Part shown: piece after piece, positions 1 to 64,000 of the stretch
Layout: each line of letters opens with the position of its first letter
How positions within the stretch are numbered: position 1 is the first letter of the stretch
Origin: Candidatus Bathyarchaeota archaeon
Lineage (GTDB): Archaea; Thermoproteota; Bathyarchaeia; Bathyarchaeales; Bathycorpusculaceae
Assembly (NCBI GenBank): GCA_963828195.1
Contig: CAWHDT010000005.1
Span: 256,001 to 320,000, forward strand
Direction of reading: 5' to 3'
DNA length: 64,000 nt
Notes under the pieces: model-generated
What the model was told of the DNA's origin: nothing
The model's input: the letters and a program-made list of their open reading frames with translations, nothing else
Database searches by the model: none
Translations under genes and position numbers: made by a program

Positions 1-4
1 TTTT

Positions 5-46
5 TCAAAAAGACAGCAATAGCTCGGAAACAACTGTTGTTCTTCT
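5..46 (+). repeat. Degenerate partial copy of the dispersed double-hairpin repeat (hairpin 1 only)
   Basis: GGAAACAACTGTTGTTCTTCTG is shared with the copies at ~24.4, 34.4 and 52.7 kb. Confidence 0.6.
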
Positions 47-214
47 GCATCATATAGGATTTCGCGCAAGGTTTTTCTTTAGTTTTCAAAAATGATGCAA
101 TGCCGTAGAGAAGGACAGAAGAATTTTCAACTTAGAAACGCGTTTTGCCCATTTGAAAATATGCGAAAAAATGAAATAGCCCAGCACTCAACATCATAGA
201 GCAGAGGCTTAACT

Positions 215-982
215 TTGTCGTTTAAAGAGAAAATGCAGGAAGCTGCAAAGAGCAAGAGTTCTCCGATTGTTTTGGCGCTGGATTTTCCTTATGAAGCTCC
301 AGGGAACCGGAGCCAAATTTTAGGTAAAGCCCAGAAAATCCTCAAAGCCGTTCACCCATACATCTGCGCAGTAAAAATAAACCATCATCTTACGCTTCCG
401 CTCGGCACCTTTGACGGCGTGCAGCAGCTTGTGGAGCAGATTCGCGGACAAGGCTTGCTTGCAATCATGGATGCTAAAGTAAACGACATAGGCGCAACCA
501 ACCAAGTTATAGCTGACTACTATTACGCGGCGGGTTTTGACGCTTTAATCGCCAACCCATTTGTAGGCTGGGAGGAAGGCTTAGAGCCACTCTTCAAGGT
601 TTCACAGAGGCTTAACCGAGGCGTTATACTTCTCTGCTACATGAGCCACAAAGGAGCAAACGAAGGCTACGGACAAACAATAATTGATCAGGAAACAGGC
701 GAAAAAACGCTGCAGTACGTTTCTTTTGCCAGAAAAGCTTTGAAATGGGGTGCTGACGGAGTGGTCGTCGGCGCAACGGTGCCTCAAAAGATAAGTGAAG
801 TAAAAAAGATTCTCGGGGAAAAAGTCCCCATCTACTCGCCCGGTGTTGGGGCTCAGGGTGGAGCTGCGGAAACGGCGGTTAAGGCGGGAGCCAGCTACCT
901 TATTGTTGGGCGAGAAATCACGATGGCGGCAGACCCAGCGAAAGCGGCAAGTCAGCTTTGCGATTCAGTAAAAGGAATTTAG
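215..982 (+). CDS. pyrF: Orotidine-5'-phosphate decarboxylase
   Basis: ALD, DAKVNDIGAT (DxKxxDIxxT), VVGAT, SPGVGAQGG and IVGR motifs; TTG start. Confidence 0.95.
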   Translation: MSFKEKMQEAAKSKSSPIVLALDFPYEAPGNRSQILGKAQKILKAVHPYICAVKINHHLTLPLGTFDGVQQLVEQIRGQGLLAIMDAKVNDIGATNQVIADYYYAAGFDALIANPFVGWEEGLEPLFKVSQRLNRGVILLCYMSHKGANEGYGQTIIDQETGEKTLQYVSFARKALKWGADGVVVGATVPQKISEVKKILGEKVPIYSPGVGAQGGAAETAVKAGASYLIVGREITMAADPAKAASQLCDSVKGI

Positions 983-988
983 AGCCGT

Positions 989-1144
989 TTATCTTTGGCG
1001 TTTGTTTTCCCAGAGCTCTTTCTTTAGCAAATCACGTACGGAAGAGCGGATTACGCTGCTTCTGCTCGGGTACATGTTAGCTCGGACTAATTCATCTAAA
1101 CCTTCAAGATAAGCTTCTGGTAACAGGACAGTTACAAGTTTCAC
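989..1144 (-). CDS. Small ribbon-helix-helix (CopG/CdrS-like) regulator, 51 aa, not in ORF track
   Basis: Hand translation MKLVTVLLPEAYLEGLDELVRANMYPSRSSVIRSSVRDLLKKELWENKRQR; GGAGG SD before GTG; TATA-like TTTTATAT upstream. Confidence 0.85.
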   Translation of the reverse strand: MKLVTVLLPEAYLEGLDELVRANMYPSRSSVIRSSVRDLLKKELWENKRQR

Positions 1145-1224
1145 TTTATTTTTGCCTCCCTTAAACTATATCATGCATATAACATGCCGCAAATATAAAA
1201 GTTAACCAGCAAACCCCGACTAAA

Positions 1225-2073
1225 TCACAAGTTTCTTAGTTGATTTAAAGTTCCTAAATATGTGCCATCTAAAAGGTAAAGCTCAGAGTTATCCACATCC
1301 ACTGCTTCCGAGCGCAGCACGGGTCCAATCAACGCTTCGCTGCCGATTTCTTTTCGGGGTCTTGTTTCGTTTATTGGTCTGCCGCCGAGGAAATCGTTGA
1401 AGCTGGGCATAATGAAAATCTCCTTCGCCTTCAGCCTGACATTGTAGTGGTTCTTGAGTGTTTCCGTCACGGTGCCTTTGATTTTCACGTTGTGCTTCTG
1501 CAGCAGAATCTTGGCTAAGGCTTCAGAGTTGCAGTTTGCTTTCATCCAGACCTGCCTGGTAATTTTGAATCCTGCTGGGTCACGGAAAACCACAACAGGG
1601 TGCAAATGCCCCATAACCAAGGTTTTGCACTGCAGCAAAGCGGGCGAAGGCCATTTGTGACCATGAAAAACGCCTACATCCCCAATGACTTCTCCAGTCG
1701 CAGGCAGCAGCTTCACACTTTCTGGAAGAAGAGGTTCAAGGTTAGCATCATGGTTCCCCCGCACCACCGCTATTTCATCAACGTAACCCTGCAGTTTTAC
1801 GAAAAAATCGGGGATGTCATGCCACTCGCCCAATTCACTGGAAATCACCGAGTACTTTACGTCGCCGACAATTATCAGCTGCTGCGGCTTGTGTTTGGTG
1901 ATTATTGCGGTTAGTTTGTTGAGGATTTTTTGGGTTTGGCTTGGAACGTGGATTCCCTTTTCTTGAAGGGACATTTCCCAGCCGAGGTGCGGGTCAGCGA
2001 TGAGGAGAACTTTGGTTTTTCCATTTTTTACCAGAGCAGCGGGGTAAGGCCAAAGCAAACGCAACATACTCAT
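1225..2073 (-). CDS. Calcineurin-like metallophosphoesterase
   Basis: DPHLG, GDVK, RGNHD, HGH and GHLHP motifs. Confidence 0.85.
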   Translation of the reverse strand: MSMLRLLWPYPAALVKNGKTKVLLIADPHLGWEMSLQEKGIHVPSQTQKILNKLTAIITKHKPQQLIIVGDVKYSVISSELGEWHDIPDFFVKLQGYVDEIAVVRGNHDANLEPLLPESVKLLPATGEVIGDVGVFHGHKWPSPALLQCKTLVMGHLHPVVVFRDPAGFKITRQVWMKANCNSEALAKILLQKHNVKIKGTVTETLKNHYNVRLKAKEIFIMPSFNDFLGGRPINETRPRKEIGSEALIGPVLRSEAVDVDNSELYLLDGTYLGTLNQLRNL

Positions 2074-2891
2074 TTAACCAGGCTTAAGATTTTTTTATGA
2101 ATCTCCCTGTTGCCTGAAGCCACAAAACTCAAAGTTTGCCGTGGATCCAACTCGACGTTTAAAGCTTGATTGCTCGGCGAAGTCACTATTCCGCCCGCCT
2201 CTTTTATGATGAGAAAAGCCGCCGCCACGTCGGTCGTGCGTAGTTTTCCGCGTATGTCAACAAACGCATCTGTCAACCCGTTTGCTACATAGCAGAGTTC
2301 AAGCGCGTTGGCGCCGAAATGGCGGATATGCTTTGTTTCGCCAATAAGAGCGGTTAGTCTGGGCGCGATTTCCTTGACTTTGTAGGTGTTCAAATCTAAA
2401 CCTATCAATGCATCGCCTAAGTCGGACGTTTTTGAGGGATGAATTTTTTCGCCGTCGCGGTAAGCCCCCTCGCCTCGGAAGGCAGTGTAGGTTACGTCGT
2501 GGAAAAGGTCCGTGACCATGCCCGCGTAAACGTTTGCAAGCGGACGTTTGTCTGAAACCGCGATTGAGCAAGCGTAGAAGGGTAAGCCGTGCATAAAATT
2601 TGTGCTTCCATCAACAGGGTCAACCGTAACAAAACACTCCTCTGCAGCAGAACCATACTTTTTCACTCCTGACTCTTCGCTTATCAGTGTAAACGAAACG
2701 TCATGCCGCTTTAGGGTTTCAACGATTGCGGTTTCAGCTGCCAAATCCATCGGCTTCATAACGTCGCCGCCTGCACCTACACCCAAGTTAGGCTGGGGCT
2801 CCCGAATGGTGGCGATGCATGGCTGAATGCAGGCTTGAACGTTGTTTTTGCATTCAACAAGGATTTTCTGCCAGTCTTCTCGGATTGTCAT
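2070..2891 (-). CDS. suhB: Inositol monophosphatase / FBPase IV family protein
   Basis: ISEESG, VDPVDGSTNF and DVAAA motifs; ATG at 2891 preferred over the track start 2957. Confidence 0.85.
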   Translation of the reverse strand: MTIREDWQKILVECKNNVQACIQPCIATIREPQPNLGVGAGGDVMKPMDLAAETAIVETLKRHDVSFTLISEESGVKKYGSAAEECFVTVDPVDGSTNFMHGLPFYACSIAVSDKRPLANVYAGMVTDLFHDVTYTAFRGEGAYRDGEKIHPSKTSDLGDALIGLDLNTYKVKEIAPRLTALIGETKHIRHFGANALELCYVANGLTDAFVDIRGKLRTTDVAAAFLIIKEAGGIVTSPSNQALNVELDPRQTLSFVASGNREIHKKILSLVK

Positions 2892-3031
2892 CGCGGTGTA
2901 CTTCCATTGTTTCTTATGCACTGTCAAGCTGATAAAATTATGCGCTCTTTGCCCCAAAGTCTAAAGCGTGGGAAAGCCGAGACAAAACTTAAACTATAGT
3001 TTTTCCCTGTAATACTTGACGTGGTTTGCGG

Positions 3032-3256
3032 ATGGAAAGAAAACGAGCGTTTTTGCAGGGACTGGGAATTATCGTTTTCGGAGTCATTTTTATAGCTCTT
3101 ACGTCGGCTCTGTATTTTTTATCCTACGTCAAAGGTGACCACGTCTTTCTTTTTCTCGGTCTCAGCGGCGTTTTGATTTTTTTGGGTGTTGTTGCGATTC
3201 TTGTTTCCAAAAGAGCCCCCTCAAGCGACATTTCGAAACCGCAACGAAAATCATAA
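3032..3256 (+). CDS. Small two-TM membrane protein
   Basis: Two hydrophobic segments and a basic tail; TATA-like sequence upstream. Confidence 0.6.
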   Translation: MERKRAFLQGLGIIVFGVIFIALTSALYFLSYVKGDHVFLFLGLSGVLIFLGVVAILVSKRAPSSDISKPQRKS

Positions 3257-3426
3257 CTACAGTCTAATTCCAAGTTCTTAAGTCGTCGGTTGACGTTTTC
3301 TCCGCGAAAAATCGGTTGGAAACTGAAGGCGAAAATAAGTGGAAAACCCTAATCTAAAATGCAAGCAAAAAAACTTGACGCTAAGAAGCTTTTTTGTTAT
3401 TCTTTTTCTGATAAATCACCCAAATT

Positions 3427-4266
3427 TTATATGCCACTGTTGGAAACAGTTTGCTGACTTGAATTAACGGGTTTTCTTTTTCTCATATAAAGTAGCAGAG
3501 AAACAATGACAACCAATAAGGCAATGATAATAATATAAATCGTTATCGATGAAAACTCTGGAACCGTGGGTGTTGCGGTTGGAGTTGGAGATGGCGTTTG
3601 CGATGTTGTTGGATTTGGTGAAGCAGAAGTTGCAGGAACAGTTATGGTTTGTGTGTTGCTCCAATCGCCCGTTTCACCATTAAAAAATACCATATCGCCC
3701 ATTTGTCCCTCTTGTTCCACATTGGGTTGACCTATCAATGCTCTGACTTGAAAGTCTACTTGACCGCCCACTGGAAAATTAGTTACGCTGCCAACTTGTT
3801 CTCCATTTGGGTTAAGCGGTTCATCGCTGTTAATTGGAACCGAAATAGTCGTGTAGCCGCCATTTGACTGAATGCAATACTGTGTTAATCCAACAGGAGT
3901 TATCGAATTAGAATATGAGTAAAGTTGCCAATCAGAATCATAGTGCCCCTTATACTGAACCTGATACCAAAGGTTAACTTCTGAACCGTTTACCGAGTAC
4001 GACGTAAAAGGTTGATTGGTTATCGTAACATCTATTGACTGGTTCTGTATTGAGTATCCGTTTTGTGTTATTGTAGTCTGTCCTGTGTATGGGTCCACTG
4101 TGGTACTTGGAGCTACACTGAATGGTCGTGCAACAATTTTCAATGTAAATGTTGGAACAGACGGAGTAGGTATCGACTGAGCAGACGCTGGTTTTGCCAT
4201 TATTAGACTTGACACGGCTAAGAGAGCAATAAGAAGCAATGAGAAACTTTTGCTGATTCCACTCAT
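3427..4266 (-). CDS. Secreted surface protein with signal peptide, P/T/S linker and PEF-CTERM-like sorting signal
   Basis: Hydrophobic signal ending ASA; C-terminal VPEF, TM helix and RKRK. Confidence 0.8.
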   Translation of the reverse strand: MSGISKSFSLLLIALLAVSSLIMAKPASAQSIPTPSVPTFTLKIVARPFSVAPSTTVDPYTGQTTITQNGYSIQNQSIDVTITNQPFTSYSVNGSEVNLWYQVQYKGHYDSDWQLYSYSNSITPVGLTQYCIQSNGGYTTISVPINSDEPLNPNGEQVGSVTNFPVGGQVDFQVRALIGQPNVEQEGQMGDMVFFNGETGDWSNTQTITVPATSASPNPTTSQTPSPTPTATPTVPEFSSITIYIIIIALLVVIVSLLLYMRKRKPVNSSQQTVSNSGI

Positions 4267-4452
4267 AATTAGTTTTAGGTAGAGTTAGCGATAAAAGGGT
4301 TCTCGTAAAGATTCATTGCCACAAGATTTCTTGACTTATACAGAAACACGCATTTTCTTAAAATAAAAGACCACTATCATGCGTTCTACAAATAATCAAA
4401 CGAATTTTCACATTCACCACATTTCAACCGACAATTTCACAGAGCCTAATTC

Positions 4453-4467
4453 CGAAACGCTTATATT
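4453..4467 (+). promoter_or_regulatory. Putative BRE/TATA promoter of the aromatic leader and operon
   Basis: CGAAACGC-TTATATT about 40 nt upstream of the leader ATG (4507). Confidence 0.5.
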
Positions 4468-4506
4468 TTCTTGATAACGTCTCATTGAACAAGGGTTCGA
4501 AGCTAC

Positions 4507-4590
4507 ATGTCCAATTGCAAAAGCCACAAAGGAAACAGTTCCGCACAATCGCTCAGCTTCGACTACTATTTTTACGGTTATTTTTCTTAA
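4507..4590 (+). CDS. Putative Phe/Tyr-rich leader (attenuator) peptide, 27 aa
   Basis: MSNCKSHKGNSSAQSLSFDYYFYGYFS*; 7 of the last 10 sense codons are Phe/Tyr; lies directly upstream of the shikimate/Tyr operon. Confidence 0.75.
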   Translation: MSNCKSHKGNSSAQSLSFDYYFYGYFS

Positions 4591-4628
4591 GCCCAGAACT
4601 GAAAAGTTTTTTAAGCAAGGTTCTGGGC
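4591..4628 (+). promoter_or_regulatory. Leader hairpin (candidate attenuator/antiterminator) enclosing a U6 tract
   Basis: GCCCAGAAC (4591-4599) and GTTCTGGGC (4620-4628) form a perfect inverted repeat starting at the base after the leader stop; TTTTTT at 4607-4612. Confidence 0.65.
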
Positions 4629-4646
4629 AAGGCACGGGTGTAAGCG

Positions 4647-5894
4647 ATGGCGAAGAATGATTCTGGCAGAAGAATTGTTGTTAAATTCGGGGGGTCTAGC
4701 CTGGCGGATCATGAGCGGCTCTTGAAAGCGGCGCTTGCCGTGGTCAACGAAGCCAAGGCGGGCACACAGGTCGCTGTTGTAGTTTCTGCTATGGGTAAAA
4801 CAACCGATGTCCTTATGACGACGGCGAAAAACGCTTCCCACGGGAAACTGGAGAAAAAAGACTTGGACGATATCCTCTCTATGGGCGAGCGTACCAGCAT
4901 AAGAATTTTCGCTGCTGCATTGAAAAACAACGGTGCCGAATCCTGCTACTTCGACCCCATCGACAGCAACTGGCCGATAATTACTGATTCAGCATTCCAA
5001 AACGCCAACCCAATACTGAAGGACTGCGAAAAAAATATTCGCGAATGCATACTGCCAGTCATGGAGAAAAGCGTCATACCTGTGGTGGCGGGGTTCCTCG
5101 GCAAAACAAAGGACGGCAAAATCACCACTCTTGGAAGAGGCGGCAGCGACACAACAGCGTTTATCTTAGCTGAAGCCCTGAACGCTGACGAAATCGTCTT
5201 AGTCACCGACGCAGACGGCATAATGTCAGGCGACCCAAAAATCGTGTCGAACCCAGAGCGCCTAAAAGAAATCGACGTTAACACTATAGTGGGGTTAGCT
5301 GATTCAGGCGCCAAATTTATCCACAGCAAAGCCCTAAAGTACAAACCCAAAAACATCAACGTCCGAGTAATCAACCACGCGCACGGCAACTTAACTAAAG
5401 AAGGCACCGTAATCACGGGCGCATTAGCAACGGAACTGGACGCGGAAATAGCTCATCCTTTTCCAGTTGCTGAAATAACGGTGGTCGGAAACGGCATCTC
5501 CGCAAACCCCCAAATCATCCAGGAAATGGTGGAGAAAACCAAACAGCACTCGCAGCTTTTGGGCATGTCGATGAACACAAACTCAATCATACTTTATGCT
5601 TCTCAAGAAAAAACCTTGGACGCACTCTTCAACGACATCCACAATATCACAAAAAGCAACAGGGAAACCATAGCGATGGCGGTCAAAAAAGACTTGGTTT
5701 TCATAAAAACAAGCGGGGTCGGCTTAGAGGAAACCCATGGCATAATTGGGAAAATCAGCGAAGACCTCAGATTGAACGGCATAAACATTTCAGGCATACT
5801 GACCATAACGTCAAGTATTTTGCTTTTTGTAGATTGGAATGAGCGTGAAAAAGCGCTTGCGCTAATTAAAAACTCATTAAGGACTTCGAAATAA
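4647..5894 (+). CDS. lysC: Aspartate kinase with C-terminal ACT domains
   Basis: VVKFGGSS, VVVSAMG, TTLGRGGSDTTA and TDADGIMSGDP motifs. Confidence 0.9.
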   Translation: MAKNDSGRRIVVKFGGSSLADHERLLKAALAVVNEAKAGTQVAVVVSAMGKTTDVLMTTAKNASHGKLEKKDLDDILSMGERTSIRIFAAALKNNGAESCYFDPIDSNWPIITDSAFQNANPILKDCEKNIRECILPVMEKSVIPVVAGFLGKTKDGKITTLGRGGSDTTAFILAEALNADEIVLVTDADGIMSGDPKIVSNPERLKEIDVNTIVGLADSGAKFIHSKALKYKPKNINVRVINHAHGNLTKEGTVITGALATELDAEIAHPFPVAEITVVGNGISANPQIIQEMVEKTKQHSQLLGMSMNTNSIILYASQEKTLDALFNDIHNITKSNRETIAMAVKKDLVFIKTSGVGLEETHGIIGKISEDLRLNGINISGILTITSSILLFVDWNEREKALALIKNSLRTSK

Positions 5895-5910
5895 GCAAAG
5901 GTGACGAAAC

Positions 5911-6702
5911 ATGAATCAAGGAAAAACAAGACGATTAAAAAGAATCATGCAGGAAGACAACCGCACCGTAGTCGTGCCCATGGATCACGGCGTAACAATA
6001 GGCCCAATTCGGGGAATCACTAACATGCAGCAAATAATCGATAAACTCCTAAAAGGCGGAGTTGACGCAGTGCTTGTCCACAAAGGCATCGCCAAACACG
6101 TTGACGCTGGAAACGCAGGGTTAATAGTGATGTTGTCAGGCATGTCAAACCTTAGCCCCAACGTAAACGGTAAAGTTCAAGTATGCAGCGTCAAAGAAGC
6201 CATTCGGCTTGGCGCAGACGCCGTTTCCGTCCACGTGAACGTCGGTTCACAAGATGAAGACAAAATGTTAAGCAACCTAGGCAGTGTAGCCGAAGAATGC
6301 GACTTATACGGCATGCCGCTGCTCGCGATGATGTACCCGCGGGGACCAAAAATACAGGACGAACATGCACCAGAAGTGGTAGCCCACGCAGCAAGAATCG
6401 GCGCTGAACTGGGAGCGGACATAATTAAAACAAACTTCACAGGCAAAATAGACAGCTTCAAAGAGGTTGTCGAAAGCTGCCCGGTTCCAGTCTTGATTGC
6501 CGGAGGACCAAAATGCAAATCTGCCCAAGAAATCCTCCAAACCACACATGACGCTCTGGAGGCGGGAGCCGCGGGACTCTCCATAGGAAGAAACGTGTTC
6601 CAAAACGAAAACCCAACCCTGATAGTAAAAGCGCTCTCAGCAATCGTTCACAGCGGCGCCAGCGTGGAGCAAGCGCTTAAAATTCTCGGTGAAAAACCTT
6701 GA
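5911..6702 (+). CDS. aroA': 2-amino-3,7-dideoxy-D-threo-hept-6-ulosonate synthase (AroA', DhnA-type aldolase)
   Basis: PMDHG, MMYPRG, ELGADIIKT, IAGGPK and GRNVFQ motifs; next to DHQ synthase II. Confidence 0.9.
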   Translation: MNQGKTRRLKRIMQEDNRTVVVPMDHGVTIGPIRGITNMQQIIDKLLKGGVDAVLVHKGIAKHVDAGNAGLIVMLSGMSNLSPNVNGKVQVCSVKEAIRLGADAVSVHVNVGSQDEDKMLSNLGSVAEECDLYGMPLLAMMYPRGPKIQDEHAPEVVAHAARIGAELGADIIKTNFTGKIDSFKEVVESCPVPVLIAGGPKCKSAQEILQTTHDALEAGAAGLSIGRNVFQNENPTLIVKALSAIVHSGASVEQALKILGEKP

Positions 6703-7727
6703 AGGAACTATGGATCGAAATTGGCAAAAAACTAGCTGCCCCGCCATCAAAAATCATTGACGATTACTTTGATGTAGTTATTGATAGCGGCAAAGCTACA
6801 TTTTGGGCAATCGATAAAAACAAACAGGTTGACATTGTTTCTCCAAACAAAGGAGAGCGGCTGGAAAACGCCAATGTTAAAAACGAGATTCTGCGGATTT
6901 GTATCAGTGATAAAGAAACTGAAAACCAAATAGTTGAAGCGGCAGAGCTTGGAGCAAGCTACTTAATTATAAGCTGCGCTAACTGGCGTGTTATTCCTTT
7001 AGAAAACCTTATTGCCCGAATAAAGGGCAAAAGTAAACTCATTGCCGAAGTTACCACTGCTGAAGAAGCCAAGATAGCGCTGGAAACCCTCGAATTAGGA
7101 ACCGATGGAGTTTTACTGAAAACTTCAGACAGCGAGGAAATTCTCAAAGCAGTTGCAGTCGTTAAGCCTGAAGCTTTGAAGCTTGAAATGGCTGTGGCAA
7201 AAATAATTTCTACCAAGCCCATCAGCACGGGCGCTCGAGTTTGCGTAGACACGTGCGATTTGATGACTCAAGGTGAGGGGATGCTTGTGGGCAGCCAAAG
7301 TGCTGGTTTATTTTTGGTGGAGGCAGAGGTGCATGAGAACCCCTATGTTGCGTCTCGGCCGTTTAGGGTGAACGCGGGGTCCTGTTCCATGTATACACTG
7401 GGCAGTTTGCAGACCACTCGTTACCTGCAAGAATTCAAGGCAGGCGACGAAGTCATAGTTGTCAATCGCGAAGGCAAAACCCGCAAAACCAACGTGGGAC
7501 GCATAAAAATCGAGATCAGACCGCTCATCTTAGTAGAAGCGCAAGTCGAAGGCAAAACCATAAAAACTATCCTTCAAAACGCCGAAACCATTCGCCTAGT
7601 AACGCAAGAAGGCTCAAAGCCCGTAACTGAGCTTAAACCCAGCGACGAAGTTATCGTGCACTTAGCCGCCAAGGGAGGCCGGCACTTCGGCATATCAGTG
7701 CCTGAAGAAACGGTGATAGAAAAGTGA
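6699..7727 (+). CDS. aroB': 3-dehydroquinate synthase type II (archaeal AroB')
   Basis: WRVIPLENLIA, RVCVDT, RPFRVNAG, LQNAETIRL and GRHFG motifs. Confidence 0.92.
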   Translation: MKELWIEIGKKLAAPPSKIIDDYFDVVIDSGKATFWAIDKNKQVDIVSPNKGERLENANVKNEILRICISDKETENQIVEAAELGASYLIISCANWRVIPLENLIARIKGKSKLIAEVTTAEEAKIALETLELGTDGVLLKTSDSEEILKAVAVVKPEALKLEMAVAKIISTKPISTGARVCVDTCDLMTQGEGMLVGSQSAGLFLVEAEVHENPYVASRPFRVNAGSCSMYTLGSLQTTRYLQEFKAGDEVIVVNREGKTRKTNVGRIKIEIRPLILVEAQVEGKTIKTILQNAETIRLVTQEGSKPVTELKPSDEVIVHLAAKGGRHFGISVPEETVIEK

Positions 7728-8404
7728 CAACTAGAATCTGCGTTTCGATTCTCCCAAAAGACATCGAGGAAGCATTAAGTCTCATCGAGACAGCTGAAAA
7801 AGAAAAGGCAAACCTCGTAGAAGTAAGACTGGACCACCTTGGAGCAGCCAGAAACCTAAAGGATCTTGTTAAAAGCACAAAAATTCCTCTAATCGCAACA
7901 AACAAGCTCTTAATTGAAAACGGCTTTTTTGGTGGAACAGAAACAGCGCGGCAGCAAACGTTATTTTTGGCTGCTAAAAACGGTTTTGAATATGTAGATG
8001 TTGACTTAGGCGGCTTAAAACTTAAAGAAACAATCGGTGAACTCAAGCCTTTAGGCGCTAAACTAATCGTTTCCTACCACAACTTTAACGGCACATTAAA
8101 CATTTCTGAAATGGTAAAAATTCTGGAAGAAGAAATGGCTTGCGGCGCTAATGTCTGCAAAATCGTGACGACAGCAAATAAAATGGAAGATAACCTTGCA
8201 ATGCTGAATTTTGTTTCCGCCATGTCCAGCAAGACTAAGCTTGTCTGTTTCTGCATGGGCGAGCAAGGAAAAGTTTCCAGGCTTCTTTCGCCGTTGTTCG
8301 GTGCCTTCTTCACGTTTGCTTCTTTGAAGCAGGGCAGTGAAACCGCTGCAGGTCAAATGACTGTTCAGGAAATGAGGGCGACCTACGACCTCTTGGGGGC
8401 ATAA
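7724..8404 (+). CDS. aroD: 3-dehydroquinate dehydratase type I
   Basis: VEVRLD, IVSYHNF, KIV, MGEQGKVSR and AAGQ motifs. Confidence 0.9.
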   Translation: MTTRICVSILPKDIEEALSLIETAEKEKANLVEVRLDHLGAARNLKDLVKSTKIPLIATNKLLIENGFFGGTETARQQTLFLAAKNGFEYVDVDLGGLKLKETIGELKPLGAKLIVSYHNFNGTLNISEMVKILEEEMACGANVCKIVTTANKMEDNLAMLNFVSAMSSKTKLVCFCMGEQGKVSRLLSPLFGAFFTFASLKQGSETAAGQMTVQEMRATYDLLGA

Positions 8405-8407
8405 ATC

Positions 8408-9271
8408 ATGGTTATTTCAGGAAAAACCCAGGTTTGCGGAGTAATCGGTGACCCCATAGAGCACACTCTTAGCCCAATTATTCATAATGCGGCGTTTGAG
8501 GCTTTGAAAATAAACTATGTTTTTTTAGCCTTCAGAGTAAAATCCGCGGAGGTTGAAAACGCGGTAAAGGGCATGCGCGCATTAAGCATCCACGGCTTAA
8601 ACGTAACTATGCCGCATAAAAACGCCGTCATAAAATTCTTGGATGAAGTGGACCCCACTGGCAAAGCCATAGGTTCCGTCAACACTATCCTGAACAAAGA
8701 TGGGCGCCTTCTCGGGTTCAACACGGACGGCGTCGGAGCCCTAACTGCGCTGGAACAAAACGGCGTCGAGCTAAAAGGTAAAAAGGTGCTGTTGCTTGGA
8801 GCAGGCGGCGCCGCAAAAGCAATAGCGTACACGCTCTCGCAAGACGCAGATGAACTGGTAATTTTGAACCGCACACCTGAACCAGCCTCCGAATTAGCCG
8901 GGCTATTGAAACAAAAGTTCAACAAAAAAATCAGCGCAGACAAGCTCTCGCCAAACGCAGTAAAAGATAACCTCGGTAACTCCGAAGTGCTCATTAACGC
9001 CACTTCAATCGGGATGAAACCAAACGCCGATCAAACCCCAGTTGCACCCGAATGGCTCAGACCTGACTTGGCAGTGATGGACATAGTGTATAATCCAATT
9101 GAGACGAAGCTCGCTAAAGATGCTAAAGCGGCAGGAGCCAAAGTCGTGGGCGGAGTGGAAATGCTGATTTCTCAAGGCGCCGTTTCGTTCGAAATCTTCA
9201 CTGCTTGCAAGGCGCCAGTTGCGGTTATGAGGAAGGCAGCGCTTAATCACTTGCGGACGGTGCAGAAGTGA
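8408..9271 (+). CDS. aroE: Shikimate dehydrogenase
   Basis: NVTMPHK, SVNT, NTDG, GAGGAA, NATSIGM and DIVYNP motifs. Confidence 0.95.
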   Translation: MVISGKTQVCGVIGDPIEHTLSPIIHNAAFEALKINYVFLAFRVKSAEVENAVKGMRALSIHGLNVTMPHKNAVIKFLDEVDPTGKAIGSVNTILNKDGRLLGFNTDGVGALTALEQNGVELKGKKVLLLGAGGAAKAIAYTLSQDADELVILNRTPEPASELAGLLKQKFNKKISADKLSPNAVKDNLGNSEVLINATSIGMKPNADQTPVAPEWLRPDLAVMDIVYNPIETKLAKDAKAAGAKVVGGVEMLISQGAVSFEIFTACKAPVAVMRKAALNHLRTVQK

Positions 9272-10137
9272 CTGGGAAAGCGACGGCTATAGCTCATGGC
9301 GCGGCAACAATCGTGAATGCAATGGCGCTTGGCAAGGGCGCAGCATTCGGGGTTGACCTGTGGACTAAAGCCGAAGTAAAATTAACAGATGAACCCCATG
9401 TTATCAAGGCAGAAATAACCTCTGACCCCAAAGAAAACACCGCTTTAACCGAAAAAACCGTGATGCGGGTTCTGCGGCGGTTCAGCTTAGAGAACAGTTT
9501 TGGCGCCCAAGTAAAAACTTGGTCAAATATCCCTATCGCTAAAGGACTTAAAAGCAGCAGCACAGCCGCAAACGCAGTAGCCCTGGCAGCTACGGCAGCG
9601 TTGGACAAAACGCTTAGCGACTTAGAACTTGTCAATTTAGGCGTGGATGCTGCTTTTGACGCCAAAGTGACTGTAACAGGCGCTTTTGATGATGCATCTG
9701 CGTCATTCTTCGGCGGAGCAGTTATTACTGACAATTTGAATCGGGAAATAGTTAAGCAGTTGCCGTTGGCTGAAGACTTAATTGTTCTTTTCCATGTGCC
9801 GCCCCAGAAAGCGTACTCAGCCAACGCTGACGTGGCGAGGCTTCAAACTGTGAAACCGCTTGTTGAAGTCGCCTACAAGCAAGCGCTGGAAGGCAAGGTT
9901 TGGGAGGCGTTAACGCTTAACGGCTTAATTTATTCTTCAGCCTTCGGGTACAACCCTTCAATCGCGATTGATGCGTTGGCTGCCGGAGCGGCGGCGGCTG
10001 GATTATGCGGCAAAGGACCTGCGGTGACGGCGGTTACGCCCAGGGGCAAAGTTGATTCCGTGAAAACAGCACTGCAAAAATATGACGGCACAATAATACA
10101 GGCTAACATTAACCGTGAAAAAGCCAAGGTGCTCTAG
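9268..10137 (+). CDS. aroK: Archaeal GHMP-family shikimate kinase
   Basis: IPIAKGLKSSS, TVTGAFDDA and GKGP motifs. Confidence 0.9.
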   Translation: MTGKATAIAHGAATIVNAMALGKGAAFGVDLWTKAEVKLTDEPHVIKAEITSDPKENTALTEKTVMRVLRRFSLENSFGAQVKTWSNIPIAKGLKSSSTAANAVALAATAALDKTLSDLELVNLGVDAAFDAKVTVTGAFDDASASFFGGAVITDNLNREIVKQLPLAEDLIVLFHVPPQKAYSANADVARLQTVKPLVEVAYKQALEGKVWEALTLNGLIYSSAFGYNPSIAIDALAAGAAAAGLCGKGPAVTAVTPRGKVDSVKTALQKYDGTIIQANINREKAKVL

Positions 10138-10140
10138 CCA

Positions 10141-11445
10141 ATGACAAACATAATCATTAAGAAAACTGAAAAACTAAACGGCGAGGTTTGTGCTCCGCCA
10201 TCAAAGTCTTACACACAGAGAATGGCAATAGCCGCTGCACTGTCCGAGGGAGTTTCCAAAGTGTCAAATCCGCTTTTGTCAGAAGACACCCAAGCAACCC
10301 TGCGAGCCATCACTGCTTTAGGCGCCAACGTGGCGGCGGCTGAAGGCTGCTGGACTATTACGGGCGCAAACCCGCTTACAAACGCCAAAGAGCCTATTAA
10401 CTGCGGTGAATCAGGCGCCACATTGCGTTTCATGATACCTGTAGCGGCTTTACCGCCTGACCCATCAACTCTAATTTTTAAAGGTTCAATTGAACATAGA
10501 CCCATCGAACCATTAATCAAAAGTCTCGAGGAACTCGGGGCAAAAGCGCATCTGCGAAAACTTGGGGGCAAAGACGCCGTTGTAGTCGAGGGCGGCGGCA
10601 TCTTAGGAGGCGAAACCTCCATTCCGGGAGATGTCAGTTCCCAGTTTATTTCAGGATTAATGCTTGCCTGCCCAATGGCAAAAGTGGACACAGAAATCAC
10701 CCTAACGACTCCCCTTGAATCCGCGGATTACGTTAAAATGACGAGTGATGTTCTTTTTAAGCATGCGATTCAATTGGAAATTCACGACAACTTTAAACTC
10801 ATAAAGATCCCCGCTAACCAAACCTACAAGGCTGTTGACTGCAGAGTGCAAGGTGATTTTTCTTCAGCTGCATTCCTCCTCTCTGCCGCAGCAATAACAA
10901 GCTCCAAAGTTCAGGTAAGTAATCTTGAATACAAAAGTGTTCAAGGCGACAAGGCAATTCTGGGAATCCTAAAGCAAATGGGAATCGAAGGAAAAGTATG
11001 CCCCAGCAGCATCGAAATAAACGGAACCGGCAATTCGCTTGGACCCGTCAATGTTGACGCAAAAAATATTCCTGACTTAGTTCCAGCCTGCGCCGCGCTT
11101 GCATGCTACGCCGAAGGCACATCAAAAATCAGCGGTGCACAAAGGCTCAAACTTAAGGAGTCGGATAGGTTGAAGTCGCTTTATCTTGAGTTGAGAAAGA
11201 TGGGCGCAAAAATAAAGGCAGATTCAAGCAGCTTAACTATAGAAGGCCCCTGTGCCCTGCATGGCGCAGTAATTGACCCCCACAACGACCACCGCATAGC
11301 GATGGCCTGCGCGGTTGCAGCTTTAGGTGCGGAAGGCCAAACTACAATTCAACACGCTGAGTGTGTTCGAAAGTCTTATCCGCAGTTCTTCACTCATCTA
11401 AAACAGGTAGGAGCTGAAATTGTTGGCGGGAAATTCGATTGGTAA
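10141..11445 (+). CDS. aroA: 3-phosphoshikimate 1-carboxyvinyltransferase (EPSP synthase)
   Basis: PPSKS, CGESGATLR, SSQFISG, KESDR and DHRIAM motifs. Confidence 0.95.
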   Translation: MTNIIIKKTEKLNGEVCAPPSKSYTQRMAIAAALSEGVSKVSNPLLSEDTQATLRAITALGANVAAAEGCWTITGANPLTNAKEPINCGESGATLRFMIPVAALPPDPSTLIFKGSIEHRPIEPLIKSLEELGAKAHLRKLGGKDAVVVEGGGILGGETSIPGDVSSQFISGLMLACPMAKVDTEITLTTPLESADYVKMTSDVLFKHAIQLEIHDNFKLIKIPANQTYKAVDCRVQGDFSSAAFLLSAAAITSSKVQVSNLEYKSVQGDKAILGILKQMGIEGKVCPSSIEINGTGNSLGPVNVDAKNIPDLVPACAALACYAEGTSKISGAQRLKLKESDRLKSLYLELRKMGAKIKADSSSLTIEGPCALHGAVIDPHNDHRIAMACAVAALGAEGQTTIQHAECVRKSYPQFFTHLKQVGAEIVGGKFDW

Positions 11446-12529
11446 AGAATTCACAGTAACCACTTTCGGCGAAAGCCACGGCAGCGTCGTCGGCGTAGTC
11501 GTCGATGGCTGCCCAGCAGGGTTGCGCTTCTCCGAAGCAGATATTCAAGCAGAACTGGATAGACGCATTCCACCGGAACCCAAAATTGTTTCGGGAAGAA
11601 TCGAAAAAGACTCAGCCAAAATATTGTCAGGAGTTTTTAACGGTTTCACAACTGGCGCCCCAATAGCTTTAATCGTTGAAAACAAGGATGTTGACTCAAG
11701 CAATTACGAGGCAATCAAGGATTTACCACGGCCCGGGCATGCAGACTACCCAGCAAGCATAAAGTATGGAGGCTTTAACGATTACCGAGGCGGCGGACGC
11801 TTCTCAGGCAGGCTTACAGTCGCACTTATCATGGCCGGCGCGGTAGCCAAAAAACTGCTGAGCAGATTCGACGTTGACGTTTTAGCTTACACCCGAGCAG
11901 TTGGCAAAATTAAAAGTGATAAAGCGTTTACTGCTGAAGAAATCCGCAACAACAGGTACAAAGCGGTTACTCGATGTCCAGACTTTGCCTGTGCAGAAAG
12001 AATGGAAGAAGCCATCGTTGCCGCGAGAAAAGAGGGGGATAGTCTCGGAGGAATAGTTGAATGCATTGCCCTAAATGTCCCCGTAGGCGTTGGTGAGCCA
12101 CTGTTTGATTCGCTTGATGCGGATTTGGCAAAAGCCCTGTTTGATGTTCCCGCCGTAAAAGGTGTCGAGTTCGGCTTGGGCTTTAGAGCTTCAGAGTTAA
12201 AGGGCTCAGAAAACAACGACGCCTACTTTATGCAAAGCGGCAAAGTTGCAACGTCAACGGATAATGCAGGGGGCATCTTGGGAGGAATATCCACTGGAAT
12301 GCCAATCATGATGCAAGTTGCCATTAAACCAACTCCTTCAATCAACAAAGAACAAAAAACTGTTAATCTGTCTAAGATGGAAAATGCACGCCTCAGCATT
12401 AAGGGCAGGCATGACCCATGTGTGGTCCCGAAGGCTGTGCCCGCCGTGGAATCCGCGGTCGCCATAACCTTAGCTGACCATATGATTCGCGCTGGCTTTA
12501 TACCGAAAGTTTTGGAGAGACAGAAATAA
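11420..12529 (+). CDS. aroC: Chorismate synthase
   Basis: FGESHG, RPGHAD, GGILGGIS and GRHDPC motifs. Confidence 0.95.
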   Translation: MLAGNSIGKEFTVTTFGESHGSVVGVVVDGCPAGLRFSEADIQAELDRRIPPEPKIVSGRIEKDSAKILSGVFNGFTTGAPIALIVENKDVDSSNYEAIKDLPRPGHADYPASIKYGGFNDYRGGGRFSGRLTVALIMAGAVAKKLLSRFDVDVLAYTRAVGKIKSDKAFTAEEIRNNRYKAVTRCPDFACAERMEEAIVAARKEGDSLGGIVECIALNVPVGVGEPLFDSLDADLAKALFDVPAVKGVEFGLGFRASELKGSENNDAYFMQSGKVATSTDNAGGILGGISTGMPIMMQVAIKPTPSINKEQKTVNLSKMENARLSIKGRHDPCVVPKAVPAVESAVAITLADHMIRAGFIPKVLERQK

Positions 12530-12801
12530 TGGATGAAATCCAACAGCTTCGAAAAAAAGTAGACCAAGTTGACATGCAAATACTAAATGCCCTAAACGAA
12601 AGAGCCAAAATATGCAGAACTATCGGGTTAGCCAAGAAAAAAGTGGGGATGGAAATAAGGGACACTTCCAGAGAAAACGAGGTGTATAAGCGAGTTAAGG
12701 AAAAAGCGGTTGAATTTCATCTGGACCCCCTGCAAGTTGAAGCGGTTTACCGCGAAATAGTTAATATGTGCAGTGCTGTTCAAGAGGGGAAAGAACTCTA
12801 A
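12529..12801 (+). CDS. Chorismate mutase (AroQ type)
   Basis: LRKKVDQVD...LNERAK...IGLAKK...RDTSRE pattern; operon context. Confidence 0.85.
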   Translation: MDEIQQLRKKVDQVDMQILNALNERAKICRTIGLAKKKVGMEIRDTSRENEVYKRVKEKAVEFHLDPLQVEAVYREIVNMCSAVQEGKEL

Positions 12802-12815
12802 CGGAGAGTTGATCT

Positions 12816-13895
12816 GTGCTTTACGAAATAAATGAGAAAGCCATAAGGCTCGAAAATCAAGGCAAAAAAATAATCCGCTTAAACCTAGGAGACCCAGACT
12901 TAGCTACGCCAAACGAGATAATTGAAGCTGCGTACGCGGCGATGAAGGCGGGCAAAACAAAGTATTCTTCCTCTTACGGCGAAACCAACCTCAGAGAAAA
13001 GCTCGCCGAATTCCACGGAGTTAAAGCTGAAAATGTTGTTATCACTCCTGGTTCAAAATGGGGCATATTCGCTACAATGTATCTTATGTTGAAGGCTGGG
13101 GGAAACGTTATAATTCCCATGCCTTACTGGACAGCTTATGATTTAATCGCTAAAAGCCTTGGTGCTCAAACCAAACTTTTAAAGACCGAGATGGAAAATG
13201 GCTGGAAAGTAGATTTAGACAAGCTTGAAGCCATGATTGACAGCAACACCCGCATGATTATACTTAACAATCCGAACAATCCGACAAGCAAAGTCATGGA
13301 TACTGAAACACTTGACGGCATAGTTGAGATAGCCAACAGGAAAGGCGTTACAATATTGTCCGATGAGGTTTATGGCACAATCAGTTTCGTTAAATCAAAA
13401 AGCATCTTAGAGTACAACGGCAACCACAAACACATCTTAACCACTGGCTTCTCCAAAACCTTCACCATGACAGGCTGGCGAATAGGCTACATCGTGGCAA
13501 ACAAAGAGTTAGTCAACAACATAACCAAGCTAAACCAAATCACAATCAACAACGTCCCAGTTTTTATTCAGGAAGCAGCGCTAAAAGGGCTAGAAATGCA
13601 GAAACAACTTGCCACAAAAATAAAGAAGGAATATGAAGAACGCGCAAAAATGGCAAGCAAAACCTTAGCCAAAGCAGGATTCTTATTCACTGAGCCTGAA
13701 GCGCCGTTCTACGTGTTTCCCATGCATAAGGGTTTAAACTCGGAAAAATTCACTTTAGAACTGCTTGACAAGGGCGTAGCCGTTGCTCCAGGCACAGCCT
13801 TCGGCGATTATAGTGAGCATTTTCGCATTTCCTTAACCGCGCCGAGAGATCAAATTAAGGTCGGGTTGGAAAAAATCAGCGAGGCTCTTGAATGA
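12816..13895 (+). CDS. PLP-dependent class I/II aminotransferase (aromatic/aspartate)
   Basis: NNPNNPT, SDEVY, FSKTFTMTGWRIG and PGTAFG motifs. Confidence 0.9.
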   Translation: MLYEINEKAIRLENQGKKIIRLNLGDPDLATPNEIIEAAYAAMKAGKTKYSSSYGETNLREKLAEFHGVKAENVVITPGSKWGIFATMYLMLKAGGNVIIPMPYWTAYDLIAKSLGAQTKLLKTEMENGWKVDLDKLEAMIDSNTRMIILNNPNNPTSKVMDTETLDGIVEIANRKGVTILSDEVYGTISFVKSKSILEYNGNHKHILTTGFSKTFTMTGWRIGYIVANKELVNNITKLNQITINNVPVFIQEAALKGLEMQKQLATKIKKEYEERAKMASKTLAKAGFLFTEPEAPFYVFPMHKGLNSEKFTLELLDKGVAVAPGTAFGDYSEHFRISLTAPRDQIKVGLEKISEALE

Positions 13896-14764
13896 AAACC
13901 GCGATTCTAGGCGCCGGAAAGATGGGTGTCTGGTTCGCGAAATTCTGCAAAGAAAGCGGCGAGACAGTTGTTCTCGCTGACCGAAAAGCAGAGAAGTTGC
14001 CGAAACTGGCTAAGGAATTGGGAGTTGAAACCGCAGTCAGCTTCACTGAAGCCGTCAAAGATGCAGAGCTTATTATAGTATGCGTTTCAATAAGCAGCTT
14101 TGAAGAAGTCATCAAAACTATAGCCCCCAGCATCAGAAACGAACAAGTGGTAATGGATATCTGTTCAATCAAAGAGTATCCTGTCAGGGTAATGCATGAG
14201 AACATCAAACATGGCTTAGTTTTGGGCACTCACCCGCTTTTTGGTCCAGGAAGCAGCGGCGTCAAAGGAAAAGCATACATTTTGACTCCCACCAACCCTG
14301 AAGAAGAAAAATACGCTTTCAAATTCAAGGGGTGGCTGGAAAAGGTGGAAGCACATGTTTTTATTATGTCTCCTAAAAAGCATGATGAGTTGATTTCAGT
14401 TGTTTTGGGGTTGCCGCATTTCTTGGGGCTTGCCGCCTGCGAGGCGCTTGTGGAACGCAAAGATTTTGCAGAGACAAAAGAGGTTGCCGGAACCACTTAT
14501 CGGATGCTGTTCACTTTGGCAGAAGTTACAGCGCTGGAAACCCCCGACCTATATGCTAACCTTCAAACGAAACTGTCTGATTTTTCAATCGAAGACTTGT
14601 TTATGGCTAAAGCTAAAGAGTGGCTTGAACTGGTTAAAAGCGGAGATGCAGACGCAATCATGAAACGCATGGAGCAGCTAAAGGCAAAGTTGACTGAAGC
14701 TGACCCAGACTTCACCAAATCATACGAAGCAATGTACCGCATGCTTGAAGCTGCAGAAAAATAG
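13892..14764 (+). CDS. tyrA: Prephenate/arogenate dehydrogenase
   Basis: GAGKMG, DICSIK, GTHPLFGP and HD...GLPH motifs. Confidence 0.9.
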   Translation: MKTAILGAGKMGVWFAKFCKESGETVVLADRKAEKLPKLAKELGVETAVSFTEAVKDAELIIVCVSISSFEEVIKTIAPSIRNEQVVMDICSIKEYPVRVMHENIKHGLVLGTHPLFGPGSSGVKGKAYILTPTNPEEEKYAFKFKGWLEKVEAHVFIMSPKKHDELISVVLGLPHFLGLAACEALVERKDFAETKEVAGTTYRMLFTLAEVTALETPDLYANLQTKLSDFSIEDLFMAKAKEWLELVKSGDADAIMKRMEQLKAKLTEADPDFTKSYEAMYRMLEAAEK

Positions 14765-14772
14765 GGAAATTT

Positions 14773-15405
14773 TTGACTAAATCATTAATTGTCAACTGCT
14801 CTTTGAAAGGCAACAAAAATGAAGCCCTACGTGAAGCTGTTGGCAAATTTAGCGACTATACCGTCATTCAATTTCAAGATATCAATAAAGGTTACCGCAT
14901 TGGACAGAGTATTGACGCTATCATCTTGAGTGGGTCTGTAGCGAGGATAGTCGATCCATCCGACCAGAGCTTATTCAGAGAAACGGCTGATTTGATAAAA
15001 ACCTGCAGCTTGCCCATCTTCGGCACTTGTTTTGGTCATCAACTGCTCTGTTGGGCATTTGGCGCCAAAGTCGGGTCGCTCGCTCAACCCGTTTTTGACC
15101 GATTTGAAAGGGTTCGGGTTGTGGATAATGAAGATGATGATGGAGTATTTTCAGGCTTTCCAAAGGGGCAAACAGTACCCTTGGCTGAGTCACACTACGA
15201 TTACGTCTTAAAAGAAAGCCTCGTTGAGGCCGGTTTCGTTTTGCTGGCGGATTCAGCTTCATGCGAAGTCGAAGCCGTCAAGCACAAAACCAAACCTTTC
15301 TATGGAGTCCAATTCCACCCCGAACGCATAAACCAAAAAGGCCAATGCCATCCTGAAGGGCACAAAATCATAGAGAACTTTTACCGAAACGTCGTAGAGC
15401 GGTAG
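14773..15405 (+). CDS. Class I glutamine amidotransferase (GMP synthase subunit A-like)
   Basis: GTCFGHQ nucleophile elbow, SHYD and GVQFHPE motifs. Confidence 0.85.
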   Translation: MTKSLIVNCSLKGNKNEALREAVGKFSDYTVIQFQDINKGYRIGQSIDAIILSGSVARIVDPSDQSLFRETADLIKTCSLPIFGTCFGHQLLCWAFGAKVGSLAQPVFDRFERVRVVDNEDDDGVFSGFPKGQTVPLAESHYDYVLKESLVEAGFVLLADSASCEVEAVKHKTKPFYGVQFHPERINQKGQCHPEGHKIIENFYRNVVER

Positions 15406-15494
15406 CCATTGGTATTGGCACATTTTTGTTACATATGTAACAAATTCGTTCCAATGTTAACCCCAAAGCTTCATCAAAACAAGAAAACAAAATT

Positions 15495-16307
15495 TTAGAT
15501 GACTCTTGGGTAGGAGCCCAGGATTTTGACGAATGTAGCGTATTTCTCCAGCGCCTGCAGGGCTTCAGCACAGCGTTTTTCGGTCCTGTGGCCCTCAAAA
15601 TCCAAGTAGAAATTGTATTGCCACGCGGTGGTTTTTGTGGGTCTGGATTCAATTTTTGTCAAGTTAATGTTTCTTGATGCAAACTCGCCGAGCGCATGAT
15701 AGAGGACTCCCGGCTGGTGTTTAGTTGAGAATATGATTGAGGTTTTATCGTCGCCGGTGGGCGCAGCATCTTCGAAGCTAAGCACCAGGAACCGCGTGTA
15801 GTTCGTTAGGTTGTCGGAGATGTCGCGGGCGAGGATTTTCATGCCGTAGAGGTCAGCTGCTTTTTCGCCGGCGATGGCGGCGGCGTCTGTGAGGTTTTGT
15901 TCTTTGATTATTTTGACCGCTCCTGCTGTGTCGTAGGCGGGGATGATTTCCCATTTGTGCTTTTCAAGATATTTGCGGCACTGAGCTAATGCTTGGGGAT
16001 GCGAGTAAACGGTTTTGATGTCTTCAAATTTGGCTGCTGGATTGCCGATGAGGACATGGGCAAGTTTTACGGCGACTTCCCCGCAGACTTTCAGGTCGTA
16101 GGTGAGGAATAGGTCGTAGTTTTGGTTGACGCTGCCTTCAATAGAGTTCTCAATCGGAACCACACCATGCGGTACAGCGCCTGTTTTTACTGATTCAAAG
16201 ACTTCTTGAAAATCTCTGCAGGGAACGGGCTCTGCTTTGCTGCCGAAAAACTTGTAGACAGCCATTTCACTGTAAGCGCCGCTTTCGCCCTGATAAGCTA
16301 TCTTCAC
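15495..16307 (-). CDS. pheA: Prephenate dehydratase with ACT domain
   Basis: YQGESGAYSE, PIENSIEG, SHPQALAQC, NYTRF and LTKIESRP motifs. Confidence 0.95.
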   Translation of the reverse strand: MKIAYQGESGAYSEMAVYKFFGSKAEPVPCRDFQEVFESVKTGAVPHGVVPIENSIEGSVNQNYDLFLTYDLKVCGEVAVKLAHVLIGNPAAKFEDIKTVYSHPQALAQCRKYLEKHKWEIIPAYDTAGAVKIIKEQNLTDAAAIAGEKAADLYGMKILARDISDNLTNYTRFLVLSFEDAAPTGDDKTSIIFSTKHQPGVLYHALGEFASRNINLTKIESRPTKTTAWQYNFYLDFEGHRTEKRCAEALQALEKYATFVKILGSYPRVI

Positions 16308-17824
16308 TTTTTGTTTCCCTGTTTATGTTTAAGCAGAAGCTTGTTTATACCGTTTATCATTGCTTCAACGCTTGCCATAACGATGTCTTCTCTGGCGGCG
16401 TATGCCGAAACAAGGTTGCCTTCCTCGTCCTCCACCTTAATGACTACTTCTGCTACAGCGTTTGAGCCTCCTGTGATTGCTTCTAAACGGTACTCTCTGA
16501 GCCGTATGTTTTCCATGTTATTGGTTATTTTTTGGATAGCTTTTAAAACGGCGTCAACTGGGCCGACGCCTGTTTCGGCGGCAATATATTCTTTCCCGTT
16601 CAAGATTAGCCTCACTGAAGCAGTCGGAATAACTTTAATTCCCGTCATAACGGCTAAGTCGCTTAAGTCAATGATTTTTTCTTCCCCAATCACTTCGCCC
16701 ATGACCGCTGAAGTTAACGCAAATAAATCAGCATCCGTAACCATTTTACCCTTATCGCCTAACTCTTTAACACGCTGGACAATTTCCTGCAGTTGCCGCT
16801 CTGTCGGGTGGATGCCTATTTCTTCCAGTTCAGCTTTTATGCCGCTTGTTCCAGCAAGTTTTCCCGCAACTAATTTCCTTGTGCGCCCGACTAACTCAGG
16901 TTTTATCGGCTCAAAGGTCAGTGGCTTCTCTGTTACTCCGCGAGTGTGAATGCCTGATTCGTGGGCAAAAGCGTTTTCTCCTACAATCGCCTTGTTAGCT
17001 TGCACATTTATGCCGGTCAATGACGAAACCAGCCTGGAAGTGCTGTATAATAACCGCGTGTTTACGCCTGTCCTGTACTTGTAAATCAGATGCAAAGCCA
17101 TAACCACTTCCTCAAGTGAAGCGTTTCCAGCGCGCTCACCTAACCCGTTGACAGCAACATGCACCTGATCGGCGCCAGCTTCGACTGCGGCTAAGGAGTT
17201 TGCAACGGCTAAACCAAAATCGTCGTGGCAATGGGTGCTGATGGGAACGTTAACTACAGTTTTTAGTTCTTCAATGAGTTTGATGGTTGTTTTGGGAATC
17301 ATGATGCCTACAGTGTCGGGAACGTTTAGGGTGTCCATTCCTGCTTTCTCAGCTGCTCGGCAAACATGCTTTAAGAATGCAGGTTCTGAGCGCGTGGCAT
17401 CCATTGGCGAAAACTCGCATTTGAAACCATGCTTCTTAACGTACTCGATCGATTCGACGGTTGCAGACAGCACCTGCTCAGGCGTTAAGTTCACGGCGTA
17501 CTTCATCTGCACGGGCGATGTGGGAATAAAAACGTGGATTAAGTCAACTTCGCATTCGATTGCGGCGTCAATATCGCCTTTTGTTGCACGCGTCAAAGCG
17601 CAGATTTCAGGTTTTAAACCTGAGTTTGCAATTTCTTTGACGACTTTTTTTTCGCCCTCAGAAGAACTTGGAAAACCTGCTTCGATAACGTCAACGCCTA
17701 GCTTGCTTAGTTGACCTGCAATCTCAATCTTGTCGTCTGCAGTTAAAGTAACGCCGGGGGTTTGTTCGCCGTCTCTTAATGTTGTGTCAAAAATACGGAT
17801 TTGCTTTGAGGTTTTATCTGTCAT
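16304..17824 (-). CDS. leuA: 2-isopropylmalate synthase / (R)-citramalate synthase
   Basis: DTTLRDGEQ, HCHDDFG, GLGERAGN, HESGIH and GVGPVDA regulatory domain; CimA cannot be excluded. Confidence 0.85.
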   Translation of the reverse strand: MTDKTSKQIRIFDTTLRDGEQTPGVTLTADDKIEIAGQLSKLGVDVIEAGFPSSSEGEKKVVKEIANSGLKPEICALTRATKGDIDAAIECEVDLIHVFIPTSPVQMKYAVNLTPEQVLSATVESIEYVKKHGFKCEFSPMDATRSEPAFLKHVCRAAEKAGMDTLNVPDTVGIMIPKTTIKLIEELKTVVNVPISTHCHDDFGLAVANSLAAVEAGADQVHVAVNGLGERAGNASLEEVVMALHLIYKYRTGVNTRLLYSTSRLVSSLTGINVQANKAIVGENAFAHESGIHTRGVTEKPLTFEPIKPELVGRTRKLVAGKLAGTSGIKAELEEIGIHPTERQLQEIVQRVKELGDKGKMVTDADLFALTSAVMGEVIGEEKIIDLSDLAVMTGIKVIPTASVRLILNGKEYIAAETGVGPVDAVLKAIQKITNNMENIRLREYRLEAITGGSNAVAEVVIKVEDEEGNLVSAYAAREDIVMASVEAMINGINKLLLKHKQGNKK

Positions 17825-17828
17825 TTTT

Positions 17829-18866
17829 TCAACCAGTTTTCACTGTTAGGGCTGCAGCAATGGCTTCCGCCATCCCCACGGTCGTGGCTTTGCCGCCGCA
17901 GTCTGGAACAGTTTGACCGTTACGTAACGCGTATATTACCCCATTCTCGATTGCTTGACCTGCCTGCATACATTTTTTATCATTGTATTTCTCGCCCAGC
18001 CACTCCAACATCATCTTCGCGGACAGCACCATGGAGATGGGGTTTGCAGTGTGTTTGCCCGCTCTGTTCGGTGCGGAACCGTGGATTGGTTCGAAGAGGG
18101 CAAAGTTGTCACCTATATTCGCGCCAGGAGCCATGCCTAATCCGCCGATTAGCTGGGCTGCTTCGTCCGAGAGGATGTCGCCGAACATGTTGCAGGTGCA
18201 AAATACATCGAACACTTGCGGCTCTTTTATCAGACGCATCGAAGCTGCATCAACGTATAACTCGTTGAAAGCTATGTCAGGGTACTTTTTTGCAGTTTCG
18301 CGGCATACGCTGGCGAATAATCCGTCGGTTACCCGCATGACGTTTGCTTTGTGGATCGCGGTTACTTTCTTTTTGCCGTTGCGTAAACGGGCAATCGCGA
18401 AGGCTTTTTTGGCTATACGTTCACAGGCGCCTCTTGTGATGACTCTCATGCAGATGGTTGTGTCGTTGCCCACAGTGAATTCTAAGCCTTTGTAAACGTC
18501 CTCAGTGTTTTCCCTGACAAACATCATGTCAATGTCGGGTCGAGCAACCGGAACGTTAGGGTAAGCCTTCAACGGACGCAAATTAGCGTACAAATCGAAC
18601 ATTACACGCAGCTTAACTATAACATCAGCCGCGCTTTCGCCTACCGGACCCTTTAAGCAAGCGTGGGATTCCCTGATTTTTTGAACCGTGTCTTCTGGCA
18701 ATGCAGCGCCTCTTTTTGCTAAGGTCCCGTCGCCCGCTTCAGCTTCAACCAAGTTAAGTTTTATACCAAACTTTTTCTGGGCAGCGTCTAAAACTTTCAT
18801 TGTTGCTTCTGTCAGTTCTGGGCCAATCCCGTCGCCGGGAATTAGGGAAATTTTGTATTCAGTCAT
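17829..18866 (-). CDS. leuB: 3-isopropylmalate dehydrogenase
   Basis: GDGIGPE, RENTE, HKANV, NMFGDILSD and EPIHGSAP motifs. Confidence 0.9.
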   Translation of the reverse strand: MTEYKISLIPGDGIGPELTEATMKVLDAAQKKFGIKLNLVEAEAGDGTLAKRGAALPEDTVQKIRESHACLKGPVGESAADVIVKLRVMFDLYANLRPLKAYPNVPVARPDIDMMFVRENTEDVYKGLEFTVGNDTTICMRVITRGACERIAKKAFAIARLRNGKKKVTAIHKANVMRVTDGLFASVCRETAKKYPDIAFNELYVDAASMRLIKEPQVFDVFCTCNMFGDILSDEAAQLIGGLGMAPGANIGDNFALFEPIHGSAPNRAGKHTANPISMVLSAKMMLEWLGEKYNDKKCMQAGQAIENGVIYALRNGQTVPDCGGKATTVGMAEAIAAALTVKTG

Positions 18867-19366
18867 TTTTTATTCATCTTCTTCCTTAGGTTTTCGATTA
18901 ATCCACCATCTGCCAATATTTCAATTATGAATGAGGGTAGCTTTTCTACTTGAAAGCTTTTGCCTCTTGAAATATTTTCTATCTTGCCAGCTTCAACATC
19001 TACAGATAATTCGTCGCCGGTTTCAACGGCGGCAGATATGCCTTCGCATTCAATCACGGGTAAACCTATGTTAATCGCGTTTCGGAAGAAAATTCGGGCG
19101 AAAGATTCTGCTATCACACATTTTACGCCCGCGTACTTTAGAGCCAGAGGCGCTTGCTCCCGGCTTGAGCCGCACCCGAAGTTTTTGCCGCCTACCAAGA
19201 TTACGCCTTTCTCTGCTTTCTTTGGAAATGTGCAGTCTAAACTTTCCAGTGCATGTTGCGCCAATTCAGTTGGGTCAACTAAGGTCAGGTATTTTCCAGG
19301 CAAAATAACGTCTGTGTCAATGTTGTTTCCGAATTTTATCGCCGGGGCTTTGAATTTCATATTCAT
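18863..19366 (-). CDS. leuD: 3-isopropylmalate dehydratase small subunit
   Basis: IDTDVILP, NFGCGSSREQA and SFARIFFRN motifs. Confidence 0.92.
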   Translation of the reverse strand: MNMKFKAPAIKFGNNIDTDVILPGKYLTLVDPTELAQHALESLDCTFPKKAEKGVILVGGKNFGCGSSREQAPLALKYAGVKCVIAESFARIFFRNAINIGLPVIECEGISAAVETGDELSVDVEAGKIENISRGKSFQVEKLPSFIIEILADGGLIENLRKKMNKK

Positions 19367-28937: not shown

Positions 28938-29174
28938 TTGGTCCGCGTAATTTCCATCTCTGACGAAGTGTATTTTGAGCTATCAAAAATGAAGAATGGG
29001 AAATCCTTCTCACAATTGCTTAAATCAATGATTGAACAATGCGAAAAGAAGGGCAATCCAGAAAAAATTCTTGAGTATCTAAATACACATGAGGCCTTGA
29101 GCGATGAGAGCGCCAAGAAGATGCTTGCTGAGGTGGAGAAAGGCAGAAAGCGTAGCTTTCCAAGGAACTTCTAG
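28938..29174 (+). CDS. VapB-like antitoxin (DUF217 type)
   Basis: RVISISDEVYFELSKMK..KSFSQLL pattern; TTG start. Confidence 0.75.
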   Translation: MVRVISISDEVYFELSKMKNGKSFSQLLKSMIEQCEKKGNPEKILEYLNTHEALSDESAKKMLAEVEKGRKRSFPRNF

Positions 29175-29175
29175 A

Positions 29176-29250
29176 TTGAGTGATGTAGTGGTAGTTTTTG
29201 ACACTTCAACCTTGAGCTTTGATAGCCCAAAGATACTGGTGCTTAGGTAA
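29176..29250 (+). pseudogene. Truncated PIN/VapC toxin remnant
   Basis: MSDVVVVFDTST... carries the PIN N-terminal hhhDTS motif, starts 1 nt after the antitoxin stop and ends after 24 codons. Confidence 0.55.
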
Positions 29251-29264
29251 TTTTTACTTTGGGG

Positions 29265-31322
29265 TCAAGTTGCTTTCTGGCTAATTGTTCCTTTAGTGTA
29301 TGGAACGAACTCCCTGACCTGTTCAATCGAGGTTTTTCCAGCTTTCTCCCGCTGCTCCTTCGGCAGCTTCAGCATCAGCGACTTGAGGATTTGCTGTAGA
29401 AGCTCCTTCCCTTGGGTATCGCCCGGTGCTAAGACAACATAGGCTTTGGTCTTAGCTTTCACGGCATCCACGGGACCGCCAACATAACGGGTTTCCTCAT
29501 TGACAATTATGCCAACAGCCGTTCTAAGCGACACACTTCGCGTCCAGTTGCGTTTGCCGACAACTGCGAAGGCGCCGTGGGGGACAGATTCTCCTGAAGG
29601 ACCGCTTTTGCTTAGCTGATCAACTTTAACCCAATAAACATCGGCTGAACCCGCGTTTTCACGCCAAGCACGCGAAAAAGACGCCGCGAACTCTCCAGCT
29701 TCCCGAAGAGCTTGCTCACTTATGGTTTTGCCTTCAGCTTTAACCACGGTGAATGGTGCGCCTGAGATTTCAGCGTGAAAAACCGCATCCTCTTGTGTGG
29801 CGTATTTTTTGATGAGCACTTCGTTGCTGACTGTGTCTTTGCCCGCAACCACCAAGAAGCCGTCTGAAGAGGTGAACCAACGGAATTTCTCGTACCACCC
29901 CTTATTCTCCTGCTCGATTTTACGTTTAGAGAGCGCTTCGAGCAGTGCGGCGGGCTTGAGACTTTTGAGTTCCTCCGCTGCGCTTAACTCCCTTTCAATT
30001 TTAGCTAATTTTCTCTTAGAATCCTCCAGCGCCGATAACGCGCCTGCAGATTTTTGCTTTGCTTTTTTTCCCCGTTCATAATATTCATTAGCGTTCTCGA
30101 AAAGTGAATCCCGCAGGCTGAAGCTGAATTGGAAGTTATCCATGCAGAGGTTAAGAGCGAGGTTGCGTCCGTCAAAGGATTGAATGTAAGCCTCAGGTGT
30201 GCCGCCAGTTTTTTTAGCTGCCAGGGCTTCGTTGATTACTGCGTCCCAGTCTTTGCCTGCACGGTTCGAGTTCAGAAGCTTGTCTTGAAATGTTTGCAGT
30301 TCGTTAAAATGTGCGTAAATAGTATCGCCGATTAGTTTGTCCCGTTCTGCTTTTGCTTCGTCTTCATGTATTGATTTTTCCTGTTCAGCAACCACTCGTT
30401 TAAGCCGCTCTGCTTCCAGTTTTAACTTATCAACTTCAACGCTGGCAAATGCTTTTTCAGCCGTTGTTACCCGTAGATAAAACTCATCTAATGCTTCATT
30501 AAAGCTGCTGTAAACTTTGGTTTTGAAGCCTTCATAACGCTTAAGTTTGAGGGGCACCACGTCCAAGAAGTTTTCTTCTTCATTGAGGATTATGTTTGGC
30601 TCCAAGACGGCTGCCGAAATTTTCGAAAGCAAACCCTGAAGTTCATCAAAAATGCCCTTAACCTCCGCATCCGTCAAGCTCTTGCATGGCTTGGCTTTAT
30701 CTACGCCGGCTCGAAGCAAAACCTCCTCAGCGTAAACTCCGCCAATGCCAAGCAACCTTGCTTTTGTTCTAACAACCTCGGCTTCGCCTGCACTTTTCAA
30801 AGCGTCCTCCAATTCAGGTAGAGCAACTTTGAAGGGGTTCTTGCCGCTTGGAGGAGGCAACAGTAAGACTTCATTACGTGAGATGTTGCGGTCGCGCATT
30901 TGCTTAAAAATTAAAGCCTGCCAAATCACGTTTTTCTCGTTTGTTAAGATAATGTTTCCTTCGCCGAAAAGTTCAACAACGAGATTAAGCAGCCCTTCTT
31001 TGGTCTCGAAACGGATCGTTACGATTCTTTCAAACTCGTATTGCTCAATACCCCTAACCCATGCTCCACGCAGGTACTTTCTCAGGGACATACAAAATGC
31101 AGGAGGAGCAGCTGGGCTTTCCTGCGCATAAACGGTCGAGTGCAACCTTCGTCCTGCTTCCATGACTAATCGTATCGGCGGCAAGTTAGCCTTATGAAGC
31201 TTGAAAACCAAGGTTTTCTCGTCAAGCTGGTAGATGTTGTTCACTCTTGACTCAGAAATTAATCCCTTAAGCTCACTGACTACCGCGGAAATATCAAAGC
31301 TTGTGAAATCTTTTTTACGCAA
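29265..31322 (-). CDS. rqcH: Ribosome quality control protein Rqc2/RqcH (NFACT family)
   Basis: AFCMSLRKYL, ELFGEGNIIL, WYEKFRWF, GKD...NE and FHA motifs. Confidence 0.92.
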   Translation of the reverse strand: MRKKDFTSFDISAVVSELKGLISESRVNNIYQLDEKTLVFKLHKANLPPIRLVMEAGRRLHSTVYAQESPAAPPAFCMSLRKYLRGAWVRGIEQYEFERIVTIRFETKEGLLNLVVELFGEGNIILTNEKNVIWQALIFKQMRDRNISRNEVLLLPPPSGKNPFKVALPELEDALKSAGEAEVVRTKARLLGIGGVYAEEVLLRAGVDKAKPCKSLTDAEVKGIFDELQGLLSKISAAVLEPNIILNEEENFLDVVPLKLKRYEGFKTKVYSSFNEALDEFYLRVTTAEKAFASVEVDKLKLEAERLKRVVAEQEKSIHEDEAKAERDKLIGDTIYAHFNELQTFQDKLLNSNRAGKDWDAVINEALAAKKTGGTPEAYIQSFDGRNLALNLCMDNFQFSFSLRDSLFENANEYYERGKKAKQKSAGALSALEDSKRKLAKIERELSAAEELKSLKPAALLEALSKRKIEQENKGWYEKFRWFTSSDGFLVVAGKDTVSNEVLIKKYATQEDAVFHAEISGAPFTVVKAEGKTISEQALREAGEFAASFSRAWRENAGSADVYWVKVDQLSKSGPSGESVPHGAFAVVGKRNWTRSVSLRTAVGIIVNEETRYVGGPVDAVKAKTKAYVVLAPGDTQGKELLQQILKSLMLKLPKEQREKAGKTSIEQVREFVPYTKGTISQKAT

Positions 31323-31494
31323 AGCCTACACCGTTATACTTCTGCTTGTTATACTGAAGTTGATTCAAATAACCTTTTCACAGAAAAAACCCCAAATGCC
31401 TAATTAAATGAGTTCGGGAGGCAGAAACGATTAATATCTAGGCATGTTTTTTAAGTAAGAATAAAATATACTGTGCCAAAGGATTAGATTCAAC

Positions 31495-31788
31495 ATGACC
31501 CCCATAGTACAGCTTTACTGGATACGAGTTGCGTTAGGCATAATTGCAGGTGCGTTAAGTGCAGCAGTCGCTTTCGTGTTAGGTGCCACGAATAGCATCA
31601 CTACTCTTGTCAACTGTTTCACTGTAGCCCTAATAGTTTACTTAGCATCCTACTATGCGTTGAAAGCAATGTACAAAAACAAAATAGAGAAACAATCAAA
31701 AATATTAAGCACAGCCGTAGCCATGTACTTCTTCGCTTGGTTACCCTTCTTTATCCTGTTCTACACAATTATGAGAATTTACATATAA
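31495..31788 (+). CDS. Three-TM small membrane protein, EMC6/Rab5IF-like
   Basis: YWIR...GIIAG and C-terminal YFFAW...LFY pattern. Confidence 0.55.
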   Translation: MTPIVQLYWIRVALGIIAGALSAAVAFVLGATNSITTLVNCFTVALIVYLASYYALKAMYKNKIEKQSKILSTAVAMYFFAWLPFFILFYTIMRIYI

Positions 31789-31802
31789 GCCCTGAAAAAG
31801 CT

Positions 31803-32264
31803 TTATTCATCTTCACTTTTAGCGATGAAATTGGCAATCGTCGCTTGGCTCTTGTCACTTTTGAGGGTTTCTATTTTTTCTTCTCCAACTGCTTTTTCTG
31901 CGCCATTTTGGGTGCTGGGGATTTCCATGCGTGTTAAGATGCGCATGCAATCTGCCCAAGCTGAGAAGTATCCGCGGTCGAAGTCTCCATGCAAGCCGTT
32001 GCGCATGTGGTCGAGAAACTCTTTTCTGTAGGCATGAAGAGCCGCCGTGTCGCCGAGGTCAAGCTTTGAAAAGAATGCGTAGTCGTCTGTAGCGGCGTTT
32101 TTCCGAGAAAGATACATTCCGTATAATGCTCGGAAGTATCCTCTGTTCCATTCTGTTTTCTGCATTTTTTGTTTAACTCTTTCCAACTCTCGTTCAGCTT
32201 CTGTGAATTGCCTACCTACTATGAGTTGAAAGTAACGTGTGACTAAGGCTTGCGGTACGGGCAT
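31803..32264 (-). CDS. Hypothetical protein with two RGY repeats
   Basis: Coupled downstream of radA; WNRGY and FDRGY motifs. Confidence 0.75.
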   Translation of the reverse strand: MPVPQALVTRYFQLIVGRQFTEAERELERVKQKMQKTEWNRGYFRALYGMYLSRKNAATDDYAFFSKLDLGDTAALHAYRKEFLDHMRNGLHGDFDRGYFSAWADCMRILTRMEIPSTQNGAEKAVGEEKIETLKSDKSQATIANFIAKSEDE

Positions 32265-32266
32265 GT

Positions 32267-33337
32267 TTAGCGTCCACGACTTTTACTTGCTTTCTCTGCT
32301 TTTTCTTCTTCAGAGATATCTTCTATTCCATTCTCGGTTACTTTAAGTATTTCCTCTCCTTCAGGCAAATACGGGCTTGAAACGAGCCGCGCAATCCTGG
32401 TGGGACCATGGGGTGCCCTTCGCAGGTAGATGCGTGTGTGGCTTGTGTGACCCACGATGTTTCCGCCGATCGGATGAATTGCGTCGCCGAAGAATTGGTC
32501 GGGTTTAGCCATTACTTGGTTGGTAACCACTGCCACTGCGTTGAATGCTCTGGCTAAAGCGATCAGTTTGTGCATGTGCTTGTTTAGTTTTTGTTGTCTT
32601 GAAGCCAACATTTCCCGTCCGAGATATTCACTTCTGAAATGTGCAGTTAACGAGTCAACAATGATTAGTTTGACGTTGTTATCCTTGATTATTTCATCGG
32701 CGTTTTCAAGAAGGAACATTTGGTGATCTGAAGTGTATGCCTCAGCGTAAATGATGTTTTTCGCTACTTTTTCAGGGTCTAAGCCTAAAAACTTCGACAT
32801 CTGCACTATACGTTCAAGCCTGAAAGTGTTCTCCGTATCCACATATAACGCGGCGCCGTTGAGTCCACCTCGCTCCGGAGGCAACTGAACGTTTACGCAT
32901 AACTGATGGCACATCTGGCTTTTTCCACTGCCATATTCACCGTAAAACTCTGTTATAGTTTGGGTTTCTAAGCCGCCGTCAACTATTTTGTCTAAGGCTT
33001 TGCTGCCTGTGCTTAATCGTAAAACGCTTTCGCGCATTTTGAAGAGTTCGTCTGCTCGGACGAAGGCGATGCCGATGGATGAACGAGCCGCCTGTATTAT
33101 TTGGAAAGCCTTTTTTTCGCTTACTCCCACGGGGTCTAGTTCTCGTGCTGTCGCCATGGCTAAAGATTCAACAGTGTGGTAGCCGAGTTCTCGGAGTTTT
33201 TGCGCTGTGGCGGGTCCAACTCCTGGAAGGTCTTCTATGAACTCATATTTTTTCTTGAGTGGTTCTGCTTCTTCTGTCTCTGTGTTTTCTGGTTCTTTTT
33301 GGTTTTCAACGCTTTCATCTTCAGACATTATGTTCAC
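32267..33337 (-). CDS. radA: DNA repair and recombination protein RadA
   Basis: HhH DLPGVGP, GEYGSGKSQ, IVDS, RQQKL and GHTSHTR motifs. Confidence 0.97.
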   Translation of the reverse strand: MNIMSEDESVENQKEPENTETEEAEPLKKKYEFIEDLPGVGPATAQKLRELGYHTVESLAMATARELDPVGVSEKKAFQIIQAARSSIGIAFVRADELFKMRESVLRLSTGSKALDKIVDGGLETQTITEFYGEYGSGKSQMCHQLCVNVQLPPERGGLNGAALYVDTENTFRLERIVQMSKFLGLDPEKVAKNIIYAEAYTSDHQMFLLENADEIIKDNNVKLIIVDSLTAHFRSEYLGREMLASRQQKLNKHMHKLIALARAFNAVAVVTNQVMAKPDQFFGDAIHPIGGNIVGHTSHTRIYLRRAPHGPTRIARLVSSPYLPEGEEILKVTENGIEDISEEEKAEKASKSRGR

Positions 33338-33469
33338 ACTTTTATGATGATGTGATGCATGGTGTATTTAAGATAACCTTAGAAAAGGGTTATTTCGTCA
33401 GTGGAGGGGAGAGTGAAAGTGAATGTGAAATTAAAAAAAACGATGCGACAAAAAACTGGGAAAAATGGG

Positions 33470-33751
33470 TTATTCTTTGCAGTGTTTCAGTTCGCCGAGT
33501 TCCTTCATTGTTTTGTTCAGTACAGCTTTGTCCTCGAAAGATTTAATGAGGTTGGCAGGTAAACAAACTGTCACTTTGCCCAGATAAGGCCTCTTGAACC
33601 CCATTTTCTTTGTTGCTTCGTCAGTTAAACCAACATAGAAATTCATAACCTGCCAAGTGTTCATATCTACATCTGCATCTTCAACTTCGCCTAGCAACAC
33701 TGAGTCTGCTGTAAACGCTTTTTTCCAAAATAGTCTAGTAATTTCAACCAT
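33470..33751 (-). CDS. PRC-barrel domain protein
   Basis: KKAFTADSVLLGEVED...D...W...D.AVL pattern. Confidence 0.7.
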   Translation of the reverse strand: MVEITRLFWKKAFTADSVLLGEVEDADVDMNTWQVMNFYVGLTDEATKKMGFKRPYLGKVTVCLPANLIKSFEDKAVLNKTMKELGELKHCKE

Positions 33752-33862
33752 AGGAAAACCTTGTACTAAATTAACAATTGACTGCTATATTTGTTTGTCG
33801 GCGATAACTCGGCGGCAAAATGCTTTTTACAATCCGAAAACATAGTTACTAACGGTAATTTT

Positions 33863-34246
33863 ATGTCTACTTCTCAGAAAGAAACCAAGAAGCTTACTCC
33901 AGAAGAGGAGCGGGTTATCGTCAAGAAAGGAACTGAAATGCCCTTCACCGGTAAATACTTCGCGTTTTGGGAGAAAGGCACCTACGTCTGCAAACGCTGT
34001 GGAGCAGCCCTTTACCGTTCAGAAAACAAGTTTGAAGCAGACTGCGGGTGGCCAAGCTTCGACGAGGAAATTCCTGGCGCAGTCAAGCGGCTTCCTGACC
34101 CTGATGGGATGCGAACTGAAATTGAATGCGTAAACTGCGGAGCACACCTTGGCCACGTTTTCACAGGCGAACACTTCACGGAAAAAGATACTCGGCACTG
34201 CGTAAACTCAATATCTATGGATTTTGTACCTGACAAAAAAGAATGA
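33863..34246 (+). CDS. msrB: Methionine-R-sulfoxide reductase
   Basis: GTE.PF, CGWPSF, RTEI.C, HLGHVF and RHCVNS motifs. Confidence 0.95.
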   Translation: MSTSQKETKKLTPEEERVIVKKGTEMPFTGKYFAFWEKGTYVCKRCGAALYRSENKFEADCGWPSFDEEIPGAVKRLPDPDGMRTEIECVNCGAHLGHVFTGEHFTEKDTRHCVNSISMDFVPDKKE

Positions 34247-34339
34247 TTGCGCCTTCTTTGAAGGATGCCGCTCCGCTATTCACTTGTTAAGAATGAAGCA
34301 AATAGTAGGGGAGGCTGAGGGCTTTTCGCTTGTGCCAGG

Positions 34340-34637
34340 CACCTTTTTGCTGCTTGATTTTTGACACAATTTTCATTTTTTGATAGAACAACAACACCCG
34401 AAAAACAACTGTTGTTCTTCTATTGAATCCAGATTTAAGGCAGCCATCTAAAAAATAAAATTAAAAGAAGAAGCTGGTGAAAACAATTTTTCTTCTTCTT
34501 CTTTGGTCTGTTTCTTTTTGTAGCTGTTTTTTTGTGCAAATAGCAGGTAGGGCTATAGGTAGGCGGCGTCTAATTAGGGCTTGTTTTAAGGTGATTTTTT
34601 GGTTTAAGGCTTAAAATAGTTTATTTGCCAAAATAGG
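34340..34637 (+). repeat. Dispersed ~300-bp double-hairpin repeat, copy C
   Basis: AGAACAACAACAC...AACAACTGTTGTTCTTCT and AAGAAGAAGCTGGTGAAAACAATTTTTCTTCTTCTT shared with copy D. Confidence 0.85.
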
Positions 34638-34638
34638 T

Positions 34639-35460
34639 TCAGCAGAATATTGGCTGTTCCATCGCGTTTAGATACGGCATTAATTCTTCAAGTTTGTTTA
34701 TCGTCAAGTATGATTTGGGAGTTAAGTTTCCGGTGTACTTGTTTTTTCTTCGGTTAATGTGGATGGGTATCATTCCCGTGTTCAATGCGCCTTCAACGTC
34801 TGTTTCCAACGTATCTCCGACAAAAACTGCTTCATAAGCCGGCACATCAAGCGCGTCGAGGGCTATTTTGAATATTTTTGGATTAGGTTTTCTTATGTTT
34901 ACGTCGCCGCTGACTATAATAAAGTCAAACAGGTTTTTCAGATTATTAGTTTTCAGAAGATCCCATGCGCACTCCGAGAAGCTCAGGTTAGATATAAGCC
35001 CAGTTTTGTATTTTGCCTGCAAAAAATCAAGCACTCTTACAGCTTGAGGATCCACCTGTATATAAAGAGAAAATGCCCTGCAAAAATCGCGAACGCCCTC
35101 ATCAATTGCCTTGTCATCTGGAGAAACCGTGTAACCAATATTTGAAAGGGTTTTTGAAACATATATTTTAAAATGGGGTTCCCTTAGGTTAGTGGATGTA
35201 GCTGCTTCAATTTGGGCAACAACTTTTGCATAGCTGCTTTCAAACTCTGGAAATGCACAGATAAACCCGTTTTTAGAAAGCGAACTGTGAAGCTTAAGTA
35301 AGCTTTTCGTGAAGCATTCGTGGCTGTCGCCTATGAGGATCAATGTGTCAAATAGGTCAAACAAAACGGCTTTGACGTTTTCCAGCGGGAGTGCAAAAGG
35401 GAACTTGCCGTTTTGATAGCCATGCATATTGTAACTTGATTGTTCGGCTAAGGTTTGCAT
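34639..35460 (-). CDS. HAD-superfamily hydrolase (subfamily IA)
   Basis: FDLFDTL, ISN, KP.P.IF and VGD...D motifs; start uncertain. Confidence 0.85.
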   Translation of the reverse strand: MQTLAEQSSYNMHGYQNGKFPFALPLENVKAVLFDLFDTLILIGDSHECFTKSLLKLHSSLSKNGFICAFPEFESSYAKVVAQIEAATSTNLREPHFKIYVSKTLSNIGYTVSPDDKAIDEGVRDFCRAFSLYIQVDPQAVRVLDFLQAKYKTGLISNLSFSECAWDLLKTNNLKNLFDFIIVSGDVNIRKPNPKIFKIALDALDVPAYEAVFVGDTLETDVEGALNTGMIPIHINRRKNKYTGNLTPKSYLTINKLEELMPYLNAMEQPIFC

Positions 35461-35562
35461 GAGGCTTGAAAAGCAAAGGCGTTGATATAGAGCTTTATTA
35501 CAAAATATATAGTGACCTAGGAGTGACCCAATAAACTATTTATAAAAAGTCAAGAGTTAAAA

Positions 35563-36180
35563 TTACCTGAAATTTGTTCCCCACTGATTCTTGAAACAGT
35601 AATCGCTAAGTGGCTTTTTATTGGGCACAGGCGGTTCCTCCGCTGGATAACCCATCGCAATCAGCGCCTCAGGCTCAACCTCATCTGGAATTTTCAGCAC
35701 TTTCCTCACAGTTTCTTTGCAAAAAGCAGGCGCACAATACCAACATGCACCCAACCCTTTTGCATGCACCGCCAACAACAGGTTTTGCATGGCTGCGCCT
35801 AAACTCTGCATCGCCAAATCCCGCTCAACACTCAGCCGCTCCACGTCAGGTTGCCTTGCCATCCCATCCATTGTGGTGCAAGCAAGAATGAGCACGGGTG
35901 CAGTTGCAAATCTTTCAACCCTTTCCCGCTGGGCTTCTACATCGACTTTTAAACCGTCTCGCGCCATGTCGGTAGCCCAAGCTTCAGCCATAGCCTCAGC
36001 CAGTTCCCGCTTAACCGCTGAGTCATCTAAAACTACAAATCGCCATGGTTGAGCGTTATGCGCAGAGGGCGCCCAGCCAGCAGCAACTAAAACCTTCTCA
36101 ATAATCTCTGGGGGTACAGGACGAGCTAAATATTTTCTGATGCTTCGTCGCTGTCCAATAACTTCAAACACATCTGTCAT
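35563..36180 (-). CDS. Nitroreductase family protein, FbiB C-terminal-like
   Basis: RRSIR, APSAHNAQPW, GAAMQNLLL and GACW.CAP.FC motifs. Confidence 0.85.
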   Translation of the reverse strand: MTDVFEVIGQRRSIRKYLARPVPPEIIEKVLVAAGWAPSAHNAQPWRFVVLDDSAVKRELAEAMAEAWATDMARDGLKVDVEAQRERVERFATAPVLILACTTMDGMARQPDVERLSVERDLAMQSLGAAMQNLLLAVHAKGLGACWYCAPAFCKETVRKVLKIPDEVEPEALIAMGYPAEEPPVPNKKPLSDYCFKNQWGTNFR

Positions 36181-36213
36181 GAGAATCATTATGTTTCTTT
36201 TTGCTTCTTAAGC

Positions 36214-37242
36214 TTAAACCCTGTTTGGCTCCAGAATGACTTTGAGTGATTGTCCCGCTTCAGCCATCAAGCGGAAACCTTCCTGCGCCTCACTCAGTGG
36301 AAGTCGATGCGTAATCATTTCTTTAACATTGAGTTGTTTTGTCGCTAGAATCCGCAGGGAATCTTCCAAGTCGTTTGGTGCGGCGCCGTAGCTTGTTTGC
36401 ATGGTTATTTCGTTTCTCCAGAACTGGTTAATTGGCACTGGGAGCTTCACGGTTGGGTCGGGTACGGCGAAGAAAAGGATAGTTCCCCCGTTGTCCACGC
36501 AGTCCAATGCTGACAGCGACGCGGATGTGGCTCCGGTGCAGACGACAACTTGGTCAGCTAATCTTCCCTCGTTGACCTCCCTGAGCTTAGTTGCCAGGTT
36601 GGCTTTTGCATCCAGTGCGTCGGTTGCGCCGAATTTTTTTGCAAGCTCCAGCCTGTACGGGTTAATGTCGGCAACAATGATTTTCTGTAAGCCTTTGAAT
36701 TTGGCAAGTTGCGCATGCAGGATTCCAGCTATGCCGCTCCCGATGATCAGAAGCGTGTCGTCTTTTTGCAGGTTGGCTAAGCGTTGACCCCGCGAGACAC
36801 ATGCCAGGGGCTCAATGAATGTGCCTTCTTCATAGGACATGTCGTCTGGCAGCTTGTAGATGCCGAAGTCAATGTTTATTTTTGGAACGCGGATGTACTG
36901 CGAGAAGCCGCCTGGATAATAATTTGTCGTGTGCAACGTGTGGCAGGCAGTGTGGAAGCCTCGTTTGCAGTAGCGGCAGTTGTTGCAGGGTACGTGGTGG
37001 CTGACGAAAACACGGTCGCCGACTTTGAGGCTAGTAACTTTGCCGCCGACTTTATCGATGACGCCCGTGGCCTCGTGACCCAGCACAATTGGAGCTTTGG
37101 GAACACGGTACCATTCTATAACGTCGCTGCCGCATATCCCGCTTGCCATAACCTTCAGCAACGCCTCGTCCTCGCCGATTTTGGGAATCGGCGTTTCTTG
37201 GATGCGGACGTCATGATTGTTGTAGTAGACAGCGGTTAGCAA
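36214..37242 (-). CDS. Zinc-dependent alcohol/polyol dehydrogenase
   Basis: GICGSD, LGHE, CxxCxxC...C, EPLAC and GSGIAG motifs. Confidence 0.9.
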   Translation of the reverse strand: MLTAVYYNNHDVRIQETPIPKIGEDEALLKVMASGICGSDVIEWYRVPKAPIVLGHEATGVIDKVGGKVTSLKVGDRVFVSHHVPCNNCRYCKRGFHTACHTLHTTNYYPGGFSQYIRVPKINIDFGIYKLPDDMSYEEGTFIEPLACVSRGQRLANLQKDDTLLIIGSGIAGILHAQLAKFKGLQKIIVADINPYRLELAKKFGATDALDAKANLATKLREVNEGRLADQVVVCTGATSASLSALDCVDNGGTILFFAVPDPTVKLPVPINQFWRNEITMQTSYGAAPNDLEDSLRILATKQLNVKEMITHRLPLSEAQEGFRLMAEAGQSLKVILEPNRV

Positions 37243-37267
37243 ATGGTTTTCACCAAAAAAAATTTGG

Positions 37268-38062
37268 TTAAGCTTTGCCAGCTATAACTTGATTGTAGAG
37301 GTCGTCGGCTTCTTTGGCGGTGTAGCCTTCGTGGATTATGGCGCGGATGGCTTTGATGGACGCAACGGGGTTCTCGGTTTGCCAAATGTTTCGTCCCAAA
37401 TTGACGCCTATCGCTCCTGCCTGTAACCCGTCATAAACGAAGTCGAAAACTTGCCTTTGAGTTTCCGTTTTTGGACCGCCAGCTATGACAACCGGTACTG
37501 GGCATCCTTCAATGACCTTGCGGAAGTTCTCGCAATAGTAAGTTTTGACTACCCGTGCCCCTATTTCAGCGGAAATCCTCGCTGCAAGCGCCAAGTATCT
37601 TGCTTCGCGTTTTTCAAGTTCTTTGCCGACTGCCGAAACCGCCATAACTGGGATGCCGTAGTCTTCACATTCATCAACGAGTTTGGCGAGGTTGCTTAGG
37701 CTTTTGTTTTCATATTTGCTTCCGACAAACACCGACATAGAAACTGCGGAAGCGTTTAGTCTGAGGATTTCCTGAATCGATGTAACGACGCTTTCGTTGG
37801 CTAAGTCTTCCCCAACAACGGATACAGCGCCTGAAACCCGCATGATAATTGGTTTTTCGATGGCGGGGTTAACGCAGTTACGCAGCACTCCGCGGGTGCA
37901 CATGATTGCGTCGGCGTACTGGTAAATCGGTTTAATGGTTTCGCCGGGCTTCTCAAGGCAATGGGTTGGGCCTTGGAAGTAGCCGTGGTCAATGGGCAAA
38001 AAGAGGGCTTTGCCGTCTCTCTGGATTAGCCTGCTTAACCTGTTTTTCATACCCCACTCCAT
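37268..38062 (-). CDS. lsrF: LsrF-like thiolase/aldolase (DhnA family)
   Basis: WGMKNRLSR, DHGYFQGPT, AEIGA.VVKTYY, VIAGG and GRNIWQ motifs. Confidence 0.85.
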   Translation of the reverse strand: MEWGMKNRLSRLIQRDGKALFLPIDHGYFQGPTHCLEKPGETIKPIYQYADAIMCTRGVLRNCVNPAIEKPIIMRVSGAVSVVGEDLANESVVTSIQEILRLNASAVSMSVFVGSKYENKSLSNLAKLVDECEDYGIPVMAVSAVGKELEKREARYLALAARISAEIGARVVKTYYCENFRKVIEGCPVPVVIAGGPKTETQRQVFDFVYDGLQAGAIGVNLGRNIWQTENPVASIKAIRAIIHEGYTAKEADDLYNQVIAGKA

Positions 38063-38163
38063 AATCATCACTTCGTGGAACCTTTTGTTTTAAGAATTAA
38101 ATAACCTTTCCTACCCTGCCAAGAAAAAACTTTGAATTTGAGATTTTTGGGTTTTCTATTTTC

Positions 38164-38868
38164 TTAAAGTTCTATAGTTTGGGCAGTGTAAGGCTTAGGT
38201 ATGATTACTTTTGTCTGCGGCATCTTGTCCTTTAATATGTTTTCGAATTCCATGTGCTGCCCTTTGGAGCCGTGTATGGCAACAACAACTTTTGGTTTTA
38301 GGTCCGCTGCCATTTTAGAGGCGTTTTCGGGGGAACACGTTGGAGACCAGCGTCCTGTAGGCAGAAAAGCCAGCTGCGACTCGTAATCTTTGAGGGGCAC
38401 GTATCCTGAGTCGCCCGCGTGAAACACGAGGAGGTTGCCCATTTTTATTTGGAAGAGCATTAAGGGACCACGGTGGATCCTTTGAACCGCCTTTACCGTA
38501 AGGTCTCCGTAAGCGTACGTTTGACCAGACACCGCACTTTTTAACTTCTCCTCGGGGATGCTTCCTTTCAATTTGTCGGCGACTTTTGCCTCAGCCAATA
38601 TGGCTGCTCCAGTTTTCTTGAACAGCTTCAACGTCTTTCCACCATTGAAATGATCCATATGGTTGTGCGTGAAGAGCAGGAGGTTGACTTCTTTGAGTGC
38701 CGCCGTCTCGTCATCTTTCAAAAAGCCAGCGGGGTCAATCAGAACGGCTTGTTTAGCTGTCCTTGCGAGGATTCCTGAACCCCCAAAATACATGAAGGCA
38801 ATCTGGTTCTCAGAGAGACCTGAAGCAAAAAAATCGCCAATTTCTTTAGCCTTACTTTGTCTAAACAT
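38164..38868 (-). CDS. Metallo-beta-lactamase fold hydrolase
   Basis: IDP, THNHMDH, HAGDS and IH motifs. Confidence 0.85.
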   Translation of the reverse strand: MFRQSKAKEIGDFFASGLSENQIAFMYFGGSGILARTAKQAVLIDPAGFLKDDETAALKEVNLLLFTHNHMDHFNGGKTLKLFKKTGAAILAEAKVADKLKGSIPEEKLKSAVSGQTYAYGDLTVKAVQRIHRGPLMLFQIKMGNLLVFHAGDSGYVPLKDYESQLAFLPTGRWSPTCSPENASKMAADLKPKVVVAIHGSKGQHMEFENILKDKMPQTKVIIPKPYTAQTIEL

Positions 38869-39083
38869 AAATGACCGCTATTCCTTTGTGTGGCGACCCA
38901 ATATAAAAAATCTTTTGCAGACTTTTTCAAGTTTCTCTTCAATCCAGAATCAATCGACATAAATATAAAATCTATCAAAAATAAGTTGTTCCATTTGAGT
39001 AACAACAAAGCTATTTTAATAAAAAATTACTCTTGGATCTTGTTGTTGTGGAGGTGAAATTTTTGATTAAAACGGACAGCGCC

Positions 39084-39374
39084 ATGGATCCTATGAAGGT
39101 CGCCTCTAACGTTTACAAGTTTCTTGATGAAAACGATCGGGTTAGGGTTCTCGAAGTCATTTTTAAGCCTGGGGATTCTGCGAAAATGCATCATCATCCC
39201 GAACACGTAGTTTATGTGCTGAAGGGAGGTCTTCTAAAGCTTACTTCTGAAGGGAAAACTCAGGAATTAGACTTAAAGCAGGGATCAGTTATTTTCCTCA
39301 AGGAGCAAAACCACGAAGCAACTAACTCTGGCAAATCAGACATTGACCTTCTAGTCATGGAGCTGAAGAAGTAG
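39084..39374 (+). CDS. Cupin domain protein
   Basis: ENDRVRV, PG, MHHHP and HEATN motifs. Confidence 0.8.
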   Translation: MDPMKVASNVYKFLDENDRVRVLEVIFKPGDSAKMHHHPEHVVYVLKGGLLKLTSEGKTQELDLKQGSVIFLKEQNHEATNSGKSDIDLLVMELKK

Positions 39375-39439
39375 TTTGTAAATAAGAGGGCAATCTTTTT
39401 TTCCCAAGGGTGCTCGACATTTTCCTGAAGACTTTTCTT

Positions 39440-40090
39440 TTATGATCCGCTCAATATGCCCGCAAGTAAGCGGCGCTCTGCTTTTCTTCGGTGTTCTATC
39501 AAGGTGGAGCTGCGCAAATCGAGTTTTTCTGCAAGCTCTTTAGAATCGATTCTTCTTGGCATATCGTAGTACCCGTGCTCAAAAGCTGAAACCAAAACAG
39601 TCCGCTGCTTAGCCGTCAAATAATCCAGCGGGGAATGCGGTGAAAACTTTGCGTCCGTAAGCGAAACCACTTTAAAAAGAACTCCGAGTTTTTCAATAAA
39701 ATTAAGGAACGCTTTCAATTGCCTCGTTTCTCCGAGAACGCAGACCTTAACCTTTCCGTCTCTGATCTCGCATGGACCTGAAAGGTAGATTCCCATGCTC
39801 AAAAAATCTTGAGAACCAGAGGGTAATTTCTCTTTGGTAAAACAAATGTAGGTTCCTTTCTTTTCTTCTTCTAAGATAACTACTTTGAGCTTGTTGCCAA
39901 CGAACACGTCCTCTATCCGTGCGGATGGATTTGTTAATTCAATTCTGCATACGGCATCAAAATGCTCTAAGTCGAACCTGAGAACATGCAGTAGCTCGAA
40001 GAGTTTTATTTTTTCAATTGACATGTCTGCCGATTCGCCATCAATCTTGCTGAATTCCTCGATGGAACCTTCCAATATGAGTCTGCGCAT
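39440..40090 (-). CDS. HTH_10 (Bat-type) transcription regulator
   Basis: LT.KQ...A...GYYD.PR...ELA..L...ST..EH.RKAE motif. Confidence 0.9.
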   Translation of the reverse strand: MRRLILEGSIEEFSKIDGESADMSIEKIKLFELLHVLRFDLEHFDAVCRIELTNPSARIEDVFVGNKLKVVILEEEKKGTYICFTKEKLPSGSQDFLSMGIYLSGPCEIRDGKVKVCVLGETRQLKAFLNFIEKLGVLFKVVSLTDAKFSPHSPLDYLTAKQRTVLVSAFEHGYYDMPRRIDSKELAEKLDLRSSTLIEHRRKAERRLLAGILSGS

Positions 40091-40268
40091 TGAAGAGAAC
40101 GTGCCCGTTCGTCAATAATAACTTTGTCAAAAGAGCCTAGCTTAAGCGGTAGAACCCTAATCTGACACTGTATACAACATTTAATCAAATAATTCCTGGA
40201 GTCAAGAACATGAATCTTCTCTTATTTCAAACGAACAATTCTGTACGGTTAAACTCTTGCGTGGGGTG

Positions 40269-40316
40269 CGAAAGGCTTTTATACAAAGTTAGGCTAACCT
40301 AATTAGGCTGACCTAA
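40269..40316 (+). promoter_or_regulatory. BRE/TATA followed by tandem DtxR-like palindromic operators
   Basis: CGAAAGGC-TTTTATA, then TTAGGCTAACCTAA (40289-40302) and TTAGGCTGACCTAA (40303-40316) ending just before the ATG. Confidence 0.7.
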
Positions 40317-40317
40317 A

Positions 40318-41313
40318 ATGGAGTACATCATAACTGTAAAAGACCTCGTCGAAGTGTACGCCGACGGAACAAAGGCAGTCGACGGTATTTCTTTCAACGT
40401 CAAAGAAGGCGAGTTCTTCGGATTTCTAGGCCCCAACGGCGCAGGAAAGAGCACCACAATCAAAGTCCTCACCACGCTCCTCAGAAAGACTTCAGGATAC
40501 GTCCACGTGGCCGGCTATGATTTAGATAAATCGCCCAAGGAAATCCGAAAAGTCATAGGGGCGTTAAGCCAAGAAACAAGTCTGGATGTGGATCTCACGG
40601 GGAGGGAGAACCTGCATCTTCAGGGTCGTTTACAGCAGCTTCATGGCTCCGTTCTCGAAGATCAGGTGGATGAGCTGTTGAAGCTAATGCAGCTTGAGGA
40701 TGTGGCGAAGAAACCTGCCGGTCGCTACTCGGGCGGGATGCGGAAGAGGTTGGATTTGGCTTGTGCTCTCATTCATAAGCCGAAGTTGTTATTCTTAGAT
40801 GAACCGACCACTGGACTTGACGCCCAGTCCCGCGCGGCTATCTGGGATTATCTGGAGAAACTGAATAAAGAGGAGGGCATAACGATTTTCTTGACTACGC
40901 AGTATTTGGAGGAAGCTGACCGGCTCTGTTAACAGCTCTCCATAATAGATCACGGTAAGCTCATCGCGGGTGGTTCTCCCTCGGAGCTTAAAGCGGATTT
41001 GGGCGGCGATATGATAATGCTGACGCTTAAAGACGGAACGGATGCAGCTTTGAGATCAAAAACAAAGGAGATTCTCAAAACGATCCCAGAAGTTACCAAT
41101 GTCATGGATTCGGATGGGGGTGTTGTTGCCTACGCAAAGAACGCTGGTGAGATAATCGCTGACGTTGTGACATCGCTTGACCGAAATAACATCCGCCCGT
41201 CATTTCTCAGCATTTCCTCTCCGACATTAGACGATGTCTTTCTGCGTCAGACGGGCAGGAGAATTAGGTCAGAGGAGCTTGGCAGGAAGGAAACCGAGCC
41301 CTTCCTGATGTGA
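40318..41313 (+). pseudogene. DrrA-like ABC exporter ATPase with in-frame TAA
   Basis: GPNGAGKST, YSGG and LDEPT motifs; reads EADRLC*QLSIIDHGK in frame across 40930-40932 into the C-terminal domain (PTLDDVFL). Confidence 0.85.
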
Positions 41314-41314
41314 G

Positions 41315-42088
41315 GTGATCGATGTGGCATTACTCTACGACGTTCAATCGCTTCTTGTGAGATATCTGACGAAGCTTGTTAGGAATCCTACCTTGCTAGC
41401 GACAAATATTGCAACGCCCTTGCTGATGCTCCTTCTCTTCTCGCAGTTGCTTACTAAGTTCAGCATCTTTCCGGGCGTCTCTGGGAACTACCTCGCCTAT
41501 CTGACGCCGGGGATCGTTATGTTAACTGCTATGATTAGTGCACCTCAGGGCGGGGTCTCGATTGCGAATGATTTGAATTCGGGGTTCCTCTCGAAGCTGA
41601 TGCTTACTCAGGTTAGTAGACCCGCAATTTTGCTGGGCAGATTATTAACGGATGCTTTTGTTGTTGTGGTTCAGTCATTAATTACAATTGTCGTTGCAAT
41701 TGCGTTGGGTGTGACTATCGTCACTGGGATTCCCGGAATTTTGCTTATCTTGGTAACCGCCGCATTCTTTGAGCTAGCCCTGTCAGGGATTTTCCTTGTG
41801 GTCGGGATGAAAAGTAGGAAAACCGAGACTATCTCCGCGATTTCGGGTGTGCTGTTCTTTCCTCTCATCTTTGTAAGCAGCGCCGTTTTTCCCACTTCCT
41901 TCTTCCCTGCCTGGGCGCAGACTGTCTCTAAGTATAACCCAGTGAGTTATGCTTCGGATGTGACGCGTGCGTTGGTTCAGGGCGGCTTAACTTGGAGCAC
42001 ATTATTGTCCGCATATGCAGCGATCGGGATAATCGCCCTTGTGACCTTCGCGGCGACATTATATCAGTTCAGAAAAGTCGTTAGCTGA
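41315..42088 (+). CDS. ABC-2 type transporter permease
   Basis: Six TM segments; YL.PGI and NP.SY motifs. Confidence 0.9.
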   Translation: MIDVALLYDVQSLLVRYLTKLVRNPTLLATNIATPLLMLLLFSQLLTKFSIFPGVSGNYLAYLTPGIVMLTAMISAPQGGVSIANDLNSGFLSKLMLTQVSRPAILLGRLLTDAFVVVVQSLITIVVAIALGVTIVTGIPGILLILVTAAFFELALSGIFLVVGMKSRKTETISAISGVLFFPLIFVSSAVFPTSFFPAWAQTVSKYNPVSYASDVTRALVQGGLTWSTLLSAYAAIGIIALVTFAATLYQFRKVVS

Positions 42089-42130
42089 GAAAGAACAATT
42101 TCCATATCTCCACTTTTTTCTCAACGGATT

Positions 42131-42364
42131 CTAAACTGTGGTTTCCTTTTTGGCTTCAGTTTTCCGCACGATTAAATAGCCTTTCTCTATAAGCCAATGG
42201 TGAAACTGCCACGTCGTGTAGAGGCAGGCGCTGCCGCATTTTTGCTTGGTCTGCTCGTAAGCGACGGACGCTTCTGTTAGCTTGTTTAGCTCCGTCTGCA
42301 CGGGGCATTTTACGTCTTTGCAGAATTCTCTTCGCTGATACTCCACGTACCCTTCAAGAGTCAT
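42131..42364 (-). CDS. Small hypothetical protein with Cys/His motif
   Basis: FC...CP...C...C...WQFHHWL pattern. Confidence 0.65.
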   Translation of the reverse strand: MTLEGYVEYQRREFCKDVKCPVQTELNKLTEASVAYEQTKQKCGSACLYTTWQFHHWLIEKGYLIVRKTEAKKETTV

Positions 42365-42500
42365 CTTTCATCGGTGGCTTAGTCCCCATTTAGGCTTAAT
42401 AAGTCTTGTCCGAGAAGGGCTTCCGCTTTTTCCAAGTCCAATTAGCCTAACTGCAGACGTGTTGCATGCCCTTTTAAGTCTCGTTTTAAATTAACTGCAT

Positions 42501-43130
42501 ATGCCCAAACTTTATCTCTTAGGCGGAGAAAACGTCCTTAAAAGAAGTGCAAGAGAAGTAAACGAGAGCGCCTTCTTGGATGCAGGAGATTCCGCCTCCG
42601 TTTTGGTGTTTCCGTGGGCAAGAGCGTCATTCGACAAAAAATACCAGAAAAGAAAAACGCTGGTTGATTATTTTATCAGTCTTGGCGCCAGCGCCGTTAA
42701 CTTTGTTGAATATACTGACTCAAATGAAGCCATCGCGCAGAAAATGGCTGAGTCTAACTTGGTTTATTTGACGGGAGGCGGCGCCAGCATTCTGCTTGAA
42801 CGCCTCAAAAACGCGGGTGTTGACCGGTTGCTCGCCGAGTACGGCGGCGTAATTGTGGGAAGAAGTGCAGGAGCCTTGGCACTATGCCGAAGATGCATAG
42901 TCACCTGTCGCAGTAATTCAAAAATCAAAGTTATCGATGGACTTGGCCTTGCAGACCTGACGCTTAAAGCCCATTATAAATCTGAAAAAGACGCGGCTCT
43001 ACAGCGGCTGTCAATGCAAGGAAAAATTTATGCTTTGCCTTCAGGCTCCGCGCTTATTTACCGTAACGGTGCTTGCTCATTTATGGGCGAAGCCTATTTG
43101 TTTGAGGACGGCGTAAAACGACTGTTATAG
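42501..43130 (+). CDS. Peptidase S51 (dipeptidase E-like)
   Basis: YLTGG, GRSAGA, GLG and HY motifs. Confidence 0.8.
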   Translation: MPKLYLLGGENVLKRSAREVNESAFLDAGDSASVLVFPWARASFDKKYQKRKTLVDYFISLGASAVNFVEYTDSNEAIAQKMAESNLVYLTGGGASILLERLKNAGVDRLLAEYGGVIVGRSAGALALCRRCIVTCRSNSKIKVIDGLGLADLTLKAHYKSEKDAALQRLSMQGKIYALPSGSALIYRNGACSFMGEAYLFEDGVKRLL

Positions 43131-43424
43131 GCGCTCTCTTACTTTTTGTGTGAGCAGCCTGACAACTGCTTCCTTGTCTTTTTCTATAACCCGCCAGAGC
43201 CGCCTGTTGTCTGCTGACGCATCGTTTTTGTAGTTGTTTTTGATGCGCCATAAGCTCTTGTTTTCGATTTCCAGCTGCTCCATCAAGTTGTACGTATCAT
43301 TGTCAAGCATGCCTTTTCCCAAGGCGCTTAACGTAAAAACTTGGCTTTTAGATTTATTTTTGACGCCACTTTCAAGTTCTAAACTCATTTTTTCACGTTC
43401 TCTTTCCGCAATTTTACATCCCAT
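43125..43424 (-). CDS. Small helical hypothetical protein (ferritin-like hairpin); true start probably at MLDNDTYNL
   Basis: YNLMEQL..E.KSLWRI...Y..DA pattern. Confidence 0.55.
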   Translation of the reverse strand: MGCKIAEREREKMSLELESGVKNKSKSQVFTLSALGKGMLDNDTYNLMEQLEIENKSLWRIKNNYKNDASADNRRLWRVIEKDKEAVVRLLTQKVRERL

Positions 43425-43613
43425 TTTTCATGTCGTCTTCGCCGGATACCGCTGAGGTGCTTTCCTGCTTCTCCAGCCAAGCTACCCCTAACGCGACAAT
43501 AGCCTGTTTGAACTAAATAGATTACATAAACTATAGAGGCTAATCACTTAAGCTTATGTGACTGGCAAAGGCTGACAACAAACTATTTTAAATTAATTAA
43601 AAGCTGAGGAAAA

Positions 43614-43892
43614 TTATTCTTTTCTTTTAAGAAACGACACGACTACAGTTACCAAGATAAGGATCAGCAGGGCAGCGCCAAAGATGATGAGTGGAATTCT
43701 GAATGCTGGCAGGTCATGCAGAACATTGGTTGTGGGCAGCCCGCCTAAATAAGCCGTTAAAAAAATGCCTACGAAGACGGCACCGACTCCTTCAAGCGAG
43801 AACAAAAGAGTATTTAGTTTTTTGGTGACTAAAGTCAAAGGCAGGTCCTTCCTAACTTGGGTTATTGTTAAGTACAAATTTGTATTTAACAT
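43614..43892 (-). CDS. Small two-TM membrane protein; start uncertain
   Basis: Two hydrophobic helices in the C-terminal 70 aa. Confidence 0.55.
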   Translation of the reverse strand: MLNTNLYLTITQVRKDLPLTLVTKKLNTLLFSLEGVGAVFVGIFLTAYLGGLPTTNVLHDLPAFRIPLIIFGAALLILILVTVVVSFLKRKE

Positions 43893-44001
43893 TAATCTTT
43901 TTTGCCCTATTAAGAAATTTTGTTGCTCGCCTTGGCGAGACTGCGCTAAATCCGAAAATATAATATACTCAATCCAACGAGTTTCTTACCTGAGTTGCAG
44001 A

Positions 44002-44973
44002 ATGACTGAAGAAAAATTCTACACGCCGCTAAAAATCGGGTTATTCATAGTTGTCCTATCGTATTTCCTATTCACTCTGCACGCAACCTTCACGCTTTCC
44101 TGGGTCGGCGAGTGGAACCGTTTAGGCGGACCAGGACATTTCTTATCTACCATATATTATGAAGACATTTCCGCTTTCGCTACACTTCTTTTCAGGTTCG
44201 CAGCCAGCATCATAGCTATTGCCGCTGTTATCTTTTATTTTGCCAAGAAGAACATTTCCAAGCATGCAGTTCACAGGATACTGCAGGTTGTTCTAATTTT
44301 TGAAGCGATTTATTGGCTGGGTCTTGTTACAACGAGCTATTTTGAAGTTCAAGGTTTGTTTTTTAGCAGAAGCTTTAGTCATCTTCCATTAATGTCGATT
44401 CTGAATTCTTTGGGAACAAATGTTTTGCCTAGCTTGATCGAGTCCATAGCTATTCCCATTGTCTTGTTTATTTTGGCTTACAAGTTGAACCCAAACAAAC
44501 CCTTGAAAGAAGCAATACAGTGGGGAGCAATTTCTGGAACAATTATTATTTTTGTGTTTTGGCTAACAAACACAAGCCTCTGGATCGAAGCCGTAGACCA
44601 AAAGGGAACAACATACCTAACGGCCCATCCCCAAAACCTCCTCAGCTACATCATAACTGCCTTCGGATTGCTTGCGCTCGGCATCTACGCAGCAGCATTC
44701 ACAGTGAAATCTAGAAAAGCGCAAAGTCTGGGGGAACTTGACCTGAAGGTTGTTGGCGGCATCCTCTTGGCTCTGGGCATGTATTTTCTGTGGAACTATT
44801 TAACGTGGATTTTCTTCGGAGGCAACTACGTGTGGAGCTACTGGTACGCTTGGTTTCTGGGTCACAACATGGATCTATGGATGCTTTCTCTGCCGCTGCT
44901 TGCAATCCCGCTGCTTTTCTCCGATAGGCTCGGTGACAAAACTGATTCTGCGCCGCAGACGCCGAAATCATAA
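44002..44973 (+). CDS. Polytopic membrane protein
   Basis: About 8 TM segments; ATG 44002 downstream of a TATA-like sequence. Confidence 0.75.
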   Translation: MTEEKFYTPLKIGLFIVVLSYFLFTLHATFTLSWVGEWNRLGGPGHFLSTIYYEDISAFATLLFRFAASIIAIAAVIFYFAKKNISKHAVHRILQVVLIFEAIYWLGLVTTSYFEVQGLFFSRSFSHLPLMSILNSLGTNVLPSLIESIAIPIVLFILAYKLNPNKPLKEAIQWGAISGTIIIFVFWLTNTSLWIEAVDQKGTTYLTAHPQNLLSYIITAFGLLALGIYAAAFTVKSRKAQSLGELDLKVVGGILLALGMYFLWNYLTWIFFGGNYVWSYWYAWFLGHNMDLWMLSLPLLAIPLLFSDRLGDKTDSAPQTPKS

Positions 44974-45013
44974 ACCTTTAAAAGTGCAGAAACAACAAAC
45001 ATTTTGACTTCAA

Positions 45014-45685
45014 ATGCATAAACCAGCTTTGTTTGCTGTTGCCTTAACCGTGCTTGTCGCAGTATCTTTGATGTCTTCGGCAGCTTTTGCCAGTGTTCCC
45101 GTTGTAGTCAAGGATGGCGACTGGATAAAGTATCAAGTGGCGGAAACAGGCGATGTAGCTGCAGATTACCACATAACTTGGGCAAGTATGAACGTCACGA
45201 GTGTTCAAGGCGAAGCCATAAACGTAAGCGTTCTCACCGGGTACACAAACGGAACCATATATCCAGAACCCAACATCGATCTCAACCTGGCTACGGGCGC
45301 AATCGGTGATGGCTTCTTTGTCCCAACAAACATCAACGTGGGAGATCAATTCTACAGCGAATACGTTGGGAACATAACTATAACGAGTGTTTGGCAGCTG
45401 GAAATTGCAGGCGCACTTCGAACAGTGGTTTCAGCAACAGTCATCACAAACTCAACAAACCCAACCACCTATTACTGGGACAGGCAAACAGGCATTCTTG
45501 TAGGCGCAACCACTTTTTTTCCAGGGTTCACGCTTTTCACAAAAGCAAACGAAACCAACCTTTGGCAACCCCAAATTTTAGGTTTAAATCAAACCATCTT
45601 CTATACGCTCATAGGCGGAGCAATTGCGGTGGTGGCAGCCTTGTTGGGTTTAGCTGTGATTCTGCTTCGTCGCAGGAAAGGCTGA
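45014..45685 (+). CDS. Secreted, C-terminally anchored protein
   Basis: Signal peptide, GDWIKY, YYWDRQTGIL, then TM and RRRK. Confidence 0.8.
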   Translation: MHKPALFAVALTVLVAVSLMSSAAFASVPVVVKDGDWIKYQVAETGDVAADYHITWASMNVTSVQGEAINVSVLTGYTNGTIYPEPNIDLNLATGAIGDGFFVPTNINVGDQFYSEYVGNITITSVWQLEIAGALRTVVSATVITNSTNPTTYYWDRQTGILVGATTFFPGFTLFTKANETNLWQPQILGLNQTIFYTLIGGAIAVVAALLGLAVILLRRRKG

Positions 45686-45784
45686 TAAAAACCTAATTTT
45701 TTGAAGTATTATTGTTTCAGAATAGTTTTTGAGGTTATTTTTTGTATTTCGAGTCTTCTGCCTAACCAATTATCCGCTGTAACA

Positions 45785-46453
45785 TCATAACGTACCTAAA
45801 TAAATACTCCAGCACTTCAGCGAAGCAACGATTATCCTGAAGTTGGCTCTAACTTTGCCGCCGATCCGCGGGTTACCGCGTCTAGGCGGAGGCTCATACA
45901 GCACTTCGCCAATTTTAAAGCCGCACTTTTTAGCAACAACCAACAATTCGCCACCAAAAGTTTCTCCACCCCTTAAGCTAAAAAGGGGAACTGTCTCTTT
46001 TTTGTAAACCCTAAAATTTGAGAAAAAATCTGACACACCGAAAACTTTTCCAAGAGTCTTAGACGCTAGCCGCTCCGAAAACCTCGGAACAGCTGTCCGC
46101 GACGCCACCACTAAATCATACTCGCTTAATTCACTAACCAGCCTTGGTATGCAATCTGGGCTGTTTTCAAGGTCAGCATCTATAGTAACTATTGCAGGGT
46201 ACTTGGCTAGTTTCATCCCATACAGCAACCCTTTGGTTTGTCCTTCCCGAACTTTAGAAACAGCAACGTCCGCGACAAGCCTCGCCGCCTCAAAGGTTCC
46301 ATCTGTTGAGCTGTCGTCAACAACTATGACTTCATGCGGAATATCCTTCAGCGCGGACCTGACCCTGCGGATTAACTCTTCAATGTTTTCTCTTTCGTTC
46401 CATGTAGTGGTAACCACAGACACACCCCCGACCAATCCGCCCAGCGTACTCAT
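45785..46453 (-). CDS. Glycosyltransferase family 2 (DPM synthase-like)
   Basis: WNE.ENI, VVDDSSTDGT, IDADL and VASR motifs. Confidence 0.85.
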   Translation of the reverse strand: MSTLGGLVGGVSVVTTTWNERENIEELIRRVRSALKDIPHEVIVVDDSSTDGTFEAARLVADVAVSKVREGQTKGLLYGMKLAKYPAIVTIDADLENSPDCIPRLVSELSEYDLVVASRTAVPRFSERLASKTLGKVFGVSDFFSNFRVYKKETVPLFSLRGGETFGGELLVVAKKCGFKIGEVLYEPPPRRGNPRIGGKVRANFRIIVASLKCWSIYLGTL

Positions 46454-46549
46454 AAATAAGCCTAGCCAACCCACAACTAATAAGCCCATCCCCCTAAAAA
46501 GCAGCCTGGAAAACAACCCAAAGGCAGGCAGCTGAGCATGTTTTTTTGT

Positions 46550-46601
46550 TGATGCTGAGCGGTGGAACTTGAACCCACGAAGGCTTGCGCCAGATAATCT
46601 A
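46550..46601 (-). repeat. Degenerate tRNA-Leu 3'-half (att-like) repeat 3
   Basis: Minus strand TAGATTATCTGGCGCAAGCCTTCGTGGGTTCAAGTTCCACCGCTCAGCATCA. Confidence 0.65.
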
Positions 46602-46619
46602 TTTTTTTCTTTTGGCTAA

Positions 46620-46961
46620 ATCTTTTTTTTGGCGTTAGGTCCACTGCATCGACGATCATTTCCCTGACGAGCGACCGTTTGCTAACTTTCTGAAATTCCT
46701 CGGGAGTATACATTAGCAAATCCAACTCTTCAACAAATGACCAATCATCCAGAAGCATCTTCCCACGCTCAAGAGTGTTCATGCCCCTGAAGCTTTTTGA
46801 AACAACTATCAAATCGACATCACTGCTTTTTTGTCTTTTTCGCTTCGCTGTTGACCCAAAAAGAAGAACCTTTTCAAGCTTTATTTTCGAATCCACATTC
46901 TTAGGAACTCCTCGATTTTATCCATCAGAGGTTTGTCATCGTCAAGCACGCTTTTTGTCAT
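46620..46961 (-). pseudogene. Minimal nucleotidyltransferase (MNT antitoxin), frameshifted near the N-terminus
   Basis: LFGS...SDVDLIVVS and D.L.YTPEEF motifs; N-terminal MTKSVLDDDKPLMDKIEEFLR is in another frame; the ORF runs on through repeat 3. Confidence 0.7.
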
Positions 46962-47022
46962 TCGACTCTGCATGCAGGAAGGTGTCGTGACTATTTTGAT
47001 TTTTCTATCTTGAAAACACTAT

Positions 47023-47080
47023 TGGTGTCAGAGGTGCGAGCTTGAACCTACGAAGGTCTGAGCCTGAGATACTTAATCCT
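47023..47080 (-). repeat. Degenerate tRNA-Leu 3'-half (att-like) repeat 2
   Basis: Minus strand GGATTAAGTATCTCAGGCTCAGACCTTCGTAGGTTCAAGCTCGCACCTCTGACACCA. Confidence 0.65.
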
Positions 47081-47141
47081 CCTCCAAATTAAATCCGTTC
47101 CAAAGTGGTGTTTTTCAAAACACTGACTTCCATAATGAGGG

Positions 47142-47549
47142 TTAGCTGTTCAGTACACTAAGCATTTCATCAATAGTTAGGATTTTTATCCCTTTGAATT
47201 CTTTTAATGCAAGCAGGTGCCTGTCGCCTGAAACGATGTAGTCAGCTTTTCCATCATATGCTGTTCTAACAATAACGTCGTCATCAGGGTCTTCTTTGAC
47301 AGCTTTGAATCTGGATTTTATTTCTATTATTCTTTCAGCATTCCCTAAGGTGTTAAGAAAGATTGTTACATACTGTTCATTTGTGTACTTTGCTACTTTG
47401 GGATCTTCTATTACATCAAGAAACTCTTCGAGTATAACTTTGGATAAAACTAGCTGTTTATGCTTTATCAATTTATTGAAGAGGTCGCGCGGTTTTCCGG
47501 CTTTAATCATCGCTGAAACCAAAACATTGGTGTCAAGAACAACCTTCAT
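47142..47549 (-). CDS. PIN-domain toxin
   Basis: VVLDTNVLVSA, DPDDD and ADYIVSGD.HLL motifs. Confidence 0.92.
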   Translation of the reverse strand: MKVVLDTNVLVSAMIKAGKPRDLFNKLIKHKQLVLSKVILEEFLDVIEDPKVAKYTNEQYVTIFLNTLGNAERIIEIKSRFKAVKEDPDDDVIVRTAYDGKADYIVSGDRHLLALKEFKGIKILTIDEMLSVLNS

Positions 47550-47559
47550 TCTTTAATTG

Positions 47560-47850
47560 TCACTTTGAGCGTTTTTTTATTTGCCTGTGCTCATGGATTA
47601 TCTGGTTTATCTCGTCGTTTGAGAGTTCGCCATATTTTGCGATTCTTTCATCAACTCGTTTGTACATGGCTTCTATTTCTTTCGTCAGGTCAGGTTCTTC
47701 AAATTTTTTCAGAATTACTGAGTCGTTGCATTCGTAAACGAGAAATTTTGTTTTCGGTTTGAGGCCCATTCTGGACCTTATTTTTGCAGGTATGACGACT
47801 TGTCCTTTTTCGCTGAGAATCGTGAGTTCGGCTTTTTCGTTTTGAGCCAT
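47560..47850 (-). CDS. AbrB/MazE/SpoVT-family antitoxin
   Basis: SEKGQVVIPAKIR..MGL motif; directly upstream of the PIN gene. Confidence 0.9.
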   Translation of the reverse strand: MAQNEKAELTILSEKGQVVIPAKIRSRMGLKPKTKFLVYECNDSVILKKFEEPDLTKEIEAMYKRVDERIAKYGELSNDEINQIIHEHRQIKKRSK

Positions 47851-47999
47851 CTGTAGCCCCCGAATAATATCTTACTTTCTTACATAAAAAGGTACTTCCA
47901 CCACAAACCATCAGCACGCTACCCATCAACGATGCCCACAAGATTCCAATTTATGCAAAGAATTGATCGTTTAACCAAAAAAAAAGACCACATATCTAA

Positions 48000-48049
48000 T
48001 GGTGCCCGAAGGGGGACTTGAACCCACAGATGCCTGCGACTAAGTCTTA
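48000..48049 (-). repeat. Degenerate tRNA-Leu 3'-half (att-like) repeat 1
   Basis: Minus strand TAAGACTTAGTCGCAGGCATCTGTGGGTTCAAGTCCCCCTTCGGGCACCA; no matching 5' half seen. Confidence 0.7.
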
Positions 48050-48509
48050 TCAACACAGGTCCATCGGGAGTTCAATTTTTTGTAGTGGAGCTTTTTTTCT
48101 GTTCTTTCTCGGTGTTGGATTAAGCCTCAAACTACTGGTACCCCTACCAGTTACTGGTGGTAGCGCCAGTTAACTGTCTTCAAAACCAAGACACGGTTGC
48201 TTAAGGCGCATTTACAGCCATCGGAACCGCAACTTTGTCTCGCCGCCAGCCCCGCCGGCCATAGATAAGGGAAGGATACAATTTGCACTCGGCTCAGATA
48301 CGCCCGCAAAAACACGGCGTCAGACGCTGCAGACCGCTTATTTTTCCAATTTCGCCACAACCGTCCTCAAGCCGCGCCTATGTCTGCCAATCAACCCAAA
48401 GCCCAAAACACCAAAATAAAAAGTCAACTAAAAATCGCCGATCCCAAAGCGCAACCAAAAAATTCACGCGCCCATATCCGACAATAACTTCAACATGGAG
48501 TCAACAATG

Positions 48510-48638
48510 AAAGTCGCAACCCGCCCATCCCAAAGTCGCAAACCACAAACGCCCTCACACCCCAAACCAAAAAAACAACCCAAAACACAAAGACCCAAGG
48601 CGGAAAGTCGCAACTTACGCCAGCGCAAAAGTCGCAAC
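48510..48638 (+). repeat. Four direct repeats of AAAGTCGCAA
   Basis: Copies start at 48510, 48532, 48604 and 48628. Confidence 0.85.
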
Positions 48639-48743
48639 TTTAATTTTTTTATGCACAAACAACAACGGAATCTTAAAATAATTGGAAGAACTGATGTGTT
48701 AACGAATTCATAAATTAGGGTAAGATTAATTGAGGATGAAAAA

Positions 48744-50048
48744 ATGAGCAAATCAGATAAACCCCACTTAAACATCATCATCATGGGGCACGTTGACGCG
48801 GGAAAATCCACAACAACAGGCCACTTACTTTACTTAGCAGGCGCAATTGACGAAAGAACAATCAAAGCCTTTGAAGAAGAAGCCGAAAAAATGGGCAAAG
48901 GCACCTTCAAATTCGCTTGGGTTCTAGACAACCTCAAAGAAGAACGAGAAAGAGGAGTAACCATCGACCTAAGGTTCCTACAATTCCAAACCAAAAAATA
49001 CAACTTCACAGTCATCGATGCGCCAGGACACAGAGACTTCGTCAAAAACATGATCACAGGCGCAAGCCAAGCAGACGCCGCCATACTCTTCGCCTCAGCC
49101 AAAAAAGGCGAGTTCGAAGCAGGCATCGGCGCAGGTGGACAAACACGAGAGCACGCTTTCTTAGCATTCACTTTAGGTATTCGCCAATTAATTGTTGCAG
49201 TTAACAAAATGGATGATATATCCGTTAATTACAGCAAAGAAAGGTATGAGGAGATAAAAGCAGAAGTTTCAAGAATGCTTCGAATGGTCGGCTTTAAAGT
49301 CGATAAAATCAACTTTATACCCGTTTCAGGCTGGACTGGCGAAAACTTAATCACGAAAACTCCAAAATTACCATGGTACGCTGGTCCAACCTTAATTGAG
49401 GGACTAGATCTGCTGGAAGTACCAGTTAAACCCACCAACAAACCTCTTCGCGTCCCAATTCAAGACGTATACAGCATCACAGGCATCGGCACCGTTCCAG
49501 TCGGCAGAGTTGAAACAGGCGTTCTGAAACCAGGCCAAACCTTAGTTTTCATGCCAAGCAACAAAGTAGGCGAACTCAAATCACTCGAAATGCACCACAC
49601 TGTAATCCCGTTTGCTGAACCAGGCGACAACATCGGCATGAACGTCAGAGGCATCGCAAAAACCGACATACACCGAGGAGACGTAGCAGGAACCACAGAA
49701 AATCCTCCGACAATAGCTAAAGAATTCATCGGCCAAATCATCGTGATTTATCACCCAACCGCAATAGCAGCAGGATACACACCGGTACTCCACTACCACA
49801 CTGGCCAAATCGCATGTCGATTCACCGAACTCATAAAGAAAATCGATCCGCGCACAGGTCAAGTAACTGAAGAACATCCAAGTTTCCTTAAAACAGGCGA
49901 CGCAGCTTGGGTAAGAATGGAACCACTGCATCCGATATCAGTCGAAGCCTACACTGACTTTCCAGAACTAGGACGATTCGCAGTTAGAGACATGGGCACA
50001 ACCGTTGCTGCAGGTGTCATCAAAGAAGTCACTAAAAAGGGACCATAA
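48744..50048 (+). CDS. tuf: Translation elongation factor aEF-1alpha
   Basis: [29 protein letters not shown] and GRFAVRD motifs. Confidence 0.98.
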
Positions 50049-50589
50049 ACCCCCACCATTTTATTTTATTTAATTAATAAACCGTTTCTTTTTAAATTTT
50101 AATCATTGTATTTTAAATATTAATGGTGTAAACTATTCAATTTTTAATTTGTTTCGTTTAATTTTTGAAGGCTTTGTGGTTGTCACGTGACAGTCACAAG
50201 TGCATATATTGAATGGAAGGAGTGGCTTAGCTAAGGTGTGGGTAATGGATTGTCAAAATGAGAAATCCAGCATGCTCTTAAACAAGGATTTGGATGGGGC
50301 TAAAAAGGGATGCTTAAGCCACAAACTTAACCTCGCAATAGCGTTAAAAGATGTGCCGCTTGAAGTTAGGCGCAAAGAAGCAAAAAAACCATTATTCTTA
50401 ATCAGATACGAGTAAACATAATTAACACAGCAACCATTGGTTCGATCAAAAGTTTTCTTCTACATTCTTTTTTTATTGTAAAAGCTGAGTTTTTTAAAAA
50501 CAATTAATTTTATCTTTTTTAATCGCGAGTTTTTGGAAGCGCAACTAAAATAAACACGAGTTTACGGTTACGTAGTGCGAGTTGACTGC

Positions 50590-51315
50590 ATGTCAGGAAC
50601 TGAAACGTTGATTCCATTCATCGGCGACAAAAAACAGAAAGGTGAAGAACCCACTATAATCGTGGATAGTCGAGAGGCAAGCAGTGCAGAGAAGATTGTT
50701 AAAGGTTTGGTTGAGCGGGGAGTTAACGTGAAAACGCAGTTGCTGGATAAAGGCGACTACATCCTTTCTGACCAATGTGCGGTAGAGCGTAAAACCGTTA
50801 ACGATTTTGTTTATACCTTGACGCGGCGTTACCTTTTTGAGCAGCTTTTCGGGCTCAAAGAAGCCTATCCTAAAGCGCTTATCGTTCTTGAGGGATACAT
50901 GCCTATAATCTACAAGTACAGCAACATTCAACCAAGCGCAATTTGGGGCGCCATGTTTAATTTAGCAAAAAACGGCATATCCATAGTGAACACATCATCG
51001 CATAAAGAAACAGTTGATTTCCTCTACACCGCAGCTCGTCAGGAGCAAATCGTTGAGAAAAGAAGCGCCGTGGTGCATGCCTTCAAAAAATGTGAGACGC
51101 TGTCGGATTCGCAGGTGTATTTTGTTGCCAGCTTGCCCAATATTGGGCGGGAAAAGGCAACGGCTATATTGGATTCTTATCAGACGCCGATGAACGCGTT
51201 GATTAGCGTGGATGACTGGTCAAAAGCTGTAGATGGGTTAGGCCCAGTGATAACTAACAAGGTGAAAGAGGTTTTAAGCACCCCCTACAAGGACAAAACA
51301 TGTGTAGAACAGTAG
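50590..51315 (+). CDS. ERCC4/XPF-type endonuclease, short form with HhH2
   Basis: VDSRE, GDY, VERK and LPNIG motifs. Confidence 0.9.
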   Translation: MSGTETLIPFIGDKKQKGEEPTIIVDSREASSAEKIVKGLVERGVNVKTQLLDKGDYILSDQCAVERKTVNDFVYTLTRRYLFEQLFGLKEAYPKALIVLEGYMPIIYKYSNIQPSAIWGAMFNLAKNGISIVNTSSHKETVDFLYTAARQEQIVEKRSAVVHAFKKCETLSDSQVYFVASLPNIGREKATAILDSYQTPMNALISVDDWSKAVDGLGPVITNKVKEVLSTPYKDKTCVEQ

Positions 51316-51382
51316 CTGCGTAGGGGCGGCTTAGCGAAAGGTTAAAAGCTAATTGAGCGACACTATCGAATCAGCGGTGGGT

Positions 51383-51935
51383 ATGGACAAAGTAAAGATA
51401 GCATTAACAGTCCTTTCAATTTTAATTATAGTTGTTCCCCTTGCAATCGTGGCTTATGAATACCGAAATAACGTAGATGCGCTAGTTGTTCCTCCCGAAA
51501 TTCAGAGCCTGGAGAACGGTGGCAACTCCAACTTCTACAGGATCAATATCTGAGCAGCCGCAGTTTCAAGCACCTCAGCTTGAGAGCCAACAATATAATG
51601 CCCAAACGGGAGCGTTTGCAGTTTCCTTCAACTTCACTAATCCCTTAACAAATCCAGTTTCAATTGACAGCCTCTCAGCAGAAGTAGTGTCAGCAGACGA
51701 CGCCGCCTTAGGAAACATATCACTAGATCAGCCGATCCAGATTACGCCCGGTGAAACTTCCACCATTAACGTTTCTGGAATGCTGGATCAAAACGCAATA
51801 AGCCAGTTTGAAGCCCAAAATCCCGGGGTCAGCGGCATCAACATTTCCCTTGCAAACCTGAACATCAACGTCGCAGGCATCAACGTGCATATGGACCAGG
51901 TAAGTGATGCGGGGCAGATTCAGCTTCCAGGGTGA
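51383..51935 (+). pseudogene. Membrane-anchored LEA_2-like protein split by a frameshift near 51520
   Basis: TM half (MDKVKIALTV...) and beta-rich half (FTNP...I.PGET) lie in overlapping different frames. Confidence 0.7.
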
Positions 51936-52558
51936 ACATGATGGGTCGAAGCATAAACTGGTTTGGGTTGGCGGCTGGAATCACCACTTTAATCGTGCTT
52001 CCTATCTCCCTTTATTTTCCGTGGTGGCAGTTGACAATCGGGCAAAACCTAGTAAAGATTAACTCGTCCCCAATGAACACGAATTTCGCGTTGTTCGGCG
52101 GAGCCCAATTTACAGTGCCGCTGATTTGGGCGATGAACCTTATAAGCATCTTAACCTTCACCGCAGCCGGCATAATAATGCTGATTTACTCAATTAACCC
52201 CACAAAATCCTACTCTAAACAACTGCTTGGCTTCTCATACAAGAAACCTTTGTATGCAGTGGTCTCTTTTGCAGTGGGCATAGTCGCGATCGTGTTAGTC
52301 ACTGGATTCCTCGGAATGAACATACCTCTTATCGGCTCAAAAACTGTTGTTCTGCCAACGCAACTTGTCTCCAATGACCTAAGCATCACCGCTTCAGTTT
52401 CATCCGGCTTTCAATTCCCCTTCTACATTGCAATAGCAGCCGCCGCCCTCTGCATAGTGGCAAGACTGTACCATAGAAACCTCGCCAAAGCTCTCCTGAA
52501 AACACCTGAAACATTAATGCCGTCGCCCGAAACCTCAGCAGCCCCCGCTTCAGCTTAA
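51932..52558 (+). CDS. Four-TM membrane protein
   Basis: PWW motif and hydrophobic helices; coupled to the upstream gene. Confidence 0.75.
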   Translation: MNMMGRSINWFGLAAGITTLIVLPISLYFPWWQLTIGQNLVKINSSPMNTNFALFGGAQFTVPLIWAMNLISILTFTAAGIIMLIYSINPTKSYSKQLLGFSYKKPLYAVVSFAVGIVAIVLVTGFLGMNIPLIGSKTVVLPTQLVSNDLSITASVSSGFQFPFYIAIAAAALCIVARLYHRNLAKALLKTPETLMPSPETSAAPASA

Positions 52559-52635
52559 GCCATTTTGTGTTGGTTTTTTGACAAATACTGTGAAGGTCTA
52601 TGGGCAGCGGGTTTCTGAGCGGGCTTGCTTTGGGT

Positions 52636-52900
52636 TGGCTTTTTGCGGCTGAATTTTGCTGTAAATTTTAATTTTGAAAGAACAACAACACTTTGGAAAC
52701 AACTGTTGTTCTTCTGGGCAATATTTATTTTTAAAAGAAGAAGAAGCTGGTGAAAACAATTTTTCTTCTTCTTCTGCCTGGCATATTTGTGGCAGTTTTT
52801 GGCACAAATAGTAGGCAGGTCTATATGTAGACGCAGTTTGGGTCAGGGCTTGTTTCATGTCGGTTTTATGGTTTAGACCATAAATTAAGCTTAAACCTAA
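52636..52900 (+). repeat. Dispersed ~300-bp double-hairpin repeat, copy D
   Basis: AGAACAACA-loop-TGTTGTTCT and AAGAAGAAG-loop-CTTCTTCTT; homologous to copies B and C. Confidence 0.85.
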
Positions 52901-53230
52901 CTTGTTTCCCACTGTAAAAACGAGGAAAACGCGTAAGAAACAGGTATAAACCTATTCATACCTGACTGAATGGCATCCGTCAAATGCGACAGCTCACCCA
53001 ATGCAGGGCTTGTCTTGGGTTGCTTTTTGATTTAGCGTTTGAAACAAGGTTAACTTATTTTGGAGAAAAAAAGGAAACTTGGCAAATCAACCCAATGCGC
53101 CTAATAGCCGCATCTACAAGATCCAAATAGAGACAAGCTCCAGCACAAATATTCAAGCCGCCACCGCTAAAGTTTAAAGGCTAAACCCACATTATTCTAT
53201 GAACCCGCAAAAAACCAAGCCAAAATTCAA

Positions 53231-53308
53231 GGGGCTGTCGGCTAGCTTGGTCTAGGCTTGTAGCCTCGGGCGTTATAGACGAGAGTTCAAATCTCTCCAG
53301 CCCCACCA
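53231..53308 (+). tRNA. tRNA-Pro (CGG), intronless, CCA encoded
   Basis: Acceptor GGGGCTG/CAGCCCC; D loop AGCTTGGTCTA; anticodon loop CT-CGG-GC; T arm GAGAG-TTCAAAT-CTCTC. Confidence 0.93.
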
Positions 53309-53782
53309 ACTTTAAGGTTCTGAACCGTTTCAGGTTCAAGTATCAGCGGTTTTACTTTGTCCTTACAAGATATGAAAGAAATGAATTCAATATATAGTGC
53401 TCTCTAAAGAAGCCTAAGCTGGACGTTTCAGCTTTAACTTCGCCGCCTAATGGAGAAGTGCGTGGACATTTTTCTCTTTTATCTCTGCTTCCATTCCTTT
53501 TTTCCTTTGTTTTTCGTTTGGTTTTGTTTTTTCTCATTGTCCGGTTTGTTTTTAGTTTTGCTTTTTATTTTTGATAACCCTCCTTCATTATTAGACTGCC
53601 TGCGCTCCTTATCCGTGTTGCCTTCGTAGCTTCAAACCTTGACATAAACTTACAAAAAACAACTCATTAGCAAGTCCTAGACGTGGGGTCCTGAATGAAT
53701 CAGGCTTACCTAAGCAGAGAAGAGGATAAATATTTGCTGCTTCTGTTGAAAATCATAAAAAAGACGGAAAAATCAAAGAAAA

Positions 53783-54757
53783 CTAAGAACAAACTTTTTT
53801 ATCGGGCGTTTCGAGGTGCAGCTTCTTGGCTAGGTCCTTGTATCTGTTTCTAACTGTAACTTCGGTTACACCAGCTGCCTCGGCGATGTCTTTTTGTGTT
53901 TCTTTTTCAGTGTTCTGCAAGCATGCGATATAGAGTGCGGCGGCAGCTAAACCCATAGGGTCTTTTCCTGCTGAAACTCGTTTTTGCCTAGCTAACCTGA
54001 GTATTGCTATGGCTGCGCCCTGTGTTCTGCCAGATATTCCAGTTTTTTCTGCAATTTTTGAAACGTATGTCAACGGGTCAGAAATTGGCATGTGAAAATC
54101 AAGTTCTTTTAGCAGAAGTCGATAGCATCTTGCAACATCTTTCTTATCAACAAGACTAGCTTCGGAGATTTCGCTAAGGGTTCGGGGGGATCCACTTTTG
54201 CGGCAAGCAGCATAGAGTGACGCTGCGGCGATGGCGTTGATTGACCTGCCACGGACTAAGCCTTTGTCGAGTGCTTTTCTGTAAACGACGGCGGCTTTTT
54301 CTCTTACTGGCGGTGAGGCGGAAACTTTGCTTGATAAACGCTCAAGTTCAGCCATTGCTTGGGCCAGGTTCCGATCAATAGATGAGTGCACCCGACTGCG
54401 TATTTGCCATTTCCTAAGACGCCACATCTGTAACCTAGTGGATAAGGGTAGTTTTCTTCCAAACGCATCTCGGTCAACTTGGCTGATGGCTGTGGACAAG
54501 CCTTTATCATGAATTGAATATGATGTGGGCATGCCAACGCGGCTTCTTGAGGTTTTCTCTTCCGCGGTAAAAGCGCGCCACTCTGGACCCTTATCCATCA
54601 TTTGCTCATACAAAACAAGGCCGCAGTCACCGCAGATTGTTTCGCCCGAGTCGTAGTCGTGAACTAGATTTTTGCTTGCACATTCAGGGCACTTATCAAC
54701 CAAGTGCTGATTAGTTTTTGGTACCTCTTCAGATACACCAATTTGGGTTGTACTCAT
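53783..54757 (-). CDS. tfb: Transcription initiation factor IIB
   Basis: CPEC/CGDCG zinc ribbon, GPEWRAF, LRKWQ.R, GRS and VTEVTVRNRY motifs; start could be a few codons upstream. Confidence 0.96.
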   Translation of the reverse strand: MSTTQIGVSEEVPKTNQHLVDKCPECASKNLVHDYDSGETICGDCGLVLYEQMMDKGPEWRAFTAEEKTSRSRVGMPTSYSIHDKGLSTAISQVDRDAFGRKLPLSTRLQMWRLRKWQIRSRVHSSIDRNLAQAMAELERLSSKVSASPPVREKAAVVYRKALDKGLVRGRSINAIAAASLYAACRKSGSPRTLSEISEASLVDKKDVARCYRLLLKELDFHMPISDPLTYVSKIAEKTGISGRTQGAAIAILRLARQKRVSAGKDPMGLAAAALYIACLQNTEKETQKDIAEAAGVTEVTVRNRYKDLAKKLHLETPDKKVCS

Positions 54758-54831
54758 ATTTTCTAACTCCATCAAACTATTAATTTTGTGAACATTCTCG
54801 ATTTTTTTCGGAGCGCGCAACAATTATGTTG

Positions 54832-54954
54832 AGCCTGCGGGGGCAATTTTGCAAAGGGATCTTTCCAGATAGATTGCCCCTAACCCTCATACGAGGATGT
54901 TCCAGGCTAACTGGCTTGCCCTTGCCTTTCATGCAGCGTCTTATAATGCAGTTA
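54832..54954 (-). ncRNA. Candidate structured 5' leader RNA upstream of tfb
   Basis: Nested helices AGCCTG/CAGGCT, GGGGCAAT/ATTGCCCC, ATCT-GGAA-AGAT and CCTC-GTAT-GAGG. Confidence 0.45.
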
Positions 54955-54975
54955 TCAGTATTTGAGGACGCGACT

Positions 54976-55119
54976 TTATGGTTTGGTATTGATCCAAGTT
55001 CTTACTGCTTCTTGGACAGCTTTAGATAAGTCGCCTTTTTTGCCGCCGAATTGCTCCACAGTTTTCAATCTTAGCTGTTTTTCTAATTCATCTGAGATGT
55101 CAACGTTTATGCGACCCAT
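54976..55119 (-). CDS. Small ribbon-helix-helix protein, 47 aa, not in ORF track
   Basis: MGRINVDISDELEKQLRLKTVEQFGGKKGDLSKAVQEAVRTWINTKP. Confidence 0.8.
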   Translation of the reverse strand: MGRINVDISDELEKQLRLKTVEQFGGKKGDLSKAVQEAVRTWINTKP

Positions 55120-55801
55120 TTTACTCACTTGTCTTTATTTTTGAAATAAGCGAATTTTTAATAATTGCTGGTTTTTTTAACATTTTTTGTTTGCTTTGAG
55201 GTTGCTTATTTATATAAGCACAAATGAACATACACGCTTATAAGTATATGTGTTTAAGTGTGTAAATGTGATGGACTATTGCACACTTTGGCTTGCGGTA
55301 AGTAAATGATTAGAAAAAAAGAAAGAGATGAAACTGCAAAAACGAAAAGACCATAGCCCGCATGTCACCACCAAACCCCGCTTCTGGAGGATAATTCTTA
55401 ACTTTGTTGTCGGTTGAGTTGCCCACTGCTTTTTAGCCCGGTTTCATTTGAGACCAGAAGCTATTCCTTTTTTAATTTGAAAAATTTTTAAATTAAAGGG
55501 TTCACGGATCTCCAGCCCCCATAAAGCCTTTGCTCTGAACAACGTTGCATTTTCAGTAATTATGTCGGGGAATAAAAGAGAGTGGCCAAGGAAACAAACG
55601 AAGACGTCTGGAAAGATTGCACTGGCTTTCTACCTGAGGCTTTGGAAAGTTGCCATCTTCTCTTCGCTCTGATTCCAGAGATGAGGTCAAACGGCTTTGC
55701 GATGGTTCCTAACTTGAAAGGCAGGTAATGACCCCGGGAGTTTTGCAAAGAGACAAATGAAGAGAAATAAATTGAAAATAAGAAAGAAAAATTGGGTTGG
55801 T

Positions 55802-56035
55802 TTATTGTACCGCTTGCACTTTTTGTATTTCAGGGATTTTCTCTTTTAGTAGCGCTTCTATGCCGTTTTTAAGTGTCATCGCTGACATGGGGCAGCCTGC
55901 GCAGTGTCCGGTCAAGCGGACTTTCACAGTTTGCTTTTCAACTGCTACTAGTTCTACGTCTCCGCCGTCCATTTGAATTTGTGGTCTTATTTCGTCAAGG
56001 ACCGCTTGAACTCTTTTTTCGATTGAATCAGCCAT
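55802..56035 (-). CDS. NifU/Nfu-type Fe-S scaffold domain protein
   Basis: IRP..QMDGGDVEL, G.CAGCP.S.MTLK.GIE motifs. Confidence 0.92.
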   Translation of the reverse strand: MADSIEKRVQAVLDEIRPQIQMDGGDVELVAVEKQTVKVRLTGHCAGCPMSAMTLKNGIEALLKEKIPEIQKVQAVQ

Positions 56036-56126
56036 TTTAAACTTCACTTACCCCATTGAAAAGGGGTTTAATGATTAAAAAGTTCCGATGCGCCACAGAA
56101 ATTTTTGTTAAAAAATTTTGAACAAT

Positions 56127-56453
56127 CTATAGGATGCCCAGCATTGCTGCAACTGCAACACCGATTGAAGCTGCGCAAACCAGAATCATCAGCCCCTTTG
56201 ATTTGAAGAAGCTTTTTGTTTCTTCTTGACCCTCTTGGAACTCGTACTCTTTAATCTCTTTTGTTGCCGAGTTTATCTGCACTTTCGCCGTAGTTTTCTG
56301 AAACATCATCTCTACAACGTACAGTTCCCCGTCAAGCGAAACTTTCATCGGCAGCCAGTTCCCTTTGTAACCTAGCCGCTTCAGGAAATCAGCTGTCATA
56401 GCTGTTGCATTTTCAGCGTCGAACCGTGAAACCACTGTTGTTTCAGTAGACAT
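56127..56453 (-). CDS. Hypothetical tail-anchored protein
   Basis: Open frame with a C-terminal TM helix. Confidence 0.7.
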   Translation of the reverse strand: MSTETTVVSRFDAENATAMTADFLKRLGYKGNWLPMKVSLDGELYVVEMMFQKTTAKVQINSATKEIKEYEFQEGQEETKSFFKSKGLMILVCAASIGVAVAAMLGIL

Positions 56454-56585
56454 GAATCTTCTCTGAGACAGAACATGGCGCTACACCATTTTAGGATTTA
56501 TGAAGCATAAAACAATATTTCAAATCCACATGGCTCGCCGCTTGGAAAAAAGCATCCGTTTTGCCCTTTGCAAAGAAAAAAGAGG

Positions 56586-56801
56586 TTACGGCATCGGTGT
56601 ACTTGGCAGTTGAGTTATGGTTCCGTTGATTGATTCAGTTTGGTTTAGAAGGTTGTTTGTCATGGTTTTGAGTTGGTCAAGTGCGGGAATATTGTTGGTG
56701 TTAAGTGCCTGCTCTGCCGTGCTCACGGCGTAGCTGATAACTACGCAAGAAAGCACCACAGCTGCCGTTATCAAAAGCAAAGTAGCTACTGCTGTCTCCA
56801 A
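56586..56801 (-). CDS. Small protein with pilin/archaellin-like hydrophobic N-terminal helix
   Basis: ETAVATLLLITAAVVL pattern; GAGGA-type SD upstream. Confidence 0.6.
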   Translation of the reverse strand: METAVATLLLITAAVVLSCVVISYAVSTAEQALNTNNIPALDQLKTMTNNLLNQTESINGTITQLPSTPMP

Positions 56802-56977
56802 AGTTCTTCTCCTTCCTCAAACCTACTTTGCCGAAAAATCAATTTAAAAGGTGTTCTTTTTTCCAGATTATTCCTATTTTGGATATATATCAAGAATTGC
56901 AATAAGCGACTAACTGGTCAACTGTGGTTTTCCCCCTTAACTGCTTCTAGGCACCTCAAACCTTTCAGTTTAACCTT

Positions 56978-57499
56978 CTATTTGCTTGACGCCTGTTTTT
57001 CTGCAGGTGGCGTAGTCGAGGACGCAGGAGCCGCCGTTGGCGCTGTTTCAGGTTTTTCTGTGGGCGCTTGGTTTTGGGGAGCGCTTGACAGTATCTGTAT
57101 TTTTTCCGCCATTGGATGTAGAAGGTCAGGCGGGGGATAGGGCGTGTTTAGGTTTGATGACAGAATGTAGATTGAGTTGAAAACGTGCTGGTAGATGGTG
57201 AAGAGAATTTGGGGAATTTTTGTTTTAGGGTTAACTTCCAATTTTTTCTTGATGTCATCAGCTTTTCCCATCAGGGTGACTGTGCCAGTGGTGTTGTATT
57301 TTACCACGTTTGGCTTGGTTGAAATCGCCAATGCAAAGCTAAGTGTCACTTCGTTTGTGCCTTTTTTTTGTTCTTCCAGCTTCGCGTTTACGTCAAAAAA
57401 CAATTCATCTTTGGAGAGGTATTCGCCAGTTCGTTCAGCCTGTAAACTATTAAGAGTGATGGAAACTATGACTCCCGAGACAGAATACTGTGGGTTTAC
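56978..57499 (-). CDS. Hypothetical protein, possibly SecB-like fold; non-canonical start
   Basis: Frame is open upstream of TTG 57403 to a GAGGA SD followed by GTA at 57499. Confidence 0.65.
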   Translation of the reverse strand, partial: VNPQYSVSGVIVSITLNSLQAERTGEYLSKDELFFDVNAKLEEQKKGTNEVTLSFALAISTKPNVVKYNTTGTVTLMGKADDIKKKLEVNPKTKIPQILFTIYQHVFNSIYILSSNLNTPYPPPDLLHPMAEKIQILSSAPQNQAPTEKPETAPTAAPASSTTPPAEKQASSK

Positions 57500-57593
57500 G
57501 ACTGATTCCTCTCTACATCATTTCTGCGATTTTAATATTTAACTTTGCTTATAGCTAGCGCGCTAACCACCCTTGCAATCGATAAGCTCCCGC

Positions 57594-58238
57594 TTACGGT
57601 TGGTCGGAGCTGTAGAATGCTGGCACCGAAAGTTCCCCTATGAACTTGAAAGTTTCATCTCCCTTAGAGTTTGCTTTAGGTTTAAGCACGATTTTTTTAG
57701 GGATGTCTTCTTCAATGTAAACTATGTAGCTGACGGTTGTTCCTAACCCTAAGCGGGCAAGCTGCTGAACGGTCGTCTTAAACTTTTCATTTTCCTGAAT
57801 TTTCTTGTTTATTTTTTCAATTGCCTCAAACAGAATTTCTGTCTGGCCTTGCTCGGTGAATGAAATTGCAATGTCGCCTGATTGAACCCAGTTTGATGTT
57901 TCTTCTTTTCCTTTCGCTCCCTTTTTACCCTTATCTGTTGGCTCCACTGGCTTCTTTGATTGGCTGCGCAGGGTCTTTTGGAGGGCAGCTGATTTCTGGT
58001 ACCATTCTTCGGTTTTGTGGGCGCCTTCAAAGTCCCTGAGTAACGTGCCCAGCCACTGACTATAATCTTCAAACAATGCTTTGTACTGGAGCGTTTGGTT
58101 TGCCAAAAACTCTGTAAGATCCTTAAGTGATGTAAATGTGCGTATCTCTGTTCCCGTTTTTTCCACTTCCTTTTCCAGTTTCCCTTGGGATTTAGATGTA
58201 TTAGTACGGTTAGTTTTTGGATAATAGGATTTGTCCAT
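57594..58238 (-). CDS. Hypothetical coiled-coil protein
   Basis: Long ORF with typical codon usage. Confidence 0.75.
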   Translation of the reverse strand: MDKSYYPKTNRTNTSKSQGKLEKEVEKTGTEIRTFTSLKDLTEFLANQTLQYKALFEDYSQWLGTLLRDFEGAHKTEEWYQKSAALQKTLRSQSKKPVEPTDKGKKGAKGKEETSNWVQSGDIAISFTEQGQTEILFEAIEKINKKIQENEKFKTTVQQLARLGLGTTVSYIVYIEEDIPKKIVLKPKANSKGDETFKFIGELSVPAFYSSDQP

Positions 58239-58338
58239 TGTAGAAATTACATACTTTTCAAGGTGTACCACAAAATCTAAGGCGGTTTAGCAAAGTTTCA
58301 GCAATCCTTTGGCAGCCTTACTTCTGCCGATTATATGC

Positions 58339-59397
58339 TTAGCCGATTACTTTCGACACGTAAGGTATTTTCTTCAGCAAAAGAATTATTCCAAGAGACA
58401 CAAACAGGACAATCACAGTCATCAATGGGACCCCGATGATTGAGTTTATAGTGTTGCCGTTAATCGCGAAGCCGAGGTAGCCTCTTTGGATGGTTTCAAG
58501 AACCATGACGTGAAAGAGGAATATGGGTAAAGAGTTTACGCTGATTAATTTAACAAATTTATTGACTTTGGATGGTTTGGTCTCTTTCTGAACTGGCGCT
58601 GGCTTAACAGTGATTAACAGCAAAAACACCATAACTGCAGCCAAAATAATTGTGGGGCTCAGATACTGTTGGAAGAAATACATTTCTCCTCCTCCAACGG
58701 TTCCAGCAATTATGTAGGTGCCTATTGCAGTCAAGGCTACTCCGAGAATCATGAATAATGAAAGTGTTTGGCGACGCACCTGCACAGTGAGCAGGTATGT
58801 GCCTAAAACAAAGTAGCCCACGTACCCTGTAATCGTTAAGACTTCATTATTCAACTGGTAGGTAGTTAAGATCCCCGCAACTGGAATAAAGGCTGCACCC
58901 AAAAGCCACAGCACCACCAAATATTTCACCAGATTATCTTCTGCATGAGCCAAAAATATGCGTAAGATCGGCGTCAAGAGGTAGAGTCCAGCGAGCATGT
59001 AGAGGTACCAAAACTGGTAGTATGGACCATTAAGTATGCCATTGATAATGGCGCCTGAAGTAAAAGCTTGATGCTCCACCAAAAAGTCCCATGCGAAGTA
59101 GGCGCCACCCCAAAATATCCATGGCAGACCTATTCGAGCCCACCGCTTCTTGAAAAAAGTACTGAGGCTTTCGTTCTTTGAGGGTTGAAGAAGAAGCGCA
59201 CCGGTTAACATGACAAACAATGGCACTCCGATTCGTCCGAGGGATTGGTAAACGTCAACCGTGGTCCAACGGATGATTTCAAACTGATTCATCTGTTGAA
59301 TAGTTAAATCGTTTGCGGAATGAAGCAGAATAACGCCTATTATTGCTACGGTGCGGATTAAGTCAACGGGAATAGCGCGCCCTCTCAGTTGATTCAG
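58339..59397 (-). CDS. Acyltransferase-3 family membrane O-acyltransferase
   Basis: In-frame N-terminal VDLIRTVAIIGVILLH upstream of ATG 59292; VPLFVMLTG, KR..R, WYLY and GY.GYF motifs. Confidence 0.88.
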   Translation of the reverse strand: MNQLRGRAIPVDLIRTVAIIGVILLHSANDLTIQQMNQFEIIRWTTVDVYQSLGRIGVPLFVMLTGALLLQPSKNESLSTFFKKRWARIGLPWIFWGGAYFAWDFLVEHQAFTSGAIINGILNGPYYQFWYLYMLAGLYLLTPILRIFLAHAEDNLVKYLVVLWLLGAAFIPVAGILTTYQLNNEVLTITGYVGYFVLGTYLLTVQVRRQTLSLFMILGVALTAIGTYIIAGTVGGGEMYFFQQYLSPTIILAAVMVFLLLITVKPAPVQKETKPSKVNKFVKLISVNSLPIFLFHVMVLETIQRGYLGFAINGNTINSIIGVPLMTVIVLFVSLGIILLLKKIPYVSKVIG

Positions 59398-59527
59398 CTT
59401 CTCTACCTATCCCAAATTACATCATAGGAACATTTTATGTTAATAAAAGTTGACTTGCCACAATCGAGAATGCATGTTTCATTTAATCTGCAACAATAAA
59501 AGCGTTTTTTCAATAAGTGGAGCCTCT

Positions 59528-60190
59528 TTAGATTAGGTTACTGAATATGTCATCGGCGATTATTTTTGATCCTGTACTGTTAGGATGAACTCCATCGGGA
59601 AAACAATACCCGTCATCACTCAAAGCTGAATACACGTTAATTACTGGCGAATTAGTCTCTTTTGCTGTCTGCTCGATGAGGGGCACTATATTTTGAGCGA
59701 AATATTTGGGGTCAATGCCTGTTCCATTGTTAAAAACCGGCGGCGGCAAAACAATCCACACCTTCGGTTTGCTGCTGAGAGATTGGAACGCAGAAACTAG
59801 GTTGACGTAGTCAGCCACAAAACTTGCGTTGTACTGCTCAAGGTCCGGGTGGGCGTCGTTTGTTCCCAGCATAATGATTACTATGTTCGGCTGAAACTTT
59901 GTTGCATTTAAAAATTGGCTGGAATTCATGTAGGGATTGGACGATTCGAGACAAACTGAGGAGCCGCTGTCGCCAAAATTGCGGACCTGATAGTTGGGTC
60001 CAAGCAGCATCGCAAGGTCAAATGGGTACCAAGTTCCCTGTGTGATGCTGTCGCCGACGCAGGCAACACGAATTTTAGTTATTGAAAAATCAGTCGTTAC
60101 GGTGCCCAAAATGAAGACTGAGGAGATTCCTGATAAGACGATAAGAACTGCTATTGCAATTACGAGGAATCTTACTTTATTTTTGTTCAT
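59528..60190 (-). CDS. Membrane-anchored SGNH/GDSL hydrolase
   Basis: GDSIT, LGTND and DGVHP motifs; N-terminal TM. Confidence 0.9.
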   Translation of the reverse strand: MNKNKVRFLVIAIAVLIVLSGISSVFILGTVTTDFSITKIRVACVGDSITQGTWYPFDLAMLLGPNYQVRNFGDSGSSVCLESSNPYMNSSQFLNATKFQPNIVIIMLGTNDAHPDLEQYNASFVADYVNLVSAFQSLSSKPKVWIVLPPPVFNNGTGIDPKYFAQNIVPLIEQTAKETNSPVINVYSALSDDGYCFPDGVHPNSTGSKIIADDIFSNLI

Positions 60191-60357
60191 ATTGCGTTCT
60201 TCACAGTAAACTGGATTTTGCTGTATGCTTGCTTGGATTAATGAAAATAACTGCTCATTAACTTAACGGAAAAACCCGCGTCCGCTGAGTCGGAGCAACT
60301 GTTTGCTGATAAATACGTTAAAAAAGTGATTAAGATGCATTTGACACTTGACGAAGA

Positions 60358-61098
60358 CTATACTCCGCCCGATAAGAGACGATGCTTAGAAGTGTTTTTT
60401 TCGATTTTCTGCACAGAGCCGACCTTTCCAATATAAGCAATATCGGTCAAGCCGACAAAAAAACCTGTTTCCACAACGCCTGGAATCATCTTTATCTTCA
60501 CCTCGAACTCGGCGGGGAAAGCTACTTCGCCAAAATATGTATCCAAAATGGCGTTTCCATTGTCCGTTATGACTGGACCTAGCTTTCCTTTTCCTTCCCT
60601 AAGAACAGGCGCGCCGCCGACTTGGATGATTTTTTGTTTGACAAGCGAAATGGCAAAGGGCAAGACCTCGATTGGCACTGACTGGTTATTTTCACCTAGC
60701 ATTTTGACTTTTTTCTTTTCGTCAGCAATGATGATGTTGAGTTTAGAGGCTGCGGCAACGATTTTTTCCCTTGCTAAAGCTGCGCCCATGCCCTTGATTA
60801 AAAACAATTCGGGAGTTACTTGATCTGCCCCGTCGATAGTTACGTCAATTTGGGGATGTTCATCTAAAGTCGTGATTGGAATGCCACATTCGACAGCAAG
60901 CAGGAACGCTTGATACGAAGTTGGAATGCCCATAACCCTTAGTTTTTCACGTTTTACTCTTTCACCCAGTGCTTCTATGGCAAAAGCCGCTGTACTGCCG
61001 CTTCCCAAACCGACAATAAAGCCGTCTTTAACATGTTTAACCGCTTCTAAGGCTGCGTTCTGTTTTGCCCTTTGAATTGGGTCAAGGTTAGCTTTCAA
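60358..61098 (-). CDS. rpiA: Ribose-5-phosphate isomerase A
   Basis: GLGSGST, DGADQ, KG.GAAL.REK and TDNGN motifs. Confidence 0.96.
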   Translation of the reverse strand: MKANLDPIQRAKQNAALEAVKHVKDGFIVGLGSGSTAAFAIEALGERVKREKLRVMGIPTSYQAFLLAVECGIPITTLDEHPQIDVTIDGADQVTPELFLIKGMGAALAREKIVAAASKLNIIIADEKKKVKMLGENNQSVPIEVLPFAISLVKQKIIQVGGAPVLREGKGKLGPVITDNGNAILDTYFGEVAFPAEFEVKIKMIPGVVETGFFVGLTDIAYIGKVGSVQKIEKNTSKHRLLSGGV

Positions 61099-61831
61099 TT
61101 TCCATCTGCCCCAGTTTATCTAAAACTTTTTCAACTTCACTTCTAATCGAATCAATCCTTTTTTCAGCTTCAGTTTTAGCGTCAGGCTTTTCCTCTGGAG
61201 GTTTCCGCTTCTTTCTCTGTTTTTCTTCCCCAGTTTCCCCCTCTTCTTCTTCCTCTTCATCCTCCATTTTTTCTATCGGGGGTGCGGGCTTTTGTGTTGG
61301 TAATTTTACGGGTATCTCTCTTATGGGTTTAACGTCGATTTTTGTTCTTAGCTCTTCAACCTTTGAGGTTAATTCCCCGAAGCGTTCGCTGAATAGCTTC
61401 ATTAAATCTTCCTGCATCCCCTCAAGATCATGCAGCGCAACTATTGTTTCATCTTTCGAGATGGATTCTTTAATAGACATCATTCTGGCCTTGTAGCTTG
61501 CAGCAAGCTTTTCTCTTTCTGCCTCTGAGATTTTTCCCTCTGCCTGTGCCTCGTACAAGCGCCTCAGTGCGTCGCTTAAAATGTCTCTTTCTAAATCTAG
61601 CATTCGCAGCTCATCTTTTGCGCTGGAAGCTGCCGTTGTTGGGACACTTTTAGAGATTCTGAAAGGTGAACTTGCCGAATAGTCAATGCTTGGGTCGCTG
61701 TCTGTTTTTTGAGGTTTTTTCTTAGGGTTTTTTTTACCCAGCCGGCTCATGGAAAAAATAACTACTCCGCACGCGAAAATAATCACTACCGCTACTGCCG
61801 TCACCGTTACTGGGTCATCGTACCAAGCCAT
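61088..61831 (-). CDS. Hypothetical protein, N-terminal TM plus coiled coil
   Basis: ATG 61831, TM helix, RLYEA..EGKI and acidic/basic linker. Confidence 0.75.
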   Translation of the reverse strand: MAWYDDPVTVTAVAVVIIFACGVVIFSMSRLGKKNPKKKPQKTDSDPSIDYSASSPFRISKSVPTTAASSAKDELRMLDLERDILSDALRRLYEAQAEGKISEAEREKLAASYKARMMSIKESISKDETIVALHDLEGMQEDLMKLFSERFGELTSKVEELRTKIDVKPIREIPVKLPTQKPAPPIEKMEDEEEEEEGETGEEKQRKKRKPPEEKPDAKTEAEKRIDSIRSEVEKVLDKLGQMEIES

Positions 61832-62003
61832 GCCAAGCTGTCCTCGATATGTTGATTGCACACGATATATATATAAATTATACAATCTCTCCAAACCAGT
61901 TTTTAATTTAAACGGGTGCCCTCGCCCATAGGATAATTTTATCTTTAGCAAGTTACCCTTCTCTCTTTATGCATCATGGTGCATCTGTGAGTTATGGAGT
62001 AAA

Positions 62004-63239
62004 ATGGTTGCTGACGAGAAACGTAGGCTTGTAGTTTTCGACGTTGAAGGAGTGCTTATTCCGAAAAACCGCTTCATTTTCGAAGTGGGAAAAACCTTAG
62101 GCTTAGCTAAGCTGATTAAGCTTCTTTTCTTCGGGTTTCTCTACGAAGCTGGCCTGTTAAAGCTGCAATCCGTTTTGAGGCATGTTTTCGGGGAATTAGA
62201 GGGGGTTAAGCTTGAAACTTTAATGTCAATTTTTGACAAAATCCCCGCGACTCCTTTTCTGCAAAACATTTTTTCTCAAATAAAAATGAGAAATTGCAAG
62301 ATTGCGTTAATCAGCTCCGGCTTGCCCACGGTCATAGTTAAAAAATTGGCTGATTCACTTTGCGCGGACTATGCTTACGGAGTCGAAGTTGAAACCAAAG
62401 ACGGCTATTTAACGGGTAAAATCTGGGGTGACACAATTTACCCGAACGGCAAGCTCAAAGTTTTATCAAAGATTCTGACCACTGAAGGCCTGCGGCTTAG
62501 CGACTGCATCGTTGTCGCCGATGACAGAAATAACCGCTGCATTTTTCTGCCCGGAATAGTGAAGATCGGTTTTAACCCCGACTTTGTTCTGAGAGTTAAA
62601 GCCGACAGAGTTGTAAACGGCAAGCTGTCCTCAATCTTACCCATTATTGATGGGAAACCACATAAGCGTTCTTTTCCGTCAACGAACGATTTTCTGCGGG
62701 AAGACATTCATGCTTCCGGTTTTTTCGTGCCCATTATCTCAACTTTCATTGGAGTTCCCACGGTAGCTGCCATAATTTTCGGCATCGCGTTGATATATAC
62801 AATATCGGAGCTTTGGCGTCTGGAAGGAAAAGAATTATCATTCATCTCGGCGATTACACGCCACGCAGCTAATCAATCAGAACTACGAGGCTTCGCTGCT
62901 GCACCATTGTATTTCGCCTTCGGCATCTTGTTTACCTTGCTTGTGTTCCCAGCACCCGCAAGCTACGCCGCAATCGCCATTTTTTGTTTAGGAGACAGCG
63001 TTGCTTCTCTTTTCGGAGGCTTAATCTCCACGTCTTTGCCGTTTAACAAGGGAAAAACTTGGGAAGGTTCACTGTCCGGCTTCTTTTTTGCGTTTTTAGC
63101 AGGCTCATTTTTTGTCCATCCGTATGTGGCTTTTATTGGGGCAGCGATTGCCATGACCGTGGAGGTTCTTCCATTGCCAGTTAACGATAATGTGTTGATC
63201 CCGATAATTACTGGAGCAGCGTTGACGCTACTGATTTAA
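62004..63239 (+). CDS. HAD (phosphoserine phosphatase-like) domain fused to a dolichol/phytol kinase-like membrane domain
   Basis: FDVEGV, ISSG, K and DD.N in the N half; GD..A...G, KTWEGS and DN..IP in the C half. Confidence 0.85.
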   Translation: MVADEKRRLVVFDVEGVLIPKNRFIFEVGKTLGLAKLIKLLFFGFLYEAGLLKLQSVLRHVFGELEGVKLETLMSIFDKIPATPFLQNIFSQIKMRNCKIALISSGLPTVIVKKLADSLCADYAYGVEVETKDGYLTGKIWGDTIYPNGKLKVLSKILTTEGLRLSDCIVVADDRNNRCIFLPGIVKIGFNPDFVLRVKADRVVNGKLSSILPIIDGKPHKRSFPSTNDFLREDIHASGFFVPIISTFIGVPTVAAIIFGIALIYTISELWRLEGKELSFISAITRHAANQSELRGFAAAPLYFAFGILFTLLVFPAPASYAAIAIFCLGDSVASLFGGLISTSLPFNKGKTWEGSLSGFFFAFLAGSFFVHPYVAFIGAAIAMTVEVLPLPVNDNVLIPIITGAALTLLI

Positions 63240-63341
63240 CGGAACCACTGCCTTAAGGTAATGCTTGAAAAAGACGCCCTGTCCCACACTTTGCATGCAG
63301 AATCGGTGAAAATGCATACGGAATAGATGCAGTTTCTTAAG

Positions 63342-63596
63342 TTATTTTTTGTTTTGTGCGTTCACTAAGTCCAGTTTTTGCTGGTGGCTTAGCTTTTTTA
63401 TTTCTCTTTCGCGCTTCATCGCTTTGCTCCGTAAATCAAACTGTTCAACGTAAGCTATCTTTTGGGGCTTGTGTGACTTTGTGTATTTTGCGCCCTTGCC
63501 GTTTTGATGCAGTTTCATCCTTAAATCTAAGTCCTTGGTGTAGCCCGTGTAGAAACTTCCGCCGCTGCATAGTAAAATGTAAACGTAAAATGGCAT
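63342..63596 (-). CDS. GIY-YIG nuclease (UPF0213)
   Basis: YVYIL.C, YTG.T, R...H..GKGAKYT and E..IK motifs. Confidence 0.92.
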   Translation of the reverse strand: MPFYVYILLCSGGSFYTGYTKDLDLRMKLHQNGKGAKYTKSHKPQKIAYVEQFDLRSKAMKREREIKKLSHQQKLDLVNAQNKK

Positions 63597-63601
63597 TTTG
63601 T

Positions 63602-64000
63602 TTATTGCGCCTCCGTTTGGGGTGGCAGATAATCGTAAACGATGCCTTTCTGCATGGCTCTTTTAAGGTAAGCTTCAGGGTCGATTTCTTGGACTTTTGC
63701 GCGGTCAACGTCGATGATGTAGATGTCGTGGATGCGCGCATTTCGTATTTCTTCAACGGTGACCGGCGGCTTCTGGTAGTATGCGTCACAGAGCTTTTTT
63801 ATCTGCGTTATTTCTTGGTCAGTTCGGTTTCTCGGTGGCTTAGCTAACGCAGCTGGAAAAGGCAGAATGTAGTGGGGTGGGACGCCTAACGCGAATTTTC
63901 CTGCGAAGCTGCTGTACCGAATTATCTTGCTTGCCAACCGTGCAGTTGTGTAAGTGAGGGGCGCCAAAGCGTTTTCGGGGGGAATATAGCCCGTTTCTAT
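63602..64000 (-). CDS. Hypothetical protein, 5' end outside the window
   Basis: Frame stays open to the window edge. Confidence 0.6.
   Translation of the reverse strand: METGYIPPENALAPLTYTTARLASKIIRYSSFAGKFALGVPPHYILPFPAALAKPPRNRTDQEITQIKKLCDAYYQKPPVTVEEIRNARIHDIYIIDVDRAKVQEIDPEAYLKRAMQKGIVYDYLPPQTEAQ

What the first reader, a model, noticed from the sequence alone, without database searches (positions are those of the whole stretch)
4507..4646. Phe/Tyr leader with a hairpin that begins at the stop codon and cages a U-tract
Seen: codons TTC GAC TAC TAT TTT TAC GGT TAT TTT TCT TAA (3 Phe, 4 Tyr), then immediately GCCCAGAAC...GTTCTGGGC (9 bp) with TTTTTT inside the loop, then GGGTG and the aspartate kinase ATG 18 nt after the stem. 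Inference: a ribosome reaching the stop would mask the 5' arm and expose the U-tract, causing termination. A ribosome stalled at the Phe/Tyr codons would let the stem form and hide the tract, allowing read-through. That is hairpin-as-antiterminator logic suited to U-tract-dependent archaeal termination. Caveat: Phe/Tyr codons are T-rich and can cluster by chance in AT-rich DNA.
Basis: partly seen in the sequence, partly recalled or inferred. Interest (0 to 1): 0.9.

Follow-up and report, generated by a model that had tools for sequence, protein, structure and literature searches.

The report
Archaeal Phe/Tyr leader peptide attenuator
A tiny upstream gene packed with phenylalanine and tyrosine codons, followed at once by an RNA hairpin, sits in front of the aromatic amino acid pathway genes of many Bathyarchaeia and related archaea, and looks like the kind of ribosome-sensing switch so far known from bacteria.

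Summary
Window 4507-4590 is a 27-codon ORF ending F-D-Y-Y-F-Y-G-Y-F-S. Its stop abuts a 9-bp hairpin (-17.8 kcal/mol, z -4.5) with a T6 run in the loop. An SD and an aspartate kinase that opens a full aro operon follow.

It is not chance. 141 distinct relatives carry an F/Y/W-rich leader tail upstream of the orthologous kinase: 115 from the window's order and 26 from ten further families of class Bathyarchaeia. So do 14 of 20 loci from other classes of the phylum. A hairpin was called within 8 nt of the stop's first base in 140 of the 141.

Two RNA helices are supported by wobble and compensatory changes. One is the post-stop hairpin. The other pairs the leader's initiation region with the first regulatory codons. 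No three-helix alternative, Rfam match or SD sequestration was found.

Best reading: a ribosome-mediated attenuator. A ribosome stalled at Phe/Tyr codons lets the hairpin form and hide its U-rich 3' half from U-tract/FttA-dependent termination. A ribosome at the stop exposes it.

The "caged" U-tract holds only in the window's own group, and it cannot act on intrinsic termination. No RNA data exist.

The parts
4452..4469 (+). Archaeal BRE/TATA-like promoter (CCGAAACG + CTTATATTTT). The predicted transcript start is near 4490.
   Evidence: Read directly. The motif GAAAYRCTTWTAY is present in 83 of the 89 group-A relatives that have at least 60 nt upstream, 39-57 nt before the leader ATG. The start site is inferred from the usual TATA-to-start spacing (recalled), not mapped.
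4497..4503 (+). Stem 1, 5' arm (TCGAAGC). It lies 3 nt upstream of the leader ATG, at the extreme 5' end of the predicted transcript.
   Evidence: RNAalifold on 92 sequences places it at columns 28-34, paired with columns 90-96. 98.9% of cells are paired, and the changes are G-U wobbles or compensated.
4507..4590 (+). Leader ORF of 27 codons plus TAA. The N-terminal two thirds vary. The last 10 sense codons include 3 Phe and 4 Tyr.
   Evidence: The frame is open in 92 of 92 group-A relatives, while frames +1 and +2 carry stops in 48 and 85 of 92. Tyr codons vary synonymously (TAC 58, TAT 28 at one position).
4556..4562 (+). Stem 1, 3' arm (GCTTCGA), lying within the codons Ser(AGC)-Phe(TTC)-Asp(GAC) that open the aromatic cluster.
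   Evidence: The Phe codon here is TTC in 90 of 92 sequences. The other Phe codons of the leaders are TTT 174 to TTC 19, which shows a nucleotide-level constraint.
4558..4584 (+). Regulatory codon cluster: TTC GAC TAC TAT TTT TAC GGT TAT TTT.
   Evidence: Across 141 leaders the last 12 residues are 35% Tyr, 28% Phe and 1.4% Trp. Trp is present in 23 of 141.
4591..4599 (+). Stem 2, 5' arm (GCCCAGAAC). It is purine- and A-rich and starts at the base after the stop codon.
   Evidence: In 140 hairpins the stem starts 0-8 nt from the first base of the stop.
4600..4619 (+). Stem 2 loop of 20 nt, with an A-run (4602-4605) and a T6 run (4607-4612).
   Evidence: In group A, T>=4 occurs in 84 of 92 loops (15% of shuffled loops) and T>=5 in 61 of 92 (4%). 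The A-run precedes the T-run in 53 of 60.
4620..4628 (+). Stem 2, 3' arm (GTTCTGGGC), the U-containing arm.
   Evidence: In 14 of 15 family groups the 3' arm is richer in U than the 5' arm (0.23-0.54 against 0-0.20).
4636..4640 (+). Shine-Dalgarno-like GGGTG of the aspartate kinase, 7 nt after stem 2.
   Evidence: A G-rich SD follows the hairpin in the relatives printed.
4647..12529 (+). Regulated genes: aspartate kinase, ADH synthase, 3-dehydroquinate synthase II, aroD, aroE, archaeal shikimate kinase, EPSP synthase, chorismate synthase. After a 286-nt gap (12530-12815), an aminotransferase, prephenate dehydrogenase and an amidotransferase continue on the same strand to 15405.
   Evidence: NCBIfam matches; ORF coordinates. 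Operon membership is inferred from short or overlapping gene junctions, not shown.

Best explanation
This is a ribosome-mediated attenuator of an archaeal aromatic amino acid (aro) operon. A short leader ORF is translated from its own promoter. Its last codons are mostly Phe and Tyr, with Trp in some species. Two RNA helices flank those codons.

Stem 1 pairs the leader's own initiation region with the first regulatory codons. Stem 2 starts at the stop codon and ends just before the ribosome-binding site of the first gene. The position of the leader-translating ribosome decides whether stem 2 can form while RNA polymerase transcribes it.

With charged Phe/Tyr-tRNA plentiful, the ribosome runs to the stop and covers the 5' arm of stem 2. 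The U-rich 3' half (the loop T-run plus the 3' arm) is then left single-stranded behind a polymerase that no ribosome follows. The archaeal U-tract/FttA (aCPSF1) termination machinery can end the transcript before the kinase is translated.

With Phe/Tyr-tRNA scarce, the ribosome stalls 5-10 codons before the stop. The 5' arm stays free, stem 2 forms and sequesters the U-rich half, and transcription reads through, so the operon is ON.

Stem 1 closes again behind a ribosome that was not stalled and shuts the leader's start region, so mainly the first ribosome does the sensing.

Shown here: the ORF and its codon signature, both helices, their placement rules, and the U-rich asymmetry of stem 2. 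Inferred: that the ORF is translated, that ribosomes stall, the sign of the switch, and that the output is FttA/U-tract termination.
For: Context. The leader lies between a BRE/TATA-like promoter and an aro operon that runs from a dedicated aspartate kinase to chorismate synthase and tyrA.

Conservation. Orthologues at 71% identity or more were found in 23 of the 24 other same-genus genomes searched. The leader is present at 27 of 27 orthologous loci and at 53 of 53 loci from 26 genera of the family. It is present in 116 of 119 distinct sequences. Of 50 loci from 15 other families of the class, 26 have it. Of 20 loci from other classes of the phylum, 14 have it.

Coding signature. The frame is always open, Tyr codons vary synonymously, ORF lengths range from 22 to 29 aa, and the N-terminus varies.

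Structure. RNAalifold finds exactly two helices in 92 sequences. 98.4% of 1472 cells are paired, a value reached by 0 of 500 shuffles. Five of 16 pairs carry changes on both sides (1 of 500 shuffles), and slid controls pair only 23-47% of cells. The same two-helix plan, with unrelated sequences, appears in a second group. Hairpins at the stop have entirely different sequences in other families.

Geometry. In 140 of 141 leaders the stem starts 0-8 nt from the first base of the stop.

U-rich asymmetry. The 3' arm is richer in U than the 5' arm in 14 of 15 groups. The loop T-run is enriched in group A.

Termination in this genome. Terminators here look like bare U-tracts rather than hairpins: the 35 nt before 489 T5+ runs fold at -3.2 against -2.7 kcal/mol for shuffles. 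A strong conditional hairpin is therefore not a generic terminator.

Literature passages. aCPSF1 KH domains bind U-tracts, and archaeal termination needs no hairpin (PMC8716108). An FttA terminator spans RNA positions -1 to -36, with U at -23 and U-rich RNA at -30 to -36 (PMC11616081). With the window's T-run at 4607-4612 and the 3' arm at 4620-4628, this fits a polymerase at about 4642-4645, just before the kinase ATG. At that point no ribosome can yet have loaded on the kinase.

Factor. Full-length FttA/aCPSF1 is present in 18 of 21 relatives.
Against: There is no RNA evidence of any kind: no RNA run was listed. Translation, stalling, short transcripts and regulation are therefore unshown.

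The T-run is placed inconsistently. It sits in the loop in the window's group, after the stem in several other groups, and is weak or absent in some (for example f30, f34, f19).

In groups where the hairpin is followed by a T-run, the element looks like a bacterial intrinsic terminator, which would give the opposite sign.

The model needs the ribosome to stay at the stop for the second or so in which the polymerase moves about 50 nt. That is assumed, not shown.

Full-length FttA was not found in this genome's own assembly. The best match scores 259 bits and lacks the KH region, in an assembly estimated 96% complete.

In one distant family (f44) the stop lies about 22 nt from the kinase start, and a small hairpin there includes the SD. 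That arrangement looks more like translational coupling.

Kin are not independent, so the counts overstate the statistical support.
Confidence: 0.55

Rival explanations
1. Stem 2, with a T-run where one follows it, is itself the terminator, as in bacteria. The ribosome acts directly on it: a ribosome reaching the stop blocks the hairpin and allows read-through, and a ribosome stalled upstream lets it terminate. Alternatively, some undetected antiterminator restores the usual sign.
For: In groups B and C and in families f14, f11 and f7 the hairpin is followed by TTTT(T) or TTCTT and then the SD. The purine-rich 5' arm and U-rich 3' arm also resemble bacterial terminators. Direct blocking of a terminator hairpin by a ribosome is known from E. 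coli pyrBI (recalled).
Against: The sign would switch a biosynthetic operon OFF on starvation. No conserved antiterminator partner was found for any arm. The window's group has no T>=4 after the stem (0 of 91). Terminators in this genome are hairpin-less U-tracts, and archaeal termination is reported not to need a hairpin (passages).
Confidence: 0.15
2. The output is not termination but translation or mRNA stability. The state of stem 2 or stem 1 changes initiation at the kinase start, re-initiation after the leader stop, or decay from the 5' end.
For: Stem 2 ends only 2-9 nt before the SD in nearly all lineages. Stem 1 occludes the leader's own initiation region. In f44 the post-stop hairpin includes the SD.
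Against: The unpaired probability of the SD window does not change in a consistent direction when a ribosome is modelled at the stop or at the stall site. For group A the values are 0.42, 0.44 and 0.46, with as many sequences rising as falling. No conserved pairing of either arm with the SD exists except a 4-bp GCCC:GGGU contact that appears only when the 3' arm is forbidden. After the ribosome leaves, both states relax to the same fold, so an irreversible step is needed.
Confidence: 0.15
3. The U-rich Phe/Tyr codon tract is itself the landing site for the termination factor. A stalled ribosome masks it, and a released ribosome uncovers it. This would parallel tnaC and Rho, with stem 2 serving only as a pause or spacer.
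For: Phe and Tyr codons make a 25-30 nt U-rich single-stranded tract. FttA and aCPSF1 prefer U-rich RNA. The sign is right.
Against: It gives no reason for the universal hairpin at the stop (140 of 141) or for its U-rich 3' arm.
Confidence: 0.1
4. The conserved aromatic tail is an arrest peptide that senses free aromatic amino acids or a pathway intermediate inside the ribosome tunnel (TnaC-like). It would hold the ribosome at the stop and keep stem 2 open.
For: Many leaders end in Pro (34 of 141) or Asn (35 of 141) before the stop. Pro-stop is a slow-release context in bacteria (recalled).
Against: The order and number of F/Y/W residues vary freely between lineages. This fits codon counting better than a specific peptide-tunnel contact. 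No fixed peptide motif spans the families.
Confidence: 0.07
5. The inverted repeats are DNA operators for a protein, or the ORF encodes a functional micropeptide, with no ribosome sensing.
For: Positions 1-7 of stem 2 are almost invariant across one family. The reverse strand also folds (-14.7 kcal/mol).
Against: The changes seen are G-U wobbles, which keep an RNA helix but break DNA symmetry, and 5'G-3'U pairs fold only in the sense RNA. The arm sequences are unrelated between families while their position relative to the stop is fixed. The peptide's N-terminal two thirds are unconserved.
Confidence: 0.03

Closest known systems
Bacterial leader-peptide transcription attenuators (E. coli trp, pheA, his and thr leaders; Rfam Phe_leader and its kin)
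   Same: A short leader ORF with a run of codons for the pathway's own amino acids lies between the promoter and the first biosynthetic gene, followed by a stable hairpin. Sensing presumably works through ribosome stalling on hungry codons.
   Different: The host is an archaeon. There are only two independent helices and no mutually exclusive 1:2 / 2:3 / 3:4 set. The stop abuts the hairpin. The window has no U-run after the stem. There is no Rfam match. The hairpin must be the ON state for the sign to be right, which is the reverse of the bacterial terminator hairpin.
E. coli tna operon (TnaC leader with Rho-dependent termination) (recalled)
   Same: This is factor-dependent attenuation. A ribosome near the end of a leader ORF controls a termination factor's access to nascent RNA next to the stop codon.
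   Different: In tna the ribosome masks the factor site directly and the signal is the free amino acid sensed by the nascent peptide. Here a hairpin is proposed to do the masking, the ribosome unmasks it, the factor would be FttA/aCPSF1, and the signal would be tRNA charging.
E. coli pyrBI attenuator (recalled)
   Same: The ribosome competes sterically with formation of a single hairpin, with no antiterminator helix.
   Different: In pyrBI the hairpin is the terminator and the ribosome prevents termination. The signal there is polymerase pausing at low UTP, not tRNA charging.
Cysteine-rich leaderless short ORFs of mycobacteria (bioRxiv 10.1101/834739; only the title and the start of the abstract were seen, in the listing)
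   Same: A short ORF rich in one amino acid's codons, with a very short or absent 5' UTR, attenuates downstream operon genes in response to that amino acid.
   Different: The system is bacterial. I did not read its mechanism. No hairpin-at-stop rule is known to me.
Protein regulators of archaeal aromatic and Trp biosynthesis (TrpY of Methanothermobacter, Tar of Thermococcus) (recalled)
   Same: They control the same pathway in archaea.
   Different: They are DNA-binding proteins at promoters. The element here is a cis-acting leader ORF plus RNA helices.

Membership tests
Classical ribosome-mediated transcription attenuator (trp/phe/his type) | Short leader ORF with clustered codons of the regulating amino acid(s) | tested here: met
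   Seven of the last 10 sense codons are Phe or Tyr. Tails average 64% F+Y+W over 141 leaders. The frame and synonymous variation are conserved.
Classical ribosome-mediated transcription attenuator (trp/phe/his type) | Lies between the promoter and the first gene of the cognate biosynthetic operon | tested here: met
   A BRE/TATA-like motif lies upstream and the aro operon downstream. The kinase is linked to ADH synthase on the same strand, directly downstream or about 1.1 kb downstream, in 9 of 10 class genomes checked and divergent in 1. Outside the class it is linked in 3 of 5.
Classical ribosome-mediated transcription attenuator (trp/phe/his type) | Mutually exclusive alternative helices (pause, antiterminator, terminator) | tested here: not met
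   RNAalifold gives two independent helices. When any arm is forbidden, no conserved new partner appears.
Classical ribosome-mediated transcription attenuator (trp/phe/his type) | Intrinsic terminator: a GC-rich hairpin immediately followed by a U-run | tested here: not met
   In the window, AAGGCACGGGTG follows the stem. T>=4 after the stem occurs in 0 of 91 group-A sequences. It is present in some other groups.
Classical ribosome-mediated transcription attenuator (trp/phe/his type) | Premature termination that responds to charged tRNA | not testable with these tools
Any curated Rfam family (including bacterial amino acid leaders) | Covariance-model match | tested here: not met
   cmscan of 4200-4800 at E<=10 gave only three chance-level hits elsewhere in the interval, each more than 29 bits below its gathering score.
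Translational attenuation (ermC/cat type) | The SD of the downstream gene is sequestered in the ground state and freed by a ribosome stalled in the leader | tested here: not met
   SD-window accessibility is 0.42 free, 0.44 with the stop masked and 0.46 with the stall site masked in group A. No direction is consistent in any group.
FttA/aCPSF1-dependent terminator | U-rich nascent RNA at -30 to -36 and U at -23 from the RNA 3' end, single-stranded | tested here: inconclusive
   The sequence fits a polymerase at about 4642-4645 (one search read against the passages). The 3' halves of the hairpins are U-rich in 14 of 15 groups. Whether FttA acts here is untested.
FttA/aCPSF1-dependent terminator | The factor is encoded by the organism | tested here: inconclusive
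   TIGR03675 scores above its cut-off in 18 of 21 relatives. In this genome's 96%-complete assembly only a 259-bit match lacking the KH region was found.

The most novel reading that the evidence does not exclude
This is the first leader-peptide attenuator of Archaea. It is ancient and spread across Bathyarchaeia and other classes of Thermoproteota. It works by an inverted logic unknown in bacteria: a hairpin placed at the leader's stop codon acts as an antiterminator that hides a U-rich FttA/aCPSF1 entry site, and a ribosome that finishes the leader exposes that site. This would link tRNA charging to factor-dependent termination through transcription-translation coupling in archaea.
Probability: 0.4. 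Interest if true: 0.92.

Novelty: new variant of a known kind. Interest (0 to 1): 0.85.

Why it matters
Leader-peptide attenuation is a textbook bacterial mechanism. My six full-text searches found no paper describing it in archaea. A 2021 review of archaeal transcription-translation coupling does not contain the words attenuation, attenuator or leader peptide.

If this element works as proposed, three things follow. It would show that archaea read tRNA charging through a translating ribosome. It would give a natural, compact substrate for testing archaeal transcription-translation coupling and FttA polarity, which the passages treat as a hypothesis still needing a coupled-complex structure. 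And it would supply a portable amino-acid-responsive switch for archaeal genetics.

It also flags a dedicated aspartate kinase as the first, regulated step of the archaeal ADH route to aromatic amino acids.

Tried and rejected
SD sequestration. I folded 115 leaders free, with a ribosome mask at the stop, and with a mask at the stall site. SD accessibility did not shift consistently, so I rejected this as the mechanism.

Classical alternative helices. Constrained consensus folds found none.

Stem 1 outside groups A and C. A duplex-energy test against shuffles was inconclusive: median z ran from -2.1 to +0.4, because the long permissive windows were not discriminating. It used only 15 analysed group-A sequences (every 6th of 92 gave 16; one was too short) plus all the others. 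Clear single examples exist (f30, f27, f14), but I make no claim from counts.

Other amino acid leaders in this genome. A crude composition scan found nothing else. An architecture scan looked for a short ORF whose stop abuts a hairpin of -11 kcal/mol or stronger. It tested 1559 contexts and found 35 with such a hairpin, of which only the aro leader is enriched in particular amino acids. No Trp-rich leader was seen before trpE. I located hisG but did not read its upstream region.

The exact hairpin motif is unique in the genome.

The generic terminator scan of window 1-20000 found 21 sites against 27.1 expected, which is uninformative.

Rfam gave no family.

RNA evidence. No RNA holder was listed.

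Earlier findings.

Literature. No relevant hit came. The library lacks most subscription journals, and supplements were closed, so the claim that this is not in print is limited to those searches. The passages read were not relevant.
Full report
OBSERVATION.
- A 27-codon ORF runs from 4507 to 4590 (MSNCKSHKGNSSAQSLSFDYYFYGYFS). It ends AGC TTC GAC TAC TAT TTT TAC GGT TAT TTT TCT TAA.
- GCCCAGAAC (4591-4599) begins at the base after the stop. It pairs with GTTCTGGGC (4620-4628) around a 20-nt loop that holds AAAA and a T6 run (4607-4612).
- GGGTG follows at 4636-4640, and the next ATG is at 4647.
- The hairpin alone folds at -17.8 kcal/mol, z -4.49, with 1 of 200 shuffles folding as well.
- Upstream lies a BRE/TATA-like CCGAAACG-CTTATATTTT (4452-4469).

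CONTEXT. The window is from a Bathyarchaeia genome (record titles of close relatives; 2.83 Mb, 9 contigs, 96% complete).

Downstream genes on the same strand are aspartate kinase, 2-amino-3,7-dideoxy-D-threo-hept-6-ulosonate (ADH) synthase, 3-dehydroquinate synthase II, aroD, aroE, archaeal shikimate kinase, EPSP synthase and chorismate synthase. After a 286-nt gap come an aminotransferase, prephenate dehydrogenase and an amidotransferase. Prephenate dehydratase is convergent at 15495-16307.

The ADH route uses aspartate semialdehyde (established knowledge, recalled). A dedicated aspartate kinase at the head of an aro operon therefore makes sense. The upstream neighbour is divergent (a PEF-CTERM protein), so the hairpin is not that gene's terminator.

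CONSERVATION OF THE LEADER. Orthologous kinases at 71-94% identity were found in 23 of the 24 other same-genus genomes searched. The one without is 65% complete.
- All 27 orthologous loci carry an upstream ORF ending in an F/Y(/W)-rich tail. These are 24 from the genus including the window and 3 from two other families. Three 39%-identical paralogues in another context do not carry it.
- In a family-wide sample, 59 of 151 genomes (26 of 70 genera) have the orthologue. All 53 upstream regions I fetched have the leader.
- After pooling with 57 named records there are 139 loci and 119 distinct upstream sequences. Of these, 116 have at least 5 aromatic residues among the last 12.
- Across the class, 113 of 301 genomes have the kinase. 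I fetched 50 upstream regions from 15 further families.
  - 26 have the aromatic tail (f7, f11, f14, f16, f19, f27, f30, f32, f34, f37).
  - One more (f15) has it by eye.
  - One is truncated.
  - 22 (all of f26, f35, f17 and f31) have a different short conserved ORF instead.
- Outside the class but within the phylum, I examined 20 loci from 9 families. Fourteen reach at least 5 aromatic residues in the last 12, and 10 reach at least 6.
- Among the 22 class loci that lack the leader, the same best-frame statistic reached 5 only once.
- The kinase has ADH synthase directly downstream, or about 1.1 kb downstream, on the same strand in 9 of 10 class genomes checked; it is divergent in one. Outside the class the same holds in 3 of 5 genomes.

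IS IT CODING? The following figures are for 92 group-A sequences.
- The leader frame is open in all. Frames +1 and +2 have stops in 48 and 85.
- ORF length varies from 22 to 29 aa, through an N-terminal part that is poorly conserved.
- Tyr codons vary synonymously (TAC 58 and TAT 28 at one position; TAT 40 and TAC 26 at another).
- Over 141 leaders, tails are 35% Tyr, 28% Phe and 1.4% Trp, and Trp occurs in 23 of 141.

This is the pattern of a translated ORF selected for which amino acids it contains, not for a fixed peptide.

TWO RNA HELICES. RNAalifold on the 92 sequences returns exactly two helices.

Stem 2 is the post-stop hairpin.

Stem 1 (7 bp, window 4497-4503 with 4556-4562) pairs the nucleotides just 5' of the leader ATG with the codons Ser-Phe-Asp that open the aromatic cluster.

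Pair counts:
- 98.4% of 1472 cells are paired, a value reached by 0 of 500 shuffles.
- 5 of 16 pairs have changes on both sides (1 of 500 shuffles).
- When partners are slid by 1-3 columns, pairing falls to 23-47%.

Most changes are G-U wobbles, which keep an RNA helix but break a DNA palindrome.

The Phe codon inside stem 1 is TTC in 90 of 92 sequences, whereas the other Phe codons are TTT 174 to TTC 19. This is a nucleotide-level constraint.

A second group (13 sequences, kinase about 50% identical) has the same plan with unrelated sequences. An 11-bp stem 1 pairs codons P-I-A-T with codons S-G-Y-W, and there is a different stem 2.

In other families the hairpin sequences are again unrelated. 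The helix was called in 140 of 141 leaders, and it starts 0-8 nt from the first base of the stop.

WHAT IS NOT THERE.
- No Rfam family matches.
- No conserved alternative partner appears for any arm when its mate is forbidden or when a ribosome mask is applied. The element is therefore not a three-helix bacterial attenuator.
- Modelled ribosomes at the stop or at the stall site do not change SD accessibility in a consistent direction.
- No other amino-acid-enriched leader with this architecture exists in the genome. None was seen before trpE.

U-TRACTS.
- In the window's group the loop T-run is clearly non-random: T>=4 in 84 of 92 loops against 15% of shuffled loops, and T>=5 in 61 of 92 against 4%. 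It is usually preceded by an A-run, and it ends 19-31 nt (median 25) from the first base of the stop. That group never has T>=4 after the stem (0 of 91).
- Other groups often do have T-runs after the stem. Examples are TTTTT before GGGGG in groups B and C, and in f14 and f11. Some groups have neither.
- A more general regularity is an asymmetry. The 3' arm is U-rich (0.23-0.54) and the 5' arm U-poor (0-0.20) and A-rich in 14 of 15 family groups.
- Genome-wide, 489 of 950 gene 3' regions have a T5+ run. The 35 nt before these runs are barely more structured than shuffles (-3.2 against -2.7 kcal/mol; 3% at -10 or below). Ordinary terminators here are therefore bare U-tracts, as reported for other archaea (passages of PMC8716108).

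HOW IT MOST LIKELY WORKS. A ribosome protects roughly 12-15 nt 3' of its A site (established knowledge, recalled).
- With the stop in the A site, the 5' arm of stem 2 is covered.
- With the A site on the first hungry codons (5-10 codons earlier), the 5' arm is free and the 3' arm of stem 1 is inside the ribosome.

So starvation gives stem 2 formed and stem 1 open. Plenty gives stem 2 prevented for as long as the ribosome sits at the stop, and stem 1 re-closed.

A biosynthetic operon must be ON in starvation, so stem 2 must be the ON state. After the ribosome leaves, both states relax to the same fold. The decision therefore needs an irreversible step taken while the polymerase is just downstream.

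The loop T-run is transcribed before the 3' arm exists, so the hairpin cannot hide it from intrinsic termination at that tract.

FttA/aCPSF1 reads the RNA later. Its terminator spans -1 to -36 from the RNA 3' end, with U at -23 and U-rich RNA at -30 to -36 (passages of PMC11616081). Its KH domains bind U-tracts. In the window this places the polymerase at about 4642-4645, with the T-run and the 3' arm in the factor's path. The kinase SD is then still inside the polymerase, so no ribosome protects the complex. If stem 2 has formed, that RNA is not single-stranded.

Full-length FttA is encoded in 18 of 21 relatives. It was not found in this assembly.

I read stem 1 as a gate that closes the leader's own start region behind a ribosome that passes. 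That would limit sensing to the ribosome that travels with the polymerase. This is an inference.

Many leaders end in Pro or Asn (34 and 35 of 141), which may slow release at the stop. This is a hint only, resting on recalled bacterial data.

RIVALS.
- The hairpin, with a following T-run where present, could be the terminator itself. This gives the wrong sign unless an antiterminator exists, and none was found.
- The output could be translational. The close spacing to the SD favours this, but the accessibility test does not. One distant family (f44) does place the SD inside a small post-stop hairpin.
- The U-rich codon tract could be the factor's landing site, masked by the stalled ribosome. 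This does not explain the universal hairpin.
- An arrest-peptide sensor or a DNA operator is unlikely, given the free order of F/Y/W between lineages and the wobble pattern.

COMPARISON AND NOVELTY. In what it senses, and where it sits, the element works like the bacterial phe/trp leaders. It fails two of their defining structural features: alternative helices, and a hairpin-plus-U-run terminator in the window. It also matches no Rfam model.

In output it would be nearest to factor-dependent attenuation (tna/Rho), with a hairpin as shield.

Six full-text searches found no description of leader-peptide attenuation in archaea. A review of archaeal coupling does not use these terms. The library lacks most subscription journals, and I could not see supplements.

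LIMITS.
- No RNA data exist for this organism.
- All counts are over related genomes and overstate independence.
- Start sites are predicted, not mapped.
- Families and classes are unnamed handles.
- The mechanism beyond "conserved leader ORF plus two helices with fixed placement" is inference.

Noticed in passing
L152-L160, L169-L176, L189-L191, L194-L195 (upstream of aro-linked kinases in families f26, f35, f17, f31): These families lack the aromatic-rich tail. Instead they share another short conserved ORF or motif. Examples are peptides like MGDRLFGDGVY, GYIFGGHLYGGH and ..LYVFRRS.VY, with repeated GGTGA/GGAGG-like words around TTTTC. This may be a second type of leader for the same operon. 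ADH synthase lies just downstream in all 5 genomes checked.
   Followed up: partly
window 4647-5894: A dedicated aspartate kinase is the first gene of the aro operon, and the genome has further kinase-like matches elsewhere. This fits the ADH route drawing on aspartate semialdehyde, and it suggests pathway-specific control of that supply.
   Followed up: partly
G000 whole assembly; best match at C3:328155-329411 (L196): Full-length FttA/aCPSF1 (TIGR03675) was not found in this 96%-complete assembly. There is only a 427-aa beta-CASP protein lacking the KH region. Eighteen of 21 relatives have a copy scoring above the family cut-off (17 of them above 800 bits). This is probably an assembly gap.
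   Followed up: partly
window 12530-12815: A 286-nt gap lies between chorismate synthase and the aminotransferase/tyrA genes on the same strand. It may hold an internal promoter or a second control region.
   Followed up: no
L197-L201 (families f58 and f62, other classes of the phylum): These leaders end ..YFGP, and the last two codons plus the stop form a mini-palindrome GGTCCC-TAA-GGGGACC. The stop codon thus sits in the loop of a small hairpin nested at the foot of the larger one.
   Followed up: no
L183 (G227, family f11): Here ADH synthase is divergent from the leader-kinase unit instead of downstream. The leader then controls the kinase without the rest of the pathway in cis.
   Followed up: no
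G000 C8 about 192,500-192,560 (upstream of trpE): A GC-rich palindrome followed by a long T-run lies right after the preceding gene's stop. It is one of the few bacterial-looking terminators seen in this genome. No Trp-rich leader precedes trpE.
   Followed up: no
G000 C1:297398-298516 and C6:19152-20270: Identical gene-plus-upstream sequences occur on two contigs. This is a repeat or a mobile element copy.
   Followed up: no

Follow-up and report, generated by a model that had tools for sequence, protein, structure and literature searches.

Introduction

In the accessible parts of the literature cited here, archaeal tRNA genes are described as sites at which direct repeats duplicate part of the tRNA and at which re-use of the att site gives rise to arrays (PMC6563490; PMC8371274). 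In Methanococcales, pT26-2-type integrases have tRNA-Leu(TAA) among their recorded targets, and intron-bearing tRNA genes also serve as integration targets (PMC8371274). In bacteria, 'additive' islands have been described that form by sequential insertion at one tRNA gene (PMC3698932), and in the tycheposons later integrations displace older elements to deeper positions, with fragmented integrases and extra partial tRNAs marking the older events (bioRxiv 10.1101/2020.12.28.424599). A different arrangement has been described for SSV-type 'suicidal' integrases, where the integrase gene itself contains the att site (PMC7253208), and chromosomal integrons have been reported in Archaea (bioRxiv 10.1101/2022.02.06.479319). 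Our literature search found no paper on tRNA-Leu arrays of the kind described below in Bathyarchaeia, which are uncultured and whose mobile elements are little known.

In this study, we analysed a 64,000-nt stretch of bathyarchaeial DNA (the window, to which all positions refer), in which three same-strand direct repeats, R1–R3, frame an apparently intact AbrB–PIN pair and a broken MNT gene. As far as the accessible parts of the reports describe them, the tandem arrays of Sulfolobales, Thermococcales, Methanococcales and Thaumarchaeota are alike in their direct repeats of a tRNA part and their re-used att site. The present case differs in its bathyarchaeial host, in that the array of the window lies at a non-tRNA site and lacks a tRNA head and an integrase, and in that the cargo of the relatives' arrays is dominated by toxin–antitoxin pairs in segments of 1 kb or less. 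The bacterial additive islands and tycheposons, again in the accessible parts of those papers, share the stacking of integrations at a tRNA, the extra partial tRNAs and the fragmented integrases, whereas here the host is an archaeon, the integrase family carries an N-terminal Zn-ribbon and the att reaches into the tRNA intron; moreover, activity is a demonstrated property of the tycheposons and a putative one of the bathyarchaeial arrays. A fossil island, as we interpret the block in the window, is a known type of genomic island, found here in little-studied soil archaea.

Results

On the minus strand, the repeats occupy positions 47997–48062 (R1, with the terminus ACCA), 47018–47092 (R2, which extends back as far as the anticodon stem's 5' strand) and 46548–46612 (R3, with the terminus ATCA). 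All three are where the original prediction had placed them, and the minus-strand order given there, in which repeat, AbrB and PIN, repeat, MNT pseudogene, repeat and GT2 follow one another, is reproduced. Between the anticodon loop and the CCA end, R1–R3 can be aligned with the intron-bearing tRNA-Leu(UAA) of relatives in the same genus, and their identity to the 3' part of this tRNA is 38/54 for R1, 41/55 for R2 and 43/55 for R3 (70–78%). The copies have diverged from each other, as had been noticed previously, with only 30–35 of 55–56 positions identical and a difference of 37–45% in pairwise comparisons. A profile built from nine relatives' sequences, from which R1–R3 were excluded, was scanned across the whole 2.83-Mb genome and recovered R2 at an E-value of 1.5e-9, R3 at 5.3e-9 and R1 at 3.7e-6; comparable scores were obtained only for the genuine tRNA-Leu(UAG) and tRNA-Leu(GAG) genes. 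With a single relative's tRNA locus as BLAST query, the three repeats gave E-values of 1.2e-8 (twice) and 2.6e-4, and the match of R3 reached 90% over 40 nt. We regard it as likely that R1–R3 are decayed partial duplicates of the last ~55–75 nt of the genus's tRNA-Leu(UAA) gene and represent fossil att scars, and the earlier reading of the repeats as degenerate 3' parts of a tRNA-Leu is borne out by their identity to this tRNA and by the profile scores. A chance likeness to tRNA was also considered and is ruled out because of the genome-wide E-values of the relatives-only profile.

General tools do not recognize the repeats. ARAGORN called only a tRNA-Pro in the window and left the R1–R3 fragments uncalled there and in a run over the genome, and the Rfam tRNA model gave nothing at E≤10 between positions 45500 and 49000 and was silent at the places of R1–R3 in a scan of the whole genome; the sole Rfam match in that interval was one of 18 nt between the T arm of R3 and the tmRNA model (E 8.3). 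The original prediction had named a lack of tRNA similarity in covariance models as evidence against it, and taken literally this is what the generic model returns; we set it aside because R1–R3 are specifically homologous to the genus's own tRNA. With regard to folding, R1 has one T-stem mismatch and its T hairpin is absent from the minimum-energy fold, the T arm of R2 has lost its pairing, and in R3 the hairpins of the variable arm and T arm remain pairable, R3 being the only one of the three to form the T hairpin. The minimum-energy folds are no better than those of shuffled sequences (z 0.01, -0.41 and -0.68).

Neither the window nor the assembly yielded an intact tRNA-Leu(UAA) to BLAST, a pattern of anticodon arm plus T loop, profile scans or 5'-half patterns, and there is no tRNA near 764.1 kb of contig C5, the site syntenic to the tRNA site of three relatives. 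Because the assembly lacks an intact tRNA-Leu(UAA), the 'head' of the array is absent in this genome. A genome-wide pattern search for a complementary acceptor strand followed by a D-arm motif gave no credible 5' half for R1, R2 or R3, and hence no candidate for the pairing half of a split tRNA gene. A tentative candidate for a decayed tRNA-Leu(UAA) 5' end is a 27-nt stretch on the minus strand at positions 48281–48307, which would run from the acceptor strand to the D loop. When aligned from tRNA position 1, it agrees with the 5' exon of the relatives at 20/27 positions; the score of 26 compares with a mean of 16.9 (sd 2.5) for shuffled sequences and was reached by 3 of 300 shuffles (p about 0.01). 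As read from the sequence, its acceptor strand is not complementary to any of the acceptor strands of R1–R3. With this weak match as a caveat, the previous observation that no 5' half, intact tRNA-Leu or integrase is nearby holds.

The first cassette, between R1 and R2, contains on the minus strand a gene for an AbrB/MazE-type antitoxin of 96 aa at positions 47560–47850 (Pfam MazE_antitoxin, 26.2 bits with a cut-off of 24.7, 95 aa scanned) and a gene for a VapC-like PIN_3-domain toxin of 135 aa at positions 47142–47549 (Pfam PIN_3, 58.2 bits with a cut-off of 27, 134 aa scanned). The two genes are separated by 10 nt on the same strand and both frames are open; dN/dS is about 0.07–0.12 for AbrB when compared with its homologues in the relatives' loci L002, L005 and L023, and about 0.13–0.17 for PIN_3 when compared with L002 and L005. 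With adjacent genes, open frames and family scores over the cut-offs, the pair is an apparently intact, predicted VapBC-like type II toxin–antitoxin module. The stretch leading from R1 into AbrB is a contiguous 82% match, beginning inside R1, to a repeat-into-AbrB junction of a relative (L027, 8627–8219), and from PIN_3 into R2 there is 79% identity to the first cassette of L023 together with its att, the homology stopping within R2.

The second cassette contains an MNT (nucleotidyltransferase antitoxin) pseudogene on the minus strand at positions 46628–46962 (Pfam NTP_transf_2/Polbeta, 30–32 bits), which is 79% identical to L032 7065–7387. It is damaged by a 1-nt deletion and frameshift near position 46897, and its stop codon is lost so that the frame runs on through R3. 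The segment made up of R2, MNT, R3 and 80 nt of flank is 76–80% identical to a HEPN–MNT–wHTH cassette of L032, with homology starting in R2, and the att that terminates the L032 array is the orthologue of R3. Compared with L032, two internal deletions and one frameshift set the cassette apart, with HEPN (about 430 bp) and the wHTH gene (about 380 bp) missing, and thus of a HEPN–MNT pair only the MNT domain is present, its frame shifted and its stop lost. These alignments indicate that the second cassette is a deleted, frameshifted copy of a HEPN–MNT–wHTH cassette, and that both cassettes of the window, including the repeats on either side, have homologous cassettes in the relatives' arrays.

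The block is a ~2.2-kb insertion between a GT2 glycosyltransferase gene (45785–46453, minus strand; Pfam Glycos_transf_2, 77.4 bits; likely start, read from the alignment with relatives, at the ATG at 46453) and a gene at 48744–50048 on the plus strand, an ORF named EF1-alpha from a reading of its translation. We consider both to be resident border genes. The insertion is absent from all eight relatives examined, in which about 140 nt separate GT2 from the EF1-alpha upstream region, and homology to these breaks at position 48657 on the EF1-alpha side and at 46420–46441 on the GT2 side. The site taken up by the insertion does not correspond to a tRNA gene; a clean target duplication is lacking, and the ancestral spacer has been replaced over about 100 nt. 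At the GT2 end, positions 46595–46468 are 80% identical to L032 6670–6541, which comprises the terminal att and 80 nt beyond, and on the basis of this homology positions 46468–46547 on the minus strand are the distal flank, probably carried along with the array. At the tRNA-proximal edge, by the EF1-alpha upstream region, the inserted block is bounded by a dispersed repeat of about 175 bp (48467–48643, minus strand) with four GTTGCGACTTT motifs, of which the genome holds 23 copies of at least 134 nt, including that of the window, and two short pieces. The same repeat marks the proximal array edge in L032 and L029 and, in L034, is found 1.1 kb upstream of the tRNA. Between this repeat and R1 (48063–48466), no homologue was found in relatives or in the genome apart from the 27-nt stretch resembling the 5' exon.

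Public runs from several studies contain short contigs that match the region with 0–1 differences, although the source sample may be among these runs; no RNA run is listed among those carrying the sequence. They bridge the EF1-alpha/repeat junction (48600–48813), R1 (48039–48189), R2 (46898–47290) and the segment from R3 to the GT2 upstream region (46425–46664), while no single public contig spans the whole block. Because independent contigs bridge position 48657 and each of the repeats, the block is a real structure and not an artefact of assembly. Two contig joints, 47262>47627 and 48519>48625, are not att-bounded and were taken to come from contigs of other organisms or of other repeat copies.

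In a genus-wide search, the tRNA query was matched in 120/120 genomes, the best match being beyond E 1e-30 in 103/120. Among the matches listed were many same-strand partial copies 0.55–4.7 kb downstream of the intact tRNA gene, and the starts of the partial copies among these listed matches cluster at query positions 78–80 or 86–91; with starts in two clusters, two att lengths in the genus are suggested. From this search we picked 16 arrays of 15 relatives for having partial copies, and since they were chosen for showing repeats, the fractions that follow are not genus-wide frequencies. Each array has 1–5 partial copies, and the intact target tRNA is present at the proximal end of 12 of the 16, such that the proposed search of relatives for further tRNA-Leu 3' fragments did uncover arrays attached to an intact tRNA-Leu(UAA). 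Toxin or antitoxin Pfam families (MazE+PIN, HicAB, HEPN+MNT) occur in 17/32 inter-repeat segments and 17/32 are no longer than 1 kb; other cargo includes a restriction–modification (R-M) system and MFS/ABC transporter, glyoxalase, nitroreductase and cupin genes. The cassettes hold operons in both orientations, and the same cassette types are found with differing neighbours and at differing ranks across genomes, with breakpoints in the repeats. The expectation that cassette boundaries in relatives would coincide with the repeats was confirmed, as homology blocks with L027, L023 and L032 begin or end inside R1, R2 and R3. A widespread PIN–MazE cassette measures 1.6 kb in three arrays and about 0.87 kb in four, the short forms having lost the left part at positions 871, 914, 914 and 918, that is with ragged deletion end-points. 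Its identity between genomes was 92–95% where that of the flanks was 89–92%, and 88–89% where that of the flanks was 74–77%. Even the tRNA-proximal segments are often tiny, lack an integrase and are bounded by repeats of 99–100% identity, as for example in L015 (690 bp), L030 (565 bp) and L027 (784 bp).

In L017, a 438-aa protein is encoded beside the tRNA that matches Pfam Phage_integrase with 50.9 bits (cut-off 27.1). Eighteen of 20 homologues of this Zn-ribbon tyrosine integrase family (58–100% identity) lie beside a tRNA-Leu-like sequence, which is found 60–230 nt past the stop codon in convergent orientation, and eight of the 18 adjoin an intact tRNA gene as judged by the 5'-exon pattern. 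From this linkage, the family appears to be tied to tRNA-Leu(UAA) in the relatives. Where present in the arrays, the integrase is encoded downstream of the tRNA, within the variable region or first element and not on a fixed side. Integrase remnants adjoin repeats in L014 and L022 and are found inside some cassettes. Thirteen of the 15 arrays L021–L035 have no homologue of the family within the 7.7–16.5 kb analysed for each, and four of five array-bearing genomes checked have no close integrase, only paralogues of 24–41% identity. A tblastn search of the island in the window gave no integrase or remnant (best E 0.36), and the genome's best match to the integrase, a paralogue of 31% identity, lies on a different contig.

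Discussion

The explanation that we favour, and hold to be probable, is that the R1–R3 block is a fossil tandem-accretion island, which has been detached from its tRNA and is eroding. Elements encoding a Zn-ribbon tyrosine integrase would recombine with the 3' part of tRNA-Leu(UAA) in this genus of Bathyarchaeia, the recombining segment reaching from the 3' end of the D-loop intron, or from the 3' strand of the D stem, to the CCA. Every integration would restore the tRNA and deposit a partial 3' copy at the element's far end, and re-use of the site would pile up elements with the newest adjoining the tRNA. Later deletions may then have pared the elements down so that mostly toxin–antitoxin pairs were left, and we propose that mainly these pairs survive because they resist loss. 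The stack in the window would consist of two such remnants, the apparently intact AbrB–PIN pair and a HEPN–MNT–wHTH cassette reduced to the frameshifted MNT gene; it would have lost its functional tRNA head and now lies between GT2 and EF1-alpha with the 175-bp repeat at its proximal edge. The three scars may drift because there is neither a cognate integrase nor selection. While the order of events, catalysis by the integrase, the erosion to small size and the relocation of the block are inferred, the intact arrays of the relatives, their cassette boundaries at the repeats and the tRNA-tied integrase are all in agreement with a tandem-accretion island using tRNA-Leu-derived att sites, which had been suggested from the window alone.

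The original prediction also offered an integron-like array with an integrase acting in trans. Vibrio superintegrons include toxin–antitoxin cassettes, and the present arrays resemble integrons in their row of small cassettes, their repeated recombination site and the toxin–antitoxin cassettes among them. According to this integron- or CIME-like model, which we think improbable, integrase-less cassettes of 1 kb or less would be mobile through tRNA-derived att sites, and the block in the window would be a dead copy of such a platform. In its strongest form, and to the same doubtful degree, the 3' end of tRNA-Leu(UAA) would be a docking platform at which integrase-less units of 0.55–1 kb, each a single toxin–antitoxin or defence operon, are captured, stacked and exchanged by the dedicated Zn-ribbon integrase in trans; orphan arrays would have moved off the tRNA, possibly via the 175-bp repeat found at the edge in three genomes. 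The many segments of up to 1 kb, which usually hold exactly one toxin–antitoxin pair, are what such a platform would produce, as are the cassette types recurring in new contexts with breakpoints in the repeats and the 13 of 15 arrays with no homologue of the integrase family in the 7.7–16.5 kb analysed. The tRNA-proximal, integrase-less segments of 565–946 bp with near-identical repeats also speak for it, and the tiny ones are harder to account for by erosion than by gene conversion or by the capture of small units. However, where an integrase is present it lies on the variable side, inside the first element, and no IntI-type integrase or attI on a fixed side is seen in the window or in the relatives' arrays. 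Furthermore, the repeats are tRNA 3' fragments with folds no stabler than shuffles rather than attC palindromes, and the cassettes are operons in either orientation and not promoterless single ORFs. Contigs from four public DNA runs contain no att-to-att joints, which counts as weak evidence as these are low-depth contigs. Because integrase remnants lie inside cassettes, ragged deletions separate long from short forms of one cassette, cassette divergence parallels that of the flanks and four of the five array genomes checked have only distant paralogues, erosion of larger, integrase-bearing elements fits better than the capture of ready-made mini-cassettes, and the integron-like suggestion is the less likely one.

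It had alternatively been suggested that the fragments are transcribed tRNA-like RNAs linked to the toxins, for example decoys or substrates of the PIN RNase, or the 3' halves of split tRNAs. PIN (VapC) toxins in other organisms cleave tRNAs, the assembly has no recognizable tRNA-Leu(UAA), and the variable-arm and T-arm hairpins of R3 can still pair, all of which would be consistent with this idea. Set against it are the unpairable T arm of R2 and the mismatched T stem of R1, folds that do not surpass shuffles, a genome with no 5' half of complementary acceptor strand, the 37–45% difference between copies, the silence of the Rfam tRNA model and the finding that the relatives' repeats flank unrelated cargo such as transporters, an R-M system and glyoxalase, which together make a function as RNA very unlikely. 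A metagenome mis-assembly joining a tRNA-Leu island to the GT2/EF1-alpha locus seems equally remote: the genome is in nine contigs at 96% estimated completeness and the block opens with a 23-copy dispersed repeat, a classic place for a mis-join, but the junction with EF1-alpha, R1, R2 and the passage from R3 to GT2 are each spanned by independent short contigs with 0–1 differences, one run among them possibly being the source sample.

As a fossil tandem-accretion island, the odd 'tRNA halves' of the window become an ordinary, datable fossil of mobile-element traffic, and the occurrence of a seemingly working AbrB–PIN pair and a dead MNT gene between two housekeeping genes is accounted for. In this genus, tRNA-Leu(UAA) seems to act as a major hotspot of integration, with arrays of up to five scars and a cargo rich in toxin–antitoxin and defence genes. 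In L026, a recombinase-like frame reads through the 3' end of the tRNA (Pfam match at E 8e-4, under the cut-off), which is the arrangement expected for an att within the integrase, as the accessible part of the SSV literature describes it, whereas integrases of the main family found here are whole and are encoded next to the att rather than across it. For annotators, it is worth bearing in mind that the genus's tRNA-Leu(UAA), with its D-loop intron, escapes ARAGORN as run here: no gene was called in the loci of eight relatives, each of which carries an intact intron-bearing tRNA-Leu(UAA).

Results

The original prediction held that three repeats derived from the 3' half of a leucine tRNA gene frame toxin–antitoxin cassettes in the window, and this was borne out both by alignments and by a profile search. 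The repeats all lie on the minus strand, R1 at w47997-48062, R2 at w47018-47092 and R3 at w46548-46612 (w, window coordinate), and each contains a GGTTCAAG core and runs on to an ACCA or ATCA end. In a DNA search, the 40-nt core of R3 was found at 85-90% identity in most of 40 relatives, and reading of the sequences showed that the matching places are intact tRNA-Leu genes with the anticodon UAA. When aligned with the 3' part of the relatives' tRNA-Leu(UAA), R1 is identical at 38 of 54 positions, R2 at 41 of 55 and R3 at 43 of 55; among one another the repeats share just 30-35 of 55-56 positions. A tRNA profile made from the relatives alone and scanned against the 2.83-Mb genome recovered R2 (E 1.5e-9), R3 (5.3e-9) and R1 (3.7e-6), and comparable scores occurred genome-wide only at genuine tRNA-Leu(UAG) and (GAG) genes. 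Based on these E-values and because only real tRNA-Leu genes rank alongside, we regard the likeness as real and as specific to class II leucine tRNA, the source that had been proposed.

ARAGORN reported only a tRNA-Pro in the window and none at R1-R3, the only Rfam match at E<=10 was that of an 18-nt T-arm of R3 to the tmRNA model, and the Rfam tRNA model, run on the whole genome, did not list the three places. That the fragments might be functional tRNA-like RNAs, as had been suggested alternatively, is unlikely: the T hairpin is still formed by R3 only, R1 having a mismatch in the T stem and R2 a T arm that is unable to pair, and the repeats fold no better than their own shuffles (z 0.01, -0.41 and -0.68). 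As RNAs, they look dead. Contigs in the public metagenome runs X1, X2 and X5 match the R3 core only (w46561-46594), with genuine tRNA-Leu(UAA) sequence on both sides; these contigs represent either the gene of co-occurring relatives or the organism's own unassembled gene.

Between R1 and R2 lie an AbrB/MazE-type antitoxin gene (47560-47850; Pfam 26.2 bits, cut-off 24.7) and a PIN_3 gene (47142-47549; 58.2 bits), and R2 is followed by an MNT-type nucleotidyltransferase frame (46477-46896; 30-32 bits), which has no stop and continues through R3, beyond which the GT2 glycosyltransferase gene (77.4 bits) is located. When the island was compared by BLAST with every locus fetched from relatives, homology ran contiguously over the joints. 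L027 matches from the interior of R1 into AbrB, beginning in its own second repeat (82% over 413 nt). The first cassette of L023, together with its integrase attachment site, att, matches the PIN_3 3' end and continues through R2 (79% over 272 nt). The HEPN-MNT-wHTH cassette of L032 matches the sequence from R2 onward as three blocks (76-80%), the last of which extends through R3 and 80 nt further. By these matches, both cassettes are members of the relatives' arrays. Compared with L032, about 430 bp are missing, with the HEPN start codon region joined to the MNT 5' end, as are about 380 bp corresponding to the wHTH gene; a 1-nt deletion near w46897 has shifted the MNT frame, and the MNT stop codon is gone. 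The AbrB and PIN_3 frames are open, with dN/dS values of 0.07-0.17 against homologues in L002, L005 and L023, which fits a pair that is still functional or was so until recently.

In all eight relatives examined, about 140 nt separate GT2 from the EF1-alpha upstream region, and the homology of relatives ends at w48657 and w46420-46441; the spacing and the breaks together indicate that the ~2.2 kb between these resident genes were inserted. Some 100 nt of ancestral spacer have been replaced, and no target duplication was seen at the insertion. It starts with a ~175-bp dispersed repeat (w48467-48643, minus strand) containing four GTTGCGACTTT motifs, followed by ~160 nt, a 27-nt stretch, ~220 nt for which no homologue was found in relatives or elsewhere in the genome, and R1. 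The 27-nt stretch agrees with the first 27 nt of the tRNA at 20 positions, a value equalled by 3 of 300 shuffles. Mis-assembly of the block is contradicted by short public soil and bog metagenome contigs, which with 0-1 differences bridge four key places, the EF1-alpha/repeat junction, R1, R2 and the R3-GT2 upstream region; none spans the whole block, and the source sample may be among the runs.

The genome holds 23 copies of the 175-bp repeat of at least 134 nt including that in the window (others are, for example, C5:424301-424487, C7:258916-259113 and C4:95734-95902), with a family identity of 77-89%, sharp ends and no obvious terminal inverted repeats. The array of L032 is also an orphan: it opens with a pseudo-tRNA truncated at the 5' end, in front of which lies a copy of this repeat, and its site is syntenic to another place in the window's genome, while the orphan arrays of L029 and L035 occupy a third site. 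The orphan arrays of the window's genome, L032 and L029 all have the repeat at their tRNA-proximal edge, and in L034 it lies upstream of the intact tRNA at a distance of 1.1 kb; both of the relatives' orphan-array sites hold a copy in the window's genome also. It is a candidate MITE, regulatory block or recombination site.

A simple array is seen in L015, where the intact tRNA is followed by 690 bp in which a PIN gene and, upstream of it, a small ORF are encoded on the opposite strand, and then by a 99% copy of the tRNA's last ~75 nt. A genus-wide search gave a strong tRNA match (E below 1e-30) in 103 of 120 genomes, and among the matches listed there are many same-strand partial copies 0.55-4.7 kb downstream. 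The 5' limits of these copies fall mainly at query positions 78-80 or 86-91, where the intron has its 3' end or the D-stem 3' strand begins. The intron, of about 30 nt and non-canonical, lies in the D-loop region of the genus's tRNA-Leu(UAA) (L013-L020, e.g. L016:1550-1685), and the longer att class starts within its 3' end. We fetched 16 arrays from 15 genomes, a non-random sample picked for listed repeats, and a profile scan found 1-5 partial tRNA copies per array, 12 of the 16 being headed by the intact gene. Segments of <=1 kb account for 17 of the 32 between repeats, and a Pfam toxin or antitoxin family is likewise present in 17 of 32, mostly MazE+PIN, with HicA/HicB in two and HEPN+MNT in one. 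The remaining segments carry a XamI-type restriction-modification pair, MFS and ABC transporters with HTH_10 regulators, glyoxalase, nitroreductase or cupin genes, or unknown ORFs.

The tRNA of L017 is closely followed, on the opposite strand, by a gene for a 438-aa protein that combines a Zn ribbon at its N terminus with a Phage_integrase domain (50.9 bits, cut-off 27.1), and L016 has a truncated copy. A scan of a species-representative genome collection gave 51 loci, all from Bathyarchaeia, and the first 41 (L041-L081) were inspected for att-like sequences. Among homologues at 58-100% identity, 18 of 20 have a tRNA-Leu-like sequence 60-230 nt past the stop, in convergent orientation, which in 8 of the 18 is an intact gene by its 5'-exon pattern; one of the two without such a neighbour reaches a contig end. 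Weaker or fragmentary homologues have a tRNA-Leu-like sequence in 7 of 21 cases. Short integrase remnants adjoin repeats in L014 and L022, and in L026 (12953-13621, minus strand) a recombinase-like frame (Pfam E 8e-4, under the cut-off) begins inside the tRNA-Leu(UAA) 3' end and runs on for 223 aa, a layout expected for an integrase with att inside its own gene.

Discussion

The window preserves, in decaying form, the fossil of a known process. According to sections of PMC6563490 and PMC8371274, archaeal and bacterial tyrosine-recombinase elements form arrays through re-used att sites and usually target tRNA genes, intron-bearing ones included. In Prochlorococcus, as excerpts of a preprint describe, later integrations displace older elements inward, leaving fragmented integrases and extra partial tRNAs (bioRxiv 10.1101/2020.12.28.424599), and part of PMC3698932 treats 'additive' islands that grow through successive insertion at a tRNA gene. 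We found no description of tRNA-Leu arrays in Bathyarchaeia in the open-access literature, and the genus-wide tRNA-Leu(UAA) hotspot adds a modest new case.

The original prediction of an accretion island is upheld by the relatives' arrays, the junction homology and the tRNA-linked integrase, while its integron-like version with an integrase acting in trans is unproven and less likely. We favour the idea that the small cassettes are eroded larger, integrase-bearing elements, as integrase remnants occur within cassettes. Three arrays carry the widespread PIN-MazE cassette at a length of 1.6 kb, with 92-94% identity over the whole att-to-att span, and four others have it as a unit of ~0.87 kb with the left part ending at 871, 914, 914 and 918. 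Between genomes, the identity of this cassette tracks that of the flanking genes (92-95% versus 89-92%, and 88-89% versus 74-77%), which is expected for an old, vertically inherited distal relic with newer arrivals nearer the tRNA. Furthermore, four of five array-bearing genomes have only integrase paralogues of 24-41% identity. The capture of ready-made small units in trans seems quite improbable to us; tRNA-proximal segments are often 565-946 bp long, lack an integrase and are bounded by repeats of 99-100% identity, which speaks for such capture, but gene conversion by the tRNA gene may also be the cause of this identity.

An intact tRNA-Leu(UAA) was not found anywhere in the assembly. Because UUA codons need to be read, the gene most likely sits in unassembled sequence, and a hypervariable island next to it would hamper assembly and binning. 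A strong match is lacking in 17 of the 120 genus genomes, this one included. ARAGORN as run called tRNA-Leu(UAA) in none of eight relatives' loci (L013-L020) although each holds the gene. In our assembly tRNA-Tyr, tRNA-Trp, tRNA-Leu(CAA) and tRNA-Thr(UGU) are also absent from the ARAGORN and Rfam lists, with unusual introns or assembly gaps as likely causes.

Two more orphan 3' fragments were seen elsewhere in the genome. A tRNA-Leu(GAG) 3'-half copy (C1:290226-290275, minus strand) lies inverted 13 kb from the intact gene (C1:277135-277220, plus strand), and an Arg-type copy (C5:484730-484795) has its counterpart on another contig (C1:424886-424943); both may be further att scars, one of them marking an inversion. 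At C7:257869-258912 (minus strand), ARAGORN called a 'tRNA-Leu(tag)' that starts 4 nt past a 175-bp repeat copy and has a 951-nt 'intron' with an open reading frame; the call is probably spurious or reflects an interrupted tRNA.

Finally, a winged-helix gene of ~116-123 aa, the copy of which has been deleted from the window, recurs in the relatives' cassettes (L021:8101-8457, L024:6423-6779, L030:4176-4532, L032:6673-7023 and L033:9348-9719, with a further copy visible in the L029 sequence around 7190-7540). Against Pfam HTH families it scores weakly, under the cut-off. It directly precedes a partial tRNA copy in L032, L029 and L033, and may belong to the backbone of the integrating elements, for example as a regulator or excision factor.
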